Source of the DNA: a virus
Length of the DNA stretch: 64,000 nt
Direction: 5' to 3' (one strand)
Virus record (IMG/VR): IMGVR_UViG_3300035670_010555
Coordinates: 105,855 to 169,854 of that record
The notes below the pieces were generated by a model. The model was not told the origin of the DNA. It saw nothing but the letters and a program-made list of their open reading frames with translations, and did no database searches. A program made the position numbers and the translations under genes. Numbering within the stretch: the first letter of the stretch is position 1; every line of letters begins with the position of its first letter. Shown piece by piece: positions 1 to 64,000 of this stretch.

Positions 1-680
1 TTATCCATTGGTTGACCATCAGGACCGATTAACTTACCTGCTCCATCAGAAGCGAAACCTGACATAACTACCAATACTTTTCTGTAGTTATCCAAAGTGT
101 AAGCTGAAGGTACCAAGTTGTCTGCTAACCATGCTACAGTTCCAACTTCAGCGGTGATTGCTGAATATTGTCCTTTAGAATAGTCGAACAATCCAGGAGG
201 ATCCAAAGCTGGTTCGTTACCTTCATAGAATCTGTCGTAAAGATCCTTAGTATTATTGTAGTCATAACCACTGTTCGGAGTTTGACCAGCCGCAGCGTTT
301 GGAGAACCATAAGGTGCGTAGTGCTCAGAAGTACCTGGTTGGTAAGACTGAATGTTAGGTACGAAGTAGAACAATTTACCGATAGGTAAGTTCATAGCTT
401 GTACTGAAACGATATCGTTTGCTAATAATTTAGAGAATACTCTTCTAACGATAGGGAAAACAACTGTTTCAAATGCACCTGTATCAGATGTAGATGATGC
501 TTCGTTAATTAAGTGAGAAGCTTGGTTTTCATAAAGTTGAGCTACGTTTTCTCTCATGTGACCCTTAAGACCCTCAAGGAATCCTAATTTGTCCCATTTG
601 TTGATTGTGTCTTCTTTGATAACTTTAAGGTGCTTAAGACCGATGTTACCTACAAGACCTGATTCTAATAATGCTCCCAT
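1..680 (-). CDS. Major capsid protein, T4 gp23-like (N-terminal part; runs off window)
   Basis: Manual translation from ATG at 680: MGALLESGLVGNIGLKHLKVIKEDTINKWDKLGFLEGL...AQLYENQ...FPIVRRVFSKLLANDIVSVQAMNLPIGKLFYF, typical gp23 motifs; follows scaffold and protease genes. Confidence 0.92.
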   Translation of the reverse strand, partial: MGALLESGLVGNIGLKHLKVIKEDTINKWDKLGFLEGLKGHMRENVAQLYENQASHLINEASSTSDTGAFETVVFPIVRRVFSKLLANDIVSVQAMNLPIGKLFYFVPNIQSYQPGTSEHYAPYGSPNAAAGQTPNSGYDYNNTKDLYDRFYEGNEPALDPPGLFDYSKGQYSAITAEVGTVAWLADNLVPSAYTLDNYRKVLVVMSGFASDGAGKLIGPDGQPMD

Positions 681-720
681 TTTTAGTATTTTGTTTTGTT
701 TTGTTTATTTGTTTATTTAA

Positions 721-2424
721 TTACCCAATTTTACTCATCAAATCTTTCATTCTTAAGAACTGAGGATTCTCATAAGTTTTTGACTCAATTAGGGTAGTTG
801 ATGACCCAGTAGAAACACTCTTGTTTAATTTAGTTTCTACCGACTCATTGATTGGTGTACTTTCAGTTTTAGACAATTCATCCTTAATTGACTTATAAAG
901 GTTTTTAGATTCTTTCAAAGTATCTACATTATCGAATCTTCTAAGAATGTTAATTTTTTCTTTTTTAGTAGTCGAATGTTCAGTGAATAATCTTGTAGCA
1001 TATGCCAAGTTTGAATTGAAGATAGCAACTTCATTAAGTTTCTCTCTAAAAACATTTAACGCTTTTCTGTATTCTTCATTTTTCTCTCTCAACGTTGCAA
1101 CTTCTGATTCTGCGGATTCAACTTTTACTCCGTTATTACCATAAACATAATTTCTGTTATTAGTAATACCTTTTCTAAGTCCTCTTCCTTCTTTTGAACC
1201 CATTCCATAAGTTCTAGCAGCTTCTTTTGTTTCTCTTTTTTCGAAACCTGCGTCATCTCTACGAGCCTTAGTAGTTTTAAGATCTTTTGAAGCAATTTTA
1301 CCATGCTTCATTGCCAATCTTTCATCCTCTTTGTCCTTGTATCCTTGACCTTCTTTTGTTTCTCTTTTTTCGAAACCTGCATCATCCCTACGAGCCTTAG
1401 TAGTTTTAAGATCCTTTGAAGCGATTTTACCATGCTTCATCGCTAATCTTTCATCTTCTCTATCGTCGTATCCTTGACCTTCTTTTGTTTCTGCCTTAAC
1501 AACTTTGGATTTTTGTTCCATATTTTCACCTTTCTTGTATTCGAATTTCGGTTTACCAGTACCTACTGATTTTGGTCCTTCTTTCTTATTTTCATCGAAT
1601 CCACCTTTAGCTTTATCTTTGTAAGTGAATTTAGGTCCAGACCCAATTCCAACACCTTTAGGTTTTACTGTCGATTTTGACTCTCTAACAGCTCTTCTAT
1701 GGTTGTAAGATTCGTCCAAATCTTCTTCTTCCATCATGTCGTCATCTTCTTCTTCCATCATGTCGTCATCTTCTTCTTCCATCATGTCTTCGTCTTCTTC
1801 CATCATCTCGTCATCTCCTTCGTACATTTCTTCTTCTTCGAATTCAATTTCGTACATAACTTCTTCTTCTTGGTCCATGTCAAAATCTTCAACATCTCCG
1901 TCTTTTGAGAAAATAGCATTGATTACATCTTCTGTATCAACATCCATTTCATCGATTTCATCTACATGCATAGTTTCATCTAATTCTTCCTCTTCCTCGG
2001 ACTCACCAAGCTTAACTAAATATTCTGAGTCAGTGTCAGTATCGCTTAAGTGAATATCTTCACCGTCTTTTTTAACGATGATACCATCTTCTTCACCCAT
2101 AGCCTTGAACACCTTAAGAATTTCTTCGTCTGAAGCGTCAGTCAAATCTATTGGACTCTCTTCTGAATCCATATCCATGTCCATATCAAATTCCATGTCC
2201 ATTTCCATATCATCATCATTATCAACAGGCATATCGGTATCGATATCTGTATCTAATTCAATCTCATCTTCCATATCTTGCTCTGACAGAGATTCTTTTA
2301 CTAATTGGTTGATTTCTTCCTTCATAGTTGAAGCAAGTATTCCTTTTGCATTCTGGGCGATTGCTTCTTCAACATTTCTCATTTGAATTAACGCCTCTTG
2401 TACTAAGTTTTTATTTTCTTGCAT
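721..2424 (-). CDS. Prohead scaffold/core protein (gp22-like), acidic, with internal repeats
   Basis: Lies between protease and MCP; very D/E-rich; coiled-coil C-terminus (NLAYATRLF...RMKDLM). Confidence 0.7.
   Translation of the reverse strand: MQENKNLVQEALIQMRNVEEAIAQNAKGILASTMKEEINQLVKESLSEQDMEDEIELDTDIDTDMPVDNDDDMEMDMEFDMDMDMDSEESPIDLTDASDEEILKVFKAMGEEDGIIVKKDGEDIHLSDTDTDSEYLVKLGESEEEEELDETMHVDEIDEMDVDTEDVINAIFSKDGDVEDFDMDQEEEVMYEIEFEEEEMYEGDDEMMEEDEDMMEEEDDDMMEEEDDDMMEEEDLDESYNHRRAVRESKSTVKPKGVGIGSGPKFTYKDKAKGGFDENKKEGPKSVGTGKPKFEYKKGENMEQKSKVVKAETKEGQGYDDREDERLAMKHGKIASKDLKTTKARRDDAGFEKRETKEGQGYKDKEDERLAMKHGKIASKDLKTTKARRDDAGFEKRETKEAARTYGMGSKEGRGLRKGITNNRNYVYGNNGVKVESAESEVATLREKNEEYRKALNVFREKLNEVAIFNSNLAYATRLFTEHSTTKKEKINILRRFDNVDTLKESKNLYKSIKDELSKTESTPINESVETKLNKSVSTGSSTTLIESKTYENPQFLRMKDLMSKIG
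1222..1492. repeat. 129-bp (43-aa) tandem duplication in scaffold gene
   Basis: ETKEGQGY..EDERLAMKHGKIASKDLKTTKARRDDAGFEKR occurs twice; DNA period 129 (1222/1351). Confidence 0.95.
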
Positions 2425-2547
2425 AGAAAAAAATTGTTTAATTTAACATATAAATAGTGCCAAAACTAAAAAAATTCATTTAACGATATCTCTAAAATAA
2501 AAAAAGTGGTCATTTGACCACTTCATTTGTTTCAGTTTGATTATTGA

Positions 2548-2757
2548 TTACTCAATTACTTCGTCGATTTTACTTTCAGATACTGCAGTGATTCTCCAAT
2601 CATGAGTGAATCCTTCGTATTTTTTAGTCACTTTAGCTTCCACATCTGTGACAGAGTAACCTTTAACAAGTTTCTCTTCTCTAACTTTTTTAATCTTACC
2701 CGTGTTTTCATCAGGGAAATCATACTGAATTTTTGCTACAAAATATTTTTCGTCCAT
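2548..2757 (-). CDS. DUF4494-like protein
   Basis: YFVAKIQY...GKIKKVREEKLV.GYSVTDVEAKV pattern of the Bacteroidota DUF4494 family. Confidence 0.7.
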   Translation of the reverse strand: MDEKYFVAKIQYDFPDENTGKIKKVREEKLVKGYSVTDVEAKVTKKYEGFTHDWRITAVSESKIDEVIE

Positions 2758-2761
2758 AATT

Positions 2762-3478
2762 TTATTTTCCTAAAAAATCGTCTAATTTTCTCATTAAGTC
2801 AACTGACTTTCCAACGTAGTCGTTATTTTGTTTAGATTTTATTTCTTCCTCTAAATTTTCTTCATACTTACTTCTTTCGTCAGGGTTAGAAAATAAATAA
2901 GCTCCGGGTGTTGAAGGAGATGACACCAAATCAAAACATATTAATTCAAAATCATCTTGTACTTCATTTCTTTCCCCAACTTTTTTTAATGAACCAACTC
3001 CACGAGAAGAGATACCTAATGTTACTCCTTGTCTCATTAAGTTCGCCGCTTGGTCTCCTTTGGTTGAAACGATTCCTCTTTCGTGAAACCCTGGAGATGT
3101 CAATAATTTGAGTTTTCCCATTAGTATATTTTTATCCCACCATATGTCTGTGATGATGTGGGATACTCTATCTAAGTCTATTAACGATGACTCAGGGTGG
3201 TTTAATTCTGATGTGGATAACCCTTTAGAAATTGCTTGCTTATATCTTTCAGATTCCCTTTTCAAAATCCTTTCAGGATACGTTCTACCATTTCTATTTG
3301 GTGTGTCGTATTTTTGAAGAACCGCATAAAATTCAAATGGATTTCTATAATCTAAATTGGCGGCTTCTTTCAGAACATCAATATTATGAGTGTCTTTGGG
3401 AGAAACCCAACCTGCATCCATTTCAATCAATATACCATGACCAAGCTCGCTCGCTTCTAAAATTCTTAAATTTTTCAT
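2762..3478 (-). CDS. Prohead core protein protease (gp21-like)
   Basis: NRNGRTY, ELNHP, VSHII, GISSRGVGS, DLVSSPSTPGA motifs. Confidence 0.93.
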   Translation of the reverse strand: MKNLRILEASELGHGILIEMDAGWVSPKDTHNIDVLKEAANLDYRNPFEFYAVLQKYDTPNRNGRTYPERILKRESERYKQAISKGLSTSELNHPESSLIDLDRVSHIITDIWWDKNILMGKLKLLTSPGFHERGIVSTKGDQAANLMRQGVTLGISSRGVGSLKKVGERNEVQDDFELICFDLVSSPSTPGAYLFSNPDERSKYEENLEEEIKSKQNNDYVGKSVDLMRKLDDFLGK

Positions 3479-3523
3479 CTAATCTTTTAAGATAAATATA
3501 CGGATTTGGATTGTTTGTTATTT

Positions 3524-3955
3524 TTAGTCTTTTTTAGAAATAGAAAAATCGAAGTATTTGTTTTGAATCACGTTATTTTTATAGATGGATTTTACTATAG
3601 TTTTTATGGATTCTTTGAGTTCATCACACTTGAAATCCATATCACGTTGAGTATATAGATTGATTTCTAAATTAAAAAATGACTTTTTACCTTTTGATAT
3701 CCCACTTGTTCGAAGGTCCAAATCTACAATATTTTTTTCTTGGAAAATTTTACAATCTATCGATTCATAAACGGAATTTTTTATTTCTCGTCCCAAACCT
3801 GATACAACTCGGTTCCAATTATTTAACTCTTCTTTTGGTGTAACCCATGATTGAATGTTTATGTAAACTGATTTTAAGTTTTTAGAATCTACTGTCCCAT
3901 ACTGTGATTTTATGGGATTGAACAGGTTAAGTTTAACACTTTTTCCTTTTTTCAT
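3524..3955 (-). CDS. Hypothetical protein
   Basis: 143-aa ORF in head cluster, divergent from bS21. Confidence 0.6.
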   Translation of the reverse strand: MKKGKSVKLNLFNPIKSQYGTVDSKNLKSVYINIQSWVTPKEELNNWNRVVSGLGREIKNSVYESIDCKIFQEKNIVDLDLRTSGISKGKKSFFNLEINLYTQRDMDFKCDELKESIKTIVKSIYKNNVIQNKYFDFSISKKD

Positions 3956-4024
3956 TAATAATGATATTATGTACGTTTATTAATGAAATTATATACATAA
4001 TATGTATGATTGTCAAAATTTTTT

Positions 4025-4032
4025 TATATTTG
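4025..4032 (+). promoter_or_regulatory. Bacteroidota sigma-A -7 element (TATATTTG) upstream of bS21
   Basis: Matches TAnnTTTG, 16 nt before the ATG. Confidence 0.6.
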
Positions 4033-4048
4033 TGGATATTTCTAATAT

Positions 4049-4240
4049 ATGATAATAATAAAAATAAATCAGGGTAATCCCCTTGAGAAGGCACTCAAGA
4101 CCCTAAAGTCAAAAGTAATTAAAACAAAACAAAATCAAATTTTATTTGATAGGAAACAATATACAAAAAAATCTGTACTTAGAAGAGCACAGATTTTGAA
4201 GGCAAAACATATTCAAAGTCTTAAAGACAAATCAAATTGA
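4049..4240 (+). CDS. rpsU: Phage-encoded ribosomal protein bS21
   Basis: 63 aa, basic; I.I..G..LEKALK.LK.KV......L.DRKQYTKKSV.RR pattern; antisense to flanking head genes. Confidence 0.85.
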   Translation: MIIIKINQGNPLEKALKTLKSKVIKTKQNQILFDRKQYTKKSVLRRAQILKAKHIQSLKDKSN

Positions 4241-4930
4241 TTCTTCCAAATTTTTTAATTTCAAAAAGTTTAATTGGTCGAATTTTTCAGATTTAATTTT
4301 GTCAATCGTTTCTGAAATTTTTGTTTTCATATCCTGTGAGTCTTCATTGTTTTGAAGATTAGTTAGTTTGGATATTGTACTTTCTCTTAATGTCTCAAAT
4401 TTTGTCTCCAAAGTTTTGGTATCTTCAGAAACTATTTGGAAAAATTCTTTTTTAGAATTTTCATCCAAACCAAGAATATAGTTATTAATGGTTTGATTTG
4501 CGACCGCAACCATAGAACTAATTGGAATATTTATATTTTCCTTGATTGATTCTTTTTTTGATGTAATAACCTTTAGAATATTTTTCTTCGCATTAACCCT
4601 TTCAAGTAAATCCACCCCTTGTGTGTAAACTAAAGTGTCAATATCGGAATAATTATTTTCAGTTTTTTCGGAAAGTGTGATTGGAAGTTTAATACTTGGT
4701 AAAACTTTGTTTAATAGACTAATCCCTTCTTCAATAAAATATTTTGCGTCCTGTTCACTTAACCCTTGTGGTGAACTCAGTTGATCATATATCGCGTATG
4801 CTTTAGACATAGCTTTATTACTCAAAACGTTGTGTTTGAATTCTCGCAAAGTCTTCTTGAATTCCATTTCATTTTTGTAGGATTCCAAGAGATTTTTTTC
4901 AATTAGGGATTTTACTGTTCCGAAGGTCAT
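4232..4930 (-). CDS. Hypothetical head-cluster protein
   Basis: 232-aa helical ORF between portal and bS21; TATTTAT upstream. Confidence 0.6.
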   Translation of the reverse strand: MTFGTVKSLIEKNLLESYKNEMEFKKTLREFKHNVLSNKAMSKAYAIYDQLSSPQGLSEQDAKYFIEEGISLLNKVLPSIKLPITLSEKTENNYSDIDTLVYTQGVDLLERVNAKKNILKVITSKKESIKENINIPISSMVAVANQTINNYILGLDENSKKEFFQIVSEDTKTLETKFETLRESTISKLTNLQNNEDSQDMKTKISETIDKIKSEKFDQLNFLKLKNLEESI

Positions 4931-4951
4931 TGTGTCTTTTTCAAATAAATA

Positions 4952-6802
4952 TTATGAATTTAATAACTTATCTAAGTGTTTTGAAATTTCTCCTAAAGAA
5001 TCTTGTGCTTGTCCCAAATTTATTACCTGAGATCCTTCAATTAAATTATTTTCCACTAATATGTTAAGGTCTTTTTTCTTTGATTCTGGTGTTACTTCAG
5101 TTGGTGGGGATTCTTCTGTTCCGCCTGCCGGTGGTAATTCTGGCTCTCCTCCAGGAATTTCTCCTCCACCACCGAATGATGGTGGTGGGCCCAATTCTTC
5201 TCCACCATCCGTAGTTGTCGCGGCTCCAGCCGTCGGAGTCGATCCTGTTTGACTACCATACAATTTGTCGATATTATCGAACAAACCTGTTTTGGTTATC
5301 ACAGTTGGAGTTGCTTTAAGTTCTTCACCAACAGCTCTTTCAATTCTTTGTTGTTGTAAGTCTAAACGAACTTCGTCATCAGACCATCCAAATATGTGTT
5401 TCTTAGCCCATGTAGATGAGGTCGCCTGAATTCCATTTCCTGGATCTGAAACTAAATCTTTATACAATAATACTTTTTCTTTCCAAACGTCAATCTTTAA
5501 CAAATCTGCTTGAGTTGATGGGTTTGTTAATCCGAGTGTAAAATTGGATAATTCATCTTCAAATCCTAATAAAAATAAATGTACGATAGCAATCTTATTC
5601 AGTTCCGCCAACATACTTTTTTGAATTCTATTTATTGTACGAGCAAATCTAATATCTTGTAACGCCAAGTTTTTACCATCACCTACCACTTCTTCAAAAC
5701 CCAAGAATGCCTTTGGTACTCGTAATGCAGTTAATAACTTTTTTTGAATATATTCAATATCGGCAATTTCAGACAAGTTAGTTGCTCCAGGTAGTGTGGT
5801 AATTGGATCTGGAGCTGCGGGGTCACGAACAGGAATAAAATAATCTTGGTCAACAGCCATTTGGTTGAATCTCATATCAACATTACCTGTCTTACTATCC
5901 ACTACTTGTTCTCTTTTGAACTTGTTTGCAACTCGTTGTACATATGCTTCAACATCGTCATCATTCATGTTTCCAACAAACACTTTGAACATTCTTCTTT
6001 CGGGAGCTCTTGACGTACGGTAAATCAACATCGCATCTTCGGAAAGTAAAAGTTGTTTCCAAATACGTCTAGCTTTTTCCAACATAGATGTTCCGTATGG
6101 TAGTTTTCTGTCATCACCTAATAATCTGAAGTGAGCAATTTCCCATGACTGAAATTCCATATTTTTATTCTTCCAAGTGAAGTGTAATGCTTTTCTGTCT
6201 TTATCAACTTCATTTTTAACATCAACAGATATTTTACCACTAGCACCAACTTCATGTCGTTCAATTTCTATGGTCGGTAATTGTTGGCATCCAACAATTC
6301 CTTTCTCAGGGTCTAATTTAAGATACACAAAATTGTCACCATATTTACAGGTGTTCCGTGTCCACATTGGAAGGTTGGTATTAACATCTAAAGCATTGTT
6401 GAACAAATCCGCTAATACCCCTTTTATTCTTTTTGATTCAGAATAAATTTGTAGAATAAATCCATCTTCATTTGTTGTTGTGGATTCTTCGGCATAAATG
6501 TCTAACGCGGCTGAAATCTCAGGAGTATATTCCATCGACTCATAATCGTATTGTGCGGACAACCTTGTTGGTTCATAGTAAATTGCCTGTGAATAAAGGT
6601 TGTTTTCTACCTTTGACCATTGATTGGTAAGGTAATATGTTTGTTGTGCTTGGAGTTTTTCTTTTTCGTATTCTTCTCTACTTTTGGTTCGCAGAAGTTC
6701 CTTTTTATCAAACTTGAATGTCGGATAGTCTTGATTGAGAAGTGAATTAGGTCCAAATGTTTGTGACAATCGTTGCCAAACTGTCATATTTTGTTCTGCC
6801 AT
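4952..6802 (-). CDS. Portal protein (gp20-like)
   Basis: EDAMLIYRTSRAPERRMFKVFVGN, DYFIPVR, ITTLPG, DIEYIQKKL..ALRVP, DIRFARTINRIQ. Confidence 0.95.
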   Translation of the reverse strand: MAEQNMTVWQRLSQTFGPNSLLNQDYPTFKFDKKELLRTKSREEYEKEKLQAQQTYYLTNQWSKVENNLYSQAIYYEPTRLSAQYDYESMEYTPEISAALDIYAEESTTTNEDGFILQIYSESKRIKGVLADLFNNALDVNTNLPMWTRNTCKYGDNFVYLKLDPEKGIVGCQQLPTIEIERHEVGASGKISVDVKNEVDKDRKALHFTWKNKNMEFQSWEIAHFRLLGDDRKLPYGTSMLEKARRIWKQLLLSEDAMLIYRTSRAPERRMFKVFVGNMNDDDVEAYVQRVANKFKREQVVDSKTGNVDMRFNQMAVDQDYFIPVRDPAAPDPITTLPGATNLSEIADIEYIQKKLLTALRVPKAFLGFEEVVGDGKNLALQDIRFARTINRIQKSMLAELNKIAIVHLFLLGFEDELSNFTLGLTNPSTQADLLKIDVWKEKVLLYKDLVSDPGNGIQATSSTWAKKHIFGWSDDEVRLDLQQQRIERAVGEELKATPTVITKTGLFDNIDKLYGSQTGSTPTAGAATTTDGGEELGPPPSFGGGGEIPGGEPELPPAGGTEESPPTEVTPESKKKDLNILVENNLIEGSQVINLGQAQDSLGEISKHLDKLLNS

Positions 6803-6838
6803 ACGTAATTTTACTATTTACCCTGATAATATAAATAG

Positions 6839-8599
6839 TTATTTAGCACCAAATAACCAACCATATTTTTGATAATCCGCTTTGCTGGCCCCATTATTAT
6901 TTAGGTTTGGGTCTCTGCCCATTTGAGGCACCATTGGATTAAAAAATTCTGAAGTATTTTTATTCTCATTTACAACTGATGCCCATGAATTCAACATTGC
7001 CTTAGTATGGTTAACAACTTTTGTTAATGATTGAAATGATTTTTCCGCAATATAAATTGCCATTGATAATCCCATAATACAGTCATCATGTTGGCCCTTT
7101 TGGTGGTCTGGTCTTCCATTTATGTAGACGAAAGTATTCATCTCGTTATATGTTCTATGAGAATATATTTTGAATCCATGTCTAACACCTTCTTCAAATG
7201 CCGCAATAATCTGAACTCGTTTTGTATTAAAGTTAATTCCAGGAATTTTGTCATTAATTTTCGGATCCCATTTCCACTTATTAGATGTATCAACCCCGTC
7301 AACATAAAGTCCCGCTTGGTATTGTAATTCTTGCATTTTTCTTGCAGTTGAAACTCCCATACCACCAGTGATATCAATTACACAAAATGCGTTATACATC
7401 GTTCCCCACTTGTAAGCAATTTCCGCCAACACATCGGGTGGAACCTTTCCAACATATTCTAAAACTTGTTCTCTTTCATCAAAATCTATAATTTGTATTG
7501 ATGAAAAATCTTCAGAGTCCCCACGAGAAACGTCAACACCCATTACATACTTGTGACCATTTACAGGTTCCTTGAAAATCCATAAAGCATTCCCCATAAG
7601 TTTTGCTTGTGGGTCTCTTAATTGATTTTTTGCAATATTTTGCATTAATTCAGAATCGAATACGTTATCACCCGATCCTAAGAAATTACATTCCAATTCT
7701 TGAGCAACTTTACGTCTATCGTATTTAAGTTTTTTTACCATTCCCTCAAACCATGATGAACAAGGTTTGTAACCCTTTTCAATATAATCCGTGACTATAC
7801 CGTGGTCTCTTTCGTAGGGGCTATCTGTGCTTAAATCAATAATTGTATCTATTGGATAATCTTCTCTGTTAAGTAAGTAATGAACCAAATCATTTGTTTT
7901 AACCATATACAAATCTCTTGTATATCTCGGGTCTCTATACCAAAACATTTCAGAGATTTTGAAATCATTCATCCCTCTCAATGATTGGTCATAAATTTCA
8001 TAATAGATCGGGTCATATCCATTTGGGGTTGAAACCACAATAACTTTACCTCCTGTAGAGAGGGAAGCCATACAAGCTGACCAAAAATCTCCGTCGGCCT
8101 CGATGAAGGCAGCTTCGTCAAAAATAAGAATGGTAGGGGTATATCCTCTCAAGGCATCTTTTGAGGTTGCAACAGATTTTACTTCACATCCGTTGTTGAG
8201 CTTGAAATGTCTTTGAGAATTTTTTTCAGCAGAGAATGCTATTCCGACCCAAGCGGGCCATTGTTCAATAAACCCTCTAATCTTGTTTGCCATTTCAACA
8301 GAGGTATCCAACTTGTTGGCAATGATTAGAATTTTCTCAGGTTTTTCTTTTCTCGCAAAGGCTAATTTTTTTGAAGACCAAGCGGCGGTTACGGTTGATA
8401 CACCTGCCTGTCGGTACTTAAGCGCAATATTTTCGTTGTATTTTTCGTAATCTTCAAGTAGAGAAACTTGGTCAGGAAAAAGTTCTAATGGGACATATTT
8501 TGATACCGTATTATCGTATGTCTGTAAATAAGTACGAAGTGCATAAGGGGTATTTCTCATGCACTTCGTATATTCTATTATTAATTGTTCTTTGTTCAC
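6839..8599 (-). CDS. Terminase large subunit (gp17-like), GTG start
   Basis: KYRQAGVST Walker A, ILIFDEAAF Walker B, VSTPNG, GVDVSRG nuclease, HDDCIM. Confidence 0.95.
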   Translation of the reverse strand: MNKEQLIIEYTKCMRNTPYALRTYLQTYDNTVSKYVPLELFPDQVSLLEDYEKYNENIALKYRQAGVSTVTAAWSSKKLAFARKEKPEKILIIANKLDTSVEMANKIRGFIEQWPAWVGIAFSAEKNSQRHFKLNNGCEVKSVATSKDALRGYTPTILIFDEAAFIEADGDFWSACMASLSTGGKVIVVSTPNGYDPIYYEIYDQSLRGMNDFKISEMFWYRDPRYTRDLYMVKTNDLVHYLLNREDYPIDTIIDLSTDSPYERDHGIVTDYIEKGYKPCSSWFEGMVKKLKYDRRKVAQELECNFLGSGDNVFDSELMQNIAKNQLRDPQAKLMGNALWIFKEPVNGHKYVMGVDVSRGDSEDFSSIQIIDFDEREQVLEYVGKVPPDVLAEIAYKWGTMYNAFCVIDITGGMGVSTARKMQELQYQAGLYVDGVDTSNKWKWDPKINDKIPGINFNTKRVQIIAAFEEGVRHGFKIYSHRTYNEMNTFVYINGRPDHQKGQHDDCIMGLSMAIYIAEKSFQSLTKVVNHTKAMLNSWASVVNENKNTSEFFNPMVPQMGRDPNLNNNGASKADYQKYGWLFGAK

Positions 8600-8620
8600 A
8601 CAGTTAAATCATATTCTGAT

Positions 8621-9898
8621 TTATGGTCTTGGAATTCCCAAATCTCTATAAAGTTGGTCATAATCATCATCGTCATCACCTTCAGAACCTTCTTCTCCTT
8701 TGAAATCATCATACTCACTCTTTGACTGTTGAGCTTGTTTCATGATTTCTTTGAATTTTGCAGTTGCCTTTCTTACTTTCGATTCATCTTCCGAAATTGC
8801 ATTACCAATGATATCTAAAAATTCTTTAGCTTCTGTCTTGTAAAGAATTGAATAAAACCAAGGTACCAATCCTTTGTTTTCATCATCGAACATCTCGTCA
8901 GGTAACGCAAACCTTATTTTTTCTACAATTTCAGGCCCAATTCTAAGTTGCATCGGTTCGTTTGATAAAACGTCCGTCACACCTCTAACTTGTTGAGACA
9001 TTTCAGGGTCTTCAGGTAATCCGTGTCTTGCGATAGATTCCTCTAACCCTTTGATTATTTCGTGACACAAAATTGGGAATATTAAACCTTCCGCAACAAT
9101 TTTTGTATCAGGTTCATCTTCACCTTCTCCACCCTCTTCTTCGTCTTCATCTTTATTTTCTAACTTAACTTTTCCAGCAACACCTCTACCTGTTTGAGAC
9201 ATCATTTCAATCATTTGTTCCATAGAAAAATACATGAAATCATTGATTGACATAATTTTCAAATAAGCAGGGTATAATTGTGGGTCAATTTCATCCAACC
9301 TTTCTTTAATTTCAGGTTTTTGAAAAATATAATGTCCCTTTTTTGCCGCCCCTTGAACAAGAGCGTTAATCATGTTTCTTTTATGAATTTCCAATTCCAT
9401 TACTTCTTCATCGGTCAAATCTTCAACATCAAACGATGGGATTTCAGGGGATTCTTCATCTTCCTTTTTCTTTGGTTTAGTAGCCTGCATTCTGAAATCC
9501 GAAATATTAATAGGTGATCTATTCAATAATGCCTCAATCGTAAACCAATCAGCAGGAACTTGTGTTTCTTCTAAACATGCGTCGATTGCGAGTTGTTCTA
9601 ATTCTTCTCTATGCCGGCCTTCGATTCTTGTTATTCCTGGAACTATACTCATCATTTCTTGAAAAAGCATTCCTTGAACCTGTTGAGAACTAATATCTTG
9701 CACACCAGTCACTTGCTTCAACTTATCTGCAACTTTTCCGAATCTCGAACTTACCAATCTTTGAACATCCGCTGCCCCCTTTTTCATTGCAGGATTAGTT
9801 GCATACAAACTTTCAGGACTTCCCAATTTTCTTTCTAATCTTGGGTCCATTCTTTCGGGTCTATCCCCGTAATTTATTTGTTCTTTAATCTTCGCCAT
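8621..9898 (-). CDS. Hypothetical virion-cluster protein
   Basis: 425-aa ORF co-oriented with terminase. Confidence 0.6.
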   Translation of the reverse strand: MAKIKEQINYGDRPERMDPRLERKLGSPESLYATNPAMKKGAADVQRLVSSRFGKVADKLKQVTGVQDISSQQVQGMLFQEMMSIVPGITRIEGRHREELEQLAIDACLEETQVPADWFTIEALLNRSPINISDFRMQATKPKKKEDEESPEIPSFDVEDLTDEEVMELEIHKRNMINALVQGAAKKGHYIFQKPEIKERLDEIDPQLYPAYLKIMSINDFMYFSMEQMIEMMSQTGRGVAGKVKLENKDEDEEEGGEGEDEPDTKIVAEGLIFPILCHEIIKGLEESIARHGLPEDPEMSQQVRGVTDVLSNEPMQLRIGPEIVEKIRFALPDEMFDDENKGLVPWFYSILYKTEAKEFLDIIGNAISEDESKVRKATAKFKEIMKQAQQSKSEYDDFKGEEGSEGDDDDDYDQLYRDLGIPRP

Positions 9899-9899
9899 T

Positions 9900-10787
9900 T
9901 TATTTATTCAATAAATTTAAGATAACATCAATCACTTCTTGTTTTGCGTCTTCGGGAGAAATTCTTCCCGCTTTTGGGTCAATTTGTTCTCCCGGTCTTG
10001 GATTTTTTCCTGGATGTGCAGGTCTTGTCCGAGGTTTGGTATCAGGTTTAGTAATTGGTTTAGTCGGTGCAGTTGTTGGTTCTGCGGCTTTAGGGTCTAT
10101 TTGTTCTCCTGGTCTTGGATTTTTTCCTGGATGTGCAGGTCTTGTCCGAGGTTTGGTATCTGGTTTAGTTGTAGGTTTTACAGGCGCCGTCAGAGGCGAA
10201 TTTGCTTCTGAAAGATATTTCAATAAGTCACCTTTGGTAATTCTCGGAGGTAAGTTTCTTTCCACGATTTTTGTAATTTCTGATTCTATAAACAAAGATA
10301 CAGGATTTTTTCCTTCTTCCAACTGTTTTTTTACAGATTTTACACATCTTTCAAACTTTCTTGTTTTCTTCGGTCCAAGTTGTGCGTGGCAAATTGCCCA
10401 AGGATTTTTTTCTTGTTCCTCACTCATTCCCATCATTTTTCTATTATCGTCCGAATCATCGTCCATTCCATCAGGAGCCATATCGTTTGCGTCGTGTGGA
10501 GCGTCTTGTCCTGTCAAACTTTGTAAAGCATCAGCCCCCAAAGCGTTTTTATCATCCACGTCATCAGTCTCGGTTTCTTTCATTTCACCGTCCTTTTCAT
10601 AAACCTCAAAAGGTTTTTTCTGACTTTTTAGAGTATTGATAGTCCCCGCATCATCTTTAGACACCATTGTGACTTCATTAACAAGTTTGGAGTGTAAGAT
10701 ACTGATTTGAGATTCTGTTAGTTTACCAACAGTTTTCGCAGATAATCCTTTTTCAATTAATTCGAGGGCTTTTTTATTAATTTTCAT
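9900..10787 (-). CDS. Hypothetical protein with 39-aa Pro/Lys/Thr tandem repeat
   Basis: KPDTKPRTRPAHPGKNPRPGEQIDPKA twice (117-bp period, about 9970-10195); NPWAIC...FERCV motif. Confidence 0.65.
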   Translation of the reverse strand: MKINKKALELIEKGLSAKTVGKLTESQISILHSKLVNEVTMVSKDDAGTINTLKSQKKPFEVYEKDGEMKETETDDVDDKNALGADALQSLTGQDAPHDANDMAPDGMDDDSDDNRKMMGMSEEQEKNPWAICHAQLGPKKTRKFERCVKSVKKQLEEGKNPVSLFIESEITKIVERNLPPRITKGDLLKYLSEANSPLTAPVKPTTKPDTKPRTRPAHPGKNPRPGEQIDPKAAEPTTAPTKPITKPDTKPRTRPAHPGKNPRPGEQIDPKAGRISPEDAKQEVIDVILNLLNK

Positions 10788-11172
10788 AAACTACTTTTTT
10801 TTCGAATTCTAATATCAAATCTCTTTCGTAGAGTTTGTCTTTTATTTGTTGTTCGGTCATTCCAAATCTGAAAACCATTCTTTTATGATTTTCATGTTCT
10901 TCGATTTCCCAGGCTAATGCAACCACATCGTCGATTGCATCTTCCATACAAAAAAAATCGGAGTTCTGAATCAATTCCAATTTTACATCAGTATTTCTCA
11001 GAACTCCTACCTTTTTAATATGATGTAATTCTGGAGGCCCAGGATAACCATTAGATGGTCTACTTTCCCAAGAATCTCCCCAAACATCAAGACTATCAGA
11101 GAAAATGAATTCGTAAAGATTGTCTCCCTTATAATTGGGACCTAAACCATTTACGTATATCAAATAACTCAT
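10777..11172 (-). CDS. Hypothetical protein
   Basis: 131-aa ORF overlapping both neighbours. Confidence 0.6.
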   Translation of the reverse strand: MSYLIYVNGLGPNYKGDNLYEFIFSDSLDVWGDSWESRPSNGYPGPPELHHIKKVGVLRNTDVKLELIQNSDFFCMEDAIDDVVALAWEIEEHENHKRMVFRFGMTEQQIKDKLYERDLILEFEKKVVYEN

Positions 11173-12374
11173 ACTAATAATCCTTCAGGTGATATTTTTA
11201 CTTGTTTTCCTTTATTTTCAAATACTAAGTTTTTCTTATTTGTTACTCCAACAATTTTTGCTGAAGAATTTTCTTCTAAGAATTTTTTAGCAGATAATTC
11301 TTGTTCAATAGTTTCACTTAATTTTACAACTTCTTTCATTTGTTTTCTAACTTCAGAAGTTGATGTACTTTTTTCCTTACTTTCAAGAATTTCTTTTTTC
11401 GTAATTTCAAAATATTTAGAAATTACTTTTTCAATTTTGGATTCTCCAAAAATACTATCGATGATGGCACCATTTCCATATCCGCCTTCTTCCATTTCAT
11501 ATCCCTCAACAGGAACGTCCATATCAGCTTGAATGTCTTCAACTTCACTATCATCAGTCATATCTAATCCATCCATGTCATCACCACCCAAATCTTCAGA
11601 TTCTTCATCAAATTTAGACAGTATATCTTCTCTATCCTCTTCAGATAATGACTTAAGGTCTAATGAAGATAATACCATGTTAATAACATACTTTATATCC
11701 TCAGAAGTCATTGGTTCACGACTATCTAAAGTTCTAATTTTTTGAGTCAGTTTTCCAGTTAACTTTTGAATTGTTTTGAAAGATACCTGTTCTTCTTCTC
11801 CAGGAGTTTCAACATCCATAGATATGTCAGTATCGACTTCTCCTTCAGGACCCATGTCTTCCATACCCATATCGATATTCAACTCATCTTCTCCCGCTGG
11901 CATTTCATCACTTGGAGATGCTGGCAAAGATGGTGCAGGAACTGCTGGTGGTGTTGCAGGTACATCAGATGCTGGCATTGGTTCTGCTGCTGGTTTAGGA
12001 GTTTTTAACGTGAATCTTTTTTGTTCTCCGTATAAAGAAACTTCCTCTTCGTTTTCATTGATTCTGTTCAACTCTCCAGCGACTAAATTTAATCTTTTGA
12101 ATGCCTGAGAATATGAAGAATAGTATTTTCTATTTTTCATTGGCTCAATATAATCAGTCTCAGATTCTGAAATGGTTTTCTTGATGATATAACCCTGTCT
12201 TTCTTTAACTATCTCATATTGGTTACCATCCGCTAAAGAAATAGAGTATTCACTTCTCGCGGTCTCATTAATATTAGATGGAATTACTTCGTTAAAACGA
12301 GCAATTTCCATAATTCTTTTTATTTTATCTTGTCCAGTTAATTTTTCACTGCCAAGTGGTTTCAAATCTCCCAT
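11169..12374 (-). CDS. Hypothetical acidic protein (probable head/internal protein)
   Basis: 401 aa, Pro/acidic linker, KIKRIMEI motif. Confidence 0.6.
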   Translation of the reverse strand: MGDLKPLGSEKLTGQDKIKRIMEIARFNEVIPSNINETARSEYSISLADGNQYEIVKERQGYIIKKTISESETDYIEPMKNRKYYSSYSQAFKRLNLVAGELNRINENEEEVSLYGEQKRFTLKTPKPAAEPMPASDVPATPPAVPAPSLPASPSDEMPAGEDELNIDMGMEDMGPEGEVDTDISMDVETPGEEEQVSFKTIQKLTGKLTQKIRTLDSREPMTSEDIKYVINMVLSSLDLKSLSEEDREDILSKFDEESEDLGGDDMDGLDMTDDSEVEDIQADMDVPVEGYEMEEGGYGNGAIIDSIFGESKIEKVISKYFEITKKEILESKEKSTSTSEVRKQMKEVVKLSETIEQELSAKKFLEENSSAKIVGVTNKKNLVFENKGKQVKISPEGLLV

Positions 12375-12403
12375 ATTACGATTTATTTATATTTTTTGTT
12401 TTT

Positions 12404-13651
12404 TTAATTATTTAATCCTTGAAATCCTCCTAAAGATATTGCATTTAATTGAACTATTGTTACATTCCCATTTTCATCTGTCATTTCTTGGTATGGAACA
12501 GTTGAACCAGCTGGAGCGGTTCCTCCACTAAATGACCCTAACATATCAATAGTATATTGGTATTGTTGATTAACCTCAATAGTATAATCAGGTGTCACAC
12601 TCGGAGTAGGTGTTGCGGTTGGAGTTGATGCCGGAGTCCCCGTTGGTGTCGGAGTTGACCCTGCAGTGCCTGTTGGTGATGCGGTAATACTCGGTGTTGG
12701 TGAATTAGTTGCAGTATTTGTTGGAGTTGACGTTTGAGTTGTAGTCACACTTGGTGTTGGAGTGGTGGTTGAAGTTGTTGTATTAGTAGGTGTTTGAGTT
12801 TGTGTCGCAGTATTAGTAGGTGTTTGAGTTGTGGTTGGTGTTGGTGTTACTTCCGCAGTTCCTGTTTGAGTTGGTGTCGGTGTTTGTGTAGATGTTGTAG
12901 TCGGAGTTGGAGTATTAGAGGCGGTAGGCGTTGGAGTAATGTCTCCAAGACACTCAACACAAGTATTCCATGGTCCGTTGAAAATAGTAACAGTTGCTGC
13001 TAATGGAGTTTCAATTCCGTTAACAACAGTATAACATTGATGACTACCATCCGGTAATGATAAGTCATATATTTTATCATTTATTAAACTACCTATAAAC
13101 TTGGCATAAAACGCATCTCCTCCTGAACATGGTGTTATAATATAATATGTAAACGGTAGTGGAGATTTCGTTGGTGTAACCGTATTAGTCGGTGTAACTG
13201 TAGGTGTGGATGTGTTTGTTGCCGTTACAGTCGCAGTTGGGGTATTAGTTGCGGTATTCGTCGGAGTTGCAGTATTTGTTGGTGTCACAGTTGGAGTTGC
13301 GGTATTCGTTGCGGTTTGAGTATTTGTTGGTGTATGAGTATTAGTCGGAGTCGCGGTATTTGTTGGAGTTATAGTATTTGTTGGAGTTTGTGTTGGTGTT
13401 GCGGTATTAGATGCGGTAGGAGTTGGAGTAACATCTCCAAGACACTCAATACAATTATCCCATGGCCCATTAAATATTGTTGCAGTCGCGGCTAAAGGAG
13501 TGTCAAAACCAGGTCCAATAGAATAACATCCGTTAGAACCTCCTCCGATGATAAGGTCGTAGATTTTACCTACAATGAGATTTTCTTCCGACTTTATGTA
13601 TAAAGTATTAGAAGAATTACAAGAAGACGCAATATAATAATTAAAAGCCAT
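12404..13651 (-). CDS. Pro/Thr-repeat protein with duplicated Cys-containing domain (putative virion surface protein)
   Basis: Two copies of YYI..C...KIYDL...CY...TPLAA..TIFNGPW..C.ECLGD separated by (TPT)n linkers. Confidence 0.6.
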   Translation of the reverse strand: MAFNYYIASSCNSSNTLYIKSEENLIVGKIYDLIIGGGSNGCYSIGPGFDTPLAATATIFNGPWDNCIECLGDVTPTPTASNTATPTQTPTNTITPTNTATPTNTHTPTNTQTATNTATPTVTPTNTATPTNTATNTPTATVTATNTSTPTVTPTNTVTPTKSPLPFTYYIITPCSGGDAFYAKFIGSLINDKIYDLSLPDGSHQCYTVVNGIETPLAATVTIFNGPWNTCVECLGDITPTPTASNTPTPTTTSTQTPTPTQTGTAEVTPTPTTTQTPTNTATQTQTPTNTTTSTTTPTPSVTTTQTSTPTNTATNSPTPSITASPTGTAGSTPTPTGTPASTPTATPTPSVTPDYTIEVNQQYQYTIDMLGSFSGGTAPAGSTVPYQEMTDENGNVTIVQLNAISLGGFQGLNN

Positions 13652-13704
13652 TTAATTTTTTCTTTATAAATATATGGTTATTCACATTTATTAAGGTGTA
13701 AGTA

Positions 13705-14448
13705 TCAGTCTTCCAATTTTCTCTCAATAGAAAGTTCTTTATCGAGAGCTTTATTTGACATATCAAACAATCTTTCAATGTGACCTGATCTTCTTAAAAA
13801 CTTAAAAACCAAGTTTTCATATGAAAGTTCACCCTCTTTTTCCAACCCTGATTTTCTATAATTTTTCAATTTTTCTTTAATCGAATCTATCAACTTAATA
13901 TCATCTTCCGAACTTTCAGATTCAATTACTTTATCAATTTTTTCAGTCCAATTTTTGATTTTCTTTTCCAAAACTGATTTATCAATTTCATTTTCTAACT
14001 GTTTAGGTTTTGTTACCCACTCATCATTCATCACTGAATAAACACCTGTTGCGAAATGTGGCTCTTCATTATCTTGTGCATATAATTCAACATCATATCC
14101 AAATATTTTAATGTCGTGTTTGTCGTTGAATACTTGTTTCTTTAGATTATATAATTCTTTATACAATGTTGCTTCGTCTTCGAATTGTTGTAAATCTACT
14201 AAAATGTGCAAATCAAAATCAGAATATTCTGACCAATTAAAATTTGCCAACGAACCAGTCAAAACGATATCTTCAACAAAAACCTCTTCACCAAGATAAT
14301 CGATGAATTTTTCAGCAATCTTCAATAAAGCGTTTTTCACCTTAGGAACCATTGTTGCTTTCTGTGGGTTCTCAGGATTCTCCCAAATTTTTGGATTGAG
14401 AGTTTCTTGTACTGAAAAACTATTAAGGATTTTTTGAAAATTATTCAT
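13705..14448 (-). CDS. Pol-beta superfamily nucleotidyltransferase-like protein
   Basis: LTGSLANFNWSEYSDFDLH (GS...DxD) plus later VELY acidic residue. Confidence 0.65.
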   Translation of the reverse strand: MNNFQKILNSFSVQETLNPKIWENPENPQKATMVPKVKNALLKIAEKFIDYLGEEVFVEDIVLTGSLANFNWSEYSDFDLHILVDLQQFEDEATLYKELYNLKKQVFNDKHDIKIFGYDVELYAQDNEEPHFATGVYSVMNDEWVTKPKQLENEIDKSVLEKKIKNWTEKIDKVIESESSEDDIKLIDSIKEKLKNYRKSGLEKEGELSYENLVFKFLRRSGHIERLFDMSNKALDKELSIERKLED

Positions 14449-14459
14449 CTAGATAAATA

Positions 14460-14702
14460 CTATAATTTCTTATACTTGAATGTCTTTGATATGTCCGTAG
14501 TAAAAAATTTTCCTTGCGACTCCGACATTCTGAATTTTGTATACACTTGGTGAGGGACATCATCATACTCATATTTGAACCCGTTATTAAATTCTACTAC
14601 AAGTTTTTTCGTTTCCGTGTCGTATTCTGTTTTTTTAATGTTGGAAGATTTTATTTCATTAATAATCTTCGTCCCCTGAATCTCTTCTTTCAGTATTGCC
14701 AT
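14460..14702 (-). CDS. KTSC domain protein
   Basis: SSNI...YD.....L.VEF.NG..YEY.DVP..VY..F..S.S.GKFF. Confidence 0.9.
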   Translation of the reverse strand: MAILKEEIQGTKIINEIKSSNIKKTEYDTETKKLVVEFNNGFKYEYDDVPHQVYTKFRMSESQGKFFTTDISKTFKYKKL

Positions 14703-14991
14703 CTTTAAGTGGGGTTAATTCGTTTATTTTTAATAGTTGCGGCATAATAAAATCCGCGATTTCGTCTCTAGTCGCATCAAAACCATAATTCTGAATAAAT
14801 CTAACCACTTCGTTAAATTCATTATTAAACTTTTCTTGTAGACTCATCATCTTAAAAGTGTATGTTGGGGGATTGTCTAGTTCTGATTCACTAAATCCCA
14901 TCTCCTGTAAATGTTGTCTCAATCTTAAATAAATGTCCAAGAGATCTCTTAAATGAGAAGAATGAGTTAGATATTTTTCAAAAGGTTTCAT
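14659..14991 (-). CDS. Hypothetical protein
   Basis: ORF track 14659..15054; likely start is MKPFEK at 14991. Confidence 0.5.
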   Translation of the reverse strand: MKPFEKYLTHSSHLRDLLDIYLRLRQHLQEMGFSESELDNPPTYTFKMMSLQEKFNNEFNEVVRFIQNYGFDATRDEIADFIMPQLLKINELTPLKDGNTERRDSGDEDY

Positions 14992-15072
14992 AAATATAAA
15001 TATTATAAAAATTTTTTGTATATAAAGTACCGCAAAAATAAAAAACCCCCACATTTGTGTGAGGGTTTATGA

Positions 15073-15444
15073 TTACTTCAACTTCTTGAGTTGGTCTCGG
15101 ATTTCAATCGATTTTTCAAAATTTTGTTCTTCGATTGATTTTTTAAGTTCCTCTTCAAGTTTGTCGATTTCCTTTTGGTTAGATTCCAATTTCTTGATTT
15201 GGTCTCTTAGTTCAACCGCCCTTTCAAAATCTTCATTTTCGATTGCAATTTCAAGTTGTTGTTTCAAATTTTTTGAAGTTGGGTTTGTTTTAGTGTTGTC
15301 GTAGTAATACGTAGTTATTTTCATTGTCCCATCTTCTGAAACTTTAGTTTGAGTTTTCCACTCACCGTTATTTGGGGTTAATTGTGTGAACATTTCATCG
15401 AATGCTCTAAAGATGTCATTATAAGATCTTCTGTTACCAAACAT
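15073..15444 (-). CDS. Double UvrB/C (UVR) motif protein, putative ClpC adaptor
   Basis: LEIAIENEDFERAVELRDQI and LKKSIEEQNFEKSIEIRDQL; divergent from clpC. Confidence 0.75.
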   Translation of the reverse strand: MFGNRRSYNDIFRAFDEMFTQLTPNNGEWKTQTKVSEDGTMKITTYYYDNTKTNPTSKNLKQQLEIAIENEDFERAVELRDQIKKLESNQKEIDKLEEELKKSIEEQNFEKSIEIRDQLKKLK

Positions 15445-15621
15445 AATTTTAATTTTTTGTTTTAAGTTTATTTGTTATCTTTGTATTCAAGATTGGTGCC
15501 GACCATAATAATATGACAATCTGTCAGAAAAACAAAGTTTTTTTACTTTTTTTATGACAACTTGTCTTTTTATTTGGAAAAGAATAAATTTTGATATTAC
15601 TTTGTAAAAACTAAAAAACGT

Positions 15622-17634
15622 ATGAACGACTTAATGGACGACGAAGACAAAATGATGAGTAAAAAACAGAAGTCAGGAGATACCTCGACACCTGTGCTAG
15701 ACAATTTCAGTAGAGACTTGAATAAACTTGCAGAGGCGGGTAAATTGGACCCTGTCATCGGAAGAGACCGAGAGATTCTACGAATCGCTCAAATTCTTTC
15801 CCGAAGAAAGAAAAATAACCCAATTATTCTTGGTGAACCTGGTTGTGGTAAGACCGCAATCGTTGAAGGTTTGGCAATGAAAATTGTTAATGGTGATTGT
15901 CCTCGTAATCTCTTGGATAAGAGATTGGTTAACCTTGACCTAACTTCAGTTGTTGCCGGTACAAAGTATCGTGGACAATTTGAAGAAAGAATGAAGGTTA
16001 TCATTGAAGAACTTCAAGCTAATCCTAACATCATCGTATTCATTGATGAGATTCATACGTTGGTTGGTTCAGGTAATTCCTCAGGTTCGATGGATGGTTC
16101 CAACATTTTCAAACCAGCATTGGCACGTGGTGAACTACAAGTAATCGGTGCAACCACTTTGGATGAATTCAGAAAGAACATCGAAAAAGATGGGGCATTG
16201 GAACGTAGATTCCAAAAAGTCATTGTTGACCCATCTACAGTGACTGAGACAATCCAAATTTTGAAAAATGTTCGGGACAAATACGAAACATATCACAAAG
16301 TGACTTATTCCGATGAAGTCATTGAAACTTGTGTTAAGTTGGCGGATAGATATATCACCGACCGTGAATTCCCTGACAAAGCATTCGACATCTTGGATGA
16401 AGTTGGAGCTAGAATGCAAACCGAACTTAAGGTTCCCGAAGCAATCGAAGAGTTGAAGCGTAAGGCTGCAGAGCTGAAACAACAGAAGTTGGATGTAGTT
16501 AAAAAACAGAATTACGAACAAGCGGCACAACTCAGAGACAAGGAAAAAAAGTTGTTGGACAAATTGGAACAAGAAAAACAAAAGTTCGAGGAACAAATGT
16601 CCAAAGACAAACAAAAGGTCGGAATGGATGATGTTTATGATGTTGTTTCAAACATGACTAAAATCCCTGTTAACAAAATGTCTACAGATGATACCAAAGC
16701 GTTGTTGAACTTAGATAAACACATTGTTGGAACTGTCATTGGTCAGGATGCTGCGGTCATCAAGGTTGCAAAATCTATCAAGAGAAACCGACTTGGTATC
16801 AAAGATCCAAATCGTCCGATTGGTTCATTCGTTTTCTTGGGTTCAACTGGTGTTGGTAAAACTCACCTTGCAAAACAACTTGCAAAAGAAATGTTTGGAA
16901 GTGAGGACGCACTAATCCGTGTGGATATGTCTGAGTACCAAGAGAAACACACCGTATCCAAATTAGTTGGAGCTCCTCCAGGCTATGTTGGATATGAAGA
17001 AGGTGGGTTGTTGACTGAGAAAGTTAAGAACAAACCTTACTCTGTTATCTTGTTCGATGAGGTTGAGAAAGCTCACAAGGACGTATTCACGGTGTTACTA
17101 CAAATCTTGGACGATGGTCACGTTACAGATAGTTTGGGTAGAAAGATTAATTTCAAAAACACTTTGATTATCTTAACATCAAATCTTGGAGTTAAAAAAC
17201 TACAGGACTTCGGGACTGGTATTGGATTCTCAAATAATACCTATAGTAACGAAGAAGCGAAGAAAGATATCTTGATGAAAGAAATGAAAAATTTCTTTTC
17301 TCCTGAGTTTATTAATCGTATCGATGACACCATCGTTTTCAATTCTCTATCTCAAGAGGATATCAAGAAAATCACTGACATCGAACTTAAGAAGTTGATG
17401 AATCGTCTTGACGAAATGAAGTATAAGATTACTTATGATGAATCACTTTTGAATTACCTATCAAAAATCGGATATGATGAGGTATACGGTGCAAGACCAC
17501 TCAAGAGAGCGATTCAGGATAAAGTTGAAGACTTATTATCTGAAGAAGTTCTGACCGACAAAATTATCGTAGGAAAAACCTACGTGATTAAAGTCGAAGA
17601 TGAAGTAGTCAAAGTAGTCAAGAAAGGTCGGTAA
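15622..17634 (+). CDS. clpC: ClpC-type AAA+ unfoldase lacking the N-terminal Clp-repeat domain
   Basis: [17 protein letters not shown]-like M domain ([13 protein letters not shown]), [25 protein letters not shown] loop; only about 25 aa precede [10 protein letters not shown]. Confidence 0.92.
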
Positions 17635-17637
17635 ATT

Positions 17638-17663
17638 AAAAAGGGGAGAAATCCCCTTTTTTT
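17638..17663 (+). terminator. Intrinsic terminator after clpC
   Basis: aaggggagaaatcccctttttttt. Confidence 0.75.
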
Positions 17664-17676
17664 TATATTTATAATC

Positions 17677-18285
17677 ATGAGTAATTTCTCCCGACTGTTA
17701 GACAAATTCAAAAATTCATTTCCAGAAGATTTACAATCAAAAGTTGATGTAATTGAAAATTACGTGGCAAACTACATCCAAGAAAATAACATCAATGTAA
17801 AATTTTTGAATTCTTGTAATGCGGGATTCAAAGGAGTTAGAACAAGAGACCAAATTATTATTTGTTCTCCTTTTGGTATGGAAACCATAGGGGATTTTTT
17901 ATATACCATATTTCACGAAATTAGGCATGAACAGCAGATTAGAGATTTGAAAATGTTAAATCCTTTAACGGATTTTGATTTAGAGGATTTCGAGGCTCTT
18001 TACGAACAATACTGGAATATGGAGTTGGATGCCGACAAATTCGCAAAAGAAATGGTGGCAAAACTGGTAATCAAATTGGGGATTCCAATCGACATTGCGA
18101 AAAAATTATTTTCGTTATCACTATACGTTCAGCAATATCCAACCATGTCAAACATGGTTCGTGGAGGGATTCAACAAATTATTAACGACATTAAGAGAAT
18201 AAAAAAATCGGGTGGAGAATATACTGACATTCAAGACCACCCGGTAGTACAAAGACACATAGATAAGTTAGAAGATTTTATTTAA
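17677..18285 (+). CDS. HEXXH zincin-like protein
   Basis: TIFHEIRHEQQ...ELDADKFA. Confidence 0.6.
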   Translation: MSNFSRLLDKFKNSFPEDLQSKVDVIENYVANYIQENNINVKFLNSCNAGFKGVRTRDQIIICSPFGMETIGDFLYTIFHEIRHEQQIRDLKMLNPLTDFDLEDFEALYEQYWNMELDADKFAKEMVAKLVIKLGIPIDIAKKLFSLSLYVQQYPTMSNMVRGGIQQIINDIKRIKKSGGEYTDIQDHPVVQRHIDKLEDFI

Positions 18286-19119
18286 TCAAAACGGATGAAA
18301 CTGTCCTCTTGGTACTGACTTTTTGAAATGTAATTTATAACCCAACTCTTCAATCATTTTTCTTCCCATTTCTATACCGTTGAATACGTCCTCGATGATT
18401 ACATATTCTTCAGGACTATGATAATCATAATAACCAATAGAAAAATTAATACAAGAAAAATCGAATTTACTTCTCAAAGCATAAACGTCAGTATATGGGT
18501 GAACCATATATCGCATTTGTTCGGTAATCATTCCTTCAGTCAAAACTTTATCAATTTTTTCGAAGAACTCGGTACCTCTGTCGAATAACACTTGCCCAAA
18601 ACATGTCTCAGTAATCATCCAATTTTCCGGAGCATCGAACTGAATACCATATCCAACATTTTCAAAAAATTTGGAATCGGCCGCTTTTGAACCATGGCAT
18701 CCAGTTTCTTCTGAAACAAAGAATGCTGCTTTAAGGTATGGTAATTCTTTTAGTAAAGTTAAACAAGCAAACACTCCACACTTATCGTCTCCTCCAATAC
18801 CTGTCGGCATCTCGTTATCATTGAATGCCTTTAACGCTGGTTTCAATTCCCCTTGAGCGTTTTTTAACATCATTTCTTTAACGTTGATTGTATCAATATG
18901 GTGAACTGTATCGGTATGCGATATTACACAAGGAAAATAAAAATCTTCGGGAAGTTCAGTTGTTTCTTTTTTGGTTGCGTAGATATTCATTTTGTCATCA
19001 ACATAATGTTCTATATTGTTTTCGGTTAACCAATTAACCAAAAATTCAACCATACGATGTTCTTGGTAAGTTTTTGTGGGTACGCTCAAAACTTCTTTGA
19101 GTAACGTTATATCTTTCAT
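18286..19119 (-). CDS. M20/M28 family zinc peptidase
   Basis: SHTDTV, GGDDKCG, SEETG, QFD, YHSPEE. Confidence 0.8.
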   Translation of the reverse strand: MKDITLLKEVLSVPTKTYQEHRMVEFLVNWLTENNIEHYVDDKMNIYATKKETTELPEDFYFPCVISHTDTVHHIDTINVKEMMLKNAQGELKPALKAFNDNEMPTGIGGDDKCGVFACLTLLKELPYLKAAFFVSEETGCHGSKAADSKFFENVGYGIQFDAPENWMITETCFGQVLFDRGTEFFEKIDKVLTEGMITEQMRYMVHPYTDVYALRSKFDFSCINFSIGYYDYHSPEEYVIIEDVFNGIEMGRKMIEELGYKLHFKKSVPRGQFHPF

Positions 19120-19139
19120 TTTACAAAGATATAAATAAA

Positions 19140-20183
19140 TTAGATTTCATCCAAACTAAATAATGAAGGTTGGTATAATAAATTGTAAAAATTTTGTTCA
19201 CTCATTAATATACTTTTTTGCTTCAATCCCTTTGATAATGTTACCACCACTTTCATCTCAGGAAACTTAAATCCTTCAATTTTGAACCTTGTTTCTTTTT
19301 TGGGGTCTTTTGGTAAAAAGTAGTATTCTTCTTGTCTGAATTTTTTCAAAATTCTAGAAGTCATGTCAGTGAAATCTTTGAAGCTAACTCCTTCCTCTTC
19401 TCCATCTTCCTGAATCGTATCCAAAATTTCAGTAAAAATTGTGTTTGCGGTTCTATTGAAACTTGCAGAATCAAAATCATCAGGGTCTTGGTATGCATAA
19501 TAATCTTCTTGCCAACCACCTGGTGCTTGCTTTCTACCAAAAATTCTTTCTAATAATTCTTTCGAAGAAATGTGAAGGTCACCCTCGTTAATATATAATG
19601 CTATCAAGTCCGCCACCGTAATTCTAAATCCATCTGTATAAGCGTCGATACCCAACTCATCGAAATACTCATCCATCTCTTTATTCATCGCGGTCGAAAG
19701 AGATCTTTGGAACGCGTGATTTTTTTCGTAGACATAATCTTCGATGACATACTTTATTTTTTTTCCAAAATTATCCATCAATACTCGGGATAACTCTTTT
19801 CTGTATTCGTCATCTGAAAAGTCGACTTTCATGGGAAGTATTGCTCTAGAAATTTCAGATAATATTTGTTTATTTTCGTCATCTAAAGTATAGTAAAAAC
19901 TATACCCTTCCATAAAATCTTCTGTGGAGGAATAATGGTCTATAAATTCATAATCGTTATACGGGGAATTAATCACTTGATAAAACCAAACATCATCTTC
20001 CGATAATCCCAACGCCTCTAAAAATTCTTGTTGATTTTTGAACTCAACACTTATAACACTTTGACCTGGCGTATTTCGGTCCTCTCTCATGTACGAGAAT
20101 AAATCATCCGAAGATAATAATTCATCTTTAGTTATTTTTCTTTTAGCATAATTCCTTAATGATCTGAAAGTTTCGTAATTCAT
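19140..20183 (-). CDS. Hypothetical acidic protein
   Basis: ORF; likely start MNYETF at 20183, downstream of TATTTAT. Confidence 0.55.
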   Translation of the reverse strand: MNYETFRSLRNYAKRKITKDELLSSDDLFSYMREDRNTPGQSVISVEFKNQQEFLEALGLSEDDVWFYQVINSPYNDYEFIDHYSSTEDFMEGYSFYYTLDDENKQILSEISRAILPMKVDFSDDEYRKELSRVLMDNFGKKIKYVIEDYVYEKNHAFQRSLSTAMNKEMDEYFDELGIDAYTDGFRITVADLIALYINEGDLHISSKELLERIFGRKQAPGGWQEDYYAYQDPDDFDSASFNRTANTIFTEILDTIQEDGEEEGVSFKDFTDMTSRILKKFRQEEYYFLPKDPKKETRFKIEGFKFPEMKVVVTLSKGLKQKSILMSEQNFYNLLYQPSLFSLDEI

Positions 20184-20246
20184 ACTACAAATAAATATCA
20201 ATTCTGTTGGATTTGGAAATATTTATACATACATTTGTAAAACAAT

Positions 20247-20660
20247 GGGGTAGACAGGTATCGATTGGCATTGTTGGGGATAAGTGGCACGTAGTCAGAA
20301 TTCATCTATGACTTAAATCTATGGTGAAGAAAGTAAACGGCAATACTCTTGCTAAGATGTCTGCTCTAGGTTTAACTAGAGAAGCGTCTGTTGTAACTGC
20401 TTAATTAGTTGATACAACGTCAGGTCGAATGGGCATATAACCTAGGAACAGAAGCCCTCTAAGGTGTGATACCACCCGAAGCGTATCGAAGGTCACGTTC
20501 AGAGGACTACCTTAGTATAAGTGAACTCGACACAGTTGTTGGTAACGATGTCAAAATAGGAACCAAATATTTCGGAAGGTATAACAAACCTTGACCTAAA
20601 CGTGTAGTCATTTATTGTCAAGGTGAGCAAGACCGGAGTTCGACTCTCCGCTACTCCACC
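20247..20660 (+). ncRNA. ssrA: tmRNA
   Basis: GGGGTAG...CTACTCC-A-CC acceptor with G3.U70; GGAG-TTCGACT-CTCC T arm; tag ORF 20339-20404 GNTLAKMSALGLTREASVVTA*; TACATTTG promoter at 20230; terminator about 20667-20695. Confidence 0.9.
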
Positions 20661-20903
20661 TTCAACAAAAAAGGGAGTCAATAACTCCCTTTTTTATTTT
20701 CGAACTTGACAATTAACATAAACTTAATATTTTTAATTAAAATTTTTAATACTTATCAGTAACTTCATAATATTATGAAAAAAAATTATTATAACCTTAC
20801 CACAAATAATTTTCCACAAGAAAAATAAGTTCCCGCGTATTGATTTACTCGGGATTTTTTTTTATAAATAAACAATCAAATAAATAACAAAAAAACAAAA
20901 ACA

Positions 20904-23900
20904 ATGAAAAAAAATCTATTACAAGGGGTTTTATCATTCTTGGTTTTACTGATGTCGTTTGGACTGACGTATTCTCAAGGGGTAACAACATCAAACATTT
21001 CAGGTAAAGTTGCAACCGATACGGGTGAGACATTACCAGGGGCGTTAGTACTAGCTACTCACACTCCATCGGGAACAAAATATTCTACAGTCACTAATAA
21101 TGAAGGAAGATATTTAATTCCAAACACAAGGATTGGTGGTCCTTACACAATCACTGTATCATTCATAGGATATAGTACATCATCTACTGATGGAGTATTT
21201 TTATCTTTGGGTGTTACTTCAAATATCAATATCCAACTTAAGTCAGAAGATATTGGTATTGCGGAAGTACTTGTAATGGGAGATAAAAATCCAGTATTTA
21301 GCTCCGATAGAACTGGTGCGTCTTCTGCAATTACAAATCAAAACTTAACTAGATTACCAACCATTTCAAGAAGTATCAATGATTTTACAAGGTTATCACC
21401 ACAAGCATCAGGTAACTCTTTTGCAGGACAGGATGGTAGATTGAATAATATTACTGTTGATGGTTCTTATTTTAACAACTCATTCGGTTTGGGTTCAGGT
21501 TCTAATCCAGGTGGTAGAACAGGTGTATCTCCAATCTCTTTGGATGCTATTGACCAAATCTCAATTAACGTAGCACCTTATGATGTAAGACAAGGTAACT
21601 TCGTTGGTGCTGGTGTAAACACAGTAACTCGTTCGGGTACTAACGAACTATCTGGTTCGGTTTATGGGTTTAGTAGAAACAACAATTTAGTTGGAACTGA
21701 AGCAGGTGAAAAGAAATTTAATCCTGGGCAATTTGATTACAAACAATTCGGTTTCCGTTTAGGTGGACCAATCATTAAGGATAAATTATTCTTCTTTGGT
21801 TCATTTGAAGATGAAAAAACTACTCAACCAGGAACTACTTTTAGAGCAAACAAAGGTGGAGAACCTGCGTCTGGTAATGTTACAAGAGTATTGGCTTCTG
21901 ATTTAGACCAATTGAGTTCATTCTTAAAAACCAAATATGGATATGAGACAGGACCTTATCAGGGATACGATAACACTACCGCAGCTACCAAGTTTTTGGG
22001 TAAGATTGACTGGAACATTAGTGATAAAAACAAATTTAGTTTAAGATATACACATTTGGACTCTAATACCGATGTTCTTGCATCTGGTTCATCTTCATTA
22101 GGTTTTGGTGGAAGAAACTTTAACCTTAACGCACTTAACTTCCAAAATTCAAATTACATTATCAACGAAAACATCCGTTCAATTGTAGGTGAATTGAATA
22201 GTAGATTATCCGATAAAGTTACAAACAACTTTATTATTGGATACACTTATCAGGATGAGTCACGAGGTTCGAGAGGTGATTTCTTTCCGTTGGTGGATAT
22301 TCTTAAAGATGGAGCAACTTACACCACTTTTGGTTTTGAGGCTTTCACTCCAAGCAACGAATTGAGATACAAGACGTTCCAAATCCAAAACAACTTACAA
22401 ATCTTTAGAGATAGAAGTACTTGGACATTTGGTGGTAGTTATGAAAAATATCAATCTGAAAACGTGTTCTTTCCAGGTTCCCAATCCGCTTATGTATTTA
22501 ACTCTTTAGAAGATTTTTACGCATCTGCAGGTGGAAATGAGGATATCACACTCCGAAGATTTCAGGTTAGATACAACAACATTCCTGGTCAAGAAAAACC
22601 AGTACAACCACTTTCAGTTGATTACTTTGGTTTGTATGGACAGAATGAATTGAGAGTTAGTGATAACTTTACAACTACACTTGGATTGAGAGTTGATGTA
22701 CCCATCTTTGGTGAGACTGGATTTAGAAATACCGAAGTTGAAGGTATGAACTTTGTTGACGCAGATGGTAATACTACAAAGTATAGAACTGATAAACTAC
22801 CTGATGCAAATCTATTGTGGTCTCCACGAGTTGGTTTTAACTATGATGTAAAAGGTGATAAGACCCTTCAATTAAGAGGTGGTACCGGTATCTTTACTGG
22901 TAGACCTGCGTATGTATGGGTATCCAATCAAATCGGTAACAACGGTATCCTAACTGGATTTGAGAGATTGGATAATACTAAATCAAGACCTTTTTCACCT
23001 GATCCAGAAACTTATAAACCACAAGATGTGACAGGTGCTCCGGCTAAAAACTATGAATTGGCGCTAAGTGATACAGATTTTAAGTTTCCACAAGTATGGA
23101 GAACGAACATCGCGGTTGATAAGAAACTACCTGGCGGAATTATCGGTACAGCTGAATTCATTTACTCAAAAGATGTAAATGGAGTATCTTACCACAACGC
23201 AAACCTTGCTCCATCTAACGGAGTATTTGCAGGACCAGACCAGAGAGTAAGATGGGTTGGTGGAAACACAGCAACAAGAATTAATGGTAAGATTGATAAT
23301 GCTGTAACTTTGGGTAACCAAGCAATCGGTTCATCTTATGTAGCATCCGTTTCTTTGGAAAAACCATTTACTAATGGATTGTACGCAAAAGCAGCATACT
23401 CTTATGGTATTACCGAAAACACAGTTGATGCAGGTTCAATCGCATTCGGTTCTTGGAATAACAGACCTCATAGTGGAAACCCGAATAATAATGAATTAGG
23501 ATTATCCTCAAACTCAATGGGACATAGAGTATTTACTGCATTGAGTTACTCTAAAGATTTCTTCTCATTCGGTAATACATCCGTTGGTTTGTTTTGGGAA
23601 GGTAGAACTATCGGTAACTACTCTTATGTATATGGCGGTGACTTGAATGGAGATGGTGGATTTTCTAATGATTTGATTTACATTCACAAAGATAAGAGTG
23701 AAATGAGATTTGTACCATTCACATCTTCAGGAAAATCATTCACTGCGGAAGAACAAGCATCCGCATGGGAAGCGTTTATCCTACAAGATAAATACCTAAG
23801 TGCAAATAGAGGTTCAGTAGCGGAAAGAGGAGCGGCATTCTTACCTATGGTATTCCGTGCTGATTTCAACTTTACCCAACAACTATTCACCAACATCGGT

Positions 23901-24152
23901 GGTAAGAGAAATACCTTAGAGTTTAGAGCAGATGTTCTAAATGTTGGTAACCTATTGAATAGTGCATGGGGTGTTGGACAATTTGTAACATCTACTTCAC
24001 CATTAGTTCCAGCAGGAACAACTTCAAGTGGTGAACCACAATTCAGATTAAGAAATCTTGGTAATCAATTGATTACACAAACATTTCAACCAACCGTTGG
24101 TGTAGGAGATGTTTGGAGAGCTCAATTTGGATTGAGATATAGTTTTAATTAA
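20904..24152 (+). CDS. TonB-dependent receptor (Oar-like, N-terminal carboxypeptidase-regulatory-like domain)
   Basis: Signal peptide; ISGKV..TGE.LPGA; NNITVDGS; PYDVRQG.F.GAGVNTVTRSGTN plug; C-terminal LRYSF beta-signal; terminator about 24158-24190. Confidence 0.92.
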   Translation: MKKNLLQGVLSFLVLLMSFGLTYSQGVTTSNISGKVATDTGETLPGALVLATHTPSGTKYSTVTNNEGRYLIPNTRIGGPYTITVSFIGYSTSSTDGVFLSLGVTSNINIQLKSEDIGIAEVLVMGDKNPVFSSDRTGASSAITNQNLTRLPTISRSINDFTRLSPQASGNSFAGQDGRLNNITVDGSYFNNSFGLGSGSNPGGRTGVSPISLDAIDQISINVAPYDVRQGNFVGAGVNTVTRSGTNELSGSVYGFSRNNNLVGTEAGEKKFNPGQFDYKQFGFRLGGPIIKDKLFFFGSFEDEKTTQPGTTFRANKGGEPASGNVTRVLASDLDQLSSFLKTKYGYETGPYQGYDNTTAATKFLGKIDWNISDKNKFSLRYTHLDSNTDVLASGSSSLGFGGRNFNLNALNFQNSNYIINENIRSIVGELNSRLSDKVTNNFIIGYTYQDESRGSRGDFFPLVDILKDGATYTTFGFEAFTPSNELRYKTFQIQNNLQIFRDRSTWTFGGSYEKYQSENVFFPGSQSAYVFNSLEDFYASAGGNEDITLRRFQVRYNNIPGQEKPVQPLSVDYFGLYGQNELRVSDNFTTTLGLRVDVPIFGETGFRNTEVEGMNFVDADGNTTKYRTDKLPDANLLWSPRVGFNYDVKGDKTLQLRGGTGIFTGRPAYVWVSNQIGNNGILTGFERLDNTKSRPFSPDPETYKPQDVTGAPAKNYELALSDTDFKFPQVWRTNIAVDKKLPGGIIGTAEFIYSKDVNGVSYHNANLAPSNGVFAGPDQRVRWVGGNTATRINGKIDNAVTLGNQAIGSSYVASVSLEKPFTNGLYAKAAYSYGITENTVDAGSIAFGSWNNRPHSGNPNNNELGLSSNSMGHRVFTALSYSKDFFSFGNTSVGLFWEGRTIGNYSYVYGGDLNGDGGFSNDLIYIHKDKSEMRFVPFTSSGKSFTAEEQASAWEAFILQDKYLSANRGSVAERGAAFLPMVFRADFNFTQQLFTNIGGKRNTLEFRADVLNVGNLLNSAWGVGQFVTSTSPLVPAGTTSSGEPQFRLRNLGNQLITQTFQPTVGVGDVWRAQFGLRYSFN

Positions 24153-24201
24153 AAATTAAAAATCCCTCGAATATTCGGGGGATTTTTTTTATATTTACAA
24201 A

Positions 24202-24549
24202 ATGGATATAACCAAAATACTACTAGCCACCCTCTTTATGATTTTAGGACAAATTGGGTCTTTTATGCAATTACAAGGGTCAATTAAATATGGTTGGTCG
24301 GAAAAATACCTTTGGTTACTTCTACTGTCAGGAATTCCAATCAGTTATTTATATATAAAGTCTGTAAATCTTTACGTACAAGGTTTTGGTGGCCAGATCT
24401 GGCCAAGCAGATTGGTTGGGTTTGCATTAGGTGTTGTAATATTTACAATATTGTCTTCAGTTCTTTTTCAAGAACACCTGAACCTCAAAACGGTCATAAG
24501 TTTAGTTCTTGCATTCACTATTGTTGGAATACAAATATTTTGGAAATGA
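24202..24549 (+). CDS. Small 4-TM membrane protein (DMT/SMR-like)
   Basis: Four hydrophobic segments in 115 aa. Confidence 0.55.
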   Translation: MDITKILLATLFMILGQIGSFMQLQGSIKYGWSEKYLWLLLLSGIPISYLYIKSVNLYVQGFGGQIWPSRLVGFALGVVIFTILSSVLFQEHLNLKTVISLVLAFTIVGIQIFWK

Positions 24550-25151
24550 AAGTAATATTCTTAGATAACGATGGAGTTATCTGTTTAAGTAGTAATTGGG
24601 GTTCCCGTCACAAAAAACAAAAAAAGTGGGGTGGAAGGAAACTATCCATGTCTATATCATCTATTCCTGTAGAATATCGTTTCGATAATTTTGACAAAAA
24701 GGCGGTAAAAGTTCTAAATCAAATATTAGAAACCACAGGTGCTGAAATCGTGGTTAGTTCTGATTGGAGATTACATGCCACTTTGGAAGAATTGGGAGAA
24801 TACTATACATCTCAAGGTGTCATCAAAAAACCAATCGGATTTACCGAAATATTTCACTACAAAAATTGGTTGGAAGAAGGTAGAATTCCTTCCGATTTTG
24901 ATTGGAACAGAACTGACGGTCGAGAACAAGAAAGACACTTTGAGATTAAAGATTGGTTGAAATCACATCCCGAAGTTACACATTGGGTAGCCGTTGATGA
25001 CCTTCATATGGGCATTCATGTTACAAACAGCTCTTATGGTCCATTTGACAGAGATTGGGGGTTAGAACACTTCGTATGGACACCTAGAATGTGGGAGGGT
25101 ATTAAACAAAGTGGAATTAAACAAAAAATAATAAAACATTTATTATGCTAG
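24546..25151 (+). CDS. HAD phosphatase, Swiss-army-knife RNA-repair type (HAD_SAK_2)
   Basis: True start MKVIFLDNDGV; IVVSSDWR; EIKDWL..H; WVAVDD. Confidence 0.8.
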   Translation: MKVIFLDNDGVICLSSNWGSRHKKQKKWGGRKLSMSISSIPVEYRFDNFDKKAVKVLNQILETTGAEIVVSSDWRLHATLEELGEYYTSQGVIKKPIGFTEIFHYKNWLEEGRIPSDFDWNRTDGREQERHFEIKDWLKSHPEVTHWVAVDDLHMGIHVTNSSYGPFDRDWGLEHFVWTPRMWEGIKQSGIKQKIIKHLLC

Positions 25152-25339
25152 TTAACATTAAAAAAGTATTGGAAGAAAGAGGAGAAGTTGGAAAATTTGA
25201 CGGAGTTGCTCCCGAAGGGTTTGTTTTAGTTCACGAGAAAGCATTAGAACAACTTAAAGATTTTGACACATGGAAAATGTGGAAACATAATCAAATCACC
25301 ATAAAAAAATTGAATAAAACTAACTTTAATAATAGTTAA
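25145..25339 (+). CDS. Hypothetical protein
   Basis: 64-aa ORF in operon. Confidence 0.5.
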   Translation: MLVNIKKVLEERGEVGKFDGVAPEGFVLVHEKALEQLKDFDTWKMWKHNQITIKKLNKTNFNNS

Positions 25340-25345
25340 TAATAT

Positions 25346-25678
25346 ATGATAGATTTTATTAAAATTTCACCCAAAAGAGATATCTTAAAAACAATAAGTT
25401 ATAGAATTGCAAGTAGTGTTATTGGTTTTTTTGTACTGTGGATCTTCTTCGGAATAATGGTGGGAGTCTCATTCAGTTTATTTGAGTTATTTTGTAAACC
25501 ATTACTATACTATATTCACGAAAGAATGTGGTATAGATATATAAAGTTCGGTGTTACAAAAGTTGAAGATCCTATTAAACCTGATTTCCGTATTATGGAT
25601 TCAATATCTACTGAGGTTGCGGAAAATGTAACAACTACAGGGCCAAAAAGATTAGTTTATACAAAGAAGACCGAATAG
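25346..25678 (+). CDS. DUF2061-like membrane protein
   Basis: KTISYR...K.LLYYIHERMW. Confidence 0.7.
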   Translation: MIDFIKISPKRDILKTISYRIASSVIGFFVLWIFFGIMVGVSFSLFELFCKPLLYYIHERMWYRYIKFGVTKVEDPIKPDFRIMDSISTEVAENVTTTGPKRLVYTKKTE

Positions 25679-25713
25679 CTCGGTCTTTTTTTTTGTCTTG
25701 ATATTTATTAAGT

Positions 25714-26421
25714 ATGAGTATCGAAAAAAATATTTTTAGAATTTTAGAAGAGATTAAGAAATCGGAAGAACTTATATCAGAAGCCATCATTTTGAGTGAA
25801 TCGAGCACCTTTTCACCACCCCTTAATAAACTTAAAGTGACCTCTGGTTTCGGCCCAAGATGGGGAAAACATCATGATGGAGTTGATTTAGCGGCAGTGG
25901 ACGAACCAGTCAAATCTCTCGCAGATGGAGTTGTAGTTACAACTCATCCCGATAAATATCCTTGTGGAGGAACCATTGTCATTCAACACTCAAATGGATA
26001 TACCACAGGTTTTTGTCATATGCAAAAAATAAACGTACAAGTTGGACAAAATGTAAAAAAGGGAGATATAATCGGAATCACTGGAGGTGGCAAAAATGAT
26101 CCAGGTAAAGGTAGAAGTGATGGGAAACACTTACATTTGACTATAAGAAAAGACGGAAAACCTTTAGACCCTATGAAATTCATAGATAAAGAAGGTGTAT
26201 TAGTTGGTACAGTACCTATATCACCAATATCTGGTACTGACGTATCAACTGATTCAACATCAAGTTCGGACAGTAAAGGTACCGCACCGGAATTTGGAAT
26301 TGCTGACTTTGATTTCTTAACGGGAAATATTAAAGGGAATATTGCCGATTTTGATTTTATTAAAGGAATTAAAGAACGAAAAATTTCGGAAAATATAGAA
26401 AGAATAAAAAAAATGTTATAA
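25714..26421 (+). CDS. M23 family peptidase
   Basis: TSGFGPR, HDGVD, FCHM, HLHL motifs. Confidence 0.88.
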   Translation: MSIEKNIFRILEEIKKSEELISEAIILSESSTFSPPLNKLKVTSGFGPRWGKHHDGVDLAAVDEPVKSLADGVVVTTHPDKYPCGGTIVIQHSNGYTTGFCHMQKINVQVGQNVKKGDIIGITGGGKNDPGKGRSDGKHLHLTIRKDGKPLDPMKFIDKEGVLVGTVPISPISGTDVSTDSTSSSDSKGTAPEFGIADFDFLTGNIKGNIADFDFIKGIKERKISENIERIKKML

Positions 26422-26466
26422 AAAAACCCACCTTATGGTGGGTTATTTTTTTTGGTTAAGTTGAGA

Positions 26467-26673
26467 TTACTTTACTGCCTCACCTTGAGCGGCTTCAACT
26501 TCCACGCCTTCAGCTCCACCACCAACTTCAACTGCTACTGTGTCAGCAACAACTGCAGTTGAATCTACAACTACCTCTGTGGAATCAGCTGCAACAGTTT
26601 CAACTGCTTTACCTCCACAAGATGCAAGAATCATGGTAGAAAGGATTGCGAATACTACTAAATTTTTTTTCAT
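26467..26673 (-). CDS. Small lipoprotein
   Basis: LASC lipobox; acidic Val/Ala-rich DST repeats. Confidence 0.75.
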   Translation of the reverse strand: MKKNLVVFAILSTMILASCGGKAVETVAADSTEVVVDSTAVVADTVAVEVGGGAEGVEVEAAQGEAVK

Positions 26674-26772
26674 TTTTTTGTGTTTTTTTGTTTTTTATTT
26701 AATTTACGAACTATAAATATACGAAAGTTTATTGAGTTGGTCAAATTTTTTGTATTTTTCACAAAACTTTTT

Positions 26773-27111
26773 TTAAGATAAAATCTGTATAAAGTAATAT
26801 GATAGCTTATATCCTGTGAAAGCCCCTAATGTAGATGGAATTGGAAATACTATTAACTTACCCAAATCTGTAACATATTTAGGTCTGTTAACAATTTTAC
26901 CCATAAAGAAATAATAAGTTAGATAACCTATTAAAACCGCCAAATCAGTTTTAGTTGCAATAAACACAATTAAAGTTGCAGCAATGAATCCAAAGATAAA
27001 ATTATCTCGGACTCCTTCCCAAATCTCATAAGGGCTCGCGTCTTTATATTCTTTTATAATCTTGTTGAATTTGGTTTTGTTACCAACCTTCCTTTTTATT
27101 TCAATTTCCAT
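26773..27111 (-). CDS. Membrane protein
   Basis: Three hydrophobic segments. Confidence 0.55.
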   Translation of the reverse strand: MEIEIKRKVGNKTKFNKIIKEYKDASPYEIWEGVRDNFIFGFIAATLIVFIATKTDLAVLIGYLTYYFFMGKIVNRPKYVTDLGKLIVFPIPSTLGAFTGYKLSYYFIQILS

Positions 27112-27112
27112 G

Positions 27113-27186
27113 TTGGGATAGGTGGACTCGAACCACCAACCTTTCGCGTATCAGACGAATGCTCTAACCAATTGAGCTATATCCCA
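27113..27186 (-). tRNA. tRNA-Ile(GAT)
   Basis: Cloverleaf, loop CT-GAT-AC. Confidence 0.9.
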
Positions 27187-27202
27187 TTATTGTAAGTAAA
27201 AG

Positions 27203-27276
27203 AGCGGGTAGTGAGATTCGAACTCACAACTTCCGACTTGGAAGGACGGCACTCTAGCCAATTGAGCTATACCCGC
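27203..27276 (-). tRNA. tRNA-Gly(TCC)
   Basis: Cloverleaf, loop CT-TCC-AA. Confidence 0.9.
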
Positions 27277-27285
27277 TTTTTTGTG

Positions 27286-27436
27286 CTGTAAGAGGTGGAT
27301 TCGAACCACCACGAGGAGATTCAACAAATAACATATCGCCGGCCGGCTGGTGGTCTACCCCCTCATATTATTTGTCTATTTCTTAATCCCCACCCCCGAG
27401 ACAGGAGGGCTTGTCTGCCAATTTCAACACCTTACA
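27286..27436 (-). ncRNA. tRNA-like RNA with GTC anticodon loop and about 80-nt variable arm
   Basis: TGTAAGG/TCTTACA acceptor, class-II-like D arm, CCCTC-CTGTCTC-GGGGG arm, long paired insert, GGTGG-TTCGAAT-CCACC T arm. Confidence 0.65.
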
Positions 27437-27441
27437 AAATG

Positions 27442-27526
27442 CAGAGAGTATTGGATTCGAACCAATGCATCCCTTTCGAGATGACAGATTAGCAATCTGC
27501 TCCTTTAACCACTCAGGCAACTCTCT
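27442..27526 (-). tRNA. tRNA-Ser(GCT)
   Basis: Cloverleaf with long variable arm. Confidence 0.9.
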
Positions 27527-27579
27527 ATTAATGTTCCAAAACTCACTTTTTTTTAATGTTTTGGACCCTGAATAACTTG

Positions 27580-27650
27580 ATGTCTCATCAGGATTCGAAC
27601 CTGAAATAACTGAACCAAAATCAGTTGTGTTACCGTTACACCATGAGACA
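27580..27650 (-). tRNA. tRNA-Gln(TTG)
   Basis: Cloverleaf, loop TT-TTG-GT. Confidence 0.88.
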
Positions 27651-27731
27651 GTTTAGACAGACCTTAGGAGACGTATTATTCTCTTCATTATCCTTGTACT
27701 TTAACACCGTGGGAAGCGTGTGTCTGTCTTG

Positions 27732-27813
27732 TGGGAACGATAGGACTCGAACCTATGAACTCCGAAGAGAGGGGTTTTACAGACCCCGGCAATTGCCGCT
27801 ATGCGACGTTCCC
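27732..27813 (-). tRNA. tRNA-Tyr(GTA)
   Basis: Cloverleaf with variable arm, loop CT-GTA-AA. Confidence 0.9.
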
Positions 27814-27952
27814 AAAATAAGGAAAGGAGAAGATGGTTCCGTGGACATCTCCTTTTACGATTGGCATTACTACGATGATTCCAAACTCCAAATGTACCAC
27901 CTCCATCATCAGGTTAACATACATTCCTTCCCCAATCAACCTTTATAACTAG

Positions 27953-28023
27953 CACACCCACCAAGACTCGAACTTGGAACAACGGTTTTGGAGACCGGTA
28001 TGATGCCATTTCACCATAGATGC
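27953..28023 (-). tRNA. tRNA-Trp(CCA)
   Basis: Cloverleaf, loop CT-CCA-AA. Confidence 0.85.
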
Positions 28024-28440
28024 TTACTTGTTCAACAACCAAGATGACGATTGAATTTTATCTCCTAGTCCATCAATTAATTTAACCCCTAACCAATCAC
28101 AAATCGGTGTCTCAGGGATGCTATTATTGTTTTGGTCTCCACCATTAGCGAATAGGAATTCGTCGTCCCTATCCCCCAAAGAATGAATCAATTCGATTGT
28201 CTTACACACAGTTCGATCTGTGTCAACTGAAAGAAATACTCTGTCAACCATTTTCAGATTTTGGATGATTAACATTCTCTCATTCTCATCTTGGAATTCT
28301 TTACTACCCTTCAACTCCCTCTGTTTGTCATTGTTGACAATGACATAGAGTTTGTCACCATGTTCTTTGGACTTATTGAAATATTCAATATGTCCCTTAT
28401 GAACAGGATTAAAATATCCGCTTACAATTACAATTTTCAT
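28024..28440 (-). CDS. Cytidylyltransferase-like (HIGH) nucleotidyltransferase
   Basis: SGYFNPVHKGH, VNND, FANGGD, KIQSSS. Confidence 0.85.
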   Translation of the reverse strand: MKIVIVSGYFNPVHKGHIEYFNKSKEHGDKLYVIVNNDKQRELKGSKEFQDENERMLIIQNLKMVDRVFLSVDTDRTVCKTIELIHSLGDRDDEFLFANGGDQNNNSIPETPICDWLGVKLIDGLGDKIQSSSWLLNK

Positions 28441-28625
28441 TTCGTTTCGTAGGTTAAAGTTTCTAATTCCAATTCACTTTCATAGAAATATGGACAAGCC
28501 CACCTAGGTTTATCACATTTAAGTTTTACCATCGATCCTCTGTAAAATCCAACCGCTACGACTGTCGCCCATCCTGAACATCTTGTTTTAACTCTATCTC
28601 CAACTTTTAATTCACTAAATGTCAT
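28437..28625 (-). CDS. Hypothetical SH3-like protein
   Basis: LKVGDRVK start, 62 aa. Confidence 0.45.
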   Translation of the reverse strand: MTFSELKVGDRVKTRCSGWATVVAVGFYRGSMVKLKCDKPRWACPYFYESELELETLTYETK

Positions 28626-28923
28626 CTTCTACGGTGTTTAATTCAAAGTTACTAAATTTTAGTCCCCACATCAAAGAAATCATAGACATTTCTCTTTCAG
28701 CCATTTTAGCATACAAACGAAGTTCTTTCATAAGGTATTTTTTACCCCACTTTTTCCATTCTTCGTTTTGTTCCATAGTCATAGTCCAATCAGTATACCA
28801 ACTATCCTTACGGTCCTTGATATCGTCATAGGTCACAGGATGACCTGCAATTTCGAACATCTTGTTTATCATATCGATAACCATTTTTTGTTTTTTCTGT
28901 TCTTTAGATAATCTTGGTTTCAT
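28615..28923 (-). CDS. Hypothetical phage protein
   Basis: 102-aa ORF. Confidence 0.55.
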   Translation of the reverse strand: MKPRLSKEQKKQKMVIDMINKMFEIAGHPVTYDDIKDRKDSWYTDWTMTMEQNEEWKKWGKKYLMKELRLYAKMAEREMSMISLMWGLKFSNFELNTVEDDI

Positions 28924-28948
28924 AATTTTCTTTGTTTATTGGTTGATG

Positions 28949-29022
28949 AGGTCAGAATCGGATTCGAACCGATGGATACTTGTTTTGCAGACAAGCCCCT
29001 TAAGCCACTTGGGTATCTGACC
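28949..29022 (-). tRNA. tRNA-Cys(GCA)
   Basis: Cloverleaf, loop CT-GCA-AA. Confidence 0.9.
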
Positions 29023-29033
29023 ATTTATAATGT

Positions 29034-29100
29034 GTCAGGACGGGTTTCTAACCCGCTCCTCAGTTAACTACTGTGTGCTGCCATTTACACCACCTGACTA
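29034..29100 (-). ncRNA. Minimal/degenerate member of the AGTCAGG tRNA-like family
   Basis: Same GTCAGG/CCTGAC acceptor; short CAGT-AGTTA-ACTG arm; T loop TTAGAAA. Confidence 0.55.
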
Positions 29101-29103
29101 TTG

Positions 29104-29175
29104 TGTGACCGAAGAGAATCGAACTCTTACCTGAAGTGCCACAAACTTCCGCCCTCCCACTAGGCTACGGCCACC
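29104..29175 (-). tRNA. tRNA-His(GTG)
   Basis: Cloverleaf, loop TT-GTG-GC, G-1 encoded. Confidence 0.85.
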
Positions 29176-29400
29176 ATATAATAATTTAGATTTCTAAAAC
29201 TCATCCTCGAAAGGGTAAAGAAACTCCATCTTATTTGTTTTTTGCGTAGTCAGGACAGGATTCGAACCTGTATTTGTGGAGCACCATCTCCAACGTCTGA
29301 ATCGAACAGAACCAATCAATCCTCTACGGGTGGTACATCTGCAGCTGTACCACTTATTCAAGAACAGCGTCTAACCAATTCCGCCACCTGACTATCCTAA

Positions 29401-29607
29401 TTATTTACCTCCTCCGTCACCATCAAGATATATCAATCTTACTGTTTCACCACTACCTATATTATGAATAGTAAAGGTAGGATATGAACCGTCTTCATTT
29501 CTTTTGTTAATAGTGTCAGTTGGCCAAATTTCAAAACCATGTTCCCAACACAGATGGTCTAATTTATCAATAAACTCATCAGTTTCTTTACTTATTTCTT
29601 TTTCCAT
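29401..29607 (-). CDS. Small hypothetical protein (cassette)
   Basis: 68 aa, AAAAGTTATG start context. Confidence 0.6.
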   Translation of the reverse strand: MEKEISKETDEFIDKLDHLCWEHGFEIWPTDTINKRNEDGSYPTFTIHNIGSGETVRLIYLDGDGGGK

Positions 29608-29616
29608 AACTTTTAA

Positions 29617-29718
29617 TTACAAAAGTCTATACCAAATCTTAATTGTCATATCTCTTTGAGGGGATGGTTTTAGTTTTGACCATCTGTCAATCCATTCTTT
29701 AATTTCTTCTTTACTCAT
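29617..29718 (-). CDS. Small hypothetical protein (33 aa)
   Basis: MSKEEIKEWIDRWSKLKPSPQRDMTIKIWYRLL, same AAAAGTTATG context. Confidence 0.5.
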   Translation of the reverse strand: MSKEEIKEWIDRWSKLKPSPQRDMTIKIWYRLL

Positions 29719-29740
29719 AACTTTTAATTTTTTCACCTGA

Positions 29741-29878
29741 CTATCCTAATTTCCACCACCTACCACATTTTTGACATTCTTGTGGTCCATATGCTTTATG
29801 CATTTTATGTTTATCTAAAACAAAATCATGTACAAATAAACACCATACGTTTCCAAATTGTCTAATAATCCATTTCAT
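29741..29878 (-). CDS. Small Cys/His protein (45 aa)
   Basis: C.FVH...C.KC; its TAG stop is the TAG of a TAGTCAGGTG repeat fragment. Confidence 0.5.
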   Translation of the reverse strand: MKWIIRQFGNVWCLFVHDFVLDKHKMHKAYGPQECQKCGRWWKLG

Positions 29879-29889
29879 ATATTTTTTAA

Positions 29890-30054
29890 TTAAAATATAA
29901 TACTTAATAAATGACCTATAAAAATACCTGTTGCTAAGGCTGATAACGATAGACTTACAAGTGTTTTTTTAGATAAATCTTTAATAAATGATGGTAGTAT
30001 CCAGCTTGATATTAATACTAACCATCCCACAATTACAGCAATTTCTATTTCCAT
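29890..30054 (-). CDS. Small 2-TM membrane protein (54 aa)
   Basis: Manual translation; AAAAGTTATG context. Confidence 0.55.
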   Translation of the reverse strand: MEIEIAVIVGWLVLISSWILPSFIKDLSKKTLVSLSLSALATGIFIGHLLSIIF

Positions 30055-30151
30055 AACTTTTATTTTTAGTTGTAGTCAGGACAGGATTCGAACCTGTGAT
30101 AGACGCTCCTTAGAGTCCGCTATCATGGCAACCAATTCCGCCACCTGACTA

Positions 30152-30464
30152 TGTTGAGAATGAGAAGTCCTCTGTGTTGTAGTGCACGATTATGTTTTCC
30201 ATAATTCAAGTAATGTCACTCATCTTTATGTCTCCTTTCTCAAGGGTACAACACATTTGTAGTCAGGACAGGATTCGAACCTGTACGAAGAGTATGTGTG
30301 TCTCTTCTCCTATGGGTTTACCTCAAGGGTTTCCACCTGCCATCGCACGTTGTAGCGTCTACCATTCCGCCACCTGACTATGTTGAGGATGAGAAGTCCT
30401 CTGTGTTGTAGAGTTTGTTTACTCTCTTATATGATAGCATTTCTTTCTCAAGGAAACAACACGT
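30152..30464 (-). ncRNA. Two copies of a putative kissing-loop RNA (30152-30256, 30381-30464)
   Basis: GTGTTGT..CCTTGAGAAAG[variable]CTACAACACAGAGGACTTCTCATYCTCAACA shared by both copies. Confidence 0.6.
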
Positions 30465-30765
30465 TGTAATGGAGTGGGTCTATTCCCCACAGTCAACAGA
30501 ACTTAAAACTTACCTACGAGAGAGAGGTATTCTGTATGATCGTTCCCATTGCCTAAACAGTGTCTAGTATGCCTTCGGTTGTCTCTCGTGTCAGTAGTCA
30601 GGACAGGATTCGAACCTGTATGCACTATTAAGGTAATGCTTTTGTATGTTTTTCAGTGTCCACTACAAGTTTCCTTAATTTTGTAGTAACTACTTTCATC
30701 CTCACATAACGTCTACCATTCCGCCACCTGACTAAATTACTTGTTTTCGATTATCAAGTTGATAG

Positions 30766-31089
30766 TTACAATTCGTAACGAGCCAATGCTGCGTCTGTGA
30801 TTTCCTTTGCTTTTTTACAAATCAACACATCTTCTGAATAAATATGATAAATTGAATCAGCTCCCAATTCGCTGAGTAATTGTGTTAACGCAACTGCGTA
30901 TAATTCAATATCGTCAGCCGTGTGAGACGAAGCAACTTCGCTTCTTGACATATTTCCGAAAACTTTAGAATGAGATCGTAAGTAATCGTGATGATATGTA
31001 TATGGAACTCGGCTTTTGCTATGTGGCAATTTATCAATTACTTCTAGAAACCGTTGAGGCAATGTACTATCTTCTTCTTTTCTGAACAT
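30766..31089 (-). CDS. Hypothetical protein
   Basis: 107-aa ORF between a repeat fragment and a full element. Confidence 0.55.
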   Translation of the reverse strand: MFRKEEDSTLPQRFLEVIDKLPHSKSRVPYTYHHDYLRSHSKVFGNMSRSEVASSHTADDIELYAVALTQLLSELGADSIYHIYSEDVLICKKAKEITDAALARYEL

Positions 31090-31133
31090 ATTTTCCCCTA
31101 TTTAGATATTACTATTTCACCACCTGACTATTT

Positions 31134-31343
31134 TTATTTTTCCAAAACGTACTTCATCATCTCTTGCATCTTGATAATCAAAAGTTCCATTTCATCCTTA
31201 TTAAGATACAACCTACCGTTTAATGTTTTATCATCCAACTCTTTGACTTCAACGATGATACCACCGAAACACTCAGTTGGATAAATTTCAACATTCTGTT
31301 CTTCGGTCGCAATAACTGTTTTGTTCCAAACTTTGTTTTTCAT
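31134..31343 (-). CDS. Hypothetical protein
   Basis: 69-aa ORF. Confidence 0.55.
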   Translation of the reverse strand: MKNKVWNKTVIATEEQNVEIYPTECFGGIIVEVKELDDKTLNGRLYLNKDEMELLIIKMQEMMKYVLEK

Positions 31344-31346
31344 AAC

Positions 31347-31616
31347 TTATTTATTTTTGAATTGTTCAAACCATTGTTCTAATGTTATCTTCTTTCCTGC
31401 TAACAAATCTTCTGTATGCTTATAAAGTATATTTAATACTTCTTCCTCGCTATACATTTTTTCTTGTTGTAATCTAGCAATGTGAATAAACATTGATTTT
31501 ATCCAAGTTTTTTCGTGAGGCTGTATTGTTTTTGCTTCTAATAACTCTAAGCTATAATTTTCAGCTGCTTCCTCAAGCTTGAATGCTTGTTCGTAAGGAA
31601 TAAATTCGGTTTTCAT
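31347..31616 (-). CDS. Hypothetical phage protein
   Basis: EFIPYEQA / LEEAAE / QEKMYSEEEV / WFEQFK. Confidence 0.6.
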   Translation of the reverse strand: MKTEFIPYEQAFKLEEAAENYSLELLEAKTIQPHEKTWIKSMFIHIARLQQEKMYSEEEVLNILYKHTEDLLAGKKITLEQWFEQFKNK

Positions 31617-31720
31617 TTCTCTTTACAGTTTAAGTTTCTCTCTTATTACTCCACTAATGTCCGAAAAAGATTTTACATCCACAAGGGATTTGTAAAATAT
31701 TTTATTTTTTTTTTTGGTAG

Positions 31721-31794
31721 TGACCCCGCCGAGATTCGAACTCGGGACTCCTTCATTAAAAGTGAAGTGCTCTAGCCAACTGAGCTACGAAGTC
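31721..31794 (-). tRNA. tRNA-Lys(TTT)
   Basis: Cloverleaf, loop CT-TTT-AA. Confidence 0.92.
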
Positions 31795-32780
31795 ATTTGT
31801 AGTCAGGACAGGATTCGAACCTGTATGTAGATTTTGTATGTACTTTTGGCTTTGAAATCATCTACTAATTTCTGTACCCTAGAATACATCGGCTGCACAG
31901 CACCATATACATACTCTCACAGCGTCTACCAATTTCGCCACCTGACTATTTTTGAAAAGATATGTGGTGTCGCTCCACTGCCTCTACAACCTAAGAATTT
32001 CGCTCAGAATAATTCCGTACTAATTCAAATTGCTAACAACACTTTTTTGAGTGTATATCCTTGTAGTCAGGACAGGATTCGAACCTGTATTGATTTACTT
32101 ATTGATTGGGTGTCAACTTAATGTCTTCCAATCAATCATCAATCTACCATTAGCTTTCGCCACCTGACTATATTAGGTTAGAGGCTGTTAACCATAAGGT
32201 CGTACGAAACATCACTTGTACTTCGTGTCAGGGAATCTCCCATACCTCTAAAGTAGTCAGGACAGGATTCGAACCTGTAATATGAAGTTATTCCCGATTA
32301 CCCTCGTTATTACCTTCATCCCTATTGAGTGGAGGGATTATATTTGACACCAATTTCGCCAACTGACTAATGTTTTTAGTTACTTTATCAACACTTCTCC
32401 AAGAACCACCTCGGCCAGTTTATATCAATTTCACTTAGGTTACGTCATGATTCTGCTGGTTAAGCGTCCTCAATCTAAACCTGTTTGTAGCCAGGACAGG
32501 TACTGCCCCTGTTGCTTGGTCTTTTGTTCACAGAGTGTCACTTATGATACTCTGTCAAACGTCACCCACGAGTTACTTTTACTCTACCTGACTATACTGT
32601 AATACCGTTTCTCTGGTTTTTACTTATGGTTTGTTCCCCATAACCTGTTGACGTGCACATCAGAGCAAGGACCTGTACAGTGTCTATCGAGCCGTTCCTC
32701 ACCTTCCAATTATGGTTGCGACCCATTCGGAAGTCGATAGTCCTTTCAGTGAAGCATTATCACCTTCTGTAGATATTACA

Positions 32781-32857
32781 TGGTACTCCGTACGGGGCTC
32801 GAACCCGTAAGCTCTCCCGTGAAAGGGGAGTGTCCTAACCAATTAGACGAACGGAGC
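32781..32857 (-). tRNA. tRNA-Glu(TTC)
   Basis: Cloverleaf, CCA encoded. Confidence 0.92.
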
Positions 32858-32862
32858 ATGTG

Positions 32863-32934
32863 AGCAGGTATCCGGATTCGAACCGAAATCTCCGGTTTGG
32901 AAGACCAGATCACTAACCGTTGTGCTATACCTGC
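32863..32934 (-). tRNA. tRNA-Gly(TCC), second copy
   Basis: Cloverleaf, loop CT-TCC-AA. Confidence 0.85.
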
Positions 32935-32950
32935 GGTTTAATCAACTATT

Positions 32951-33025
32951 TGGAGGGGAGGGAGAATTACGATATCTCGACCTATTCATTAACAGTGAAT
33001 TGCTCTACCTCTGAGCTACCTCCCC
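32951..33025 (-). tRNA. tRNA-Asn(GTT), atypical T loop
   Basis: Canonical D and anticodon arms, loop CT-GTT-AA; T loop ATCGTAA; CCA encoded. Confidence 0.75.
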
Positions 33026-33035
33026 TTCTGTCTTA

Positions 33036-33043
33036 CAAAGATA
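33036..33043 (-). promoter_or_regulatory. Bacteroidota -7 promoter element TATCTTTG upstream of tRNA-Asn
   Basis: TAnnTTTG with TTTG about 18 nt upstream. Confidence 0.6.
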
Positions 33044-33075
33044 CTACAATATTTCAAAGAACAAAAACATGTCAT

Positions 33076-33111
33076 AAAAAAACCCCAAACTTTTTTTAAG
33101 AGTTCGGGGTC
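33076..33111 (-). terminator. Attenuator terminator (3:4 hairpin)
   Basis: GACCCCGAACT-loop-AGTTTGGGGTT followed by T-tract. Confidence 0.85.
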
Positions 33112-33148
33112 TAAAAATTTAATTTAACTTAAATTAAAAAATTACTTT

Positions 33149-33238
33149 CTATGACATCCGAACTACAGGGCAAATACCTTCATACCAACATTTCTCTTGT
33201 TGACTATTACTGTTAATATGTTGACCTGTAGTTCTCAT
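33149..33238 (-). CDS. 29-aa leader peptide of putative tRNA-operon attenuator
   Basis: MRTTGQHINSNSQQEKCWYEGICPVVRMS*; overlaps hairpin segments 1 and 2. Confidence 0.75.
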   Translation of the reverse strand: MRTTGQHINSNSQQEKCWYEGICPVVRMS

Positions 33239-33296
33239 TGTATTAATAATTACTTCTAATGTATGAAATATTTTTATTTTGTCAAATGTTTTTTTG

Positions 33297-33370
33297 TATC
33301 CCCGACACGATTCGAACGTGTGACCCCAAACTTAGAAGGTTTGCGCTCTATCCAGCTGAGCTACGGAGAC
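33297..33370 (-). tRNA. tRNA-Arg(TCT)
   Basis: Cloverleaf, loop CT-TCT-AA. Confidence 0.92.
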
Positions 33371-33378
33371 AAATTAAA

Positions 33379-33543
33379 TTACTTCAATAAATCAATCTTT
33401 TTAGCAACTTCTTCGGCTTCTGCCATAATCCTGTCTGCATCTGTTCTGCTGAAATGAGAAACTTTATATGCGTTCTCCATCAACGTCTTATAAGTTTCCT
33501 GTAGTTTTTCTTTTTCTGTTTTCTTCTTAAATAATCCGAACAT
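33379..33543 (-). CDS. Lacal_2735-like small protein
   Basis: MFGLFKKKTEKEKLQETYKTLMENAYKVSH.SRTDAD...AEAE, flavobacterial family pattern. Confidence 0.7.
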   Translation of the reverse strand: MFGLFKKKTEKEKLQETYKTLMENAYKVSHFSRTDADRIMAEAEEVAKKIDLLK

Positions 33544-33581
33544 AATATGTGAATAACACTATCGTCTTTGAAAGTTTTTAT

Positions 33582-33833
33582 TTAATCTTTATGCCTTGCG
33601 GCGTTCAATCTACTTTCAAGTTTATCAAGTCGTGAATCAATTGTTCGATAAACATCATCAACAATTCTATCACGATCTCTCATTTGATTTTCAATTTCTC
33701 TTGCGAGAAACTGTTCTATTTGTTTAATTTCTTCCTTCTGTTTATTCACTCTAACAAAAGCAATAACCGCAACCACTGCCACAGCAATGACCACAACTAT
33801 AGACATTCCTAAAATAAATGATACTAAATCCAT
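33582..33833 (-). CDS. Membrane-anchored coiled-coil protein
   Basis: N-terminal TM, IDSRLDKLE. Confidence 0.6.
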   Translation of the reverse strand: MDLVSFILGMSIVVVIAVAVVAVIAFVRVNKQKEEIKQIEQFLAREIENQMRDRDRIVDDVYRTIDSRLDKLESRLNAARHKD

Positions 33834-33871
33834 ATAATCCTCTCCTTTATTTCAAAGAACGATAGTGTTTG

Positions 33872-33953
33872 TATCAGGAGAGGGAATCGAACCCTCACGG
33901 CCTAAGCCACAAGATTTTAAGTCTTGCGTGTCTACCTGTTTCACCACCCCGAC
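33872..33953 (-). tRNA. tRNA-Leu(TAA)
   Basis: Cloverleaf with variable arm. Confidence 0.9.
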
Positions 33954-33979
33954 ATTGTTTAACAAATATAATAAAAGTT

Positions 33980-34630
33980 TTAGATAATTTGTACTCGATG
34001 ATTCATTATTTCACAATATTTTTCATCGATTTCATAACTAATAGAATTGAATCCCAACTCTTGAGCAACCTTACTTGTTGTTCCACTTCCACCGAACACA
34101 TCAATAATTGTTTGATTTGGTTGTGCGGTTGTTAAAATAATTCTTCGAATTACTTCCTCAGGAATTTGACAAGGGTGTTCGGTTTTTTCCTTGCTAACAT
34201 TTTTGACTTGGTTGATTTCCCACCAATCATAAAGTTTGGCGCCAGTCTTTCCTTCGGCAATTCTTTTTTGAATACGTTTGTCTTTGAGATTTTTATATTC
34301 CTGTCTGACTTTCCTGAAGTCAGGCTTACAACCCCACCATGATATCAATCGACTTTGTTTTCCTGTGTTGGAGTTATACACCCAACAAACAACCTGTTCA
34401 CATTTGGCGTTGATTGCCTTTGGTAACAAGTTGATTGTTTCTTCGGGGTAATGAATAATGACACAAGGTGTTGGGATTTTGGATAATAATTCGATATAAT
34501 CCTGTTCGCTTAGTTTGTCTTTATATTCGTTGTAAGAATATTCTTGATTATAGGGTGGGTCGGTTATTGTTAATCCTGTTGGTATGTCGCAGTTTCTAAA
34601 ATCTTCGTTGATAATTGTTGTTTCCACCAT
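33980..34630 (-). CDS. DNA N4/N6 methyltransferase (beta class)
   Basis: TDPPYN, HPCQIP, DVFGGSGTT. Confidence 0.88.
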   Translation of the reverse strand: MVETTIINEDFRNCDIPTGLTITDPPYNQEYSYNEYKDKLSEQDYIELLSKIPTPCVIIHYPEETINLLPKAINAKCEQVVCWVYNSNTGKQSRLISWWGCKPDFRKVRQEYKNLKDKRIQKRIAEGKTGAKLYDWWEINQVKNVSKEKTEHPCQIPEEVIRRIILTTAQPNQTIIDVFGGSGTTSKVAQELGFNSISYEIDEKYCEIMNHRVQII

Positions 34631-34647
34631 AAATTTAATAAATCATT

Positions 34648-35346
34648 CTAAAATTCTTCTTCCCACAGTGTGTTGGATCTAGACTCTTCAATGTTGTATG
34701 CGTGTGATAATATAACATATTTTTTGTCAAAGTAAAATTGGAATTCTCCTTGAGATCCTTCATTTATTTCCCAACCTCCGAAGTTTTCTTCCAATTGTTG
34801 ATAACACCATTCTTCTATTTCGGATGGTACAGGTTGACCACTCTCAAAATTCGATTCGATGTATCCACTATCTCCCCCTCCATTATACTTCAAGACCAAA
34901 TAATCGTCTTCAGGAATTTCGGTCTCATCGAAAACTCCTTTTTCTTCCCACTCTTCAATCATATCATCGTATTCAACACCTTGTGAACCTCCCTCAGTTT
35001 GATAACTATACGTGTGAGTTAAAGAGATTTCTTTTTTAACACTATCAATCGTTATTTCGAATCCTTGATAATCGATGTAACCATCATTAGGTAACTCGCT
35101 ATATAATTCATCATCATCAACATAACTGATAATTTTTTTCAATATTGGTACAAGGCCGTCTGGAATTTCTGCGGTATAATTATTCTCAAAATGAGTTGGA
35201 AAATAATTTTCCCTGTATGAAATTTCTTCGTCGTCCGGTTCCATTTCAAATTGAATGTCTCCGTATGTCATTCCCAATGAAGCAAGATATCTCGAAACTT
35301 TACCTAAATATTTTTTTTCTTCTGGTGTTAATATATTTTGTGCCAT
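34648..35346 (-). CDS. DUF6878-like protein
   Basis: YNGGGDSG...GWEINEGSQG. Confidence 0.6.
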   Translation of the reverse strand: MAQNILTPEEKKYLGKVSRYLASLGMTYGDIQFEMEPDDEEISYRENYFPTHFENNYTAEIPDGLVPILKKIISYVDDDELYSELPNDGYIDYQGFEITIDSVKKEISLTHTYSYQTEGGSQGVEYDDMIEEWEEKGVFDETEIPEDDYLVLKYNGGGDSGYIESNFESGQPVPSEIEEWCYQQLEENFGGWEINEGSQGEFQFYFDKKYVILSHAYNIEESRSNTLWEEEF

Positions 35347-35357
35347 ACAAATAAATA

Positions 35358-35711
35358 TCAGTCTTCGAATTCTAATTTAATGGTCTTCAACATCCACTGA
35401 GGTCTTTGACTAGACGCAACATTATTAACCCATTCTTTAGCTGATGGAATGTAGTTATTACAATCTTCCTTGACATGTTGTTCACCGACATAACGGGTAT
35501 AAACTGTTTTCCCATCTGAGTTTTTGAATTCGGTACCAAATCTTTTTTCCATTTCAAATATTCCCTCACTATGGTGTCTAAACATTCTATGTAAGGAATC
35601 ACCAAACCATGACTTGGTTTCGTCTAACCATTCATGTAAATGAATGTAGTCCTCAGGTTTTCCACCAAACTTTTTGGCGGATGATTTTGCATGTAAGTTC
35701 GGATGTGCCAT
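35358..35711 (-). CDS. DUF6915-like protein
   Basis: MAHP..HA.SS..KFGG..EDY..LH.W.D, HR..RHHSEG, EQHV.ED. Confidence 0.7.
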   Translation of the reverse strand: MAHPNLHAKSSAKKFGGKPEDYIHLHEWLDETKSWFGDSLHRMFRHHSEGIFEMEKRFGTEFKNSDGKTVYTRYVGEQHVKEDCNNYIPSAKEWVNNVASSQRPQWMLKTIKLEFED

Positions 35712-35922
35712 TATGATTTAATTTGTGAAAAAAGATTGTAACGTCTGTACGGTTTGTTTCCCATCTACTCCTTTATACGAGTTTCAAAGGTTACCATTTC
35801 ATTCTTAGCGTCCGTTCCGTCATTCTTTCGAATCGTTACAATCTGTTTGTAAAAAAACACCCTATGTGTATAGTACCCTCACTTCCGGTTCCCAATCGAG
35901 TCCCTTCGTCATAGGGTGTTTG

Positions 35923-36007
35923 CAGAGGAGGAGGGATTCGAACCCCCGTTACCTTTCAGTAAAACGCTTTTCAAGAGCGCCGCGTTCAACCACTCTGCCA
36001 CTCCTCT
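35923..36007 (-). tRNA. tRNA-Ser(TGA)
   Basis: Cloverleaf with long variable arm. Confidence 0.92.
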
Positions 36008-36183
36008 AATTAAACCTAACATAATCAAATCGTCATTTGAATAGAGGTTAGGGGTGTGATTTTAGCTTATGCCTTGGGCTATTCACTTATCACGATACGA
36101 CCTCTGTGTTGTTCTTATGGTTAACATCGAGGTACAGACTTACCCTGGTACGCTGTTCTTATGGGTAGCGTGATAAGTACTGT

Positions 36184-36258
36184 TGGAGCTCCTATTCGGA
36201 ATCGAACCAAATTATCATGATTACAAGTCATGCGCATCGCCAGCAATGCTTTAGGAGC
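36184..36258 (-). tRNA. tRNA-Thr(TGT)
   Basis: Cloverleaf, CCA encoded. Confidence 0.85.
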
Positions 36259-36275
36259 TTATTATTAAATATCTG

Positions 36276-36349
36276 TGGGCCTGGTAGGAATCGAACCTAC
36301 TACCTTCACATTATGAGTGTGCCGCTCTAACCGAGTGAGCTACAGGCCC
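36276..36349 (-). tRNA. tRNA with CAT anticodon (Ile2 or elongator Met)
   Basis: Cloverleaf, loop CT-CAT-AA, GGGCCTG acceptor. Confidence 0.88.
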
Positions 36350-36473
36350 GAAGTATCGTAAATATTAACTATGTTTTTCTTCAAATCAACATGACAAAGG
36401 TAATAAAATTTTTCATTCACAACAACTTTCGTTTCTAAAAAAAATAAATTACTTTTGTTGAAATATTTGATAA

Positions 36474-36959
36474 ATGAGTACGGTATTAGTTTTGAATTCT
36501 GATTACACTCCTCTGAACGTAACAAGTGTTCAGAGAGGATTTGTATTGGTTACTAAAGGAAAGGCGGAAGTGTTAAGGTCGGATGAAAATCCGATTGTGA
36601 CAGGTTACAAGACGTTTATACGACCCGTTATCATACGACTATTAAAATATATTAGGCATAGAACAAGATTGAACAAACCCAACCGTAGTCGCATTTATAA
36701 AAGGGACGGATATGAGTGTGTTTATTGTGGGTCGAAAAAGAATCTAACCTTAGACCACGTTATACCCAAATCAAGAGGAGGTTCGAATGAATGGACAAAC
36801 TTGGTTACTTGTTGTTCAAAGTGTAATCGAGATAAGGACAACAAAACTCCTGATGAAGCAAAGATGCCAATGAAGAAGCCGGCATACGAACCACCAATAA
36901 TGTATGATGATGTGGCGTTATTAAATGTTTGGACAGATTTCCAAAAATATTTTGTATAA
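36474..36959 (+). CDS. HNH endonuclease
   Basis: RD...C.YCG....LTLDHVIPKSRGG...W.NLV..C..CN. Confidence 0.9.
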   Translation: MSTVLVLNSDYTPLNVTSVQRGFVLVTKGKAEVLRSDENPIVTGYKTFIRPVIIRLLKYIRHRTRLNKPNRSRIYKRDGYECVYCGSKKNLTLDHVIPKSRGGSNEWTNLVTCCSKCNRDKDNKTPDEAKMPMKKPAYEPPIMYDDVALLNVWTDFQKYFV

Positions 36960-36988
36960 AAAATGAAACTGATAGCCTTATTTTTCTT

Positions 36989-37603
36989 CTAAATTAAGTT
37001 TTTTCGTTCATTTGGAGTTGGTTCACATCCTATACTGTTGCCATTATCATCTTTAAGGTGTCTTTCATAAATTGGAAATTCGAAACTATCATCCAAATTA
37101 AAAATTTCTTTTATTTTGGAAACTCCATTTTGGTGATAAAGTTTTTCATAAGATATTGAAGGTAAGTTCATACGTTTTATGAAATCTTGAAAATGTTTTT
37201 TTTTCGATTTGTACCCTCTATGGTAATTTTTATAAATTTCTTCATCGCTTATTGTATTATCTACATCCGTCTTCTTGTATTCCCATTGCCACTCGTTGAA
37301 TAATCGATGATATAGAATCGATTTTATTTGAGCATACCAATTGTCTCTGTATATACATAAAACCTTGTCACTTCTATTAATTAAAGGTAAAAAATCGCTG
37401 TCAGGATTATAAATTTCCTTTATAATAATATTTTCATGATTATTAATCCAATCAATACAAGTGACGTCTGTACTGTCAGTAAAATTATTAGGTGCGAGAT
37501 TCCATGGTTCTGCCGCTAATTCGAAATAGGGTAGTTTTTTATTTAATGCCTCAACTAAATGTGACCCTCCTGTTCTAGCTTCCGCAATTATTGTATATAC
37601 CAT
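36989..37603 (-). CDS. Sulfotransferase-like P-loop protein
   Basis: ARTGGSHL PAPS-loop-like start, YRD...Q..S, ISYE.L. Confidence 0.55.
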   Translation of the reverse strand: MVYTIIAEARTGGSHLVEALNKKLPYFELAAEPWNLAPNNFTDSTDVTCIDWINNHENIIIKEIYNPDSDFLPLINRSDKVLCIYRDNWYAQIKSILYHRLFNEWQWEYKKTDVDNTISDEEIYKNYHRGYKSKKKHFQDFIKRMNLPSISYEKLYHQNGVSKIKEIFNLDDSFEFPIYERHLKDDNGNSIGCEPTPNERKNLI

Positions 37604-37711
37604 ATTTTATAATATATTAATTTTTTCAAAAAATAAAATTTTTTAGCGAAATTTCGGAAAACTTTTGGATGAACTGAAAAATATATTAACTTTGTAAAAA
37701 ATTAAACATAT

Positions 37712-38392
37712 ATGAACATCGGACAAGAATTTCAAAACTATTACGTAAATCACTTGGGAAAGGGATCGTTGGATCTTCACAACTTCTCGAATCAAATTCA
37801 ATCATCTATGACTCCATATATTTTAGAGGAAAGAGAAATGAGAGCAACTCAGATTGATATTTTTTCGAGATTAATGAGAGACAGAATTATTTGGGTCGCA
37901 GGACCTGTAGATGATAGAATGTCAACTATCGTACAGGCACAATTAATGTTTATGGATAATGTTGATAAAACTGACATCACAATGCATATTGACAGTCCAG
38001 GTGGAAGTGTAAAATCAGGACTTTCTATGGTTGATGTAATGAACTACATTGCTTGTGATATTAGAACTGTGAACACAGGTATGGCAGCTTCTATGGGTTC
38101 TGTGTTGTTGGGAGCTGGAACTAAAGGGAAAAGAAGTTCTTTGAGATTTTCGAGAACAATGTTACACCAATCTTCTGGTGGAGCTGTGGGTAACATTCAA
38201 GATGCGGAAATCACAATGAGAGAATGGGCAAAATTGAATGATATTCTATTTGGTCTTCTTGGTGAGTTCTGTAGTAAAGACCCTGAACAAGTTAAGTTGG
38301 ATGCTAGTAGAGATTTGTGGTTGGATAGTGAACAAGCTCTTGAATATGGTATTATTGACGAGATTGTTAAAACGAAAAAGAGGGGTAAATAA
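37712..38392 (+). CDS. clpP: ClpP protease subunit
   Basis: DIFSRL, IDSPGG, GMAASMG (Ser), MLHQ (His), RDLW, YGIID; TAACTTTG promoter at 37687. Confidence 0.95.
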   Translation: MNIGQEFQNYYVNHLGKGSLDLHNFSNQIQSSMTPYILEEREMRATQIDIFSRLMRDRIIWVAGPVDDRMSTIVQAQLMFMDNVDKTDITMHIDSPGGSVKSGLSMVDVMNYIACDIRTVNTGMAASMGSVLLGAGTKGKRSSLRFSRTMLHQSSGGAVGNIQDAEITMREWAKLNDILFGLLGEFCSKDPEQVKLDASRDLWLDSEQALEYGIIDEIVKTKKRGK

Positions 38393-38471
38393 CCCCTCTT
38401 TTTTTAGACTTAGAACACCCCCTTTACTTTTTGCTCGTCAGTTTATCACAAAATAATTTTACTTATTTTGG

Positions 38472-39140
38472 CTATTGTGTGAATAATCCTCCATCCACAT
38501 CAGGTTTCAATTTGTCATAAACTTTCGAAGCCTTTTCACTCATTGTATTAAATAAATCACATACTACATCTCTAATCTTTCTTTGTACATTTTCAGAGAA
38601 ACTTTGGTCTTGTACTGCATCCGCTAAAGCACTATTCAAGAATTTGGATTCTATAGCTGCGGTACCACTTTGTTGAATAATTCTTTTGTGTATCACATCT
38701 GATAGGGCATCCGCAATCAACTTTGATAACTCATCACAACTTCTTAATGATTGTGCGAGTTTTGTTGGGTCCGCAGATAAAATAGATTTTAATGAGTCCC
38801 TAAAATAATCTGTAAGTTGTAATGATTTCATTAGAGAATTAACTATTGGGTCAATGATTGTTTGGAAAATACTTGTAAATCCATCTCCAAAAATTTTACC
38901 CAAAAAATCTTTTAATTGTTCATTCAATAAATTTGTTTCTTGTAAATAATTTATTTCAGATACAAGTTTCAATGCGATTTTCTCTTGTTTCAATTTTGAC
39001 AATGAACCAAAATTTTTAATATTTTCCTCAGATTCAAAAATCATAAGAATTCTATTTTTGACTATGGTTTGCTCAATCAAAAGTTTTTCTTTTCTTTCTT
39101 TTGTTTCTAAAATCGCTTTTTTTACTTTAATTTCTAACAT
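38472..39140 (-). CDS. Hypothetical protein
   Basis: 222-aa helical ORF. Confidence 0.55.
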   Translation of the reverse strand: MLEIKVKKAILETKERKEKLLIEQTIVKNRILMIFESEENIKNFGSLSKLKQEKIALKLVSEINYLQETNLLNEQLKDFLGKIFGDGFTSIFQTIIDPIVNSLMKSLQLTDYFRDSLKSILSADPTKLAQSLRSCDELSKLIADALSDVIHKRIIQQSGTAAIESKFLNSALADAVQDQSFSENVQRKIRDVVCDLFNTMSEKASKVYDKLKPDVDGGLFTQ

Positions 39141-39148
39141 AAGTGTGA

Positions 39149-40012
39149 TTACTTAATTCTCCAAATTGAATCAGATCCTTGTGTTAATGGCCCACCCTCT
39201 TTACGGCCTGATAGAATATCTAACATATTATCAATTTTTTCGCCTCCCTTACCTAACACACCGAATTTTCCATAGTGTTGGTCTCTACAAGCCTGAACAA
39301 TTCTCCTTGCTTTAGCAATTGTTGCAGGGTCAACAACGATACTATTTTTTTGCTTAAAAGATGTGTAAAAATCTTTAATGTTTTTTCTACAAACTGATTT
39401 ATTAACCGACTGATTATCTAAAATGTCACTTAAAATACTATCTTGTCTTTTAAGTGTTGATTGTTGATTAGCGTCCGTATACCCTGCTGCAGGTCCTGTT
39501 TGAGTTGGTTGAGCGACGGGTTGAGTTTGAGTTGGTTGGGCAACCGGCTGAGCTTGTGTTGGTTGAGTACCAGATTGAATTTGTTTGAAGAATTCTTCTG
39601 CGTTTTTACTGTCAAAATTCAACTTACCTGAATTACTTTTCATAGTAAAGTTTGAATCACCGTTACAACTCCATGAACCTTCATCAGTTAAAGTTCCTTC
39701 CGAAAACTGTTTCCAAGTTCTGTTTTTTCCATTATTCGCGCTAAAAAATTTCCAAATTAGTTTCGAAGTTAATGTTACTTCCATCTCACTAATTCCTGTC
39801 ACTGAATTTCTATTGAACTTGGCACCCTTGAAATAAAAATAAGTTTTTGTTTGAAAATAATTTTTAATACATGAAAGTGGGTCGGGTGAGCTAGATTGTG
39901 CTTGTTCCGATACAACCTTTTTATTTTCAACAGAAGTTTTTGACAAATCATACTTCATCATCAACTTTACTCTCTCTAACGCTTCTTCGGGGCTATATTT
40001 TGGTTGAACCAT
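39149..40012 (-). CDS. Hypothetical late protein
   Basis: EALERVKLMMKY leader, QPTQ repeats, TATTTAT upstream. Confidence 0.6.
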   Translation of the reverse strand: MVQPKYSPEEALERVKLMMKYDLSKTSVENKKVVSEQAQSSSPDPLSCIKNYFQTKTYFYFKGAKFNRNSVTGISEMEVTLTSKLIWKFFSANNGKNRTWKQFSEGTLTDEGSWSCNGDSNFTMKSNSGKLNFDSKNAEEFFKQIQSGTQPTQAQPVAQPTQTQPVAQPTQTGPAAGYTDANQQSTLKRQDSILSDILDNQSVNKSVCRKNIKDFYTSFKQKNSIVVDPATIAKARRIVQACRDQHYGKFGVLGKGGEKIDNMLDILSGRKEGGPLTQGSDSIWRIK

Positions 40013-40045
40013 AATTGACTAATTTATATTATAAATACACGTAAT

Positions 40046-40285
40046 TTACCAAATTTGATTGGCGGCTCCTCTCGTAAGACCTGTACTGTGTTTTTCACCT
40101 GCAAGACCTAACATATTTGCCTTACCTCTTGTAATTGTATATGTGTCAGACCATTTTGGAACTTTCCCTCCACCTCCTGATGCCGGAGCTGATCCAGCAT
40201 CATCTTGTTCACCCATTTCATCTTTAGTTTCAATTTGAGAATACTTTGAAAAAAAATCTATAAGGAAGTCAACGTCTAATATCAT
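40046..40285 (-). CDS. Hypothetical late protein
   Basis: Two TRG(K/A)AN motifs. Confidence 0.55.
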   Translation of the reverse strand: MILDVDFLIDFFSKYSQIETKDEMGEQDDAGSAPASGGGGKVPKWSDTYTITRGKANMLGLAGEKHSTGLTRGAANQIW

Positions 40286-40333
40286 ACTAATAAATATTTG
40301 TTTAATTAGAAAATTTTTTCTTATCTTTAGAAG

Positions 40334-40861
40334 ATGAAAAAGATTATACTGATAATTCTTTTATTTCTAACCTCTTGTCAATTCTACGTCACCGAAATTA
40401 AGGATGTCACGTTGAGTGGTAAGTACGTTGTTTCCAAATTGGAGATTACTAGTGTTGACCAAAGCAACCCGAGAATTGAAAAATTCTTTATTAACCAAAC
40501 ATATGTTAATAATGCATTAGGTCACCCGTTTAACAAAATTCAAATAAATAATTTTTATATTCATTTCGACTATTCTACAATAAGAATGGGGGAAATTCAA
40601 GTTGAAGATGGTCGAGATATTTGGGAATATGGGATGTCACCAAAAGAAATTTTCTACAGAGTATTTGGTACAACACCTTTTCATTCAGGTTATCTTGAAT
40701 TTGATTACTTATCAAAAGATGGTTCCCGTAGGTCAATGAAATTTATTATCGAAGATGATGGATTGGAAACTCTCCAATTGAGGTCGACAGGAATTTGGCC
40801 AAACAATCAATTTGGAGAAAAACAAACAATGACTTTATTTTTGACCCGAGTTGGTCCTTAA
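40334..40861 (+). CDS. Lipoprotein
   Basis: LTSC lipobox. Confidence 0.65.
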   Translation: MKKIILIILLFLTSCQFYVTEIKDVTLSGKYVVSKLEITSVDQSNPRIEKFFINQTYVNNALGHPFNKIQINNFYIHFDYSTIRMGEIQVEDGRDIWEYGMSPKEIFYRVFGTTPFHSGYLEFDYLSKDGSRRSMKFIIEDDGLETLQLRSTGIWPNNQFGEKQTMTLFLTRVGP

Positions 40862-41160
40862 TAAAATTCAGGTTGTGGGATTGAATCCGAATTGACAATA
40901 TAATATTCATTCAAAAAAGACATCAACTCGTCTTCATCCAATTCAACTTTTTCTTCGTCGTCATAAAAATCTTCCTCAAGGTCATCATCAAAAAAATCGA
41001 AAGATTCTGTTATCAAATCGAACCCATAACTTTCAACTACATCATAATTGATAGTGTCGATTCTTACAACATCTTCTTCGTCCTCAATAGTTCTGAACGA
41101 AACTTCCAATAGGTTTTTCTCACTATTGAAATAGTAAGATACAATTTCCTTTATTTCCAT
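40858..41160 (-). CDS. Acidic hypothetical protein
   Basis: ORF; likely start MEIKEIV. Confidence 0.55.
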   Translation of the reverse strand: MEIKEIVSYYFNSEKNLLEVSFRTIEDEEDVVRIDTINYDVVESYGFDLITESFDFFDDDLEEDFYDDEEKVELDEDELMSFLNEYYIVNSDSIPQPEFY

Positions 41161-41301
41161 ATGGCAACAATTTAATAACAAATATTAGAAAATATATGAA
41201 AAGTTATATTTTTGTCGGAATTAAATAAAAAAACCCCATATTACTATGGGGTTGAAACTCGTTTGAGTCGGTCCTACGATTCTATCCTTAGGAGGGGTAA
41301 T

Positions 41302-42780
41302 TTATTTAATAATCTTCATTCTACTCATCATTTCATTAATTTTGGTTTTCTGATTGTGGAAAGATTCTTGTAAATCTTCATCTATGTCAAATTCTTCCTC
41401 ATCTTCAACTTCCATCTCATCGATTTCTTCTTCGTAATAACTCGATCTTTGATATGGTCCTGCCTTACCTGGCCCTTCAGAGTCAAAATCATATGGGGGG
41501 TCCATTTCACCATAAATTCCTTGGGAGCCTGATACATCGACTTCGTCTATTTCATCCGCAAATGCCGACTCCATGAACATAAAGTCCTCTTCTTCTTCCT
41601 CTTCTTGTCCTCCACATTCTTCCATATACTCTATGATTAAATCTTCACCGAACCAATCCTTACACAAATCATGAACTTCATAGTAGAAATCAGAATGTAA
41701 TTCTTGTTCAGTTTCAACAAAAAAAGTATCTAATGCATTAGAAATAACATTATCTGCATATTCAAATTCATCACCGAAGTCTTTGCAAGCATCGAATTGG
41801 TCTTTTTCATATTCAATAAAAGTTAACAAATTCGGATAAGTAATTCCTCTTCTTTTATATCTCATCATATCATCAGGAGACATTTCTTGTTCTTCCATTT
41901 CTCCTTCAGTTGGATAAACATCTCCACCAGCCATTGGTCCATCAGAAACAAAATCGTAAGCAGGTTTAATATTACTTAAGTCCATATCAGGAGCATTTCC
42001 ACCTCCTGTATAACCTTGTTCGTCGATAGTTTCTTTACCTTGTAATAAGTCTTTATCGATAAGACCTACTCTAATTAAACGATTCAATAATGTTTTTCTT
42101 GGTAATTTTCTTAAGTATCTGATTACAATTGGAGGAATATCGTCACCATATTGTCCAAACAAGTTATTTAGAATCTCATTTTCTTGAGGAGTTGGGATAA
42201 ATGAAGCTCTTGCTCGGGACGCTTTCATACCTCTTTTTCCCATCTCATAAGGTTTTCCGTCTGTAATATCTTCATCCATTTCTTCACCTGCTTGAATATC
42301 TTCAAACCCGTCGTCTTCATTGTCAGGGTCTTCGTATTCACCTTCCGATTTTATTTTTTTCATGTGATGCATTTTTTCAAATGTGCCATAATCATTACCA
42401 CCACCTTCAACATAGTCAAAGTCATTATCTCCTAAATCCTTAACGTTATAGATGTCGTCTAATTTACCAACACCTTCTTCCATTTCTCCTCCACCACATT
42501 GCTCACAAATACCTTCGGTCATTCGACCTCCACATTGCTCACACATTTCTTTGGATTCAACTTGTTCGTTAATTCCCATATTTGTATATTTCTTAACTTC
42601 ACCTTTGTTGTTTACAACCATTCCGTCTTTATCACCAGCAAAATCGTAAGTGTATAAAGGTTGGGTGTTAGACACCTGTGGTTGCATGGTTTGGTATCCA
42701 TTGTACAAACTTTTGTGTTGGTCCAAAATATTTTGTTTTTCAGTTGCGGACAATTGCCCTAATCCAAAGTATCCTCTCAT
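41302..42780 (-). CDS. Acidic protein with Zn-ribbon (probable head protein)
   Basis: CEQCGG..CEQCG; repeated PxYDF.S.GP motif; TATTTAT upstream. Confidence 0.55.
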   Translation of the reverse strand: MRGYFGLGQLSATEKQNILDQHKSLYNGYQTMQPQVSNTQPLYTYDFAGDKDGMVVNNKGEVKKYTNMGINEQVESKEMCEQCGGRMTEGICEQCGGGEMEEGVGKLDDIYNVKDLGDNDFDYVEGGGNDYGTFEKMHHMKKIKSEGEYEDPDNEDDGFEDIQAGEEMDEDITDGKPYEMGKRGMKASRARASFIPTPQENEILNNLFGQYGDDIPPIVIRYLRKLPRKTLLNRLIRVGLIDKDLLQGKETIDEQGYTGGGNAPDMDLSNIKPAYDFVSDGPMAGGDVYPTEGEMEEQEMSPDDMMRYKRRGITYPNLLTFIEYEKDQFDACKDFGDEFEYADNVISNALDTFFVETEQELHSDFYYEVHDLCKDWFGEDLIIEYMEECGGQEEEEEEDFMFMESAFADEIDEVDVSGSQGIYGEMDPPYDFDSEGPGKAGPYQRSSYYEEEIDEMEVEDEEEFDIDEDLQESFHNQKTKINEMMSRMKIIK

Positions 42781-42865
42781 AAGAATCTATTTTTAATATA
42801 AATACTTTTAATTTTTTATTTTTTCCATTTGACATTCTGAAACTTAAAATCTATTATTTTATTAC

Positions 42866-42940
42866 ACAAGTGAGACCTGTATTTTCATCCGATAGTATCT
42901 TGGTAATTTATTTATCGCCTCAATTTACGGGCTCACTTGT
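42866..42940 (+). ncRNA. Hairpin RNA with loop antisense to start of ORF 57053..57547
   Basis: 15-bp stem; 42879-42905 identical at 26/27 nt to 57538-57564. Confidence 0.65.
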
Positions 42941-42952
42941 TACTTAACTACT

Positions 42953-43207
42953 ATGACAATCAACGACTACGACATCCACGAATACGCTGAAGGTGCCATC
43001 ATTCTCGATGGACTTGATGAAGCAATTATCGGAATCGTTGAGGAGTTCGGCAACGGTCCTCGAATCCTTTATTCAAAAAACAAAATCCTTAACATTTTAT
43101 GTGAAAGAGATTTAATGACACATTCTGAGGCAGAAGAATTTTACGATTACAATATCATCGGTCTTTACGCTGGAGAACAAAATCCAGTATTCTTGGTCTC
43201 CGAGTAA
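42953..43207 (+). CDS. Conserved phage protein
   Basis: DG.DEAIIG...YS..KI...EAEEFYDYNI.G.Y.G...PVF. Confidence 0.7.
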   Translation: MTINDYDIHEYAEGAIILDGLDEAIIGIVEEFGNGPRILYSKNKILNILCERDLMTHSEAEEFYDYNIIGLYAGEQNPVFLVSE

Positions 43208-43237
43208 TTTTTTCTTATTATTGTAAAAAACAAAAAA

Positions 43238-44086
43238 ATGGATTGGAAAGTAAATTACAGTAACCTTAGAAAGGTCCCAGGAAAATATTGGATAATTCCA
43301 TGTATATCTATTTGGTATGATCAATATTACTTCTTGGAATTAGGAGTAAACACTCCAGCCTTTGGTCTTAATGTTTCTTTTTTTAATTTTGCTTACGGAA
43401 TAGTCATACAAAAACAATAAAATAATATATGAAAATTTTTTGTAAATTAGGATTTCATCGATGGAAAACCACAAAGGAAAAACACTCTGTCATCAACCAT
43501 CCACACAATCGAGAATTTATTCGAATTATTGTTAGAGAATGTCAATTTTGTGGAGAAAGACAACGTTGGATTGTGTCGACTGATTCACATACAAAAGGTC
43601 GTTGGGAATCTTTCCCATTTCAAATTGGAGATTTAATAAACTATGAAAATATAATTACAGATGCAAACACTACTATTCAACACAAAAACAAAACACGTGA
43701 CCTTATACGAAGAAACACCGGGGTCAAAAATACTATATACGTTTCGTGATGTACCGACAGTAAAAGTTATGGAAACTTACTACGAAGTGATAAGTAAGCA
43801 AACAATTGATGGTTCAGAAACTCGAGTACCTGTCGCCAGATTTCCAATCTCAAGTACTAACATGATAATTGATAATTAAATTATGACGAAAAAAATTGTA
43901 AGTTTAATCAAAAGATTTTTACCACCCATTTTGTTGGGGATTTTCTTGGTTTTTTCTATCATACCATTGACAGAATCTACAAATTTTTTTATTTCAACAA
44001 TCTCAACAATTTTGGGAGGAATTTTAATTTCACTTGTGGTTTATCTTCTTTTTTTTCGTATCTTTAGGGGTACTGAAAAAAAATGA
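43238..44086 (+). CDS. Cluster of four small hypothetical ORFs (43238-43420, 43429-43749, 43661-43879, 43883-44086)
   Basis: Tightly packed co-oriented ORFs; one with C.LGFH.W...C..CG motif, one 2-TM. Confidence 0.5.
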
Positions 44087-45138
44087 ACTTCGACTTAAAC
44101 ATATTGAACGATTACATAGAAAAGGGTTTGGTGGTCAAAAATGACCATCCAACCCTTTCTTTGTCTATTTACAACTACACCAGAAAAACCCAATACGAAA
44201 AATTGTGGGATAATATCACCAAAAGTTGTAGGGGATTGATTTTAGATAATCAAGGGAATGTAATCGCTAAGTCATTCGACAAATTTTTCAATTTAGAGGA
44301 GCATACCCCTACCGAAATACCTAACGAAGATTTTGAAGTTTATGAAAAACTTGATGGGTCTTTGGGGATTTTGTTTTGGTATCAAGGGAAATGGATTATT
44401 GCAAGTAAGGGGTCATTTACTTCAGACCAATCAATTAAAGCAAAACAAATATTGGATTCGAAGTATAATGTGGAACCTATCCCAAAAGGGTATACTACTT
44501 TAGTCGAAATAATTTACCCTCATAATAGAATCGTATGTGATTACGGTGATGATGAATCTTTGGTTGTTTTGGCAATGATAAGTAATGCCAACGGTAAAGA
44601 ACTTGAACATGATTCGTTATTGTTGATAAACAAAGAAACAGGATTACCTGTAGTCAAAAAATACGATGGGATTCAAGATTACAAGAGTCTTAAATCCACT
44701 ATCTCCAAAGAAAGGGAGGGTTATGTTATCAAATTCAGAAGTGGTCTTAGAATGAAGATAAAGGGTGAAGATTACGTTTGTCTTCACAGAATATTAACCA
44801 ATTTTTCAAATGTAGACATTTGGGAATATTTGAAAGATAATAAAGACTTGAATGTATTATTGGATAGAGTCCCTGATGAATTTGATTCTTGGGTTAAATC
44901 CACCGTTAGAGATTTAGTTTTCAAATATGAAAATATTCTCAAAGAATATACTGAGATATTCAATGAACTGAAATTAAAAAATTTGGGACAAAAAGATTTT
45001 GCTGAGAATGCGAAAGGATATGACCATCCATCAATATTATTCAGTATGTTGAATGGAAAAGATGTGTCTCCATTTATTTGGAAATTAATTAGACCTGAGT
45101 ATAGTAAACCATTTTGGCAAAAAGAAATAGAATCATGA
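44083..45138 (+). CDS. RNA ligase, T4 Rnl1 family
   Basis: CRGLI, FDKFFN, EKLDGS, EII, EGYV, KIK. Confidence 0.9.
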   Translation: MNFDLNILNDYIEKGLVVKNDHPTLSLSIYNYTRKTQYEKLWDNITKSCRGLILDNQGNVIAKSFDKFFNLEEHTPTEIPNEDFEVYEKLDGSLGILFWYQGKWIIASKGSFTSDQSIKAKQILDSKYNVEPIPKGYTTLVEIIYPHNRIVCDYGDDESLVVLAMISNANGKELEHDSLLLINKETGLPVVKKYDGIQDYKSLKSTISKEREGYVIKFRSGLRMKIKGEDYVCLHRILTNFSNVDIWEYLKDNKDLNVLLDRVPDEFDSWVKSTVRDLVFKYENILKEYTEIFNELKLKNLGQKDFAENAKGYDHPSILFSMLNGKDVSPFIWKLIRPEYSKPFWQKEIES

Positions 45139-46274
45139 AACCGAGTTTAGAAAAAATATTGGATAATCACATTGTACACACTGGATTTTTTGATAGAAAT
45201 TCGGTTGAAAAATGTATGGAACAATCTTATGATTTGGGTACTAAAGAATTCATTGAATGGTTATCAAAACAAGACTATCTTTCCGACAACATAAACTACA
45301 TCATCGAAGAATGGGAGAACCAAAATAAATTATGAAATATTATCTTTTGGTTTTGGCGTTTCAAATTATGTTCAATATCTTTAAGGTGTTGGAGATAAAA
45401 TACACGTACGAGAACAAGTTGAGTTTATTGTTGTACAATTCTATTTACATTAACTTAGTCTCCTTAGCATCAGTGTATTGGTCATTGGATCTTTTGTTCG
45501 AAGGTGATTGGTGGGTAATTCCATTTTATGTTGGTGGAAGTGTTGTCGGAAAGTGGATTGCGATGAGACATGTCGAAAACATTAGATATAAAATATTCAA
45601 ACTCTTTGGAAAAAAAATAAGTAAATTACAAAATAAACTACCTATCCAAAATGAAGACAACTAGTAAATTCGGTCCATTTAAGGACAACAGACCTTTTGA
45701 TGAGAAAGCTTTGGATTTTATACAAAGTCTTCTATTTTGGAGAGGTAGGAAGAAAGGAGTGATTTTTACTCGAAATATTTCTTTGGACGAAATCCGAGCA
45801 GTTTTTTTTCCAAAAAATTTTTACGAAAAATATCATTATTTAGGACAAGTTCCTTACCGACAAGATGGAAAATTGTTCAAAGCATTGTACCCTTTAGTAC
45901 TTGCTATGGATTATGAAGCAAAACCAAAATGGTGCCCAAGATGGGTTCTTCGTTTCCTACACTTGTTCGGTTCTGATAACTCCATTGTAAGAGTTCGTAA
46001 TTTCACTTTACATAACTGGGAGAAAAAACTCACAAAAGGAATAATGATGTGGGATTACAAAACCAAGTGGACTGAGTATGATTTGAGGATTTCAATTAAT
46101 GCTCCAAAACATCTTCAGGATTTAGCGGATTACATCGAAACGGGATATTATTCAAAAGGGAGACAAGAAGAATTAGTGGGGCAAATAAAGGCTATCGATC
46201 CAAATGCAAAAATAGTTTGGGGTAGTGTAGATAGATTAGTTGACCAATTAAATAGATTAAGAGATAGTAAATAA
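45135..46274 (+). CDS. Three hypothetical ORFs (about 45135-45335, 45332-45664 membrane, 45651-46274)
   Basis: Overlapping co-oriented ORFs. Confidence 0.5.
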
Positions 46275-46522
46275 TTACTAACATGATAGGAACAATAATA
46301 TTTGCAATTATTTGTATAGTTTTATTACCTGTGGCGTGGCTATGGGTTACAAGAATTGATTACATGCATAAAAATCATCCTGACTATAAAGGGGAAGATT
46401 TATTTGATGAAGATGAAAAAGATGATATCAAAAATTAAGTTAATTCTGAAAGATATTTGGTTGGGGTTCTCCCTTTCCAATGAGTTCAGAAACAACCACC
46501 AACAATGGCCTAAAATATAGTT

Positions 46523-46897
46523 ATGATTTACAGAACAAGAAAAATTGTAAAGTACGAAGATTTGAACCCAAGAGGAACACTCTTTGGAGGGCAATTGTTG
46601 AAGTGGATTGATGAAGAAGCGTCTGTTTACGCCATTTGTCAAATTGGTGATCGAATGGTTGTCACCAAAGCCATGTCCAAAATCGATTTCAGGACATCTC
46701 CGAAATTAGGTGATATTGTCGAGATCGGTATGGATTTAGTAAGATTAGGTAATACCTCAATCACCTTCAAATGTAATGTAAGAAACAAATACACAAAAGA
46801 GGATGTAATCACTATTGATGAAATTGTATTCGTTAGAGTAGATGAAACCGGAAAACCAACCTCCATCGATAAAGAAAAAATACATCAAAATGAATAA
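46523..46897 (+). CDS. Hotdog-fold acyl-CoA thioesterase
   Basis: DLNPRGTLFGGQLLKWIDE, G.TSI, FVRVDE.GKP. Confidence 0.88.
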   Translation: MIYRTRKIVKYEDLNPRGTLFGGQLLKWIDEEASVYAICQIGDRMVVTKAMSKIDFRTSPKLGDIVEIGMDLVRLGNTSITFKCNVRNKYTKEDVITIDEIVFVRVDETGKPTSIDKEKIHQNE

Positions 46898-48002
46898 TAT
46901 AGACAAATCATACCAACAACTTTTACAAGATATCCTTGATAATGGTATTCAAAAAAAGGATAGAACTGGAACTGGAACCATTTCTGTATTCGGAAGACAA
47001 ATTCGTCATAAAATGTCAGAGGGGTTTCCTCTTCTTACGACTAAGAAGATGGCGTGGAAAACTATGGTGACAGAACTTCTATGGTTTTTGAGAGGGGATA
47101 CCAACATCAAATTCTTATTGGATTATAATTGTCACATTTGGGATGGAGATGCCTTCAAAAACTTTATGAATAATATCGAAGGCAATCCAGATTTAATTTG
47201 GAATCAAGAACAATTCATTAAGAAAATAAAAACCGACGAAGAGTTTGCACATAAGTGGGGTGATTTAGGCCCTATCTATGGGGCTCAATGGAGAAGTTGG
47301 GAAACAAGAAAAGTGGTTAATGATTCCAAATTATTACCTGAATATTTTGACGATACTGAACTAATAGACCAAATCAAAAACCTAGTCAATGAACTTAAGT
47401 CAAATCCTGATAGTAGAAGATTGATGGTATCTGCTTGGAATGTGGGTGAATTAGACCAAATGGTTTTACCACCTTGTCATTATGGATTTCAAGTTTATAC
47501 AAGAGAGTTAAGTATTGGAGAAAGATTGGATTTGGCATCCAAAATATATTATGTTGGTTTTGAACCATCTGACTTTGTTAAGGTTACACATCAAGAAATT
47601 GATAAGTTATATCCCGTTCCTAAACGAGCAATCTCTCTAATGTGGAATCAAAGAAGTGTAGATACATTTTTAGGATTGCCATTCAACATTGCTTCTTATG
47701 GTTTGTTATTGGAGATTATTGCAAAGGAAGTTAATATGATACCTGATGAATTGATTGGTAACTTGGGTGATGTGCATTTATACTCAAACCACATTGAACA
47801 GGCAAAAGAACAAATCCGTAGAGATCCATTTGAATTACCATCAGTAACGATAACTGAAAGAGAATGGTATCTACATGAATTGGTTAAATCAAAATCGGAA
47901 GAAAGAAATTTTGAACGAAAAATTAGGAGTTACAGACCTGATTGTTTTGAATTGGTGGGTTATCAGTCACATGATAAAATTAAAGCTCCTTTGTCGAATT
48001 GA
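46890..48002 (+). CDS. thyA: Thymidylate synthase
   Basis: DRTGTGT, ELLWFL.G, PDSRR, LPPCH, QRSVD.FLGLPFNIASY, HLY.NH. Confidence 0.96.
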   Translation: MNNIDKSYQQLLQDILDNGIQKKDRTGTGTISVFGRQIRHKMSEGFPLLTTKKMAWKTMVTELLWFLRGDTNIKFLLDYNCHIWDGDAFKNFMNNIEGNPDLIWNQEQFIKKIKTDEEFAHKWGDLGPIYGAQWRSWETRKVVNDSKLLPEYFDDTELIDQIKNLVNELKSNPDSRRLMVSAWNVGELDQMVLPPCHYGFQVYTRELSIGERLDLASKIYYVGFEPSDFVKVTHQEIDKLYPVPKRAISLMWNQRSVDTFLGLPFNIASYGLLLEIIAKEVNMIPDELIGNLGDVHLYSNHIEQAKEQIRRDPFELPSVTITEREWYLHELVKSKSEERNFERKIRSYRPDCFELVGYQSHDKIKAPLSN

Positions 48003-48005
48003 GTC

Positions 48006-48479
48006 ATGCAAATTGTTATTCTACTCAGTAAAGATGTTCCTCGAGAAATTGCAGAGTTAATCTTGGGACACAAGTTGGAGGGTGGCTACTCGATAGATTA
48101 TGCATTAAATTCTTTGGTTTCCTATTATAATGGTAAAGAAATTATTATATTTGATTTTACGAAATATCTAAGATTGGACAACCGATTTAGTGGATATGAA
48201 ATAGACGATTACGGAACAAAAATAGTTATAAATTTCAAATAAATGTTAAAGTTAACGGAAACACAAAAAAAACAAACTTATGAAATAAGTTTGGAGTCGA
48301 ATGGTATTGTTGTCGGGTCATTTGTAAAAATTGATGGGTTCTTCTATTATTACCCACCAAAAGATAGATTTTGGGGGTGTTACTCAGAAGAATTTCTTAA
48401 GAGTTTATCGAATGAGATAGAAAAATTAAATTATCCAATTAATAAGAATATTGACGAATACTTCGAATTACAAACGTAG
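48006..48479 (+). CDS. Two hypothetical proteins (48006-48242, 48243-48479)
   Basis: ORF track. Confidence 0.5.
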
Positions 48480-48751
48480 AATTATATTATGGAAGATTCG
48501 AAAGCTCGTTGTAAATGTGGTTGGCCGTGGATATTCCACTATAATTCAAAAGGAAAAATGAATGCAATATTCAAAGCCAAACTCCCACAAAAAACTATTG
48601 AAGATTATATTAAAGGAGATTATTGGTTAAAAAATGAAAAAAGTTGAAGAAGTATTTGTAATTTCCAATCCTTATAAGGATTGAATCATTTAACACTTTT
48701 TCGTTAAATCGAGGATAATTACGGGAGAGATAATTAATCTCTCTCACATTA

Positions 48752-48982
48752 TTATTCAGACATAAGTTTTTTCCACGAATCAGTAGAACTAATTAGAGCT
48801 AGATTAACCCCATTTTCCCATTTAACACTAATTATCTTTTCCTCTCCACCAGGTTCAAAGGGGTCAGTGGTTACGTCGGTAACTTTACCAATCGTTCCAG
48901 GAGGCACACCAATTTCTCCATCCATGTGATAACACATGACTTTATCTCCAACTTTTAATTCCGCATTTAATGATCCTTTCAT
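48752..48982 (-). CDS. DUF4314-like SH3-fold protein
   Basis: LKVGDKV...M......PPGT.G.V...V.W.NG..LAL...D. Confidence 0.55.
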   Translation of the reverse strand: MKGSLNAELKVGDKVMCYHMDGEIGVPPGTIGKVTDVTTDPFEPGGEEKIISVKWENGVNLALISSTDSWKKLMSE

Positions 48983-49015
48983 AACAATAAATATATACAA
49001 TATATTTATATTCAT

Positions 49016-49636
49016 ATGGAATTTTTAATTACAGAATCTCAACTAAGAGTTCTTCTTCAAGAAGAAGAAAAATCCCAACTTGGTTTATACGTGAAAAACA
49101 TGTATGCCTTTACAAAACAAATGTTAAATAAAGTTTTCAAATCTTATGGTATAAATCTAAGAATGTTGTTGACTTGGGGTACATCAGTTGGAGGTTTGGT
49201 TCTTCCTCTTGACCAATATTTGAGAACTCAGCATTTAGGTTTGGATGAAGACCAAAGAATGTTGGTATTAGTGGGAATTATTTTTGCGTTATTTTTCGAG
49301 ACCAAAAGACCATTCATGAAAATTATGTCCTTGATTAAGGAAAATGGTTTGGAAAATATTTTTCAAGATGGACTTCGAAAAGGAACACAATTAAGAGATG
49401 CGTTTACAAACTTTTTATCGTCGACAAACACAGGAGTTGGGACATTTTTGGAGGCTATCGCCTACAGTTTCCTAATTCCTATTATTACAGATTTTCAATC
49501 CGTATTAGGCCAAACGGAAGACATTGAAACCGCAGCAATATTAATTGCTGAAAGATTGTTGGCCGCAGGAGTTATCTTAGTCGGAAGGCAAGCCTTAATT
49601 GATGTAGTAAAAAATATTTTGAAAAGATTAGGATAA
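49016..49636 (+). CDS. Hypothetical late protein
   Basis: LITESQL leader, hydrophobic segments. Confidence 0.55.
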   Translation: MEFLITESQLRVLLQEEEKSQLGLYVKNMYAFTKQMLNKVFKSYGINLRMLLTWGTSVGGLVLPLDQYLRTQHLGLDEDQRMLVLVGIIFALFFETKRPFMKIMSLIKENGLENIFQDGLRKGTQLRDAFTNFLSSTNTGVGTFLEAIAYSFLIPIITDFQSVLGQTEDIETAAILIAERLLAAGVILVGRQALIDVVKNILKRLG

Positions 49637-49643
49637 CAATAAT

Positions 49644-50036
49644 TTAGTCTACAAGATTAACAACTTCGGTACAAACTAATGGATTTTCTATTCCGAAGTA
49701 AATTAAAACATCCGATAATAAATCATTGGTTTTACGAACTACCATATAATAAGACCCACTTTCGGCGGTTAAAGTTCTCTGTCCCGCTAAATCTTTAATT
49801 GCTGAAAAATATATATCTGACCCACCTCCTGATGGTAGAATATAAAGCGTGTATTCAATATATTCTTTGTCAATGACTTGTCTATAAATTTTTGTCCCTG
49901 ATAATTCCATCTTGAATTTTGTCTGAAATTTGAAAATGGGAGATTCATCGGCACCAGGAGGAGCCCATTCCAAATCGAATGTATGTGTTTCTAAAAATCT
50001 ATTGATTTTGTTCCATAACGGACTTGATGGTTCCAT
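49644..50036 (-). CDS. Hypothetical protein
   Basis: 130-aa ORF. Confidence 0.5.
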   Translation of the reverse strand: MEPSSPLWNKINRFLETHTFDLEWAPPGADESPIFKFQTKFKMELSGTKIYRQVIDKEYIEYTLYILPSGGGSDIYFSAIKDLAGQRTLTAESGSYYMVVRKTNDLLSDVLIYFGIENPLVCTEVVNLVD

Positions 50037-50039
50037 ATC

Positions 50040-50312
50040 CTATAATTCTTCTATTTCGACAACCAATTGGTCCGGTCCTTTTATGACTCTGTGCCAAACA
50101 AATTTGGGAATGTGAATATGACTGGCCCGAGACAATTTGACTGGCAATTCATTTTCCATTTGAAATGACCATCCACCATCTTCGATAATGGTTACATTTC
50201 GGTCATTAAAGTCTTGGTGCCACTTTAATTCTTCTTCCTCCACATCAGGACTAAACGTCCTGATTTTTTTATTATCAACTTCTATTTGTTCAAAAGGAAA
50301 ATCCATTACCAA
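50040..50312 (-). CDS. Cupin-like phage protein
   Basis: EL.WH.D..DR...W.FQ..N..P...IP...WHRVIKG. Confidence 0.6.
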   Translation of the reverse strand: MVMDFPFEQIEVDNKKIRTFSPDVEEEELKWHQDFNDRNVTIIEDGGWSFQMENELPVKLSRASHIHIPKFVWHRVIKGPDQLVVEIEEL

Positions 50313-50929
50313 GAATTTGAAGATGATAATCCGAGTTGTTTTGCGTAACGACCTACATTACAGCTCCAGTATCCTGCAGTGGTTCTGTCTTTCTTTTGGT
50401 CACATTTATGTCGTGCTCTAAATGATTTCGCAGCTCCCTTATTTTTATTTCTAACTCTTAAGTTAGGGTCGCCAAAAGAAACTTTTTTAATACCACCACT
50501 TTTAGATTTCACATAAACCGCAAATTTCTTTGGCCCTCCGGAAGTTCTAAATGGTTTATTCAACTTAACATTTTTACCTCTATGTTTCGCTTCTTCCAAA
50601 ACGTCTTCCTCATCTTCATCTTCATTCACAAATGGGGCATCAAGATAAATTAATTGACCTTTAATCATTACTTTTTTACCTAAGTCTGATTCAACCATCA
50701 AAGTATCCTCTTCATTCAGTTCGATTTTACCTGCTTCCCACAATCTTCTTACTTCATTTACCAAATCGAAATAACTTTCAGAATAAGCTCTGAAAATGTT
50801 ATTTGTCAAAGTTAATTCATTATCAACATGGTATTTTAATGCCTCAGAAAGTTCAACAGATTCTTTAATAATTAAAGATTTGTTCAAATGGTCTTCTAAT
50901 GTTTCTTTGATAAGTTCCCTTAAATCCAT
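50306..50929 (-). CDS. Conserved phage protein with basic Cys/His C-terminal domain
   Basis: KKF.VYV...KKVSFGDP...SFRARHKC...AGYWSC. Confidence 0.65.
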   Translation of the reverse strand: MDLRELIKETLEDHLNKSLIIKESVELSEALKYHVDNELTLTNNIFRAYSESYFDLVNEVRRLWEAGKIELNEEDTLMVESDLGKKVMIKGQLIYLDAPFVNEDEDEEDVLEEAKHRGKNVKLNKPFRTSGGPKKFAVYVKSKSGGIKKVSFGDPNLRVRNKNKGAAKSFRARHKCDQKKDRTTAGYWSCNVGRYAKQLGLSSSNSW

Positions 50930-50955
50930 TGGTATGCTATTTCTTATAAATACTC

Positions 50956-51573
50956 TTATTCCTTATTAAATTTAATCTTCCAATATACCCCTCCCATTAT
51001 GTATGGAGTGAAACTACCTGTTACCCCATCAAAAGTTCTATTTGCAACACCTCCACCAATTTGAAATATTTTATCGTCTTTGGTTTTCAATAATACACTT
51101 GTACCTAGTGAATTAACCCAATCTTGGTGACTTAAAGCCCCATTCAATCCAATATAAACTTGGTTCCTAACTTTCGGTGGTTCAGGTACAGGTTCCCTAA
51201 CTATCTTGGGTTTGACATTTGCGGTAAACTTTCTTGAAACAACATTATTTTGTGAAATGGTGTCAAATAAATATATAAACCCCTGATTATTATTCAACGT
51301 TATTGTATCCTGTACGAAATTTTTCAAGTAAAAATTTTTGAGAATGAATGCGGTGTCAACTATTGGAGTCGGTGCGGGTACTTCAACAATTTTCTCCACT
51401 TCAACCTCGTATGGTACTTCGACCTCCACTTCATAAATAACTTCTTGAGGTATTGTATCATAAATTAATTTTTCTTCTATTTCAATTTGTGGAGGGACGA
51501 AAAATTGTAAGAATATTATTATGCCCACCATTATGAGTATTATTATGTGTCTAATATCAAATATCTTTTTCAT
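50956..51573 (-). CDS. Membrane-anchored protein with C-terminal beta-strands
   Basis: N-terminal TM, V/E/P repeats, GGVYWKI end. Confidence 0.55.
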   Translation of the reverse strand: MKKIFDIRHIIILIMVGIIIFLQFFVPPQIEIEEKLIYDTIPQEVIYEVEVEVPYEVEVEKIVEVPAPTPIVDTAFILKNFYLKNFVQDTITLNNNQGFIYLFDTISQNNVVSRKFTANVKPKIVREPVPEPPKVRNQVYIGLNGALSHQDWVNSLGTSVLLKTKDDKIFQIGGGVANRTFDGVTGSFTPYIMGGVYWKIKFNKE

Positions 51574-51577
51574 ATCG

Positions 51578-52897
51578 TTATAGGATTAATCTTGATCCAA
51601 TCAAGAAGTTACTTAAGATTGGGGAACCTGATGCTCCCAATGCTCTGTAGTTTAGGCTCAGACCGAATCTTTTACTAATTCGGTAATCAAATGAGGAACC
51701 AACCAAAAATGAAAATTGTCTATTAACCGTCGTTTCTCTTATTTTGGGGTTATATGATATTGGTGAATTCATAAGAAAAACCTGTGGTGACAATGTAATT
51801 TTTGAATTTACGGTATATGGTTTTGTCCAAAACACAACTGCGGAAGTTGAGAGAGATAAGTTAAATACCGATTTCTTTTCAGAATCTTTTAACAATAAAG
51901 TAATTACACCAACGTTATATCCATAGGTACCGTATTTTTCACTTGGTTTAATATTCGTATATCCAACTAACCCCATATAATTTCCTTCCAAGTAGGCGCC
52001 TGTAACTGAATACGAATGAATCCGATTCAACTTACCATCTTGAAAGTCCATCTTGGTATATCCTCCACCTACTGCAAATTGATTTAATGTACTCCAAATC
52101 ATTGCATTTGCACTCCAAGATTCGTTTCCTGCCAACGATGATTGGCTCACTCCGAATGATGCGATTACACTATATTTCAAATCAGGTCCTTGTGCGGTTG
52201 TCAAATCAGACGCAACCAACATTGGATTTACGGGGGCTGCTTTCTTTTTTTCACCTTTACCTTTTTCATCTGAACTTTCATCCCCACTTTCACTTGAATC
52301 TCCTCCTTCGGATCCACCTTCTTCTGAACTACCTTCACTGGAATTCGATTCACTTGAACTTGATTCACTTGAACTTGATTCTCCCGTACTATTTCCCGAA
52401 CTTGTTTCACTCGATGAGGACTGTGATGATGAACTCGAACTTGTTGAGGAAGAAGAGGATGATGTTGTGGAAGAAGCTGCAGAGGACGCAGAAGAAGAAG
52501 CCGCTGATGATGCTGAAGATGATGCCGCTGAGGAAGCTGCTGATGACGCAGCGGAGGATGCTGCTGAAGAGGCGGCGGCTGATGCGGCATTTGCTGCGGC
52601 TTGTGATACTGCTTGTGTGACAGTTTGGGTTACTACCTCATTTGCCGGACATGGAGTGGAAAAAATTCCATTAACCCACATTGTGACTTCTCCTGAAATA
52701 AATTGTTGGTATGTAAATGTTTTGGATTTGTTTCTGACGATGACTAATATACCACTGTTTGATTGTATCGGTATAGAAACAACATATGTTTTTGAATCAC
52801 AGGGGTCAATGTAAGTTTGAGTTACTACTTGCCCCTGTGATTCGTGGTAAAATAATACCACAAAAAATAACATTAAAAATATTTTTAGACTTTTCAA
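51578..52897 (-). CDS. Secreted Ser/Ala-linker protein with putative outer-membrane beta-barrel
   Basis: Signal peptide, (SAAS)n linker, amphipathic beta-strands to C-terminus. Confidence 0.6.
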   Translation of the reverse strand: MKSLKIFLMLFFVVLFYHESQGQVVTQTYIDPCDSKTYVVSIPIQSNSGILVIVRNKSKTFTYQQFISGEVTMWVNGIFSTPCPANEVVTQTVTQAVSQAAANAASAAASSAASSAASSAASSAASSSASSAASSSASSAASSTTSSSSSSTSSSSSSQSSSSETSSGNSTGESSSSESSSSESNSSEGSSEEGGSEGGDSSESGDESSDEKGKGEKKKAAPVNPMLVASDLTTAQGPDLKYSVIASFGVSQSSLAGNESWSANAMIWSTLNQFAVGGGYTKMDFQDGKLNRIHSYSVTGAYLEGNYMGLVGYTNIKPSEKYGTYGYNVGVITLLLKDSEKKSVFNLSLSTSAVVFWTKPYTVNSKITLSPQVFLMNSPISYNPKIRETTVNRQFSFLVGSSFDYRISKRFGLSLNYRALGASGSPILSNFLIGSRLIL

Positions 52898-52919
52898 TTA
52901 TCATCGGTTTCAAAATATT

Positions 52920-53648
52920 TTATTCTGTGAATATTCCTTTTTTAATCATTCTATCCAAAATTCTGGCACAAGCAATGTCGAGCGCTTTTTTGGTCGCAAT
53001 AGATATTGTAGATTGATTGAATTTGACTGGGTCAACTGTAGCATCTGATAAAAGTGTTAGTTCTCTTGTCGTTACTGCTTCACCCAAACCTGATGCTCCA
53101 AAAACAACACCTGTTTCCGCATTTGTGAATCTAACTTGAAGGCCAATACGTGTCACCATCATATTTTTAACTCCGTCTTTTAGATTCACAGTTTCGTCCT
53201 CAGATACAGAATAATCATAACATTCTATTGTTACAAAATATTCCGCCAAGTTAATTTTACCAAAGCCATCTAATTGATTTTCAGAAATACCCGCTTGTGA
53301 TGCTTGGAATTGTTTGACCATTCGGTTTTTGATTTCTGTCTTGTCTTCAGTGAATTTGAATCTGTTAAGATTCTCAAGATATTCCATCGAGATGTTTGCA
53401 ACCCCCAAACCAACTCTTTTTTCTTTTAACTCAGGATACATCTCATACATTTCATCAGATATACCAGCCTTTAATATTTGAATTGGTATTTGTTTTCCTT
53501 CATAATCCATAAATTGACTAATATCAATTGCAGTTTCGAATGATGCCTTGTATTGTTCTGTTTTTGTGGAACCAACTGTTTGAGCAAACAAACCGTTACT
53601 CATAATCAATGCCGATGATAATATCAATAAATTTTTCATATTTACCAT
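52920..53648 (-). CDS. CsgG/TolB-N-like secreted protein
   Basis: Signal peptide; LGVANI..E.L....RF...E, AEYFV..E.YDY, I.LQVRF.N.ETG fold pattern. Confidence 0.6.
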   Translation of the reverse strand: MVNMKNLLILSSALIMSNGLFAQTVGSTKTEQYKASFETAIDISQFMDYEGKQIPIQILKAGISDEMYEMYPELKEKRVGLGVANISMEYLENLNRFKFTEDKTEIKNRMVKQFQASQAGISENQLDGFGKINLAEYFVTIECYDYSVSEDETVNLKDGVKNMMVTRIGLQVRFTNAETGVVFGASGLGEAVTTRELTLLSDATVDPVKFNQSTISIATKKALDIACARILDRMIKKGIFTE

Positions 53649-53706
53649 TGTTTTATTGTTTCAAAAAACGTACTCATTATTTTGTTCCAAATCTTTTTCC
53701 ACTTCA

Positions 53707-54045
53707 TTATTCTTCTATTGATTCACTGTTAGACCCCAAAGTGTTGCTCAAAGATACACCATCCTCTTCATCCATTTTTTGAACCAACATTTTATCTTTA
53801 TCAGTATCAGAGAACCAATAATCAATAATTTTACCATAAGAACCAATAAAGGCTCCCAACATAAGAAGTAGTAATTCTTTCCATTCTTGTCCTACCGTAG
53901 TATTCATATGTATCGATATTACAATACCCACCGTAAGTAATAAGAATGTTAATAACACAATTGCAGTTATTAACCATCTTCGTTTCATCATAGAATTCAG
54001 TAGTTCCCTGAATCCCGTGTTCATTGATTGATTAATTTGTGACAT
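53707..54045 (-). CDS. 2-TM membrane protein
   Basis: KELLLLMLGAFIG...IIDYWF. Confidence 0.6.
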   Translation of the reverse strand: MSQINQSMNTGFRELLNSMMKRRWLITAIVLLTFLLLTVGIVISIHMNTTVGQEWKELLLLMLGAFIGSYGKIIDYWFSDTDKDKMLVQKMDEEDGVSLSNTLGSNSESIEE

Positions 54046-54069
54046 ACTTTTTATTTTAATACGTGTCTT

Positions 54070-54231
54070 TTATGGTCTATGTGGCCAAGCCCATCCTTTA
54101 TTCTTACCTCTTAAAAGTAGATAAGTCGCTCCTCCGAAGAATATTGTTAAAAACAAAATTGGAGATTTAATTACAAATAAAGTTACCATCAACAACGTGA
54201 TGAGAACTAAAAAACTTAAAAATTGTTCCAT
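54070..54231 (-). CDS. Small membrane protein (53 aa)
   Basis: Manual translation MEQFLSFLVLITLL... Confidence 0.5.
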   Translation of the reverse strand: MEQFLSFLVLITLLMVTLFVIKSPILFLTIFFGGATYLLLRGKNKGWAWPHRP

Positions 54232-54236
54232 AATTT

Positions 54237-54557
54237 TTACCATTTTGGAGCGGTTTCTTTGAACTCATCTCCTTCTTTTTTCTTAGGTTTATCTGTCGCC
54301 GCAGGTTTTGCTGATTCACTTGATTTTTCTCTAATAATTACAGTCTCTTTACCACCAGACTGTTGTTGATTGTTATTATTGATAATAATCGGAGTTTGTT
54401 GTTGTACAGGTGCGGCAACTTCTTCGTCTCCGCCATTTATTAATTTATTTGTAACAACTCCGCCAGCTCCCAACACAGCAGTAGTTAACAATCCGATGAT
54501 TGTTTTCTTTAATCCTGACCAAGTTCCGTCATTATGGTCTTCTGTTTCTTCACTCAT
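54237..54557 (-). CDS. Single-TM protein with disordered tail
   Basis: KTIIGLLTTAVLGAGG; PIIINN; Q-rich. Confidence 0.55.
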   Translation of the reverse strand: MSEETEDHNDGTWSGLKKTIIGLLTTAVLGAGGVVTNKLINGGDEEVAAPVQQQTPIIINNNNQQQSGGKETVIIREKSSESAKPAATDKPKKKEGDEFKETAPKW

Positions 54558-54572
54558 ATTATTTTAATTTAT

Positions 54573-54935
54573 TTAGTTTATTATTATTGGGTATTTAACT
54601 TCTTTGCCCGAGATATCTATGAAAACCATATCATAATATCCTTGTTGTATCTTATTCAAATCATACACCTTATGTGTAATTGTTTCTGTTGCAGTAAATC
54701 CTTCTTTTGTTATTGGAGTCATCGATCCGAATGGAATAAATTGAATCGAATATTTTGCACCGATTGTTGTATTGAATTCTACAATAACTACATTTTCGCT
54801 TTGGAAAACTGATTTAATAGACGTGGATGATGATTCTTTACCCAATTCGATAATTGGCATCTCATCATAATATGGGTTATTACACCCTTGTAATAAAACT
54901 CCTATAACTCCTAATACAATTATTATTTTTTTCAT
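54573..54935 (-). CDS. Lipoprotein with Ig-like domain
   Basis: LQGC lipobox; GYYD...D..G...KYPII. Confidence 0.6.
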   Translation of the reverse strand: MKKIIIVLGVIGVLLQGCNNPYYDEMPIIELGKESSSTSIKSVFQSENVVIVEFNTTIGAKYSIQFIPFGSMTPITKEGFTATETITHKVYDLNKIQQGYYDMVFIDISGKEVKYPIIIN

Positions 54936-54936
54936 T

Positions 54937-57066
54937 TTAGAAATTGTTATATCCTGTTAATTTTATTTGATTAGTATTCAAATTAATACCTAATTGATTT
55001 CCCTTCACCGCACTTGCGTCCATAGTTGAAGAAACTTTAATTGAGGTCAAGATGTCAACACCATTACCAATGGTTGAGAACTTTAATTTGAAAGGAGTTA
55101 AGTTTCCATTCAGAGGAGTTTTTTCACCTTGGTCTATGGCACCAAATTTAATTTTACCATTAACGGGATTTACAAATAAGTACCATGTATTTGGTAAATT
55201 TGGAGACAACTCTTCGAATTTTATCTTTGTTGGGTCATATTCAAACTCAAATTGTAGTCCTGTGACCAAATTTCCTTTTGTATTTATGTTAACGGGAATT
55301 TCGATACTATTTGAGGTTACAGTAACATTTGATAGATTAACATCTATGGATGGTACTGTATTAGGAGTGTTTATAAATGACTCCGTAGACATATATCTAA
55401 ATGCCGTGTTTGTTTTCAAACTATTTGATGCTCTACTCACTACGGATGCAACCCCATTGTTACTTACAACCACCTGAGATGAATGAGATCTATTGACGTC
55501 TCCCCACAAAAGATATTTCAAGTCCAATGTTGTGTTTGTTCCAATAGTCCCTGTTTTAATATAAGTTTTAGGGTAATCAAAAGAATTCCAATTGGAAGTT
55601 GTAATTGCTCCCCACGAATGAGATGGTGAGTTATTGAATATAAATTCTGATCTTATGCCGAAGTCAGGACCTCCATTAATATTTCTTATATATGGAGTAT
55701 AAGTTGATGTACCTATCGAAGGTATGCTAGATGGTATTCTAAAAGTTGCCCAAGTTGCATCTTTAGAAACAAATTCTACAGGTCCGACATACAAATCAAA
55801 TAACTGAAGGGACTTTATATTATCAGGTAAAATGTTTGTATTATCGAATTCTCTCAAGTCTATTAATATTCTTGACACATTTTGAGAATAATGGTTTGGT
55901 GTTAATACCGCCCATTCAACTTGTCCCGCGATAGTAGTTGCGTCAGTTGACATCCAAGTAGGGACACTGATATATCCACCACTACCTTGTGTATATCCAT
56001 CTGGAACTGTAACTAAAGCATCAATTCCGACAACTTGTGCTAATAATTTTGGTAAATCACCAGCATCGATTGTTTTATTTCTATTGATGTCTACGGCATA
56101 TAATGATTGTCCTGAATTTATTGTTTGTCCTTTACTACCATCCAATCCCATAGTTAAAAATTCACCCTGTGCTGAAGTGAAGTCGGAGATTGTAATGGAA
56201 CCATTATAAATCGTATTTAATTTATCTAATTCGTGCATTACCGAAACTTCATAAACTTTATTTTCTAATAATGATGCTTGGTTAATGTCAACGTTTCCGT
56301 TTGACAACACATTAAATTGTTGACCCACGTTTGTTAATGTATCTCTAAAAGATACTCTTAGGTTTGTTAAATTTAGTAAATTAGAATTTACATCAACTTT
56401 TGCAGTAACTAATTTTCCCGTATTTTGATTTAGTATTACATCGGTTGAAAGGGGTGAATCCATAATTGTTGGGATTATTGACCCTGAGCCATTCCAAGCC
56501 GCAACAAAATTCAATTTGACTGGATTAAATGAATTCGAGGTTGATGATTGTTTGACCCTAAATCTCATAATCAAAAATTGCGATGGAGATGTACCGTTTA
56601 CTCCGGTCGAGCTGGCCCATGTTAATATAATTCTCAAAATAGAATTTCCTCCATTTGGATTGAAGGAATAATTCAGTCCACTGGTAAATCTTGTACTACC
56701 ATTTGTGTTTGTTGTATTTCCAGCATAGGTATATCCGGGATAATTTTGCCAAGATAATTGCGGGTTAGAATTTTGTGGGAGAATACCTCCACTATCAACG
56801 GTTCCAGTATGATTTATGGAAACTAAGTCAAAATTGGCAATATCAAACTGTACATCAAATAATAATTGTCTTGTTTGTGTATCATTATTACCGTTTGCCA
56901 ATACAATAACATCAAACTCGTCGCCTCTATCAATTACTTCACCATTCAAATCTGTGATTGTCCTTTCATCGGATAGATTAAATCTCATATTCGATTGTCC
57001 AAAAGAAGCGAATGACATTAATAAAAGTGATACTAATAATATTTTTTTCATTTTAGTTTGTTTCAA
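54937..57066 (-). CDS. Secreted cohesin/dockerin-like multidomain protein
   Basis: Signal peptide; cohesin-like N and C domains (GLQFEFEYDP..I.F); dockerin/EF-hand-like DINRNKTIDAGD and GDVN. Confidence 0.6.
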   Translation of the reverse strand: MKQTKMKKILLVSLLLMSFASFGQSNMRFNLSDERTITDLNGEVIDRGDEFDVIVLANGNNDTQTRQLLFDVQFDIANFDLVSINHTGTVDSGGILPQNSNPQLSWQNYPGYTYAGNTTNTNGSTRFTSGLNYSFNPNGGNSILRIILTWASSTGVNGTSPSQFLIMRFRVKQSSTSNSFNPVKLNFVAAWNGSGSIIPTIMDSPLSTDVILNQNTGKLVTAKVDVNSNLLNLTNLRVSFRDTLTNVGQQFNVLSNGNVDINQASLLENKVYEVSVMHELDKLNTIYNGSITISDFTSAQGEFLTMGLDGSKGQTINSGQSLYAVDINRNKTIDAGDLPKLLAQVVGIDALVTVPDGYTQGSGGYISVPTWMSTDATTIAGQVEWAVLTPNHYSQNVSRILIDLREFDNTNILPDNIKSLQLFDLYVGPVEFVSKDATWATFRIPSSIPSIGTSTYTPYIRNINGGPDFGIRSEFIFNNSPSHSWGAITTSNWNSFDYPKTYIKTGTIGTNTTLDLKYLLWGDVNRSHSSQVVVSNNGVASVVSRASNSLKTNTAFRYMSTESFINTPNTVPSIDVNLSNVTVTSNSIEIPVNINTKGNLVTGLQFEFEYDPTKIKFEELSPNLPNTWYLFVNPVNGKIKFGAIDQGEKTPLNGNLTPFKLKFSTIGNGVDILTSIKVSSTMDASAVKGNQLGINLNTNQIKLTGYNNF

Positions 57067-57547
57067 ATAATTTAGTTACCAAGTTATCGCTCGCTTTCTT
57101 TAGAGCGTTACTTAATGATTGTTGATTGAAGTTTCCTCCACCGTCGACAATAAGAGTTGACATGGATATTTCGGAAGATTCTTCCTCCGCAATAACTTCC
57201 TTGACTTTTTTTCCATCGATTTTTAGAACTCCTTTCAATCTGATTACAACAGATTCTTTGTCTTTGTGAAATACAGAGACATTCGACTTGGTTTTTAATA
57301 CATCCAAGTAGATAATTTCAATAGATAATTTTTGATTGGAGTCGGGGTTTAGGTCGAAATTTTTTTCTTGTAAAAATTCCTCTGTGATGTTTCTCACACC
57401 GAATTCTAAATTTCGGTTTCCTGCGAGATTTCCTATTTGAATCTTGTTTACAACAGATTCAACCCATATTTCATTGGTAGTTTTTGTATTGTCGTGAGGC
57501 ATTATGGATAACATAATACTAGCCACGTATAGTAACAGTATTTTCAT
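57053..57547 (-). CDS. Secreted alpha/beta protein (CsgG/LptE-like), first gene of envelope operon
   Basis: Signal peptide; FGVRNITEE.L; S.ALKKA. Confidence 0.5.
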   Translation of the reverse strand: MKILLLYVASIMLSIMPHDNTKTTNEIWVESVVNKIQIGNLAGNRNLEFGVRNITEEFLQEKNFDLNPDSNQKLSIEIIYLDVLKTKSNVSVFHKDKESVVIRLKGVLKIDGKKVKEVIAEEESSEISMSTLIVDGGGNFNQQSLSNALKKASDNLVTKLFETN

Positions 57548-57670
57548 TCGATAGTATCTTGGTACTCATAAATATCACAAAATTTAATTTTGTCCTAAAT
57601 TTTTAGTTTGTGTCAAAGTGAATATCTTACTGTACTAAGACAATATTTATCAATATAAAAATAAATTACT

Positions 57671-58498
57671 ATGATACTAAAGAATGGGTCTAAAGGAGAA
57701 GACGTTAAAAAACTCCAAGTAAAATTAGGTTTGGGAACCGATGGCATATTCGGTTCTGGTACAGAAGCTGCGGTTAAAAAATGGCAAGCGGCTAATGGAT
57801 TAACTGCTGACGGTATTGTTGGTGAAGGTACTTGGACAAAGATGTTCGGAGAGAAGCAACTAATCACAGAGCCATCGACTCCAATCGTTAATGCAGGTCC
57901 TTTGAAGTTGGAAAATTTGAAGGGTCACATTCCTGATGTGGTACTTGCTCAGATTCCTGATTCTGCAAAGAAATTCAACATTTCAAATCCACTAAGATTG
58001 GCTCACTTTTTAGCTCAGTGTGGGCACGAATCTGCGGGATTCAAAGCAGTTCAAGAAAATCTTAACTATTCTGCTGATGGTTTGAAAAAAATATTTCCAA
58101 AATATTTTCCAGGAAATCTAGCAGAAGGTTACGCAAGAAACCCTGAAAAAATCGCTTCAAAAGTTTATGGAAGTAGAATGGGTAATGGAGATGAAACAAC
58201 AAAAGAAGGTTTCAAGTTTAGAGGTCGTGGATATATCCAATTGACAGGAAAGGATAACTATACCAGATTTGCCCAATTCATCGGTGAAGATACTGTATCT
58301 AATCCTGATTTAGTTGCAACAAAATACCCTTTGGCTTCAGCAGCATTTTTCTTTGACTCAAATAAATTGTGGGCAATTTGTGATAGGGGATCTGATGATG
58401 CAACAGTAACCGCAGTAACTAAAAGAGTTAATGGTGGTACAATCGGATTGGCCGATAGAATCAAACACTTCAAAGAGTATTTCGCACTTTTGAAATAA
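57671..58498 (+). CDS. Endolysin: peptidoglycan-binding domain plus GH19
   Basis: GSKGEDVKKLQ..DGIFG..T..AVK.WQ; HFLAQCGHES, ENLNYS, FRGRGYIQLTGK.NY, VNGG. Confidence 0.92.
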   Translation: MILKNGSKGEDVKKLQVKLGLGTDGIFGSGTEAAVKKWQAANGLTADGIVGEGTWTKMFGEKQLITEPSTPIVNAGPLKLENLKGHIPDVVLAQIPDSAKKFNISNPLRLAHFLAQCGHESAGFKAVQENLNYSADGLKKIFPKYFPGNLAEGYARNPEKIASKVYGSRMGNGDETTKEGFKFRGRGYIQLTGKDNYTRFAQFIGEDTVSNPDLVATKYPLASAAFFFDSNKLWAICDRGSDDATVTAVTKRVNGGTIGLADRIKHFKEYFALLK

Positions 58499-58593
58499 GT
58501 CGTTTTACGATAAACTGAAATAAAAATAATTATTTACTCCGATAATTTTGTCGGAGTAAATTTTTATTGTATTTTCGTTAAACAAAACTAAAC

Positions 58594-58848
58594 ATGACGA
58601 CAATGAACATTTCCTCCGCAATCTCAGATTTCAAGTGGGTAATTAAAGTACTCAAATCTGCCGAAAACAAAGAACAACTGAACACAACAATGAAATGTTT
58701 TAACCTTTGGGAAACTAAGCACGTCAATGATAAACTCAGTGAATCGGATAAAGAAGTCATCAAATATTTGAGATACCAATTTTGGAGTTTTTTCAGAAAT
58801 AAAAATTCGAGATATGATTCTCAAAATGTAAAAAATTTGTTCTGTTGA
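58594..58848 (+). CDS. Hypothetical protein
   Basis: 84-aa ORF. Confidence 0.5.
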   Translation: MTTMNISSAISDFKWVIKVLKSAENKEQLNTTMKCFNLWETKHVNDKLSESDKEVIKYLRYQFWSFFRNKNSRYDSQNVKNLFC

Positions 58849-59000
58849 TATTACTGTACGGACTTTTTTACAAATCATCATATTTATTTATACAATCGCT
58901 CACAAAGTGAGTGTTCTCATATATCCCTTTTACAAGACCCACAAATTTATTTGGTGGGTCTTACTTTTTTTCGTATATTTGTCTAAACCTAAAAATTATT

Positions 59001-59501
59001 ATGAACTGGCAATCTTTCACCTACCGTATCCGAAGAAAATATCAACAAATCAAACGAGTAATCGACTTCTTTCCGATTATTTGGAATGGATTTGATTTTG
59101 ATTATATGTATTCTATTGAACTTTTCAAAAAACAGTTGGAAAGACAAGCAGAATTATTTGAATCAGATAAACTTAACTCCGACAGATCGAAACAAAACGC
59201 TTCACGAATCCGAACTGCAATTAATTTGATGGATAAAGTTTATAATGGAGATTATGAGCTTGAATGGATGGATACCATTAGAGAAAAATATGGTAATGAT
59301 GTATTTAATTGGGAGTTTGAGGATACTGGTAGGGGTGATGGGACATCTTTTATAAAATCCAAATATGAATATTGGGATAATGTTGATGAGATTAATTTGT
59401 TAAAACGTGAACTTATGCTTAAGTCAAAACAAAAACAAAGGAAATCCGAACAATTAGTATGGAAATTTATAGGGCACAACATTCGTTATTGGTGGGATTG
59501 A
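59001..59501 (+). CDS. Conserved phage protein (WWD C-terminus)
   Basis: Start after TATATTTG promoter; W...DFD.; IRYWWD. Confidence 0.6.
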   Translation: MNWQSFTYRIRRKYQQIKRVIDFFPIIWNGFDFDYMYSIELFKKQLERQAELFESDKLNSDRSKQNASRIRTAINLMDKVYNGDYELEWMDTIREKYGNDVFNWEFEDTGRGDGTSFIKSKYEYWDNVDEINLLKRELMLKSKQKQRKSEQLVWKFIGHNIRYWWD

Positions 59502-59630
59502 TATGAAAATATTTGAAGTATACGGACAAATCTATATTTTTCCTTTTGTAAAAATAACTCATACAAGAAAACTTAACGGTGATTTGGAACTAATCATTGG
59601 TTGGTTAAAATGGGAATTGGTAATATCATT

Positions 59631-60311
59631 ATGAAAAAGAAAATAACATTCATCTCTGACACTCACAACAAACACAAACACCTGACCAGCAATGTTTACG
59701 GAAACATTCTCGGAAGTGGTGATATACTTGTACATTGTGGAGACTCCACAAGTATGGGGCAAAAACACGAAATCTATCAGTTTTTGAAATGGTTTTCAAA
59801 CACCGATTTTGAACATAAAATTTTTATTGCGGGAAATCACGACTTTGGATTTGAAAAAGAAACTGATATCGACCAACAATTCAAAGATTTGGGAGTGACC
59901 TATCTATTTGATAATGATATTACCATCGATGGTATTAAATTTTATGGTAGCCCTTGGCAGCCCGAATTTTATAATTGGGCATTTAATCTTCCAAGAGGAG
60001 AAGAGTTGGCGTCAAAATGGGAAAAAATACCTGATGATGTAGATATCCTTATTACTCATGGTCCGGCATACGGTATTTTGGACTATGCTCCAATCGGTGG
60101 TCATGTGGGTTGTGACGAACTATATCGCAAAATCGTGGAGGTTAAACCAAAAATTCACGTATGTGGTCACATTCACGATAGTTACGGTCAAAAGTCAATG
60201 GGAGGAATTGAATTCCTGAATGCATCAACCCTTAATGACAGATACGAATACGCCCACAAACCTATTGTTGTGGAGTATGATACAGAAACAAAAGAAATTA
60301 CTTATATTTGA
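59631..60311 (+). CDS. Calcineurin-like metallophosphoesterase
   Basis: ISDTH, HCGD, AGNHD, THGP, GHIH. Confidence 0.9.
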   Translation: MKKKITFISDTHNKHKHLTSNVYGNILGSGDILVHCGDSTSMGQKHEIYQFLKWFSNTDFEHKIFIAGNHDFGFEKETDIDQQFKDLGVTYLFDNDITIDGIKFYGSPWQPEFYNWAFNLPRGEELASKWEKIPDDVDILITHGPAYGILDYAPIGGHVGCDELYRKIVEVKPKIHVCGHIHDSYGQKSMGGIEFLNASTLNDRYEYAHKPIVVEYDTETKEITYI

Positions 60312-60314
60312 ACT

Positions 60315-60731
60315 ATGGAAAAAAAATATAAAGTTTATTTGGATGACGTTAGGACTCCAATAGATAATGAATGGGTTGTTGCAAGAAATCATGATGAGTT
60401 TGTTGAGGTCATCCAAAAATTAGGATTAGGAAATATTGAAGAAATTTCATTAGACCACGATTTAGGGGAAAGCGCAATTGCAGAATATTATGCAAACGCA
60501 AAACCTAATAATACTCTTAACTATGACAATATTTTAGAAAAAACAGGAATGGATTCTTGTAAGTTTTTGGTAAATGAAAGTGTTGAAACCAATACTCCCT
60601 TACCTCAAATTTATGTCCATTCCTCCAATCCTGTTGGTCGAGTGAATATGATGAGTTTAATCAACAACTACCTAAAAAGTTGTGAATTACCCGAAACCTG
60701 TGAAAGAAGAATTACAAAATTCACAGCATAA
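60315..60731 (+). CDS. Cyclic-phosphate-processing receiver-like (cREC) protein
   Basis: YLDDVR.P, ISLDHDLG, TG.D, VHSSNP.G. Confidence 0.75.
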   Translation: MEKKYKVYLDDVRTPIDNEWVVARNHDEFVEVIQKLGLGNIEEISLDHDLGESAIAEYYANAKPNNTLNYDNILEKTGMDSCKFLVNESVETNTPLPQIYVHSSNPVGRVNMMSLINNYLKSCELPETCERRITKFTA

Positions 60732-60755
60732 AAAAAGATGGAGAAATCCATCTTT

Positions 60756-60989
60756 TTATTTTTTAACCCTACTTTGTTTTCTTGCTTCCTTTGCCAATTC
60801 CCCTATGGTTTTCTTTTTTTGCTCTGTTGGGTGTTTATATCCTGTTTTGTATCTAAATTCAACCGATACTGGTCCATTCTTTGACACGTCAGTATTGTAT
60901 TTGAATACTGATACACTTTCTTCGTCTTCGAAAGTTACTTCCCATTTTTTTGATACGGATTCTGATTTGGTATTTCCTGTCATTTTCAT
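60756..60989 (-). CDS. Hypothetical protein
   Basis: 77 aa; TATATTTG promoter upstream. Confidence 0.55.
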   Translation of the reverse strand: MKMTGNTKSESVSKKWEVTFEDEESVSVFKYNTDVSKNGPVSVEFRYKTGYKHPTEQKKKTIGELAKEARKQSRVKK

Positions 60990-61057
60990 TTGACAAATAT
61001 ACGAAAATAACTTATCACAACAAAAAAATCCCCACCTTTTGAGTGGGGATTAGTTAG

Positions 61058-61309
61058 TTACTCTTCCACTTCTTCTTTTTTAGATTTATTAAGGAATTTA
61101 TCAACTGATCCAATTCCGAATGAACCTAAAACTAACCATAAGAAAGAATTAAAGATAAATTCATTTATCACTAAATCTTGTCCGAGGTAACCTGTTACAA
61201 TATCTGCAACTGCAAATATTATCATCATGATGAATGCCATGAATCCAACCACACTTTTTTCATTGATGGTGTTGCTGTCATTAAACAGCTGAGATAAGAA
61301 TTTTTTCAT
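61058..61309 (-). CDS. 2-TM holin-like protein
   Basis: INEKS..GF.AF...GSFGI..VDKF. Confidence 0.5.
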   Translation of the reverse strand: MKKFLSQLFNDSNTINEKSVVGFMAFIMMIIFAVADIVTGYLGQDLVINEFIFNSFLWLVLGSFGIGSVDKFLNKSKKEEVEE

Positions 61310-61385
61310 AGTATTTGGTAATTTACTTACCAATAAATATTATAAAAAATCGGGTATTGTAGTTGTCTTCGAAAAAAAATAGTTC

Positions 61386-62465
61386 TTAGTTGAAAGTAAC
61401 GCTGTGAACATGTGAATGGGAACCATAAAAAGTGTATCCAGCGGTTGCTCCACCAAATTGTATTGGTATTCCTGTTGTACCACCACTTGGCCAATTACCC
61501 AAACAAACTTTATTGACTGCGGTAACAAAAGGTAATCCACCGACAGTCGCGGTTCTATTATCCGCAAGTGATTTCACTGTTCTATAGAATGGGCCACTTG
61601 AATTTCCAATTAAGAAATAAGTATTTGCAGGAATCGTGACATTAGTATTTATGTTTGATGTTGTAAATACTCCGCCAGTATATGAACCACTTCTTACTGC
61701 ACTTAGTGTCAAAACACTACCCCAGTTACCTATCGTATTTATACTATTGGATATTGCGTAATACCATGTCCAACTATTAGTCCCTGAAGTATGAGGATTT
61801 AGTCCTATATTACCGGTTCCTGAGTTCATATCAATTTCTTGGTGAGCGTAATATAACTGCCAACAACCATTATTTGTATTAAATGCATCCGTCGTTGTAA
61901 TTCCATCTCTTGACGAATATGCGTCAAACAGAGTTCCTGTAGCATAAGCCACTTCAGTCCCTGTACCTCCCGTAACTGAACCTGAAGGTGTTGAAGGAGT
62001 CGGTGTTGGAGTTGTTGTCGATGTTGAAGTATTGGTTGGAGTTACTGTAACAGTAGGAGTATTTGTTGGGGTTGGAGTATTCGTATTGGTTGGTGTTGGT
62101 GAAGGCGTTATTGAAGGTACAAAAGATGTCCAATATCCATTTGCATTTAGCCAAATTACCGCCGATGACCCGTCGGAAAAACTTTGCCCAAAAATACTAT
62201 TAGTGTATTCAACAAATGATTGCTCCGTTAACAAAGGACTTCTGAAAAAACCTACTGAGGCGGTAACTCCTGATAATGGAGAAGGTTGTGTGTTACCCGA
62301 AACCGATTGAGCAATTACATATCCCAACTCTTCATCAGGCCCATTCCAATATTGAGGAGTACTTGTAAATCCTGAAGTTGGGGTACCAATGGATAAGTCA
62401 CCAATTTGTTCCGTTCCTGATATTTGTGGTCCAGGGTTATATGCGAATGGTCTTGCGGTTGCCAT
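61386..62465 (-). CDS. Pro/Thr-linker virion surface or fibre-like protein
   Basis: N-terminal domain (WNGPDEE.GY...WL..NGYWTS), TPTPT linker, beta-rich C domain. Confidence 0.6.
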   Translation of the reverse strand: MATARPFAYNPGPQISGTEQIGDLSIGTPTSGFTSTPQYWNGPDEELGYVIAQSVSGNTQPSPLSGVTASVGFFRSPLLTEQSFVEYTNSIFGQSFSDGSSAVIWLNANGYWTSFVPSITPSPTPTNTNTPTPTNTPTVTVTPTNTSTSTTTPTPTPSTPSGSVTGGTGTEVAYATGTLFDAYSSRDGITTTDAFNTNNGCWQLYYAHQEIDMNSGTGNIGLNPHTSGTNSWTWYYAISNSINTIGNWGSVLTLSAVRSGSYTGGVFTTSNINTNVTIPANTYFLIGNSSGPFYRTVKSLADNRTATVGGLPFVTAVNKVCLGNWPSGGTTGIPIQFGGATAGYTFYGSHSHVHSVTFN

Positions 62466-62788
62466 GTTTTTTTACTATAAATATATTGGCACAAAAAAAG
62501 GGAGATACCGTCGTACCTCCCGATTTTCTCCGTCGAGAAAATAAAGTGTGTCTTTTCGGATTGGGCTGATCACTTAACCCCAAGGATGGATGGTCCTTTG
62601 TTTTATTTATCGTCTCAAAACATCCAATAGTGACGTGTTTAATTCAATCTTTTTCAAGGTCAAGATTCAGGAAACAACGACTAAAACCTCCCATACCTGA
62701 TTCTACGTTTTTCTAATTTATAAAGCGGAGAAGAAATTGTTAAGGTGAGTAAGGAAAAACACCATTATAAAATATTCCGCTATCCATT

Positions 62789-62881
62789 TGGTGGTTGGGA
62801 GTGGGATCGAACCACTGGCTCATCGGGGTTCAACCGACTGCTCTACCATGAACTCCGAGGAGTTCCTGAGCTACCACAACC
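62789..62881 (-). tRNA. Atypical tRNA-Phe(GAA) with hairpin inserted in D loop
   Basis: GCTC..GAGC D stem with GAACTC-CTCG-GAGTTC insert; loop TT-GAA-CC; T arm; ACCA end. Confidence 0.6.
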
Positions 62882-63111
62882 ATATTGTTTCTCTGGGTTT
62901 GAGACCGAGTATCTTTCATTACCTATAAGTCCCAAACCCTTTACAAATATAGAAAATTGTTTTCGGACTGTCAAACTATTTATGAAAAAAAAGCCTCCCC
63001 TTTTTTGGGGCGTTTAGGACCGTTCCAGTTATGGAACAAGTTAAGAGAACGATTCGCTACCGTTCTCTTTTTTTATTATTTCACCATAAGATATTTATAA
63101 TAAAAAAAAGT

Positions 63112-63246
63112 ATGGCAAAAGCAAAAGGGGGTTCTACATCCCAATCTCGTAAAATTTCTTTTGGTAAAAAAAGAACAGGTGTATCAAAAAAATCTTATTC
63201 CAAATACGAGCAAAAACCTAAAAAATACCAAGGTCAGGGAAGATAA
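63112..63246 (+). CDS. Small basic late protein
   Basis: MAKAK...KKYQGQGR; TATTTAT upstream. Confidence 0.6.
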   Translation: MAKAKGGSTSQSRKISFGKKRTGVSKKSYSKYEQKPKKYQGQGR

Positions 63247-63283
63247 ACTGAGATTTTTTCTTTTTTTTTAATATATTTTTATC

Positions 63284-63574
63284 ATGTCAGATAAAAAACG
63301 AAGATTCTATCGCCTTTTGGAAACTTATATGAATGAGTCTCGGAAAGAAGAGGTGGAACTTATGTATGGGAAGGGGTCTAAAATCAAAGTTCACAATTGG
63401 ACACATAATGTTAAAGGAGACCAATTTATATTTGAATTAATTATTGTGTTGGGTAACACCATCAGCGAATCTGTTATGGACTCAAGCCTTGCTGAAGTAC
63501 TTTTGGAGGATGCTCTACAATATTTTTATCCCGAAGTAACAAAAATATGTTATATGGTAAGATTTGATGTTTAA
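63284..63574 (+). CDS. Hypothetical protein
   Basis: 96-aa ORF. Confidence 0.5.
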   Translation: MSDKKRRFYRLLETYMNESRKEEVELMYGKGSKIKVHNWTHNVKGDQFIFELIIVLGNTISESVMDSSLAEVLLEDALQYFYPEVTKICYMVRFDV

Positions 63575-63627
63575 TTTTTTGTGGAATCAAATTATTTCAC
63601 TATTTTTGTATAAACAATCAAATTATC

Positions 63628-64000
63628 ATGAAAAAGGTACTATTAATCTTTGTGTCATTCTTTTTTTTATCCACAACATTACCAACTGAGTCAATTGACT
63701 ACAAAGTAATCAGAGTGATACTTTCTGAAACTGTAACGGGAGGTAAAAACGGAGATATTGAAAAAATAATACTAACTACACTGAACAAGACAAAGAATGA
63801 CTTGTCTTTTAATCTTTATAGCGATAGTAACAAAGTTGAAATAACTAAGACTGCAAACTGTGTCGGTTATACAAAGTACTTCAACAAGTATTTGATTTCA
63901 AAATTGAAAGAATCTGGACGTGGATACGTTACTGTATCTCACGTTAGGGCGAAGGTTTTGATTTTTGGAAATGACGTACATTTTATTAAATCAAGGTCTC
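63628..64000 (+). CDS. Secreted protein, possibly transglutaminase-like (partial)
   Basis: Signal peptide; ANCVGY Cys motif; open to window end. Confidence 0.4.
   Translation, partial: MKKVLLIFVSFFFLSTTLPTESIDYKVIRVILSETVTGGKNGDIEKIILTTLNKTKNDLSFNLYSDSNKVEITKTANCVGYTKYFNKYLISKLKESGRGYVTVSHVRAKVLIFGNDVHFIKSRS

Follow-up and report, generated by a model that had tools for sequence, protein, structure and literature searches.

Bacteriophage T5 carries two RNAs, RNA1 and RNA2 (misc_RNA T5s03 and T5s06 of NC_005859), that are annotated as 'tRNA-like stable RNA with unknown functions' and lie in the same orientation as the tRNAs of the phage tRNA island, with micro-ORFs, further stable RNAs and homing endonucleases as their other neighbours. 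RNA1 combines an acceptor stem, a Leu-type D arm (GCCG-GAAUUGGUAGA-CGGG) and a T arm with ~80 nt that replace the anticodon and variable region. In T4, the small stable RNAs rnaC (species 1, 139 nt) and rnaD (species 2, 119 nt) are encoded right after tRNA-Arg in the tRNA cluster, beside the segB homing endonuclease; towards the 3' end of rnaC, CCGGG-UUCGAAU-CCCGG forms a perfect T arm; its interior is large and structured, its acceptor pairing is imperfect, and no Leu-type D arm is evident. rnaD folds without tRNA features, and the Rfam tRNA model matches neither. In bacteria, tmRNA and the Y-RNA-like YrlA are mimics of the tRNA top half joined to another RNA domain. Among engineered systems, tRNA processing yields defined ends in polycistronic tRNA-gRNA arrays, and the tRNA scaffolds of Ponchon and Dardel for recombinant RNA reportedly take cargo at the place of the anticodon arm, processing giving them defined ends and stability.

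We analysed a window of 64,000 nucleotides (positions 105,855 to 169,854 of IMG/VR record IMGVR_UViG_3300035670_010555), which comes from a freshwater jumbo phage. A first-pass annotation had described an array of tRNA-Leu-like RNAs here, each with a different insert. Reverse-complement reading and folding confirmed the array, its anatomy and its layout of constant frame and variable middle: nine units, all on the minus strand, occupy 29034-32594 within an island of 17 ordinary tRNAs on the same strand (27112-36349), and the four hairpins quoted in that annotation were all found on folding. The units share a 7-bp acceptor stem, AGUCAGG/CCUGACU, shortened to 6 bp in 29034-29100, and most keep a Leu-type D arm, which is altered in 30072-30150 and 32063-32169. 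The T arm ACAGG-UUCGAAU-CCUGU is present in seven of the nine, and all eight full units end in A73-C74. A 24-mer comprising the T arm and acceptor end, ACAGGTTCGAATCCTGTCCTGACT, occurs seven times in the window, always on the minus strand (expected, 0); it is identical in seven units, and the other two are degenerate copies. The 5' end TAGTCAGGTGG, with at most one mismatch, occurs 11 times in the window against 0.6 expected. Across relatives only ~10 nt of this end, described earlier as constant, are truly so, since the D arm varies along with the insert.

Two of the copies credited earlier with near-identical ends deviate. The 67-nt minimal copy between tRNA-His and tRNA-Cys (29034-29100) starts with TAGTCAGGTGG and is degenerate, with its short acceptor stem and a T loop reading UUAGAAA, while in chassis RNA 8 (32487-32593, 107 nt) the T arm has diverged to ACAGG-GGCAGUA-CCUGU and U3:G70 is a wobble pair. 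The interiors of the nine units, ~19-100 nt long, are mutually unrelated. Chassis RNA 1 (29246-29393, 148 nt including A73-C74) encloses ~100 nt with a GUGGUACA/UGUACCAC hairpin; chassis RNA 2 (30072-30150, 79 nt) has a short interior; chassis RNA 3 (30259-30379, 121 nt) holds the hairpin GAAGAG/CUCUUC. Chassis RNA 4 (30594-30733, 140 nt) and chassis RNA 5 (31799-31947, 149 nt, with a tRNA-Lys 4 nt upstream) are followed by chassis RNA 6 (32063-32169, 107 nt), which contains a AUUGAUUGG/CCAAUCAAU hairpin, and chassis RNA 7 (32253-32368, 116 nt), in whose 5' acceptor strand G7 is replaced by U. To the nine units listed earlier we add two minus-strand fragments consisting of the chassis 5' end only: TAGTCAGGTGA at 29733-29743, which has a small ORF directly downstream and begins a match, TTAGGATAGTCAGGTG, that chassis RNA 1 also has at its start, and another at 31120-31130, upstream of a 107-aa ORF (30766-31089).

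Other RNAs lie between the units. A second RNA type with constant ends and a variable middle, motif X, abuts the 5' ends of chassis RNA 2 (30152-30258, minus strand; 88% match in locus L016) and chassis RNA 3 (30381-30464, minus strand), and at least 118 IMG/VR stretches contain a 20-mer from it. Immediately 5' of chassis RNA 8 is a freshwater-1 RNA (RF02979; 32618-32679, minus strand; 70 bits against a gathering score of 72, E 2.5e-15), which also occurs in the tRNA island of locus L016. We found no minus-strand terminator-like site within 29000-32700. A normal tRNA-Leu(UAA) is also encoded by this phage, with ends that differ from those of the chassis, and a tmRNA gene lies in the same window at 20247-20661.

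The closest known relatives of these units are T5 RNA1 and RNA2 and T4 rnaC, and the kind of RNA is not wholly new. The T arm of T5 RNA2, GCAGGUUCGAAUCCUGU, equals that of the chassis at 16 of 17 positions. Unlike the units described here, the T5 RNAs have other acceptor sequences and are single copies, and neither a chassis shared across many phages nor exchange of cargo has been described for them; their stability is the depositors' annotation. The likeness is otherwise architectural; blastn against 50,697 phage records gave no sequence-level match to the T5 or T4 members. Compared with class II bacterial tRNA-Leu (RF00005), the chassis has a D arm identical to that of one Chitinophagaceae tRNA-Leu(CAA), a T arm equal at 15 of 17 positions and an A73 followed by C and A, but another acceptor sequence, no anticodon arm and only a local Rfam match. 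The units differ from tmRNA in having neither a G3:U70 pair nor a tag reading frame, and from YrlA in topology, which is permuted in YrlA; the YrlA model (RF02553) scored them at 17.6-22.2 bits against a gathering score of 69, the 170 kb of the phage contain no Ro/TROVE gene, and we rejected this assignment. Engineered scaffolds are artificial, whereas these chassis RNAs are natural and by analogy may be stabilised in the same way.

The same ends recur in many IMG/VR phage contigs, which answers the question of conservation raised by the first-pass annotation. The 24-mer is present in at least 120 IMG/VR stretches and its G73 variant alone, 7% of the family sample, in 117; because the 24-mer served as the search key for family members, its invariance is partly ascertainment. 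Probably over 1000 IMG/VR contigs carry the family ends, with up to 10 copies per contig (locus L010) and arrays of 7-10. The ends are absent from the 50,697 isolate phage records, where blastn gave only short tRNA-arm matches, and from real bacterial chromosomes.

Several features of the family are those of tRNA genes. Of 180 elements, 156 retain the D stem, against 122 +/- 7 with random partners, in ~40 stem types, and ~13% of elements are without a normal D arm. Compensatory variants occur in the T stem (loci L110, L016 and L119) and in the acceptor stem (AGCCAAG/CTTGGCT, GACCGAG/CTTGGTC and AACCGAG/CTCGGTT). This covariation of three stems points to function as RNA. Flanking positions are biased (U-1 82%, A-2 69%, A-4 69%, A73 93%, C74 97%), CCA is not encoded, and leaders and trailers match the pre-tRNA type, the window's own tRNAs having the same kind of trailer. 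Elements and their closest ordinary tRNA share a strand in a ratio of 98:1 and are a median of 312 nt apart.

Nevertheless the window units are genes for non-decoding tRNA-like RNAs. A canonical anticodon arm (5-bp stem, 7-nt loop, U33, R37) was found in 1 of 180 family elements, which is chance level (1.9 +/- 1.3 in shuffles), although other tRNA traits are present: the acceptor stem, a D arm with G18-G19 and a T arm with a UUCRANY loop. ARAGORN called none of the nine window units, the minimal copy included. The Rfam tRNA model (RF00005, gathering score 29) reported chassis RNAs 2, 4 and 3 at 31.9, 34.1 and 37.1 bits and chassis RNA 7 at 20.8 bits, leaving five units unreported; all four alignments were in local mode and skipped the anticodon arm, in chassis RNA 3 by omitting 61 nt at its place. 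Across the family, ARAGORN forces 42 of 216 elements into tRNA calls with scattered anticodons and many non-canonical loops, and one 70-nt member (locus L036) has a clean tRNA-Lys(UUU) arm. The earlier suggestion of decoys for anticodon nucleases is unlikely, since the family has retained nothing that mimics an anticodon loop.

Turnover of inserts between close relatives, a check that the first-pass annotation had proposed, proved extensive, with unrelated inserts in flanks that are 90-100% identical. The 358 unique elements fall into 266 insert clusters unrelated to one another, 212 of them singletons. In eight syntenic loci, all with an element at the orthologous position, flanks of 87-95% identity enclose five unrelated interiors; loci L010 and L030 have flanks 99-100% identical and a private CCTGACG end in common, with unrelated interiors. 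Where both flanks are homologous, 21 pairs differ in cargo and 10 share it. Conversely, 119 same-cargo pairs are without flank homology and 12 have one homologous flank. From the window itself, the chassis RNA 6 module recurs in loci L040 and L089 at 91-94% identity, with homology stopping at the element ends, and the inserts of chassis RNA 1 and RNA 2 have relatives in loci L082 and L197 and in locus L060, respectively. The insert is thus swapped like a cassette among uncultured phages, an exchange that could be neutral shuffling at repeated sequences. The comparison with CRISPR holds for constant ends and variable middles and is otherwise an analogy only: the unit is a folded tRNA-like gene and not a repeat-spacer, and we rejected a CRISPR array, the interiors having no match elsewhere in the genome of this phage or in related loci totalling 1.26 Mb. 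Antisense targets, also proposed earlier, are not supported within the 170 kb of this phage. No Rfam family matched the cargoes, and a k-mer search found no motif common to them.

Interiors fold modestly better than shuffles (mean z-score -0.56, p ~6e-11), with 26% folding no better, and some, at ~16-25 nt, offer a cargo little room. One insert family has compensatory changes at 4 of 33 pairs. Across 24 insert families, compensatory pairs numbered 14 where column-shuffled controls gave 3.2, and broken cells 30 where the controls gave 49; these statistics are thin because the families are small (3-6 sequences each). On these comparative grounds the interiors are shown to be under structural selection. 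Of the roles put forward in the first-pass annotation, that of a carrier of structured RNA fits best with the folding of the interiors, their compensatory changes and the pre-tRNA-like flanks.

We therefore favour, at about an even chance of being right, a natural tRNA chassis that is excised by tRNA-processing enzymes and carries exchangeable structured RNAs. The chassis, with its acceptor stem, Leu-type D arm, T arm and A73, may derive from tRNA-Leu. Its RNAs would be co-transcribed with phage tRNAs; most likely host RNase P would form the 5' end and the tRNA 3'-end and CCA pathway the 3' end, and leucylation may occur. The chassis would supply precise ends, an L-shaped fold and stability, and the exchangeable cargo in the region of the anticodon and variable arms would be the functional part. 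Recombination inside or at the constant ends could swap cargo between phages and so maintain a large shared pool. Because the cargo turns over, a role in phage-host or phage-phage conflict is suggested. A bolder version is tentative and rather doubtful: that lake and river phages share a modular RNA library, in which one tRNA-Leu-derived chassis, possibly CCA-tailed and leucylated, displays hundreds of aptamer-like or regulatory domains for host takeover or counter-defence, the domains being traded between unrelated phages through recombination at its constant ends.

It is unlikely, if worth weighing, that the chassis itself is functional, as a tRNA-Leu mimic charged by LeuRS or as a binding partner or sink for a factor that recognises the top half of tRNA, the interior being a tolerated or modulating spacer. 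Candidate factors, each proposal sharing that low probability, are CCA-adding enzyme, EF-Tu, L/F-transferase and defence toxins acting on tRNA acceptor ends by modification or cleavage. The determinants reported for Aquifex LeuRS are A73 and a core of U8-A14, G18-U55 and G19-C56, the anticodon arm being dispensable for charging (PMC2377443). All are kept in the family (A73 93%, U8 ~97%, GG-containing D loops, T loop UUCGAAU); conservation is far stronger at the ends than in the interiors, and arrays of 7-10 copies would raise the dose. However, Aquifex LeuRS is also sensitive to variable-arm orientation (PMC2377443), which is not kept here, the place of the long variable arm being taken by interiors that differ in every element. 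Compensatory evolution inside interiors and the persistence of one interior in unrelated phages are left unexplained, the normal D arm is missing from the ~13% of elements noted above, and the gene content of family loci revealed no co-occurring partner protein.

A live rival, though improbable to a similar degree, is a role as punctuation and recombination linkers, in which the elements would provide RNase P and RNase Z sites where long transcripts are cut to free the RNAs and mini-mRNAs between them, and homology patches at the DNA level, with interiors largely passengers. Structured RNAs do lie exactly between elements (motif X twice, freshwater-1), the 5'-only fragments precede micro-ORFs, and homology breaks coincide with element ends. 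Single elements are packed tightly in operons, where the gap to a preceding DUF932 gene is 8-10 nt or conserved genes lie 189 nt upstream and 32 nt downstream, and homing-endonuclease genes recur nearby (phrog_314 in 12 loci, T5orf172 in 9). A precedent exists in the PeSL cassettes of T4-type phages, where short conserved repeats flank small variable modules and mark breakpoints of shuffling between close relatives (PMC2839356, PMC4122927). Breakpoints fall at repeated motifs there as at chassis ends, but PeSLs are promoter-terminator stem-loops and not tRNA-shaped, and in the chassis arrays variable sequence occurs both within the repeated unit and between units. For punctuation, a bare minihelix or ordinary tRNAs would suffice, which leaves a kept, structured and covarying interior unexplained. 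Nor does this reading account for the 88 of 134 element-carrying loci that have no other tRNA nearby. Patches of 10 and 24 nt are also very short for recombination.

Selfish tRNA-derived mobile DNA of the SINE or MITE type, its ends kept for mobilisation, is very improbable. Acceptor strands do form inverted-repeat ends, some contigs hold many copies (10 in L010) and identical modules sit in unrelated contexts; yet the interiors of copies from a single genome are unrelated, in contrast to MITE families, the stem covariation indicates function as RNA, every locus of the eight-member syntenic group is occupied at the orthologous position, and no transposase or integrase was found associated with family loci. 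Ordinary tRNA-Leu genes, decaying or with introns spliced to give a decoding tRNA, are scarcely credible: the Leu-type D arm, the island setting, the forced ARAGORN calls and the tRNA-Lys(UUU)-armed member speak for them, but interiors have no anticodon stem on either side beyond the chance level given above, the called anticodons are scattered with many non-canonical loops, the phage owns a normal tRNA-Leu(UAA) with different ends, and decay would not allow ends to be conserved across probably more than 1000 contigs.

The family shows that tRNA-like stable RNAs of this kind are widespread, at least in freshwater phages, that one chassis is common to very different phages, and that the replacement of the anticodon arm is both structurally selected and exchanged as a cassette. 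Many natural cargo variants in near-identical phage backgrounds offer a route to function, the chassis is defined well enough for assays of RNase P, CCA addition and LeuRS, and T5 RNA1 and RNA2 provide a tractable laboratory model. Should the cargoes be functional, annotation is overlooking a large, uncatalogued class of phage small RNAs, since these genes are rejected by tRNA finders and are represented by no Rfam model. If the modular-library reading is true, the family would be the RNA equivalent of accessory-gene cassettes, and engineered tRNA scaffolds would have a precedent in nature.

The nine tRNA-like units of the window (29034-32594, minus strand) lie within an island of 17 ordinary tRNAs that ARAGORN places on the same strand at 27.1-36.3 kb. 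The window is the final 64 kb of a 169,854-bp IMG/VR virus record whose completeness is estimated at 56% by CheckV, so that the record represents a fragment of a jumbo phage. Its 169.8 kb encode one RNA_ligase-family ORF and no detected PolyA_pol/CCA enzyme, RtcB or TROVE protein, absences that are weakly informative because the record is only 56% complete. Micro-ORFs of the array matched no family. A cytidylyltransferase-like ORF (PF01467, E 6e-13; 28024-28440, minus strand) sits inside the island directly upstream (5') of tRNA-Trp. A tmRNA (20247-20661, plus strand; 73 bits, Rfam) is encoded on the strand opposite to the island, and L068, a related contig bearing the same constant ends, also encodes one (5724-6218). 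The only pointers to a Bacteroidota host are certain MAG bins and a -7 promoter box, present upstream of about 10% of elements.

The first-pass annotation had described a constant tRNA-Leu-like frame around a variable middle. This organization was evident in all nine units, eight of them full (79-149 nt) and one degenerate (29034-29100, minus strand, 67 nt); the Leu-type D arm and the T arm, ascribed to the whole array, are seen in most of the full units. Full units share an acceptor stem (AGUCAGG/CCUGACU), U8 and A73 followed by C74, and in most of them the D arm is of bacterial tRNA-Leu type and the T arm reads ACAGG-UUCGAAU-CCUGU. The interiors that separate these arms (19-100 nt), which contain the hairpins noted at first pass, differ wholly from unit to unit. 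The 24-mer ACAGGTTCGAATCCTGTCCTGACT, spanning the T arm and acceptor 3' end, occurs seven times in the window, always on the minus strand, compared with none in 100 shuffles, and the 5' end TAGTCAGGTGG occurs 11 times with at most one mismatch against 0.6 expected. Two additional fragments, consisting of the 5' end alone, immediately precede small ORFs. ARAGORN called none of the nine units, and the Rfam tRNA model gave three of them 31.9-37.1 bits, in local mode alone and skipping the anticodon arm. The ends of the phage's own tRNA-Leu(UAA) are unlike those of the elements.

To assess decoding capacity, we searched 180 family members for a 5-bp stem, 7-nt loop, U33 and R37 where the anticodon arm should start. 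A canonical arm was present in 1/180, compared with 1.9 +/- 1.3 in shuffled interiors, and ARAGORN, when forced, called 42 of 216 elements, with scattered anticodons and many non-canonical loops. These results lead us to reject the idea that the elements are decaying or intron-containing tRNA-Leu genes whose interiors are spliced out to leave an ordinary tRNA. The sole exception is a 70-nt element on the minus strand of L036, another locus of the family, in which a class I D arm, a canonical tRNA-Lys(UUU) anticodon arm (loop CUUUUAA) and a T arm differing at one loop position (UUCGAUU) are joined to the AGUCAGG acceptor stem. This element resembles a bona fide tRNA-Lys(UUU) built on the shared chassis, implying that the chassis can frame a real tRNA body.

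Several features show that the chassis is under selection at the RNA level. The D stem is kept in 156/180 elements through about 40 stem sequences (for example GCG/CGC, GUGU/ACAC, GCUU/AAGC and ACUC/GAGU), whereas pairing each 5' D-strand with the 3' strand of another element preserved it in 122 +/- 7. Compensatory T-stem variants occur in three loci (L110, L016 and L119), and in rarer versions of the chassis the acceptor stem is doubly compensated (AGCCAAG/CTTGGCT, GACCGAG/CTTGGTC and AACCGAG/CTCGGTT), which means that the uniformity of AGUCAGG is partly a product of the search method. A genuine tRNA-Leu(CAA) from a Chitinophagaceae MAG has the identical D arm; its T arm differs from the chassis at two positions, and its A73 likewise precedes C and A.

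Sequences flanking the elements resemble those of pre-tRNAs. Upstream, U-1 (82%), A-2 (69%) and A-4 (69%) predominate; on the 3' side A73 (93%; G in 7%) and C74 (97%) precede an A-rich run, and CCA is not encoded. Real tRNAs of the window mostly have the same N73-C-A/U trailers, tRNA-Glu encoding CCA instead. Where an ordinary tRNA is present nearby, the nearest is on the same strand in 98/99 cases at a median distance of 312 nt, and we found no minus-strand terminator-like site inside the window's array. From the flanks, the co-orientation and the lack of an internal terminator, we infer that elements would be co-transcribed with tRNAs and excised by RNase P and by the pathway that matures tRNA 3' ends. 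The family is nevertheless independent of tRNA islands, as 88/134 loci have an element without any other tRNA. A promoter of their own, judged by a Bacteroidota -7 box (TAnnTTTG) within 45 nt upstream, accompanies only 19/182 elements. TAGTATATTTGCAT, which contains such a box 4 nt before +1, precedes the element in one syntenic group (L047, L065, L071, L090, L097, L100, L107 and L118); given this spacing, these copies may be primary transcripts without need of RNase P.

As expected if the ends are conserved across relatives, an exact scan recovered the 24-mer in at least 120 IMG/VR stretches. Its G73 variant, 7% of sampled elements, occurs in 117 stretches (full count), from which we extrapolate a total for the whole family that is probably on the order of a thousand or above. 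The 24-mer was found in only 14 contigs from 185,579 prokaryote species genomes; each of these belongs to a MAG, the MAGs being taxonomically mixed and mostly of lake or river origin, and the interiors are again unrelated, which excludes a host tRNA as its source. Related contigs were binned from Lake Mendota and the Experimental Lakes Area. None of 50,697 isolate phage records carries both chassis ends, and the family is known solely from sequences of uncultured phages. Across 205 loci (1.88 Mb) we counted 364 distinct elements. Of these, 358 have unique sequences, and their interiors (median 52 nt, range 16-140) fall into 266 clusters, including 212 singletons.

Comparison of close relatives, proposed at first pass as a measure of insert turnover, showed that the interior is exchanged in the manner of a cassette. 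One syntenic set of eight loci has flanks 87-95% identical and a fixed element position, exactly 189 nt beyond one gene and 32 nt short of the following one, yet contains five unrelated interiors (89, 92, 96, 109 and 132 nt). Two loci, L010 and L030, have flanks 99-100% identical and share a private end variant, CCTGACG, yet their elements differ wholly from position 11 to the T stem (45 versus 95 nt). Conversely, the window element at 32063-32169 has 91-94% identical copies in L040 and L089, with homology ending at the element ends. Among pairs sharing an interior, flank homology is lacking in 119, limited to one side in 12 and present on both sides in 10; when the two flanks are both homologous, interiors differ in 21 pairs and agree in those 10. 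Within backgrounds about 100% identical (L174 and L180; L196 and L216), elements nonetheless differ by indels, either a 33-nt hairpin inside the D loop or a 19-nt block, which suggests either rapid turnover of indels or heterogeneous populations. Homing-endonuclease genes recur near elements, a trait shared with the tRNA clusters of T4 and T5, and double-strand-break repair using short homologies would be a plausible route of exchange.

Folding and compensatory pairs argue against the interiors being junk. Their folding is slightly better than that of dinucleotide shuffles (mean z -0.56, n=149, p ~6e-11); in a five-member family, 4/33 predicted pairs changed on both sides and still pair. Across 24 interior families, all cargo families being small, there are 14 compensatory pairs compared with 3.2 in column-shuffled controls, and 30 broken cells compared with 49. 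Matching interiors against the phage's own 169.8 kb, as the first-pass annotation had advised, yielded no antisense targets, only chance matches of 11-14 nt (E >= 0.05). A spacer-like origin was rejected, as no interior matched anything outside other elements in 1.26 Mb of related loci. Rfam searches of the interiors and of six other arrays returned only local tRNA matches and freshwater-1. The most widespread k-mer reaches no more than about 18% of the 152 cargo types. DUF932 is the commonest neighbor cluster in 135 loci, ahead of terminase, homing endonucleases and unknowns; no cluster occurs in more than 17 of the 135, and no protein family travels with the elements.

Other RNAs lie in or near the array. 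Motif X, a second RNA with constant ends (GUGUUGU-CCCUUGAGAAAGG ... ACAACACAGAGGACUUCUCAUCCUCAA) and a variable middle, occurs at 30152-30258 and 30381-30464 (minus strand). Its 20-mer is found in at least 118 IMG/VR stretches, and for 86 distinct copies among the matches listed, an AGTCAGG chassis lies within 30 nt downstream in 36 and an ordinary tRNA in 12. A freshwater-1 RNA (RF02979; 32618-32679, minus strand) scores 70 bits, narrowly missing its gathering score (72), and another lies at 4124-4186 of L016. Both are inside phage tRNA/tRNA-like islands of unrelated contigs, which suggests that this orphan motif is a phage RNA processed together with tRNAs. Between tRNA-Gly and tRNA-Ser is an uncalled 150-nt tRNA-like gene (27287-27436, minus strand; no Rfam match) with a different chassis (TGTAAGG/TCTTACA, G73), a conserved extra arm of about 90 nt and, at the position expected for an Asp-like GUC anticodon, the loop CUGUCUC; L080 and L043 contain homologues (156 and 175 nt).

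RNAs of this kind are already known from T5 and T4. T5 RNA1 and RNA2, annotated in the T5 record as 'tRNA-like stable RNA with unknown functions', neighbor tRNAs, micro-ORFs, other stable RNAs and HNH endonucleases. In our fold, RNA1 shows an acceptor stem, Leu-type D arm and T arm, together with an insert about 80 nt long; the RNA2 T arm matches that of the chassis at 16/17 positions, and a perfect T arm lies close to the 3' end of T4 rnaC. Three other tRNA mimics, skipping-rope, DUF2693-FD and salivarius-1, are distinct from this family. Our full-text literature search found no description of the chassis family, nor of one chassis common to very many phages with exchange of interior cassettes.

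What the elements do may be read in three ways. The main rival to a carrier function is that the element body is itself functional: for one bacterial LeuRS, the reported determinants are A73 and the U8-A14, G18-U55 and G19-C56 core, the anticodon arm being dispensable for charging (PMC2377443), and the elements keep all of these determinants. Alternatively, they could act as punctuation combined with recombination linkers, for which the PeSLs of T4-type phages provide a precedent (PMC2839356, PMC4122927). Neither reading is mutually exclusive with the other or with carriage. We favor the carrier reading itself, at about an even chance: the family would be a natural tRNA chassis, predicted to confer precise processing of RNA ends, an L-shaped fold and stability on the exchangeable structured RNAs carried in its interior.

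Follow-up and report, generated by a model that had tools for sequence, protein, structure and literature searches.

Multivalent leader-peptide attenuators are known from the leader of ilvGMEDA, which carries Ile, Leu and Val codons, and from the thr leader (Thr and Ile codons); trpL, hisL, leuL and pheL are further attenuator leaders. The pheST attenuator controls a synthetase, and T-box RNAs bind uncharged tRNA directly via one specifier codon, with no ribosome involved. A general description of the leader-peptide attenuators of amino-acid operons has been given (PMC1183508), and leader-peptide attenuation has been reported as likely in Flavobacterium (PMC9723704). Codon compensation and escape from tRNA-targeting defences are among the reasons proposed for phage tRNA genes (PMC10264068). 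Their purpose and control have been debated for decades, and we found no description of leader-peptide attenuation of tRNA genes in the literature.

We analysed an element in front of a phage tRNA block that is probably a ribosome-mediated (leader-peptide) transcription attenuator, raising tRNA transcription when the codons of its leader are read slowly. A first-pass annotation of the same DNA had proposed an attenuator here, and this interpretation is supported by the conserved geometry of the element and by paralogous leaders whose codons match their own tRNA blocks.

The element and its transcription signals

The window, by which we mean the whole 64,000-nt stretch of DNA that was analysed, is part of a 170-kb IMG/VR virus record estimated to be 56% complete. 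It belongs to a freshwater giant phage whose relatives come from lakes; one relative (G001, contig of L002) has a complete 326-kb genome. ARAGORN called 17 tRNAs in the window, and 12 of these, of 11 amino-acid types, lie downstream of the leader element. On the minus strand the order is tRNA-Arg(UCU), promoter P1, a 29-codon ORF, an AT-rich hairpin, a terminator, promoter P2 and tRNA-Asn. No leader was found in the window before tRNA-Met or tRNA-Leu. The transcription signals and genes are as follows:

33256-33286, minus strand: promoter P1, with -33 TTTG (33286-33283), a 19-nt spacer and the -7 box TACATTAG (33263-33256)
33149-33238, minus strand: leader ORF, 29 codons and TAG, of which codons 5-23 are the proposed control codons
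33036-33065, minus strand: promoter P2, with TTTG, an 18-nt spacer and TATCTTTG
27112-33025, minus strand: tRNA block, in the order Asn, Gly, Glu, Lys, His, Cys, Trp, Tyr, Gln, Ser(GCU), Gly, Ile

The -7 box of Bacteroidota sigma-A promoters, TAnnTTTG, covers positions -12 to -5 (PMC9723704). P1 and P2 both match the Bacteroidota sigma-A consensus, and the same motif was found upstream of other genes of the phage. The start site expected for P1 is at ~33251, leaving a 5' UTR of ~13 nt before the ORF, which has its own start codon. In relatives the -7 box of P1 is a perfect TAnnTTTG, and both its -33 and -7 boxes are kept while the spacer diverges. Transcripts from P2 are expected to start ~6 nt ahead of tRNA-Asn. 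A TATCTTTG promoter past the terminator had been raised in the first-pass annotation as a caveat, and it proved to be real: it is conserved among relatives, being kept in all groups with variation at the 'nn' positions of the box. The genes controlled by an attenuator should have no independent promoter in front of them, and here they do have one, P2 at 33065-33036. As P2 follows the terminator, the tRNAs can be transcribed without read-through, and given P2 the switch in the window can only raise basal tRNA transcription and cannot gate it.

The tRNA block also contains small ORFs and tRNA-like RNAs between the tRNA genes. A match to the Rfam freshwater-1 RNA motif (32618-32679, minus strand; 70 bits against a gathering score of 72) sits immediately after tRNA-Glu, within the block. 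A repeat of 27-30 nt is present in seven copies at 29246-32279 (minus strand), and some of its copies are the 3' ends of long-insert tRNA-like Rfam matches (30073-30150, 30260-30379 and 30595-30733) that have no ARAGORN call. ORFs 36474-36959, 37712-38392 and 25714-26421, all on the plus strand, resemble by eye an HNH endonuclease, a ClpP-type protease and an M23 peptidase, respectively.

Alternative RNA structures

An attenuator geometry with mutually exclusive helices 1:2, 2:3 and 3:4 and a terminal U-tract, as described in the first-pass annotation, was found on the minus strand. Its parts are:

33225-33234, minus strand: segment 1 (GAACUACAGG), the 5' arm of helix 1:2, beginning 4 nt past the A of the ATG
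33186-33202, minus strand: apical hairpin of the 1:2 stem (CAACA / UGUUG), encoding invariant Gln-Gln and Cys-Trp codons
33158-33169, minus strand: segment 2, of which 33169-33160 pairs with segment 1 and 33164-33158 (AGUUCGG) alternatively with segment 3
33115-33135, minus strand: AT-rich hairpin within the 2:3 loop, three of its pairs changed on both sides
33074-33111, minus strand: intrinsic terminator, made of segment 3 (33111-33101), a loop, segment 4 (33091-33081) and seven U

The minimum-energy fold of 33260-33060 (-53 kcal/mol, z = -5.75) consists of helix 1:2 around most of the ORF, the AT hairpin and the terminator. In helix 1:2 (33225-33234 paired to 33160-33169) we found compensatory changes from G-C to A-U and U-A. 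The apical hairpin is 100% paired in 16 sequences, with a variable loop sequence, and the hairpin in the 2:3 loop is retained by four different sequences. The ORF stop codon lies 6 nt downstream of segment 2. Between the leader ORF and the tRNAs, the terminator forms an 11-bp GC-rich stem followed by U7; the stem is 99% paired, with compensatory changes from C-G to U-A and from G.U to G-C. Taken together, helices 1:2, apical and 3:4 were 95.5% paired in the 16 sequences, compared with 29-48% in slid controls.

Compensatory changes, which had been suggested as a check on the helices, were thus found for 1:2, apical and 3:4 (three pairs changed on both sides) but were thin for 2:3. Helix 2:3 is 99.1% paired and one of its positions shows G-C, G.U and A-U; its covariation is weak, consisting of one double change that was matched by 66 of 500 shuffles. 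The AGUUCGG/CCGAACU pairing itself (33164-33158 with 33107-33101) was retained, but the GUC/GAC extension originally proposed for it is not conserved. Folding with segment 1 masked gave helix 2:3 when segment 4 was absent, and under these settings 2:3 was predicted in all variants. With segment 4 present, however, the terminator was still the minimum-energy structure. Since the terminator stays the equilibrium fold even with segment 1 masked, the switch must be kinetic. The start codon adjoins a hairpin of -16 to -24 kcal/mol; when folded, this hairpin at the ATG should hinder initiation in a host without Shine-Dalgarno pairing.

We also observed a helix between the last leader codons and the sequence just past the terminator U-tract (33151-33157 with 33069-33075, minus strand), which could form only in read-through RNA. 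In L041 and L045 one of its pairs has changed in compensation from U-A to A-U; in group 3 of the relatives described below the helix is missing. RNAalifold also returned a long-range pairing between the P1 and P2 regions, which was rejected: it is AT-rich and lacks variation apart from two changes, both of which break pairs.

Conservation among relatives

Approximately 60 loci from lake viromes and metagenomes were gathered via a neighbouring DUF6878 protein and DNA patterns. The element was present in ~25 distinct variants, which form five sequence groups. Conservation of the ORF, on which the first-pass annotation had made its reading depend, was borne out: all ~25 variants of the five groups share the ATG, keep an open frame of 29-36 codons and have zero indels in the first 21 codons. 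The nucleotides of segment 2 are invariant and are read in two frames in different groups; group 1 and groups 2-5 are set apart by a one-base difference, and L011 shifts back. No synonymous variation was seen at the conserved codons; at the variable ones, substitutions are nearly all non-synonymous, and third positions are not in excess. The use of two frames in segment 2, together with this substitution pattern, indicates selection on the RNA and on the set of codons that it contains, not on the peptide product.

Two loci, L052 and L055, carry at the same site a unit of unrelated sequence, again with a promoter, a small ORF, a terminator, the same P2 and tRNA-Glu. In L052 (6623-6754) this unit has an 11-bp 1:2 helix and a 2:3 helix (GAGAUGG/CCAUCUC) around a small hairpin; the terminator (3:4) reuses CCAUCUC and the stop codon lies within segment 2. 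An attenuator scheme rebuilt from different sequence is stronger evidence than the covariation in 2:3.

Searches outside this set were negative. The phage GenBank collection gave tRNA matches only and no relative of the element. The element is a single copy in its own genome, which rules out a repeat or mobile element. No Rfam model, including those of leaders (Trp_leader, His_leader, Leu_leader, Thr_leader, Bacteroid-trp and others), matched within 33026-33295 even at E ≤ 1; a borderline Trp_leader match (E = 1) is distant, at 26418-26506. A search of viral contigs with the group-2 pattern gave no match, and the pattern matches in L014 and L019 were discarded as chance occurrences inside unrelated coding sequence.

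Leader codons and the downstream tRNAs

ORF 33238-33149 was recovered with the peptide and boundaries given in the first-pass annotation, and the amino acids encoded by its codons 5-23 are indeed the 11 served by the 12 downstream tRNAs and no others. All 19 central codons match the block by amino acid and 17 of the 19 by strict wobble. The sole non-cognate codons by strict wobble are two GGT, the phage tRNA-Gly being UCC, as the earlier caveat on the Gly codons had it. Such a composition is rare: 15 of 130,696 open 19-codon windows (six frames, 170-kb record) are built from these 11 amino acids alone, and the whole record has just two runs in which all 11 occur. Among 19-codon windows in long ORFs, none had 17 cognate codons. 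So exact a correspondence, 11 amino acids to 11 types of tRNA, is confined to this window. The proposed fit of the flanking M, R, T and S codons to tRNAs encoded upstream has no real meaning. Codons 1-4 (M, R, T, T) belong to the segment 1 scaffold, which is common to paralogous leaders whatever their tRNAs, and the last two (M, S) lie just beyond segment 2, where the frame varies between groups.

We then compared leaders and tRNA sets in the relatives. Co-variation of the two, predicted by the first-pass annotation, is absent in the closest relatives, where an identical leader precedes 7 or 12 tRNA genes, but is found across paralogous leaders (next section). In G001 the identical leader is followed only by Glu, Cys, Trp, Tyr, Gln, Ser and Ile tRNAs, and no tRNA for Asn, Gly, Lys or His was found anywhere in its complete genome. 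The G001 locus compared here lies at 166.6-173.2 kb, and the genome has only 12 canonical tRNAs compared with 17 in the window. In other group-1 contigs, too, tRNAs for Asn, Gly, His, Lys, Trp and Leu(UAG) have been gained or lost while the leader shows no matching change, and group 2 leaders have Phe, Lys and Met codons for which the tRNAs are missing downstream. The DNA flanking the element in the closest relatives is 7-15% diverged. With flanking divergence of just 7-15%, these tRNA gains and losses must be recent, and gain and loss among phages this close appears to be fast. Where the codons of group 1 leaders were replaced, 11 of the 12 distinct amino-acid changes stayed within the 11-amino-acid set of the window, compared with 54% expected (p = 0.007). 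Control codons cognate to the block are seen in the window and in the paralogues; among the closest relatives the match is not tracked. That the codon match is a coincidence, as the G001 leader without four of the tRNAs at 7-15% divergence could suggest, was overturned by the paralogous leaders.

Paralogous leaders before other tRNA blocks

Units with the same scaffold (ATG A(G/A)A AC.., segment 2 GUUC(A/G)G, segment 3 C(C/U)GAAC) were found in relatives, in front of other tRNA blocks. Their codon cassettes differ, each being written in the codons of its own block:

L059:6345-6413 (unit 6345-6516): Leu/Arg leader of 22 codons, with Leu x8 (TTA x5, CTN x3), AGA x4 and CAA x1
L059:3265-3363 (unit 3265-3425): Pro-block leader, in which Asn, Thr, Asp, Pro, Gly and Leu account for 18 of the 20 central residues
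L052:3087-3197 (unit 3015-3197): leader in which all 13 amino acids of its 13-tRNA block are present

The Leu/Arg leader precedes Leu(UAA), Gln(UUG), Arg(UCU) and Leu(UAG) tRNAs. The Pro-block leader precedes Pro, Asn, Asp, Gly and Thr, and its tRNA-Pro begins 8 nt past the U-tract with no promoter between. In this paralogue (L059:3265-3425) the controlled genes therefore have no independent promoter, and with tRNA-Pro only 8 nt after the U-tract the tRNAs of the block are reachable only by read-through. Comparison of L059 with L051 showed mostly synonymous changes in the control region of the Pro-block leader, including a Leu change from CTT to TTA. Every design places the stop codon within or beyond segment 2 but ahead of segment 3, with the control codons upstream of the stop.

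To put numbers on the match we permuted codons among the leaders of one genome, which holds composition and genome constant. Own-block cognate codons were in excess in each genome: 45 of 83 in L060 (shuffled mean 23.6, p ≤ 1e-5), 35 of 58 in L052 (mean 24.9, p = 3e-4) and 31 of 66 in L051 (mean 22.2, p = 5.5e-3).

An ORF upstream of tRNA-Ile in L048, L051 and L060 was rejected as a leader; it resembles the end of a protein gene. At L046:2104-2361 ARAGORN called a tRNA-Ser(ACU) and a tRNA-Phe(AAA), whose anticodons are unusual and which may be tRNA-like elements.

Discussion

The analysis shows the anatomy of the element and its conservation, the pairings that it can alternate between, and the fit of each leader to the tRNA block behind it. 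From these we infer that the leader is translated, that ribosomes stall in it and that read-through is affected. Host RNA polymerase would initiate at P1, and a ribosome would initiate at the ATG a few bases ahead of segment 1. If the 29 codons are read fast, the ribosome at the stop codon would cover segment 2, or helix 1:2 would re-form; with segment 2 masked, segments 3 and 4 would fold as the terminator and the transcript would stop before the tRNAs. A stall at any codon whose tRNA is scarce would hold segment 1 and leave segment 2 free to pair with segment 3, so that no terminator would form and transcription would enter the tRNA genes. In the window, P2 would provide a basal supply of tRNA to which read-through adds more. 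The tRNAs behind the switch read these same control codons and would therefore regulate their own synthesis by feedback; since the tRNAs produced would relieve the stall, the loop would limit itself.

Other explanations of the locus were weighed against the same evidence. P1 and the terminator make a complete transcription unit, from which P2 frees the tRNAs, and the element could be a stand-alone small RNA gene, with P1 driving a structured RNA of ~175 nt that acts in trans or is just stable, and with the ORF and helix 2:3 incidental. Selection on nucleotides, not on the peptide, is in line with this, as are the second frame, which is likewise mostly open in groups 1 and 2, the other non-coding RNAs in the region, and the pairing of the ORF end with sequence past the U-tract, with its one compensatory change. 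We nevertheless regard a small RNA gene as improbable, as it leaves unexplained the invariant ATG, the in-frame codon match of each paralogous unit to its own block, the TTA and AGA runs before Leu and Arg tRNAs, the predominance of synonymous substitutions in the Pro-block control region, and a paralogue terminator that abuts a tRNA without a promoter.

The ORF could instead be the gene for a functional 29-residue peptide, given that it is open with an invariant ATG in all variants and that two Cys and a Trp-Tyr stretch are conserved. This is highly improbable. The C-terminal third is read in two frames over fixed nucleotides, conserved residues are free of synonymous changes, and nearly all changes at variable codons are non-synonymous and show no third-position excess. 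The two frames of segment 2 and these substitutions were the grounds for rejecting a micropeptide. As an attenuator, the element could also work as a general sensor of translation (of ribosome availability or of transcription-translation coupling), the codon match being a by-product of AT-rich codon bias and common descent. The window leader indeed has no single-codon runs and is unchanged in relatives without four of the tRNAs, and the whole ORF is unexceptional when scored against the full set of 17 phage tRNAs, with 22 of 29 codons cognate, a level attained by 6-10% of comparable windows. A general sensor is unlikely in our judgement, as leaders of the same genome differ sharply in codons and match their own blocks and not each other's, and as group 1 replacements remain in the amino-acid set of the block.

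If the attenuator reading is true, each leader would be a direct feedback on tRNA supply that gauges the decoding speed of exactly the codons served by its block, and an old bacterial mechanism would have been applied to a new class of genes. Each leader would then declare the codons that the phage treats as limiting in its host, making the question of what phage tRNA genes are for testable. The paralogous units, whose codon cassettes are swapped, amount to a natural experiment, and they could be ready-made codon-specific sensors of translation speed. We tentatively go one step further, to a wider picture that is possible though doubtful: phage tRNA islands may be codon-addressed, self-tuning sub-operons whose leaders serve as OR-gates for the loss of any tRNA, whether to anticodon nucleases, other tRNA-depleting defences or starvation, and so switch on replacements as an inducible counter-defence. 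Within this picture, the counter-defence role is speculation.

As far as we could find, attenuation of tRNA genes is an unpublished form of control. The element resembles the ilv and thr attenuators in having a promoter, a short ORF of control codons, exclusive helices 1:2, 2:3 and 3:4 and an intrinsic terminator, in the placing of its stop codon such that a finishing ribosome masks segment 2, and in having several kinds of codon per leader. Unlike them, it is found in a phage, has a second promoter after the terminator in the window, and has a start codon that abuts helix 1:2. Its leader has up to 11 kinds of codon, mostly used once or twice each and not in runs, and it controls tRNAs, the very molecules sensed, where ilv and thr control biosynthetic enzymes. 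It also resembles the pheST (pheM) attenuator and the T-box leaders of aminoacyl-tRNA synthetase genes, in which the decoding apparatus is likewise controlled by the state of the cognate tRNA; unlike a T-box, the phage leader presents many in-frame codons between its ATG and its stop.

Follow-up and report, generated by a model that had tools for sequence, protein, structure and literature searches.

In phages P1 and P7, the c4 RNA (the C4 family of Rfam) is a small hairpin RNA whose loops pair in trans with a leader and block translation downstream. It is cut from a precursor in a temperate phage, where it controls an antirepressor for immunity. In type I toxin–antitoxin pairs such as hok/sok, a structured antisense RNA pairs with a leader and holds back a small hydrophobic membrane protein. 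In T4-type phages, control after transcription is known to be exerted by the proteins RegA and RegB and by cis-acting hairpins, and the T4-type late promoter is TATAAATA, with no -35 element.

Among other phage antisense RNAs, sar of P22 blocks initiation of ant translation, OOP of lambda promotes degradation of the cII mRNA, aQ lowers Q expression by a route that the review does not state and is proposed to act in cis, and PAK_P4as15 is associated with an endolysin gene and proposed to delay lysis (PMC12197685). Hfq-type trans-encoded sRNAs, such as VpdS and PreS, are transcribed from a promoter of their own, end in a hairpin followed by a U-tail and use a conserved seed against several targets; phage sRNAs of this type mainly retune host messages (PMC12197685). 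In T4, leader hairpins of gene e, soc and I-TevI act on translation and keep early and late expression of lysis-related genes apart; the late promoters lie just upstream of the start codons, and inhibition comes in cis from the 5′ portion of the early transcript itself (PMC3014915). According to a review of the field, T4 itself had yielded no characterised trans-acting regulatory RNA, but candidates might be sought in genomes of its relatives (PMC3014915). The element described here, at 42.9 kb, is such a trans-acting candidate in a T4-related phage.

The window, by which we mean the whole 64,000-nt stretch of DNA that was analysed, belongs to an IMG/VR contig of 169,854 bp whose completeness was judged to be 56%; relatives with complete genomes measure ~320–326 kb. 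The portal protein is gp20-like, and the isolates closest to it are Microcystis phage Mel-JY01 (39% identity) and the Flavobacterium ‘immuto’ phages (37%), which marks the phage as a distant T4-type jumbo myovirus. A search of the locus DNA against 50,697 phage records returned zero matches, leaving no isolate similar at the DNA level, and relatives were therefore collected through proteins and motifs instead. Set A was gathered with the neighbouring 492-aa protein, for which no family was found (37 loci, identity down to 42%), set B with the 164-aa protein encoded by the first target described below (n = 17, 72–98% identity), and set C by scanning IMG/VR with the loop 16-mer (at least 118 contigs, with 115 usable contexts among the matches listed).

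At 42.9 kb, a promoter, a hairpin and a T-run together have the layout of a small RNA gene on the plus strand, as judged from the DNA alone. Its parts, and the gene that follows, are:

42829–42857, plus strand: putative small RNA promoter, with TTGACA at 42829–42834, a 17-nt spacer and TATTAT at 42852–42857; 11 of 12 consensus positions
42866–42940, plus strand: small RNA hairpin predicted by folding, 5′ arm 42866–42881, 3′ arm 42926–42940
42890–42895 with 42912–42917, plus strand: inner stem predicted by folding, closing the apical loop 42896–42911
42953–43207, plus strand: 84-aa gene (phrog_13182), 13 nt after the hairpin

The RNA is predicted to start at ~42864–42866. Its promoter is among the two best such sites between 40 and 60 kb, and across the whole record TTGACA-type promoters show no enrichment (19 against 23 expected). 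In 49 related loci the -35 element reads TTGAC(A/T) and the -10 element, 3–9 nt before the stem, reads TAnnnT; the spacer between them is 17 nt long in 46 of the 49 and variable in sequence. Promoter and long hairpin are both present in at least 75 metagenomic contigs (75 of the 115 usable contexts among the matches listed).

The outer stem comprises 9 bp, a bulged A42875, and 6 bp including U42878.G42929. A preliminary description, drawn from the window alone, had proposed a stem whose G.U pair favours the plus strand, and the segment indeed folds in this manner, reaching -25.2 kcal/mol on the plus strand (z -5.7; 0 of 200 shuffles as good) against -21.5 kcal/mol on the minus strand. The plus-strand fold is the more stable one in 14 of 21 sequences. 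Wobble pairs were also tried as evidence of strand: with 64 G.U against 36 A.C, or 49 against 36 once one pair is left out, the asymmetry is weak and favours the plus strand only weakly, and the test was set aside.

The stem of the hairpin shows compensatory changes. Stems differ by clade yet remain paired (ACAAGTGAG, ACAGGT, AAGGGAGAG, CCCACACAG, ACGAGTGGG and others). Across an alignment of 50 sequences, 87.7% of cells are paired, compared with 35–45% when partners are slid; the covariation score is 0.268, compared with 0.05–0.10 in slid controls, and was reached by 0 of 500 shuffles; double-change cells number 55, with 20.5 expected. In most clades the inner stem pairs GAUAGUA with UACUUAUC and closes an 11-nt apical loop, UCUUGGUAAUU. 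The near-invariant apical region of the RNA reads AGUAUCUUGGUAAUUUAYUUA, and its core, AGTATCTTGGTA, is present in all 35 set-A relatives with upstream sequence, except L049. The inner stem alone can explain part of this loop conservation (GAUA/UAUC, GUA/UAC).

A T-rich tail follows the stem in 42 of the 50 sequences, directly so in most clades outside the window's own. The window's tail, TTACTTAACTACT, is a degraded T-run that leads into the 84-aa gene and in which no terminator was predicted; release of a discrete small RNA is therefore uncertain at this locus. Given the decayed T-run and an 84-aa gene that starts 13 nt past the stem, the window hairpin serves, at a minimum, as 5′ leader to this operon. 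The 84-aa gene also lies downstream of the small RNA in many other clades. The preliminary description had called the RNA an operon leader; this holds in the window, whereas in most relatives the layout is that of a free-standing, terminated small RNA. Because the gene upstream of the hairpin lies on the opposite strand, the hairpin is not the terminator of another transcript.

This arrangement raises the possibility that the main role of the hairpin is in cis, as leader or attenuator of the early operon: with the T-run it would govern the passage of transcription or translation into the 84-aa gene, and the abundant late leaders would pair with the early leader to shut or open it. In the window the hairpin is physically the leader of the 84-aa gene, with its 3′ arm inside the ribosome footprint of the start codon, and in many clades the ATG of this gene comes 3–15 nt after the T-run. 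However, terminated hairpins with no 84-aa gene behind them occur in the L187, L147, L202, L183, L189 and L197 types, and in the close relative G009 an identical promoter is joined directly to the same 84-aa gene without any hairpin. A purely local role would also leave the conserved leaders of two specific late genes unexplained. We consider it unlikely that attenuation is the main function, but an attenuator role does not exclude antisense pairing in trans, and the two may coexist.

Searches of Rfam 15 with the window and five diverse relatives gave no family match, the C4 family included. The only match over the small RNA, at chance level, was to snoR41 (15.6 bits against a gathering score of 40), and a second sub-threshold match, to Phe_leader (28.8 against 55), lay elsewhere in locus L172. 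A minus-strand mini-ORF, MKIQVSLV (start 42887), was considered as a candidate and rejected, its stop not being conserved and its ATG being absent in other clades.

The preliminary description rested on a repeat that links this hairpin to a gene 15 kb away, and we recovered that repeat: positions 42879–42905 and 57538–57564 are identical at 26 of 27 bases, differing only at C42889 versus T57548. The window holds exactly two copies of the 27-mer at up to 3 mismatches, and the whole 169,854-bp record likewise only two; 100 dinucleotide shuffles yielded 0, in keeping with the earlier judgement that chance is an improbable source. When the two intergenic regions are aligned, the identity is sharply bounded and the flanks are unrelated. 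Site 1 lies between the divergent genes 41302–42780 (minus) and 42953–43207 (plus), site 2 between the divergent genes 57053–57547 (minus) and 57671–58498 (plus), the latter encoding the endolysin. A genome-wide search for more pairs of loop and start codon had been suggested at the outset; there is no third copy of the 27-mer, and a second target was recognised at ORF 61309. The features at the first target are:

42879–42905, plus strand: segment matching the leader and start of ORF 57547 in antisense at 26 of 27 bases, with the anti-start CAT at 42885–42887
57568–57574, minus strand: TATTTAT, late-type promoter motif at target 1, separated from the core by 3 nt in 17 of 17 relatives
57538–57564, minus strand: target 1, comprising the entire predicted 5′ leader, the start codon 57547–57545 and 7 more coding nt
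57053–57547, minus strand: gene for a 164-aa protein whose N-terminus contains a hydrophobic helix; it heads a late operon on the minus strand

The ORF starts at the CAT at 57545–57547, and the match accordingly covers 17 nt upstream of the gene plus 10 coding nt, as previously described. It had also been said to end near TATTTAT, close to the expected 5′ end of the mRNA; the motif does lie 3 nt upstream, and it turns out to be a general motif that resembles a late promoter. TATTTAT is found 4–25 nt upstream of ~45 ORFs in the record, including those for the portal, prohead protease and endolysin (examples in the window start at 3498, 6837, 14459, 17666, 35357, 40296, 48993 and 57644). Since it precedes these three genes, it behaves like a late promoter, although no transcription data bear on this. 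Only 4–5 nt separate the motif from the ATG in many ORFs, which would make late messages leaderless or nearly so, and from such gaps in several ORFs we infer that transcripts start ~5 nt after TATTTAT. TATTTAT is the reverse complement of T4 TATAAATA minus one base, yet here it is read in the sense direction. With the transcript start inferred in this way, the leader of target 1 would be ~16 nt long and lie wholly inside the complementary segment.

Self-pairing apart, no other site in the record comes close to target 1 in the predicted strength of its duplex with the loop (-35.8 kcal/mol, z -7.1). All 17 set-B relatives keep the order TATTTAT, 3 nt, TACCAAGATACT, 2–5 nt, ATG, while the remaining intergenic DNA is unalignable, and the same arrangement recurs in the more distant genomes G002 and G004–G008. 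A C.A mismatch at -2 of the AUG is fixed and stays uncompensated in nearly all close relatives.

This conservation bears on whether the copy at 42.9 kb is merely a functionless remnant, left by duplication or gene conversion of the 57547 gene start inside an unrelated hairpin. Such an origin would account for the ATG and 7 coding nt that the window clade carries at 42.9 kb, where they open an 8-codon minus-strand frame. However, conservation is lacking for that mini-frame, whose ATG is missing from other clades; both loci retain the core even where identity of the neighbouring protein has fallen to 42–59%, and shuffles lead one to expect no such match. Conservation this deep excludes a neutral duplication remnant, and we regard this explanation as very unlikely, with almost no claim left on the data.

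Target 1 opens an operon that the preliminary description had assigned to CsgG and cohesin. The next gene, ORF 54937–57066, does contain a cohesin domain, but CsgG was not confirmed by Pfam for the 164-aa protein, which matched no Pfam family at threshold (Lipoprotein_16 reached 14.9 bits, below the cut-off). Its AF2 model (pLDDT 73) gave LptE, PelC and PqiC as top Foldseek matches, with E ~1e-5 and TM ~0.5, and at this model quality the fold may be described as LptE/PelC-like. The N-terminal region contains no cysteine and is thus without a lipobox cysteine. In some genomes the first gene after the leader TATTTAT-N3-TACCAAGATAC is a different one (the MATRK... family), or the leader that follows is longer and contains a small hairpin of its own; genomes in which gene or leader after this cassette is altered are L153/L314, L157/L286, L230/L294, L154/L300, L156/L297 and L204/L271. 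With the same leader standing before different first genes, the cassette of promoter plus leader seems to be mobile between gene heads.

The second target, which the preliminary description did not include, is the leader and start of an 83-aa protein at 61309:

42891–42914, plus strand: segment antisense to ORF 61309, pairing over 15 bp with one G.U, a bulged C42899, 5 bp and 2 bp
61307–61339, minus strand: target 2, with TATTTAT at 61339–61333, then tgg, TAAGTAAATTACCAA at 61329–61315, ATACT and the ATG at 61309–61307
61058–61309, minus strand: gene for an 83-aa protein with two hydrophobic segments and a charged C-terminus

The 15-mer of target 2 is complementary to the other half of the loop, 42900–42914, and after the bulge the predicted pairing reaches the AU of the start codon. 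RNAduplex gives -27.1 kcal/mol, which falls within the noise tail of the record; duplex energy does not separate this target from noise, and its support comes from position and conservation. In loci L078–L102, at 76% identity or above, the 15-mer and its 3-nt distance to TATTTAT are kept, and the flanks vary, including the bases before the ATG. The 15-mer is absent from more distant homologues of the 83-aa protein. This protein belongs to no Pfam or PHROG family, and the Atlas places it only among viral hypothetical clusters. Its gene lies 2.6 kb from the endolysin gene. In the absence of a family, ‘holin-like’ is used here only as a description of its size and layout.

We then examined small RNA and targets together. 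The window and at least 39 further contigs carry both the small RNA and the leader TATTTAT-N3-TACCAAGATAC. Loss of the match in relatives that hold both loci would have spoken against the proposed pairing, and complementarity is kept in every such relative. The two sites lie on the same DNA strand in some genomes and on opposite strands in others; every genome inspected has the motif in sense orientation at the target, and in antisense orientation relative to the small RNA's own promoter and terminator. An arrangement of sense and antisense that is independent of DNA strand fits a relationship at the level of RNA, not DNA.

Complementarity also extends beyond the core in a clade-specific manner. 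Over the next 14 positions, small RNAs score 9.25 with their own target and 7.66 with the targets of other clades (permutation p ~2e-4; 16 clade representatives, no phylogeny correction). In several clades the distance of the anti-AUG from the core matches that of the target's AUG, a distance that varies between clades. In a complete 326-kb relative, the three longest ungapped complementary stretches measure 18, 16 and 16 nt and are all intergenic; noise reaches 15 nt. The last of these stretches gains 10 nt after one mismatch. Two of the three are targets 2 and 1, between TATTTAT and ATG. The anatomy of the element, its conservation, the complementarity, the flank co-variation and the joint presence or absence of small RNA and targets are thus matters of observation.

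The hairpin-less G009 offers a case of joint absence: its 111-kb contig lacks the leader motif as well as homologues of the two target genes, and its sister G012 retains the hairpin. As both contigs are fragments, this supports the link between small RNA and targets without proving it. Comparison of loci L387/L388 with L389/L480 in these close relatives shows that the entire hairpin is either present or absent, the same promoter leading into it or straight to the ATG of the 84-aa gene. Matched changes of the core at both sites were not seen; the sole loop variant found, GTATCCTGGTA, occurs in G012, with the target off the contig. For the variant loop of the G012 lineage, GUAUCCUGGUA, a search for the target returned one TATTTAT-N3-TACCAGGATAC match, in a coding region of an unrelated record, and the other 25 matches to the variant 16-mer were chance matches in coding regions.

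A fourth conserved site, TTATCAAGATACTATT, was seen at G000:C1:46515 and G001:C1:75374; 16 nt of it, including one G.U, can pair with the loop. It is intergenic, just upstream of TATTTAT and overlapping it, and would become RNA only by read-through from the preceding gene; lying upstream and not downstream of the motif, it may never enter an mRNA leader.

Could the shared sequence act as DNA? A phage DNA-binding regulator might recognise it as an operator placed over late start sites and in the early leader, with RNA complementarity a by-product. The motif begins exactly 3 nt after TATTTAT in the targets, a typical repressor position, and a DNA site reads the same on either strand. Against this, the TACCAAGATACTAT core is not palindromic and has no dyad symmetry, and targets 1 and 2 share only TACCAA, each matching a longer and different part of the loop. 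Nor would an operator explain the clade-specific extensions that continue through the start codon, or the covarying stem, conserved promoter and T-run around the copy at 42.9 kb. In our assessment an operator is improbable.

A second DNA-level reading holds that the motif is a promoter-like element on the plus strand, given the likeness of TATCTTGG to the Bacteroidota -7 box TAnnTTTG. Flavobacterium phages are among the nearest isolates, a similar GTAGTATCTTTGTA occurs just upstream of the tRNA array, and a near-identical TACAAAGATAC(TAC) at window position 33034, before the minus-strand tRNA array, is kept in G009, G010, G012 and G013. The -33 TTTG, however, is missing at the right distance, a promoter at site 2 would fire antisense to the gene, and such boxes need no identity of 12–27 nt that co-varies between sites through the start codon. 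We give this reading scarcely any credence.

Some further features of the window were recorded. The site just upstream of the first tRNA, at 33034–33047 (plus strand), reads TACAAAGATACTAC, one base off the small RNA core, and on the tRNA strand it is TATCTTTG, a perfect Bacteroidota-type -7 box; a TTGACA-N16-TACATT site lies near it, at ~33285 (minus). The tRNA array itself (27100–36400, minus) is dense, with repeated constant ends that include 7 copies of GTAGTCAGGACAGGATTCGAACCTGTA and 9 of the CCACCTGACTA block. Long imperfect repeats of 6/12/18-nt period, with GTTGGAGT-type units, span 12600–13440 and 61990–62110 and encode Thr/Pro-rich tracts on the minus strand, in ORFs 12404–13651 and 61386–62465. 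Tandem duplications lie within coding regions at 1221–1478 (129 nt twice, 91% identity), 1696–1836 (a 24-nt unit five times, an acidic repeat) and 9970–10178 (92 nt twice, spacing 117 nt).

Returning to antisense pairing, we consider it probable that the element is a trans-acting antisense RNA regulator of late messages, a conclusion reached with no expression data. The preliminary description is supported in every part that sequence comparison can address; the silencing that it proposed remains an inference. In our working model, 42829–42940 would be the gene for a small RNA of ~75 nt on the plus strand, driven by a sigma-70-type promoter and, in the window, running on into the early 84-aa operon as its 5′ leader. 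The RNA would form a long single hairpin whose apical region pairs in trans with very short leaders and start codons. The paired messages would be those of ORF 57547, the LptE/PelC-like head of the cohesin operon, and ORF 61309, the 83-aa protein with two predicted transmembrane segments, both presumably transcribed from TATTTAT late-type promoters. First contact may be made between the loop sequence CUUGGUA and UACCAAG at the 5′ end of the message, after which the duplex would extend over the start codon. With pairing from about the first base of the leader through the AUG, binding of the 30S subunit should be blocked, and the 27-bp duplex with target 1 could be a substrate for a double-strand RNase.

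Transcription of the RNA is itself inferred in this model, as is repression as the sign of the effect; the timing, meaning early synthesis and a delay or threshold, is inferred from promoter types. An RNA made before or alongside the late messages would impose a delay or threshold on two envelope proteins relative to other late genes. More tentatively, and with more doubt than conviction, we suggest that an undescribed, widespread family of small RNAs serves as a molecular timer, in which an RNA from a host-type promoter titrates the nearly leaderless holin-like and LptE/PelC-like messages and sets the moment of envelope attack or lysis. If titration operates, both proteins would appear only once late transcription exceeds the RNA pool.

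The candidate design is unusually clear, consisting of a promoter, one hairpin, a terminator, a near-invariant loop and two defined targets. It provides a directly testable model of how a large virulent phage separates envelope-active proteins from late genes that share their promoter type, and the 12-nt seed is a handy marker for this uncultured phage group. If such a timer exists, it would give T4-related phages their first trans-acting regulatory RNA whose targets are defined.

How, then, does the element compare with the systems set out above? Unlike c4, the small RNA has its own promoter and terminator, resides in a T4-like jumbo phage of virulent type, and has late envelope targets 15–18 kb away. 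It differs from hok/sok in that the 83-aa protein has not been shown to be toxic, and in that the small RNA is encoded 18 kb away without overlap and has a second, unrelated target. Where the T4 leader hairpins act within one early transcript, here a separate RNA would act on the late transcript itself. In contrast to VpdS and PreS, the element has two recognised targets that are late genes of the phage itself, and its seed is placed inside the loop of the terminator hairpin. It resembles sar, OOP, aQ and PAK_P4as15, each a phage small RNA that pairs with a phage message and lowers expression, an effect that is inferred in our case. Those four overlap or are associated with the genes that they control (a point made outright only for aQ in PMC12197685), whereas the RNA described here is encoded elsewhere, is only partly complementary (12–27 nt) and has at least two targets. 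The element would work like known phage antisense RNAs but belongs to none of the described families.
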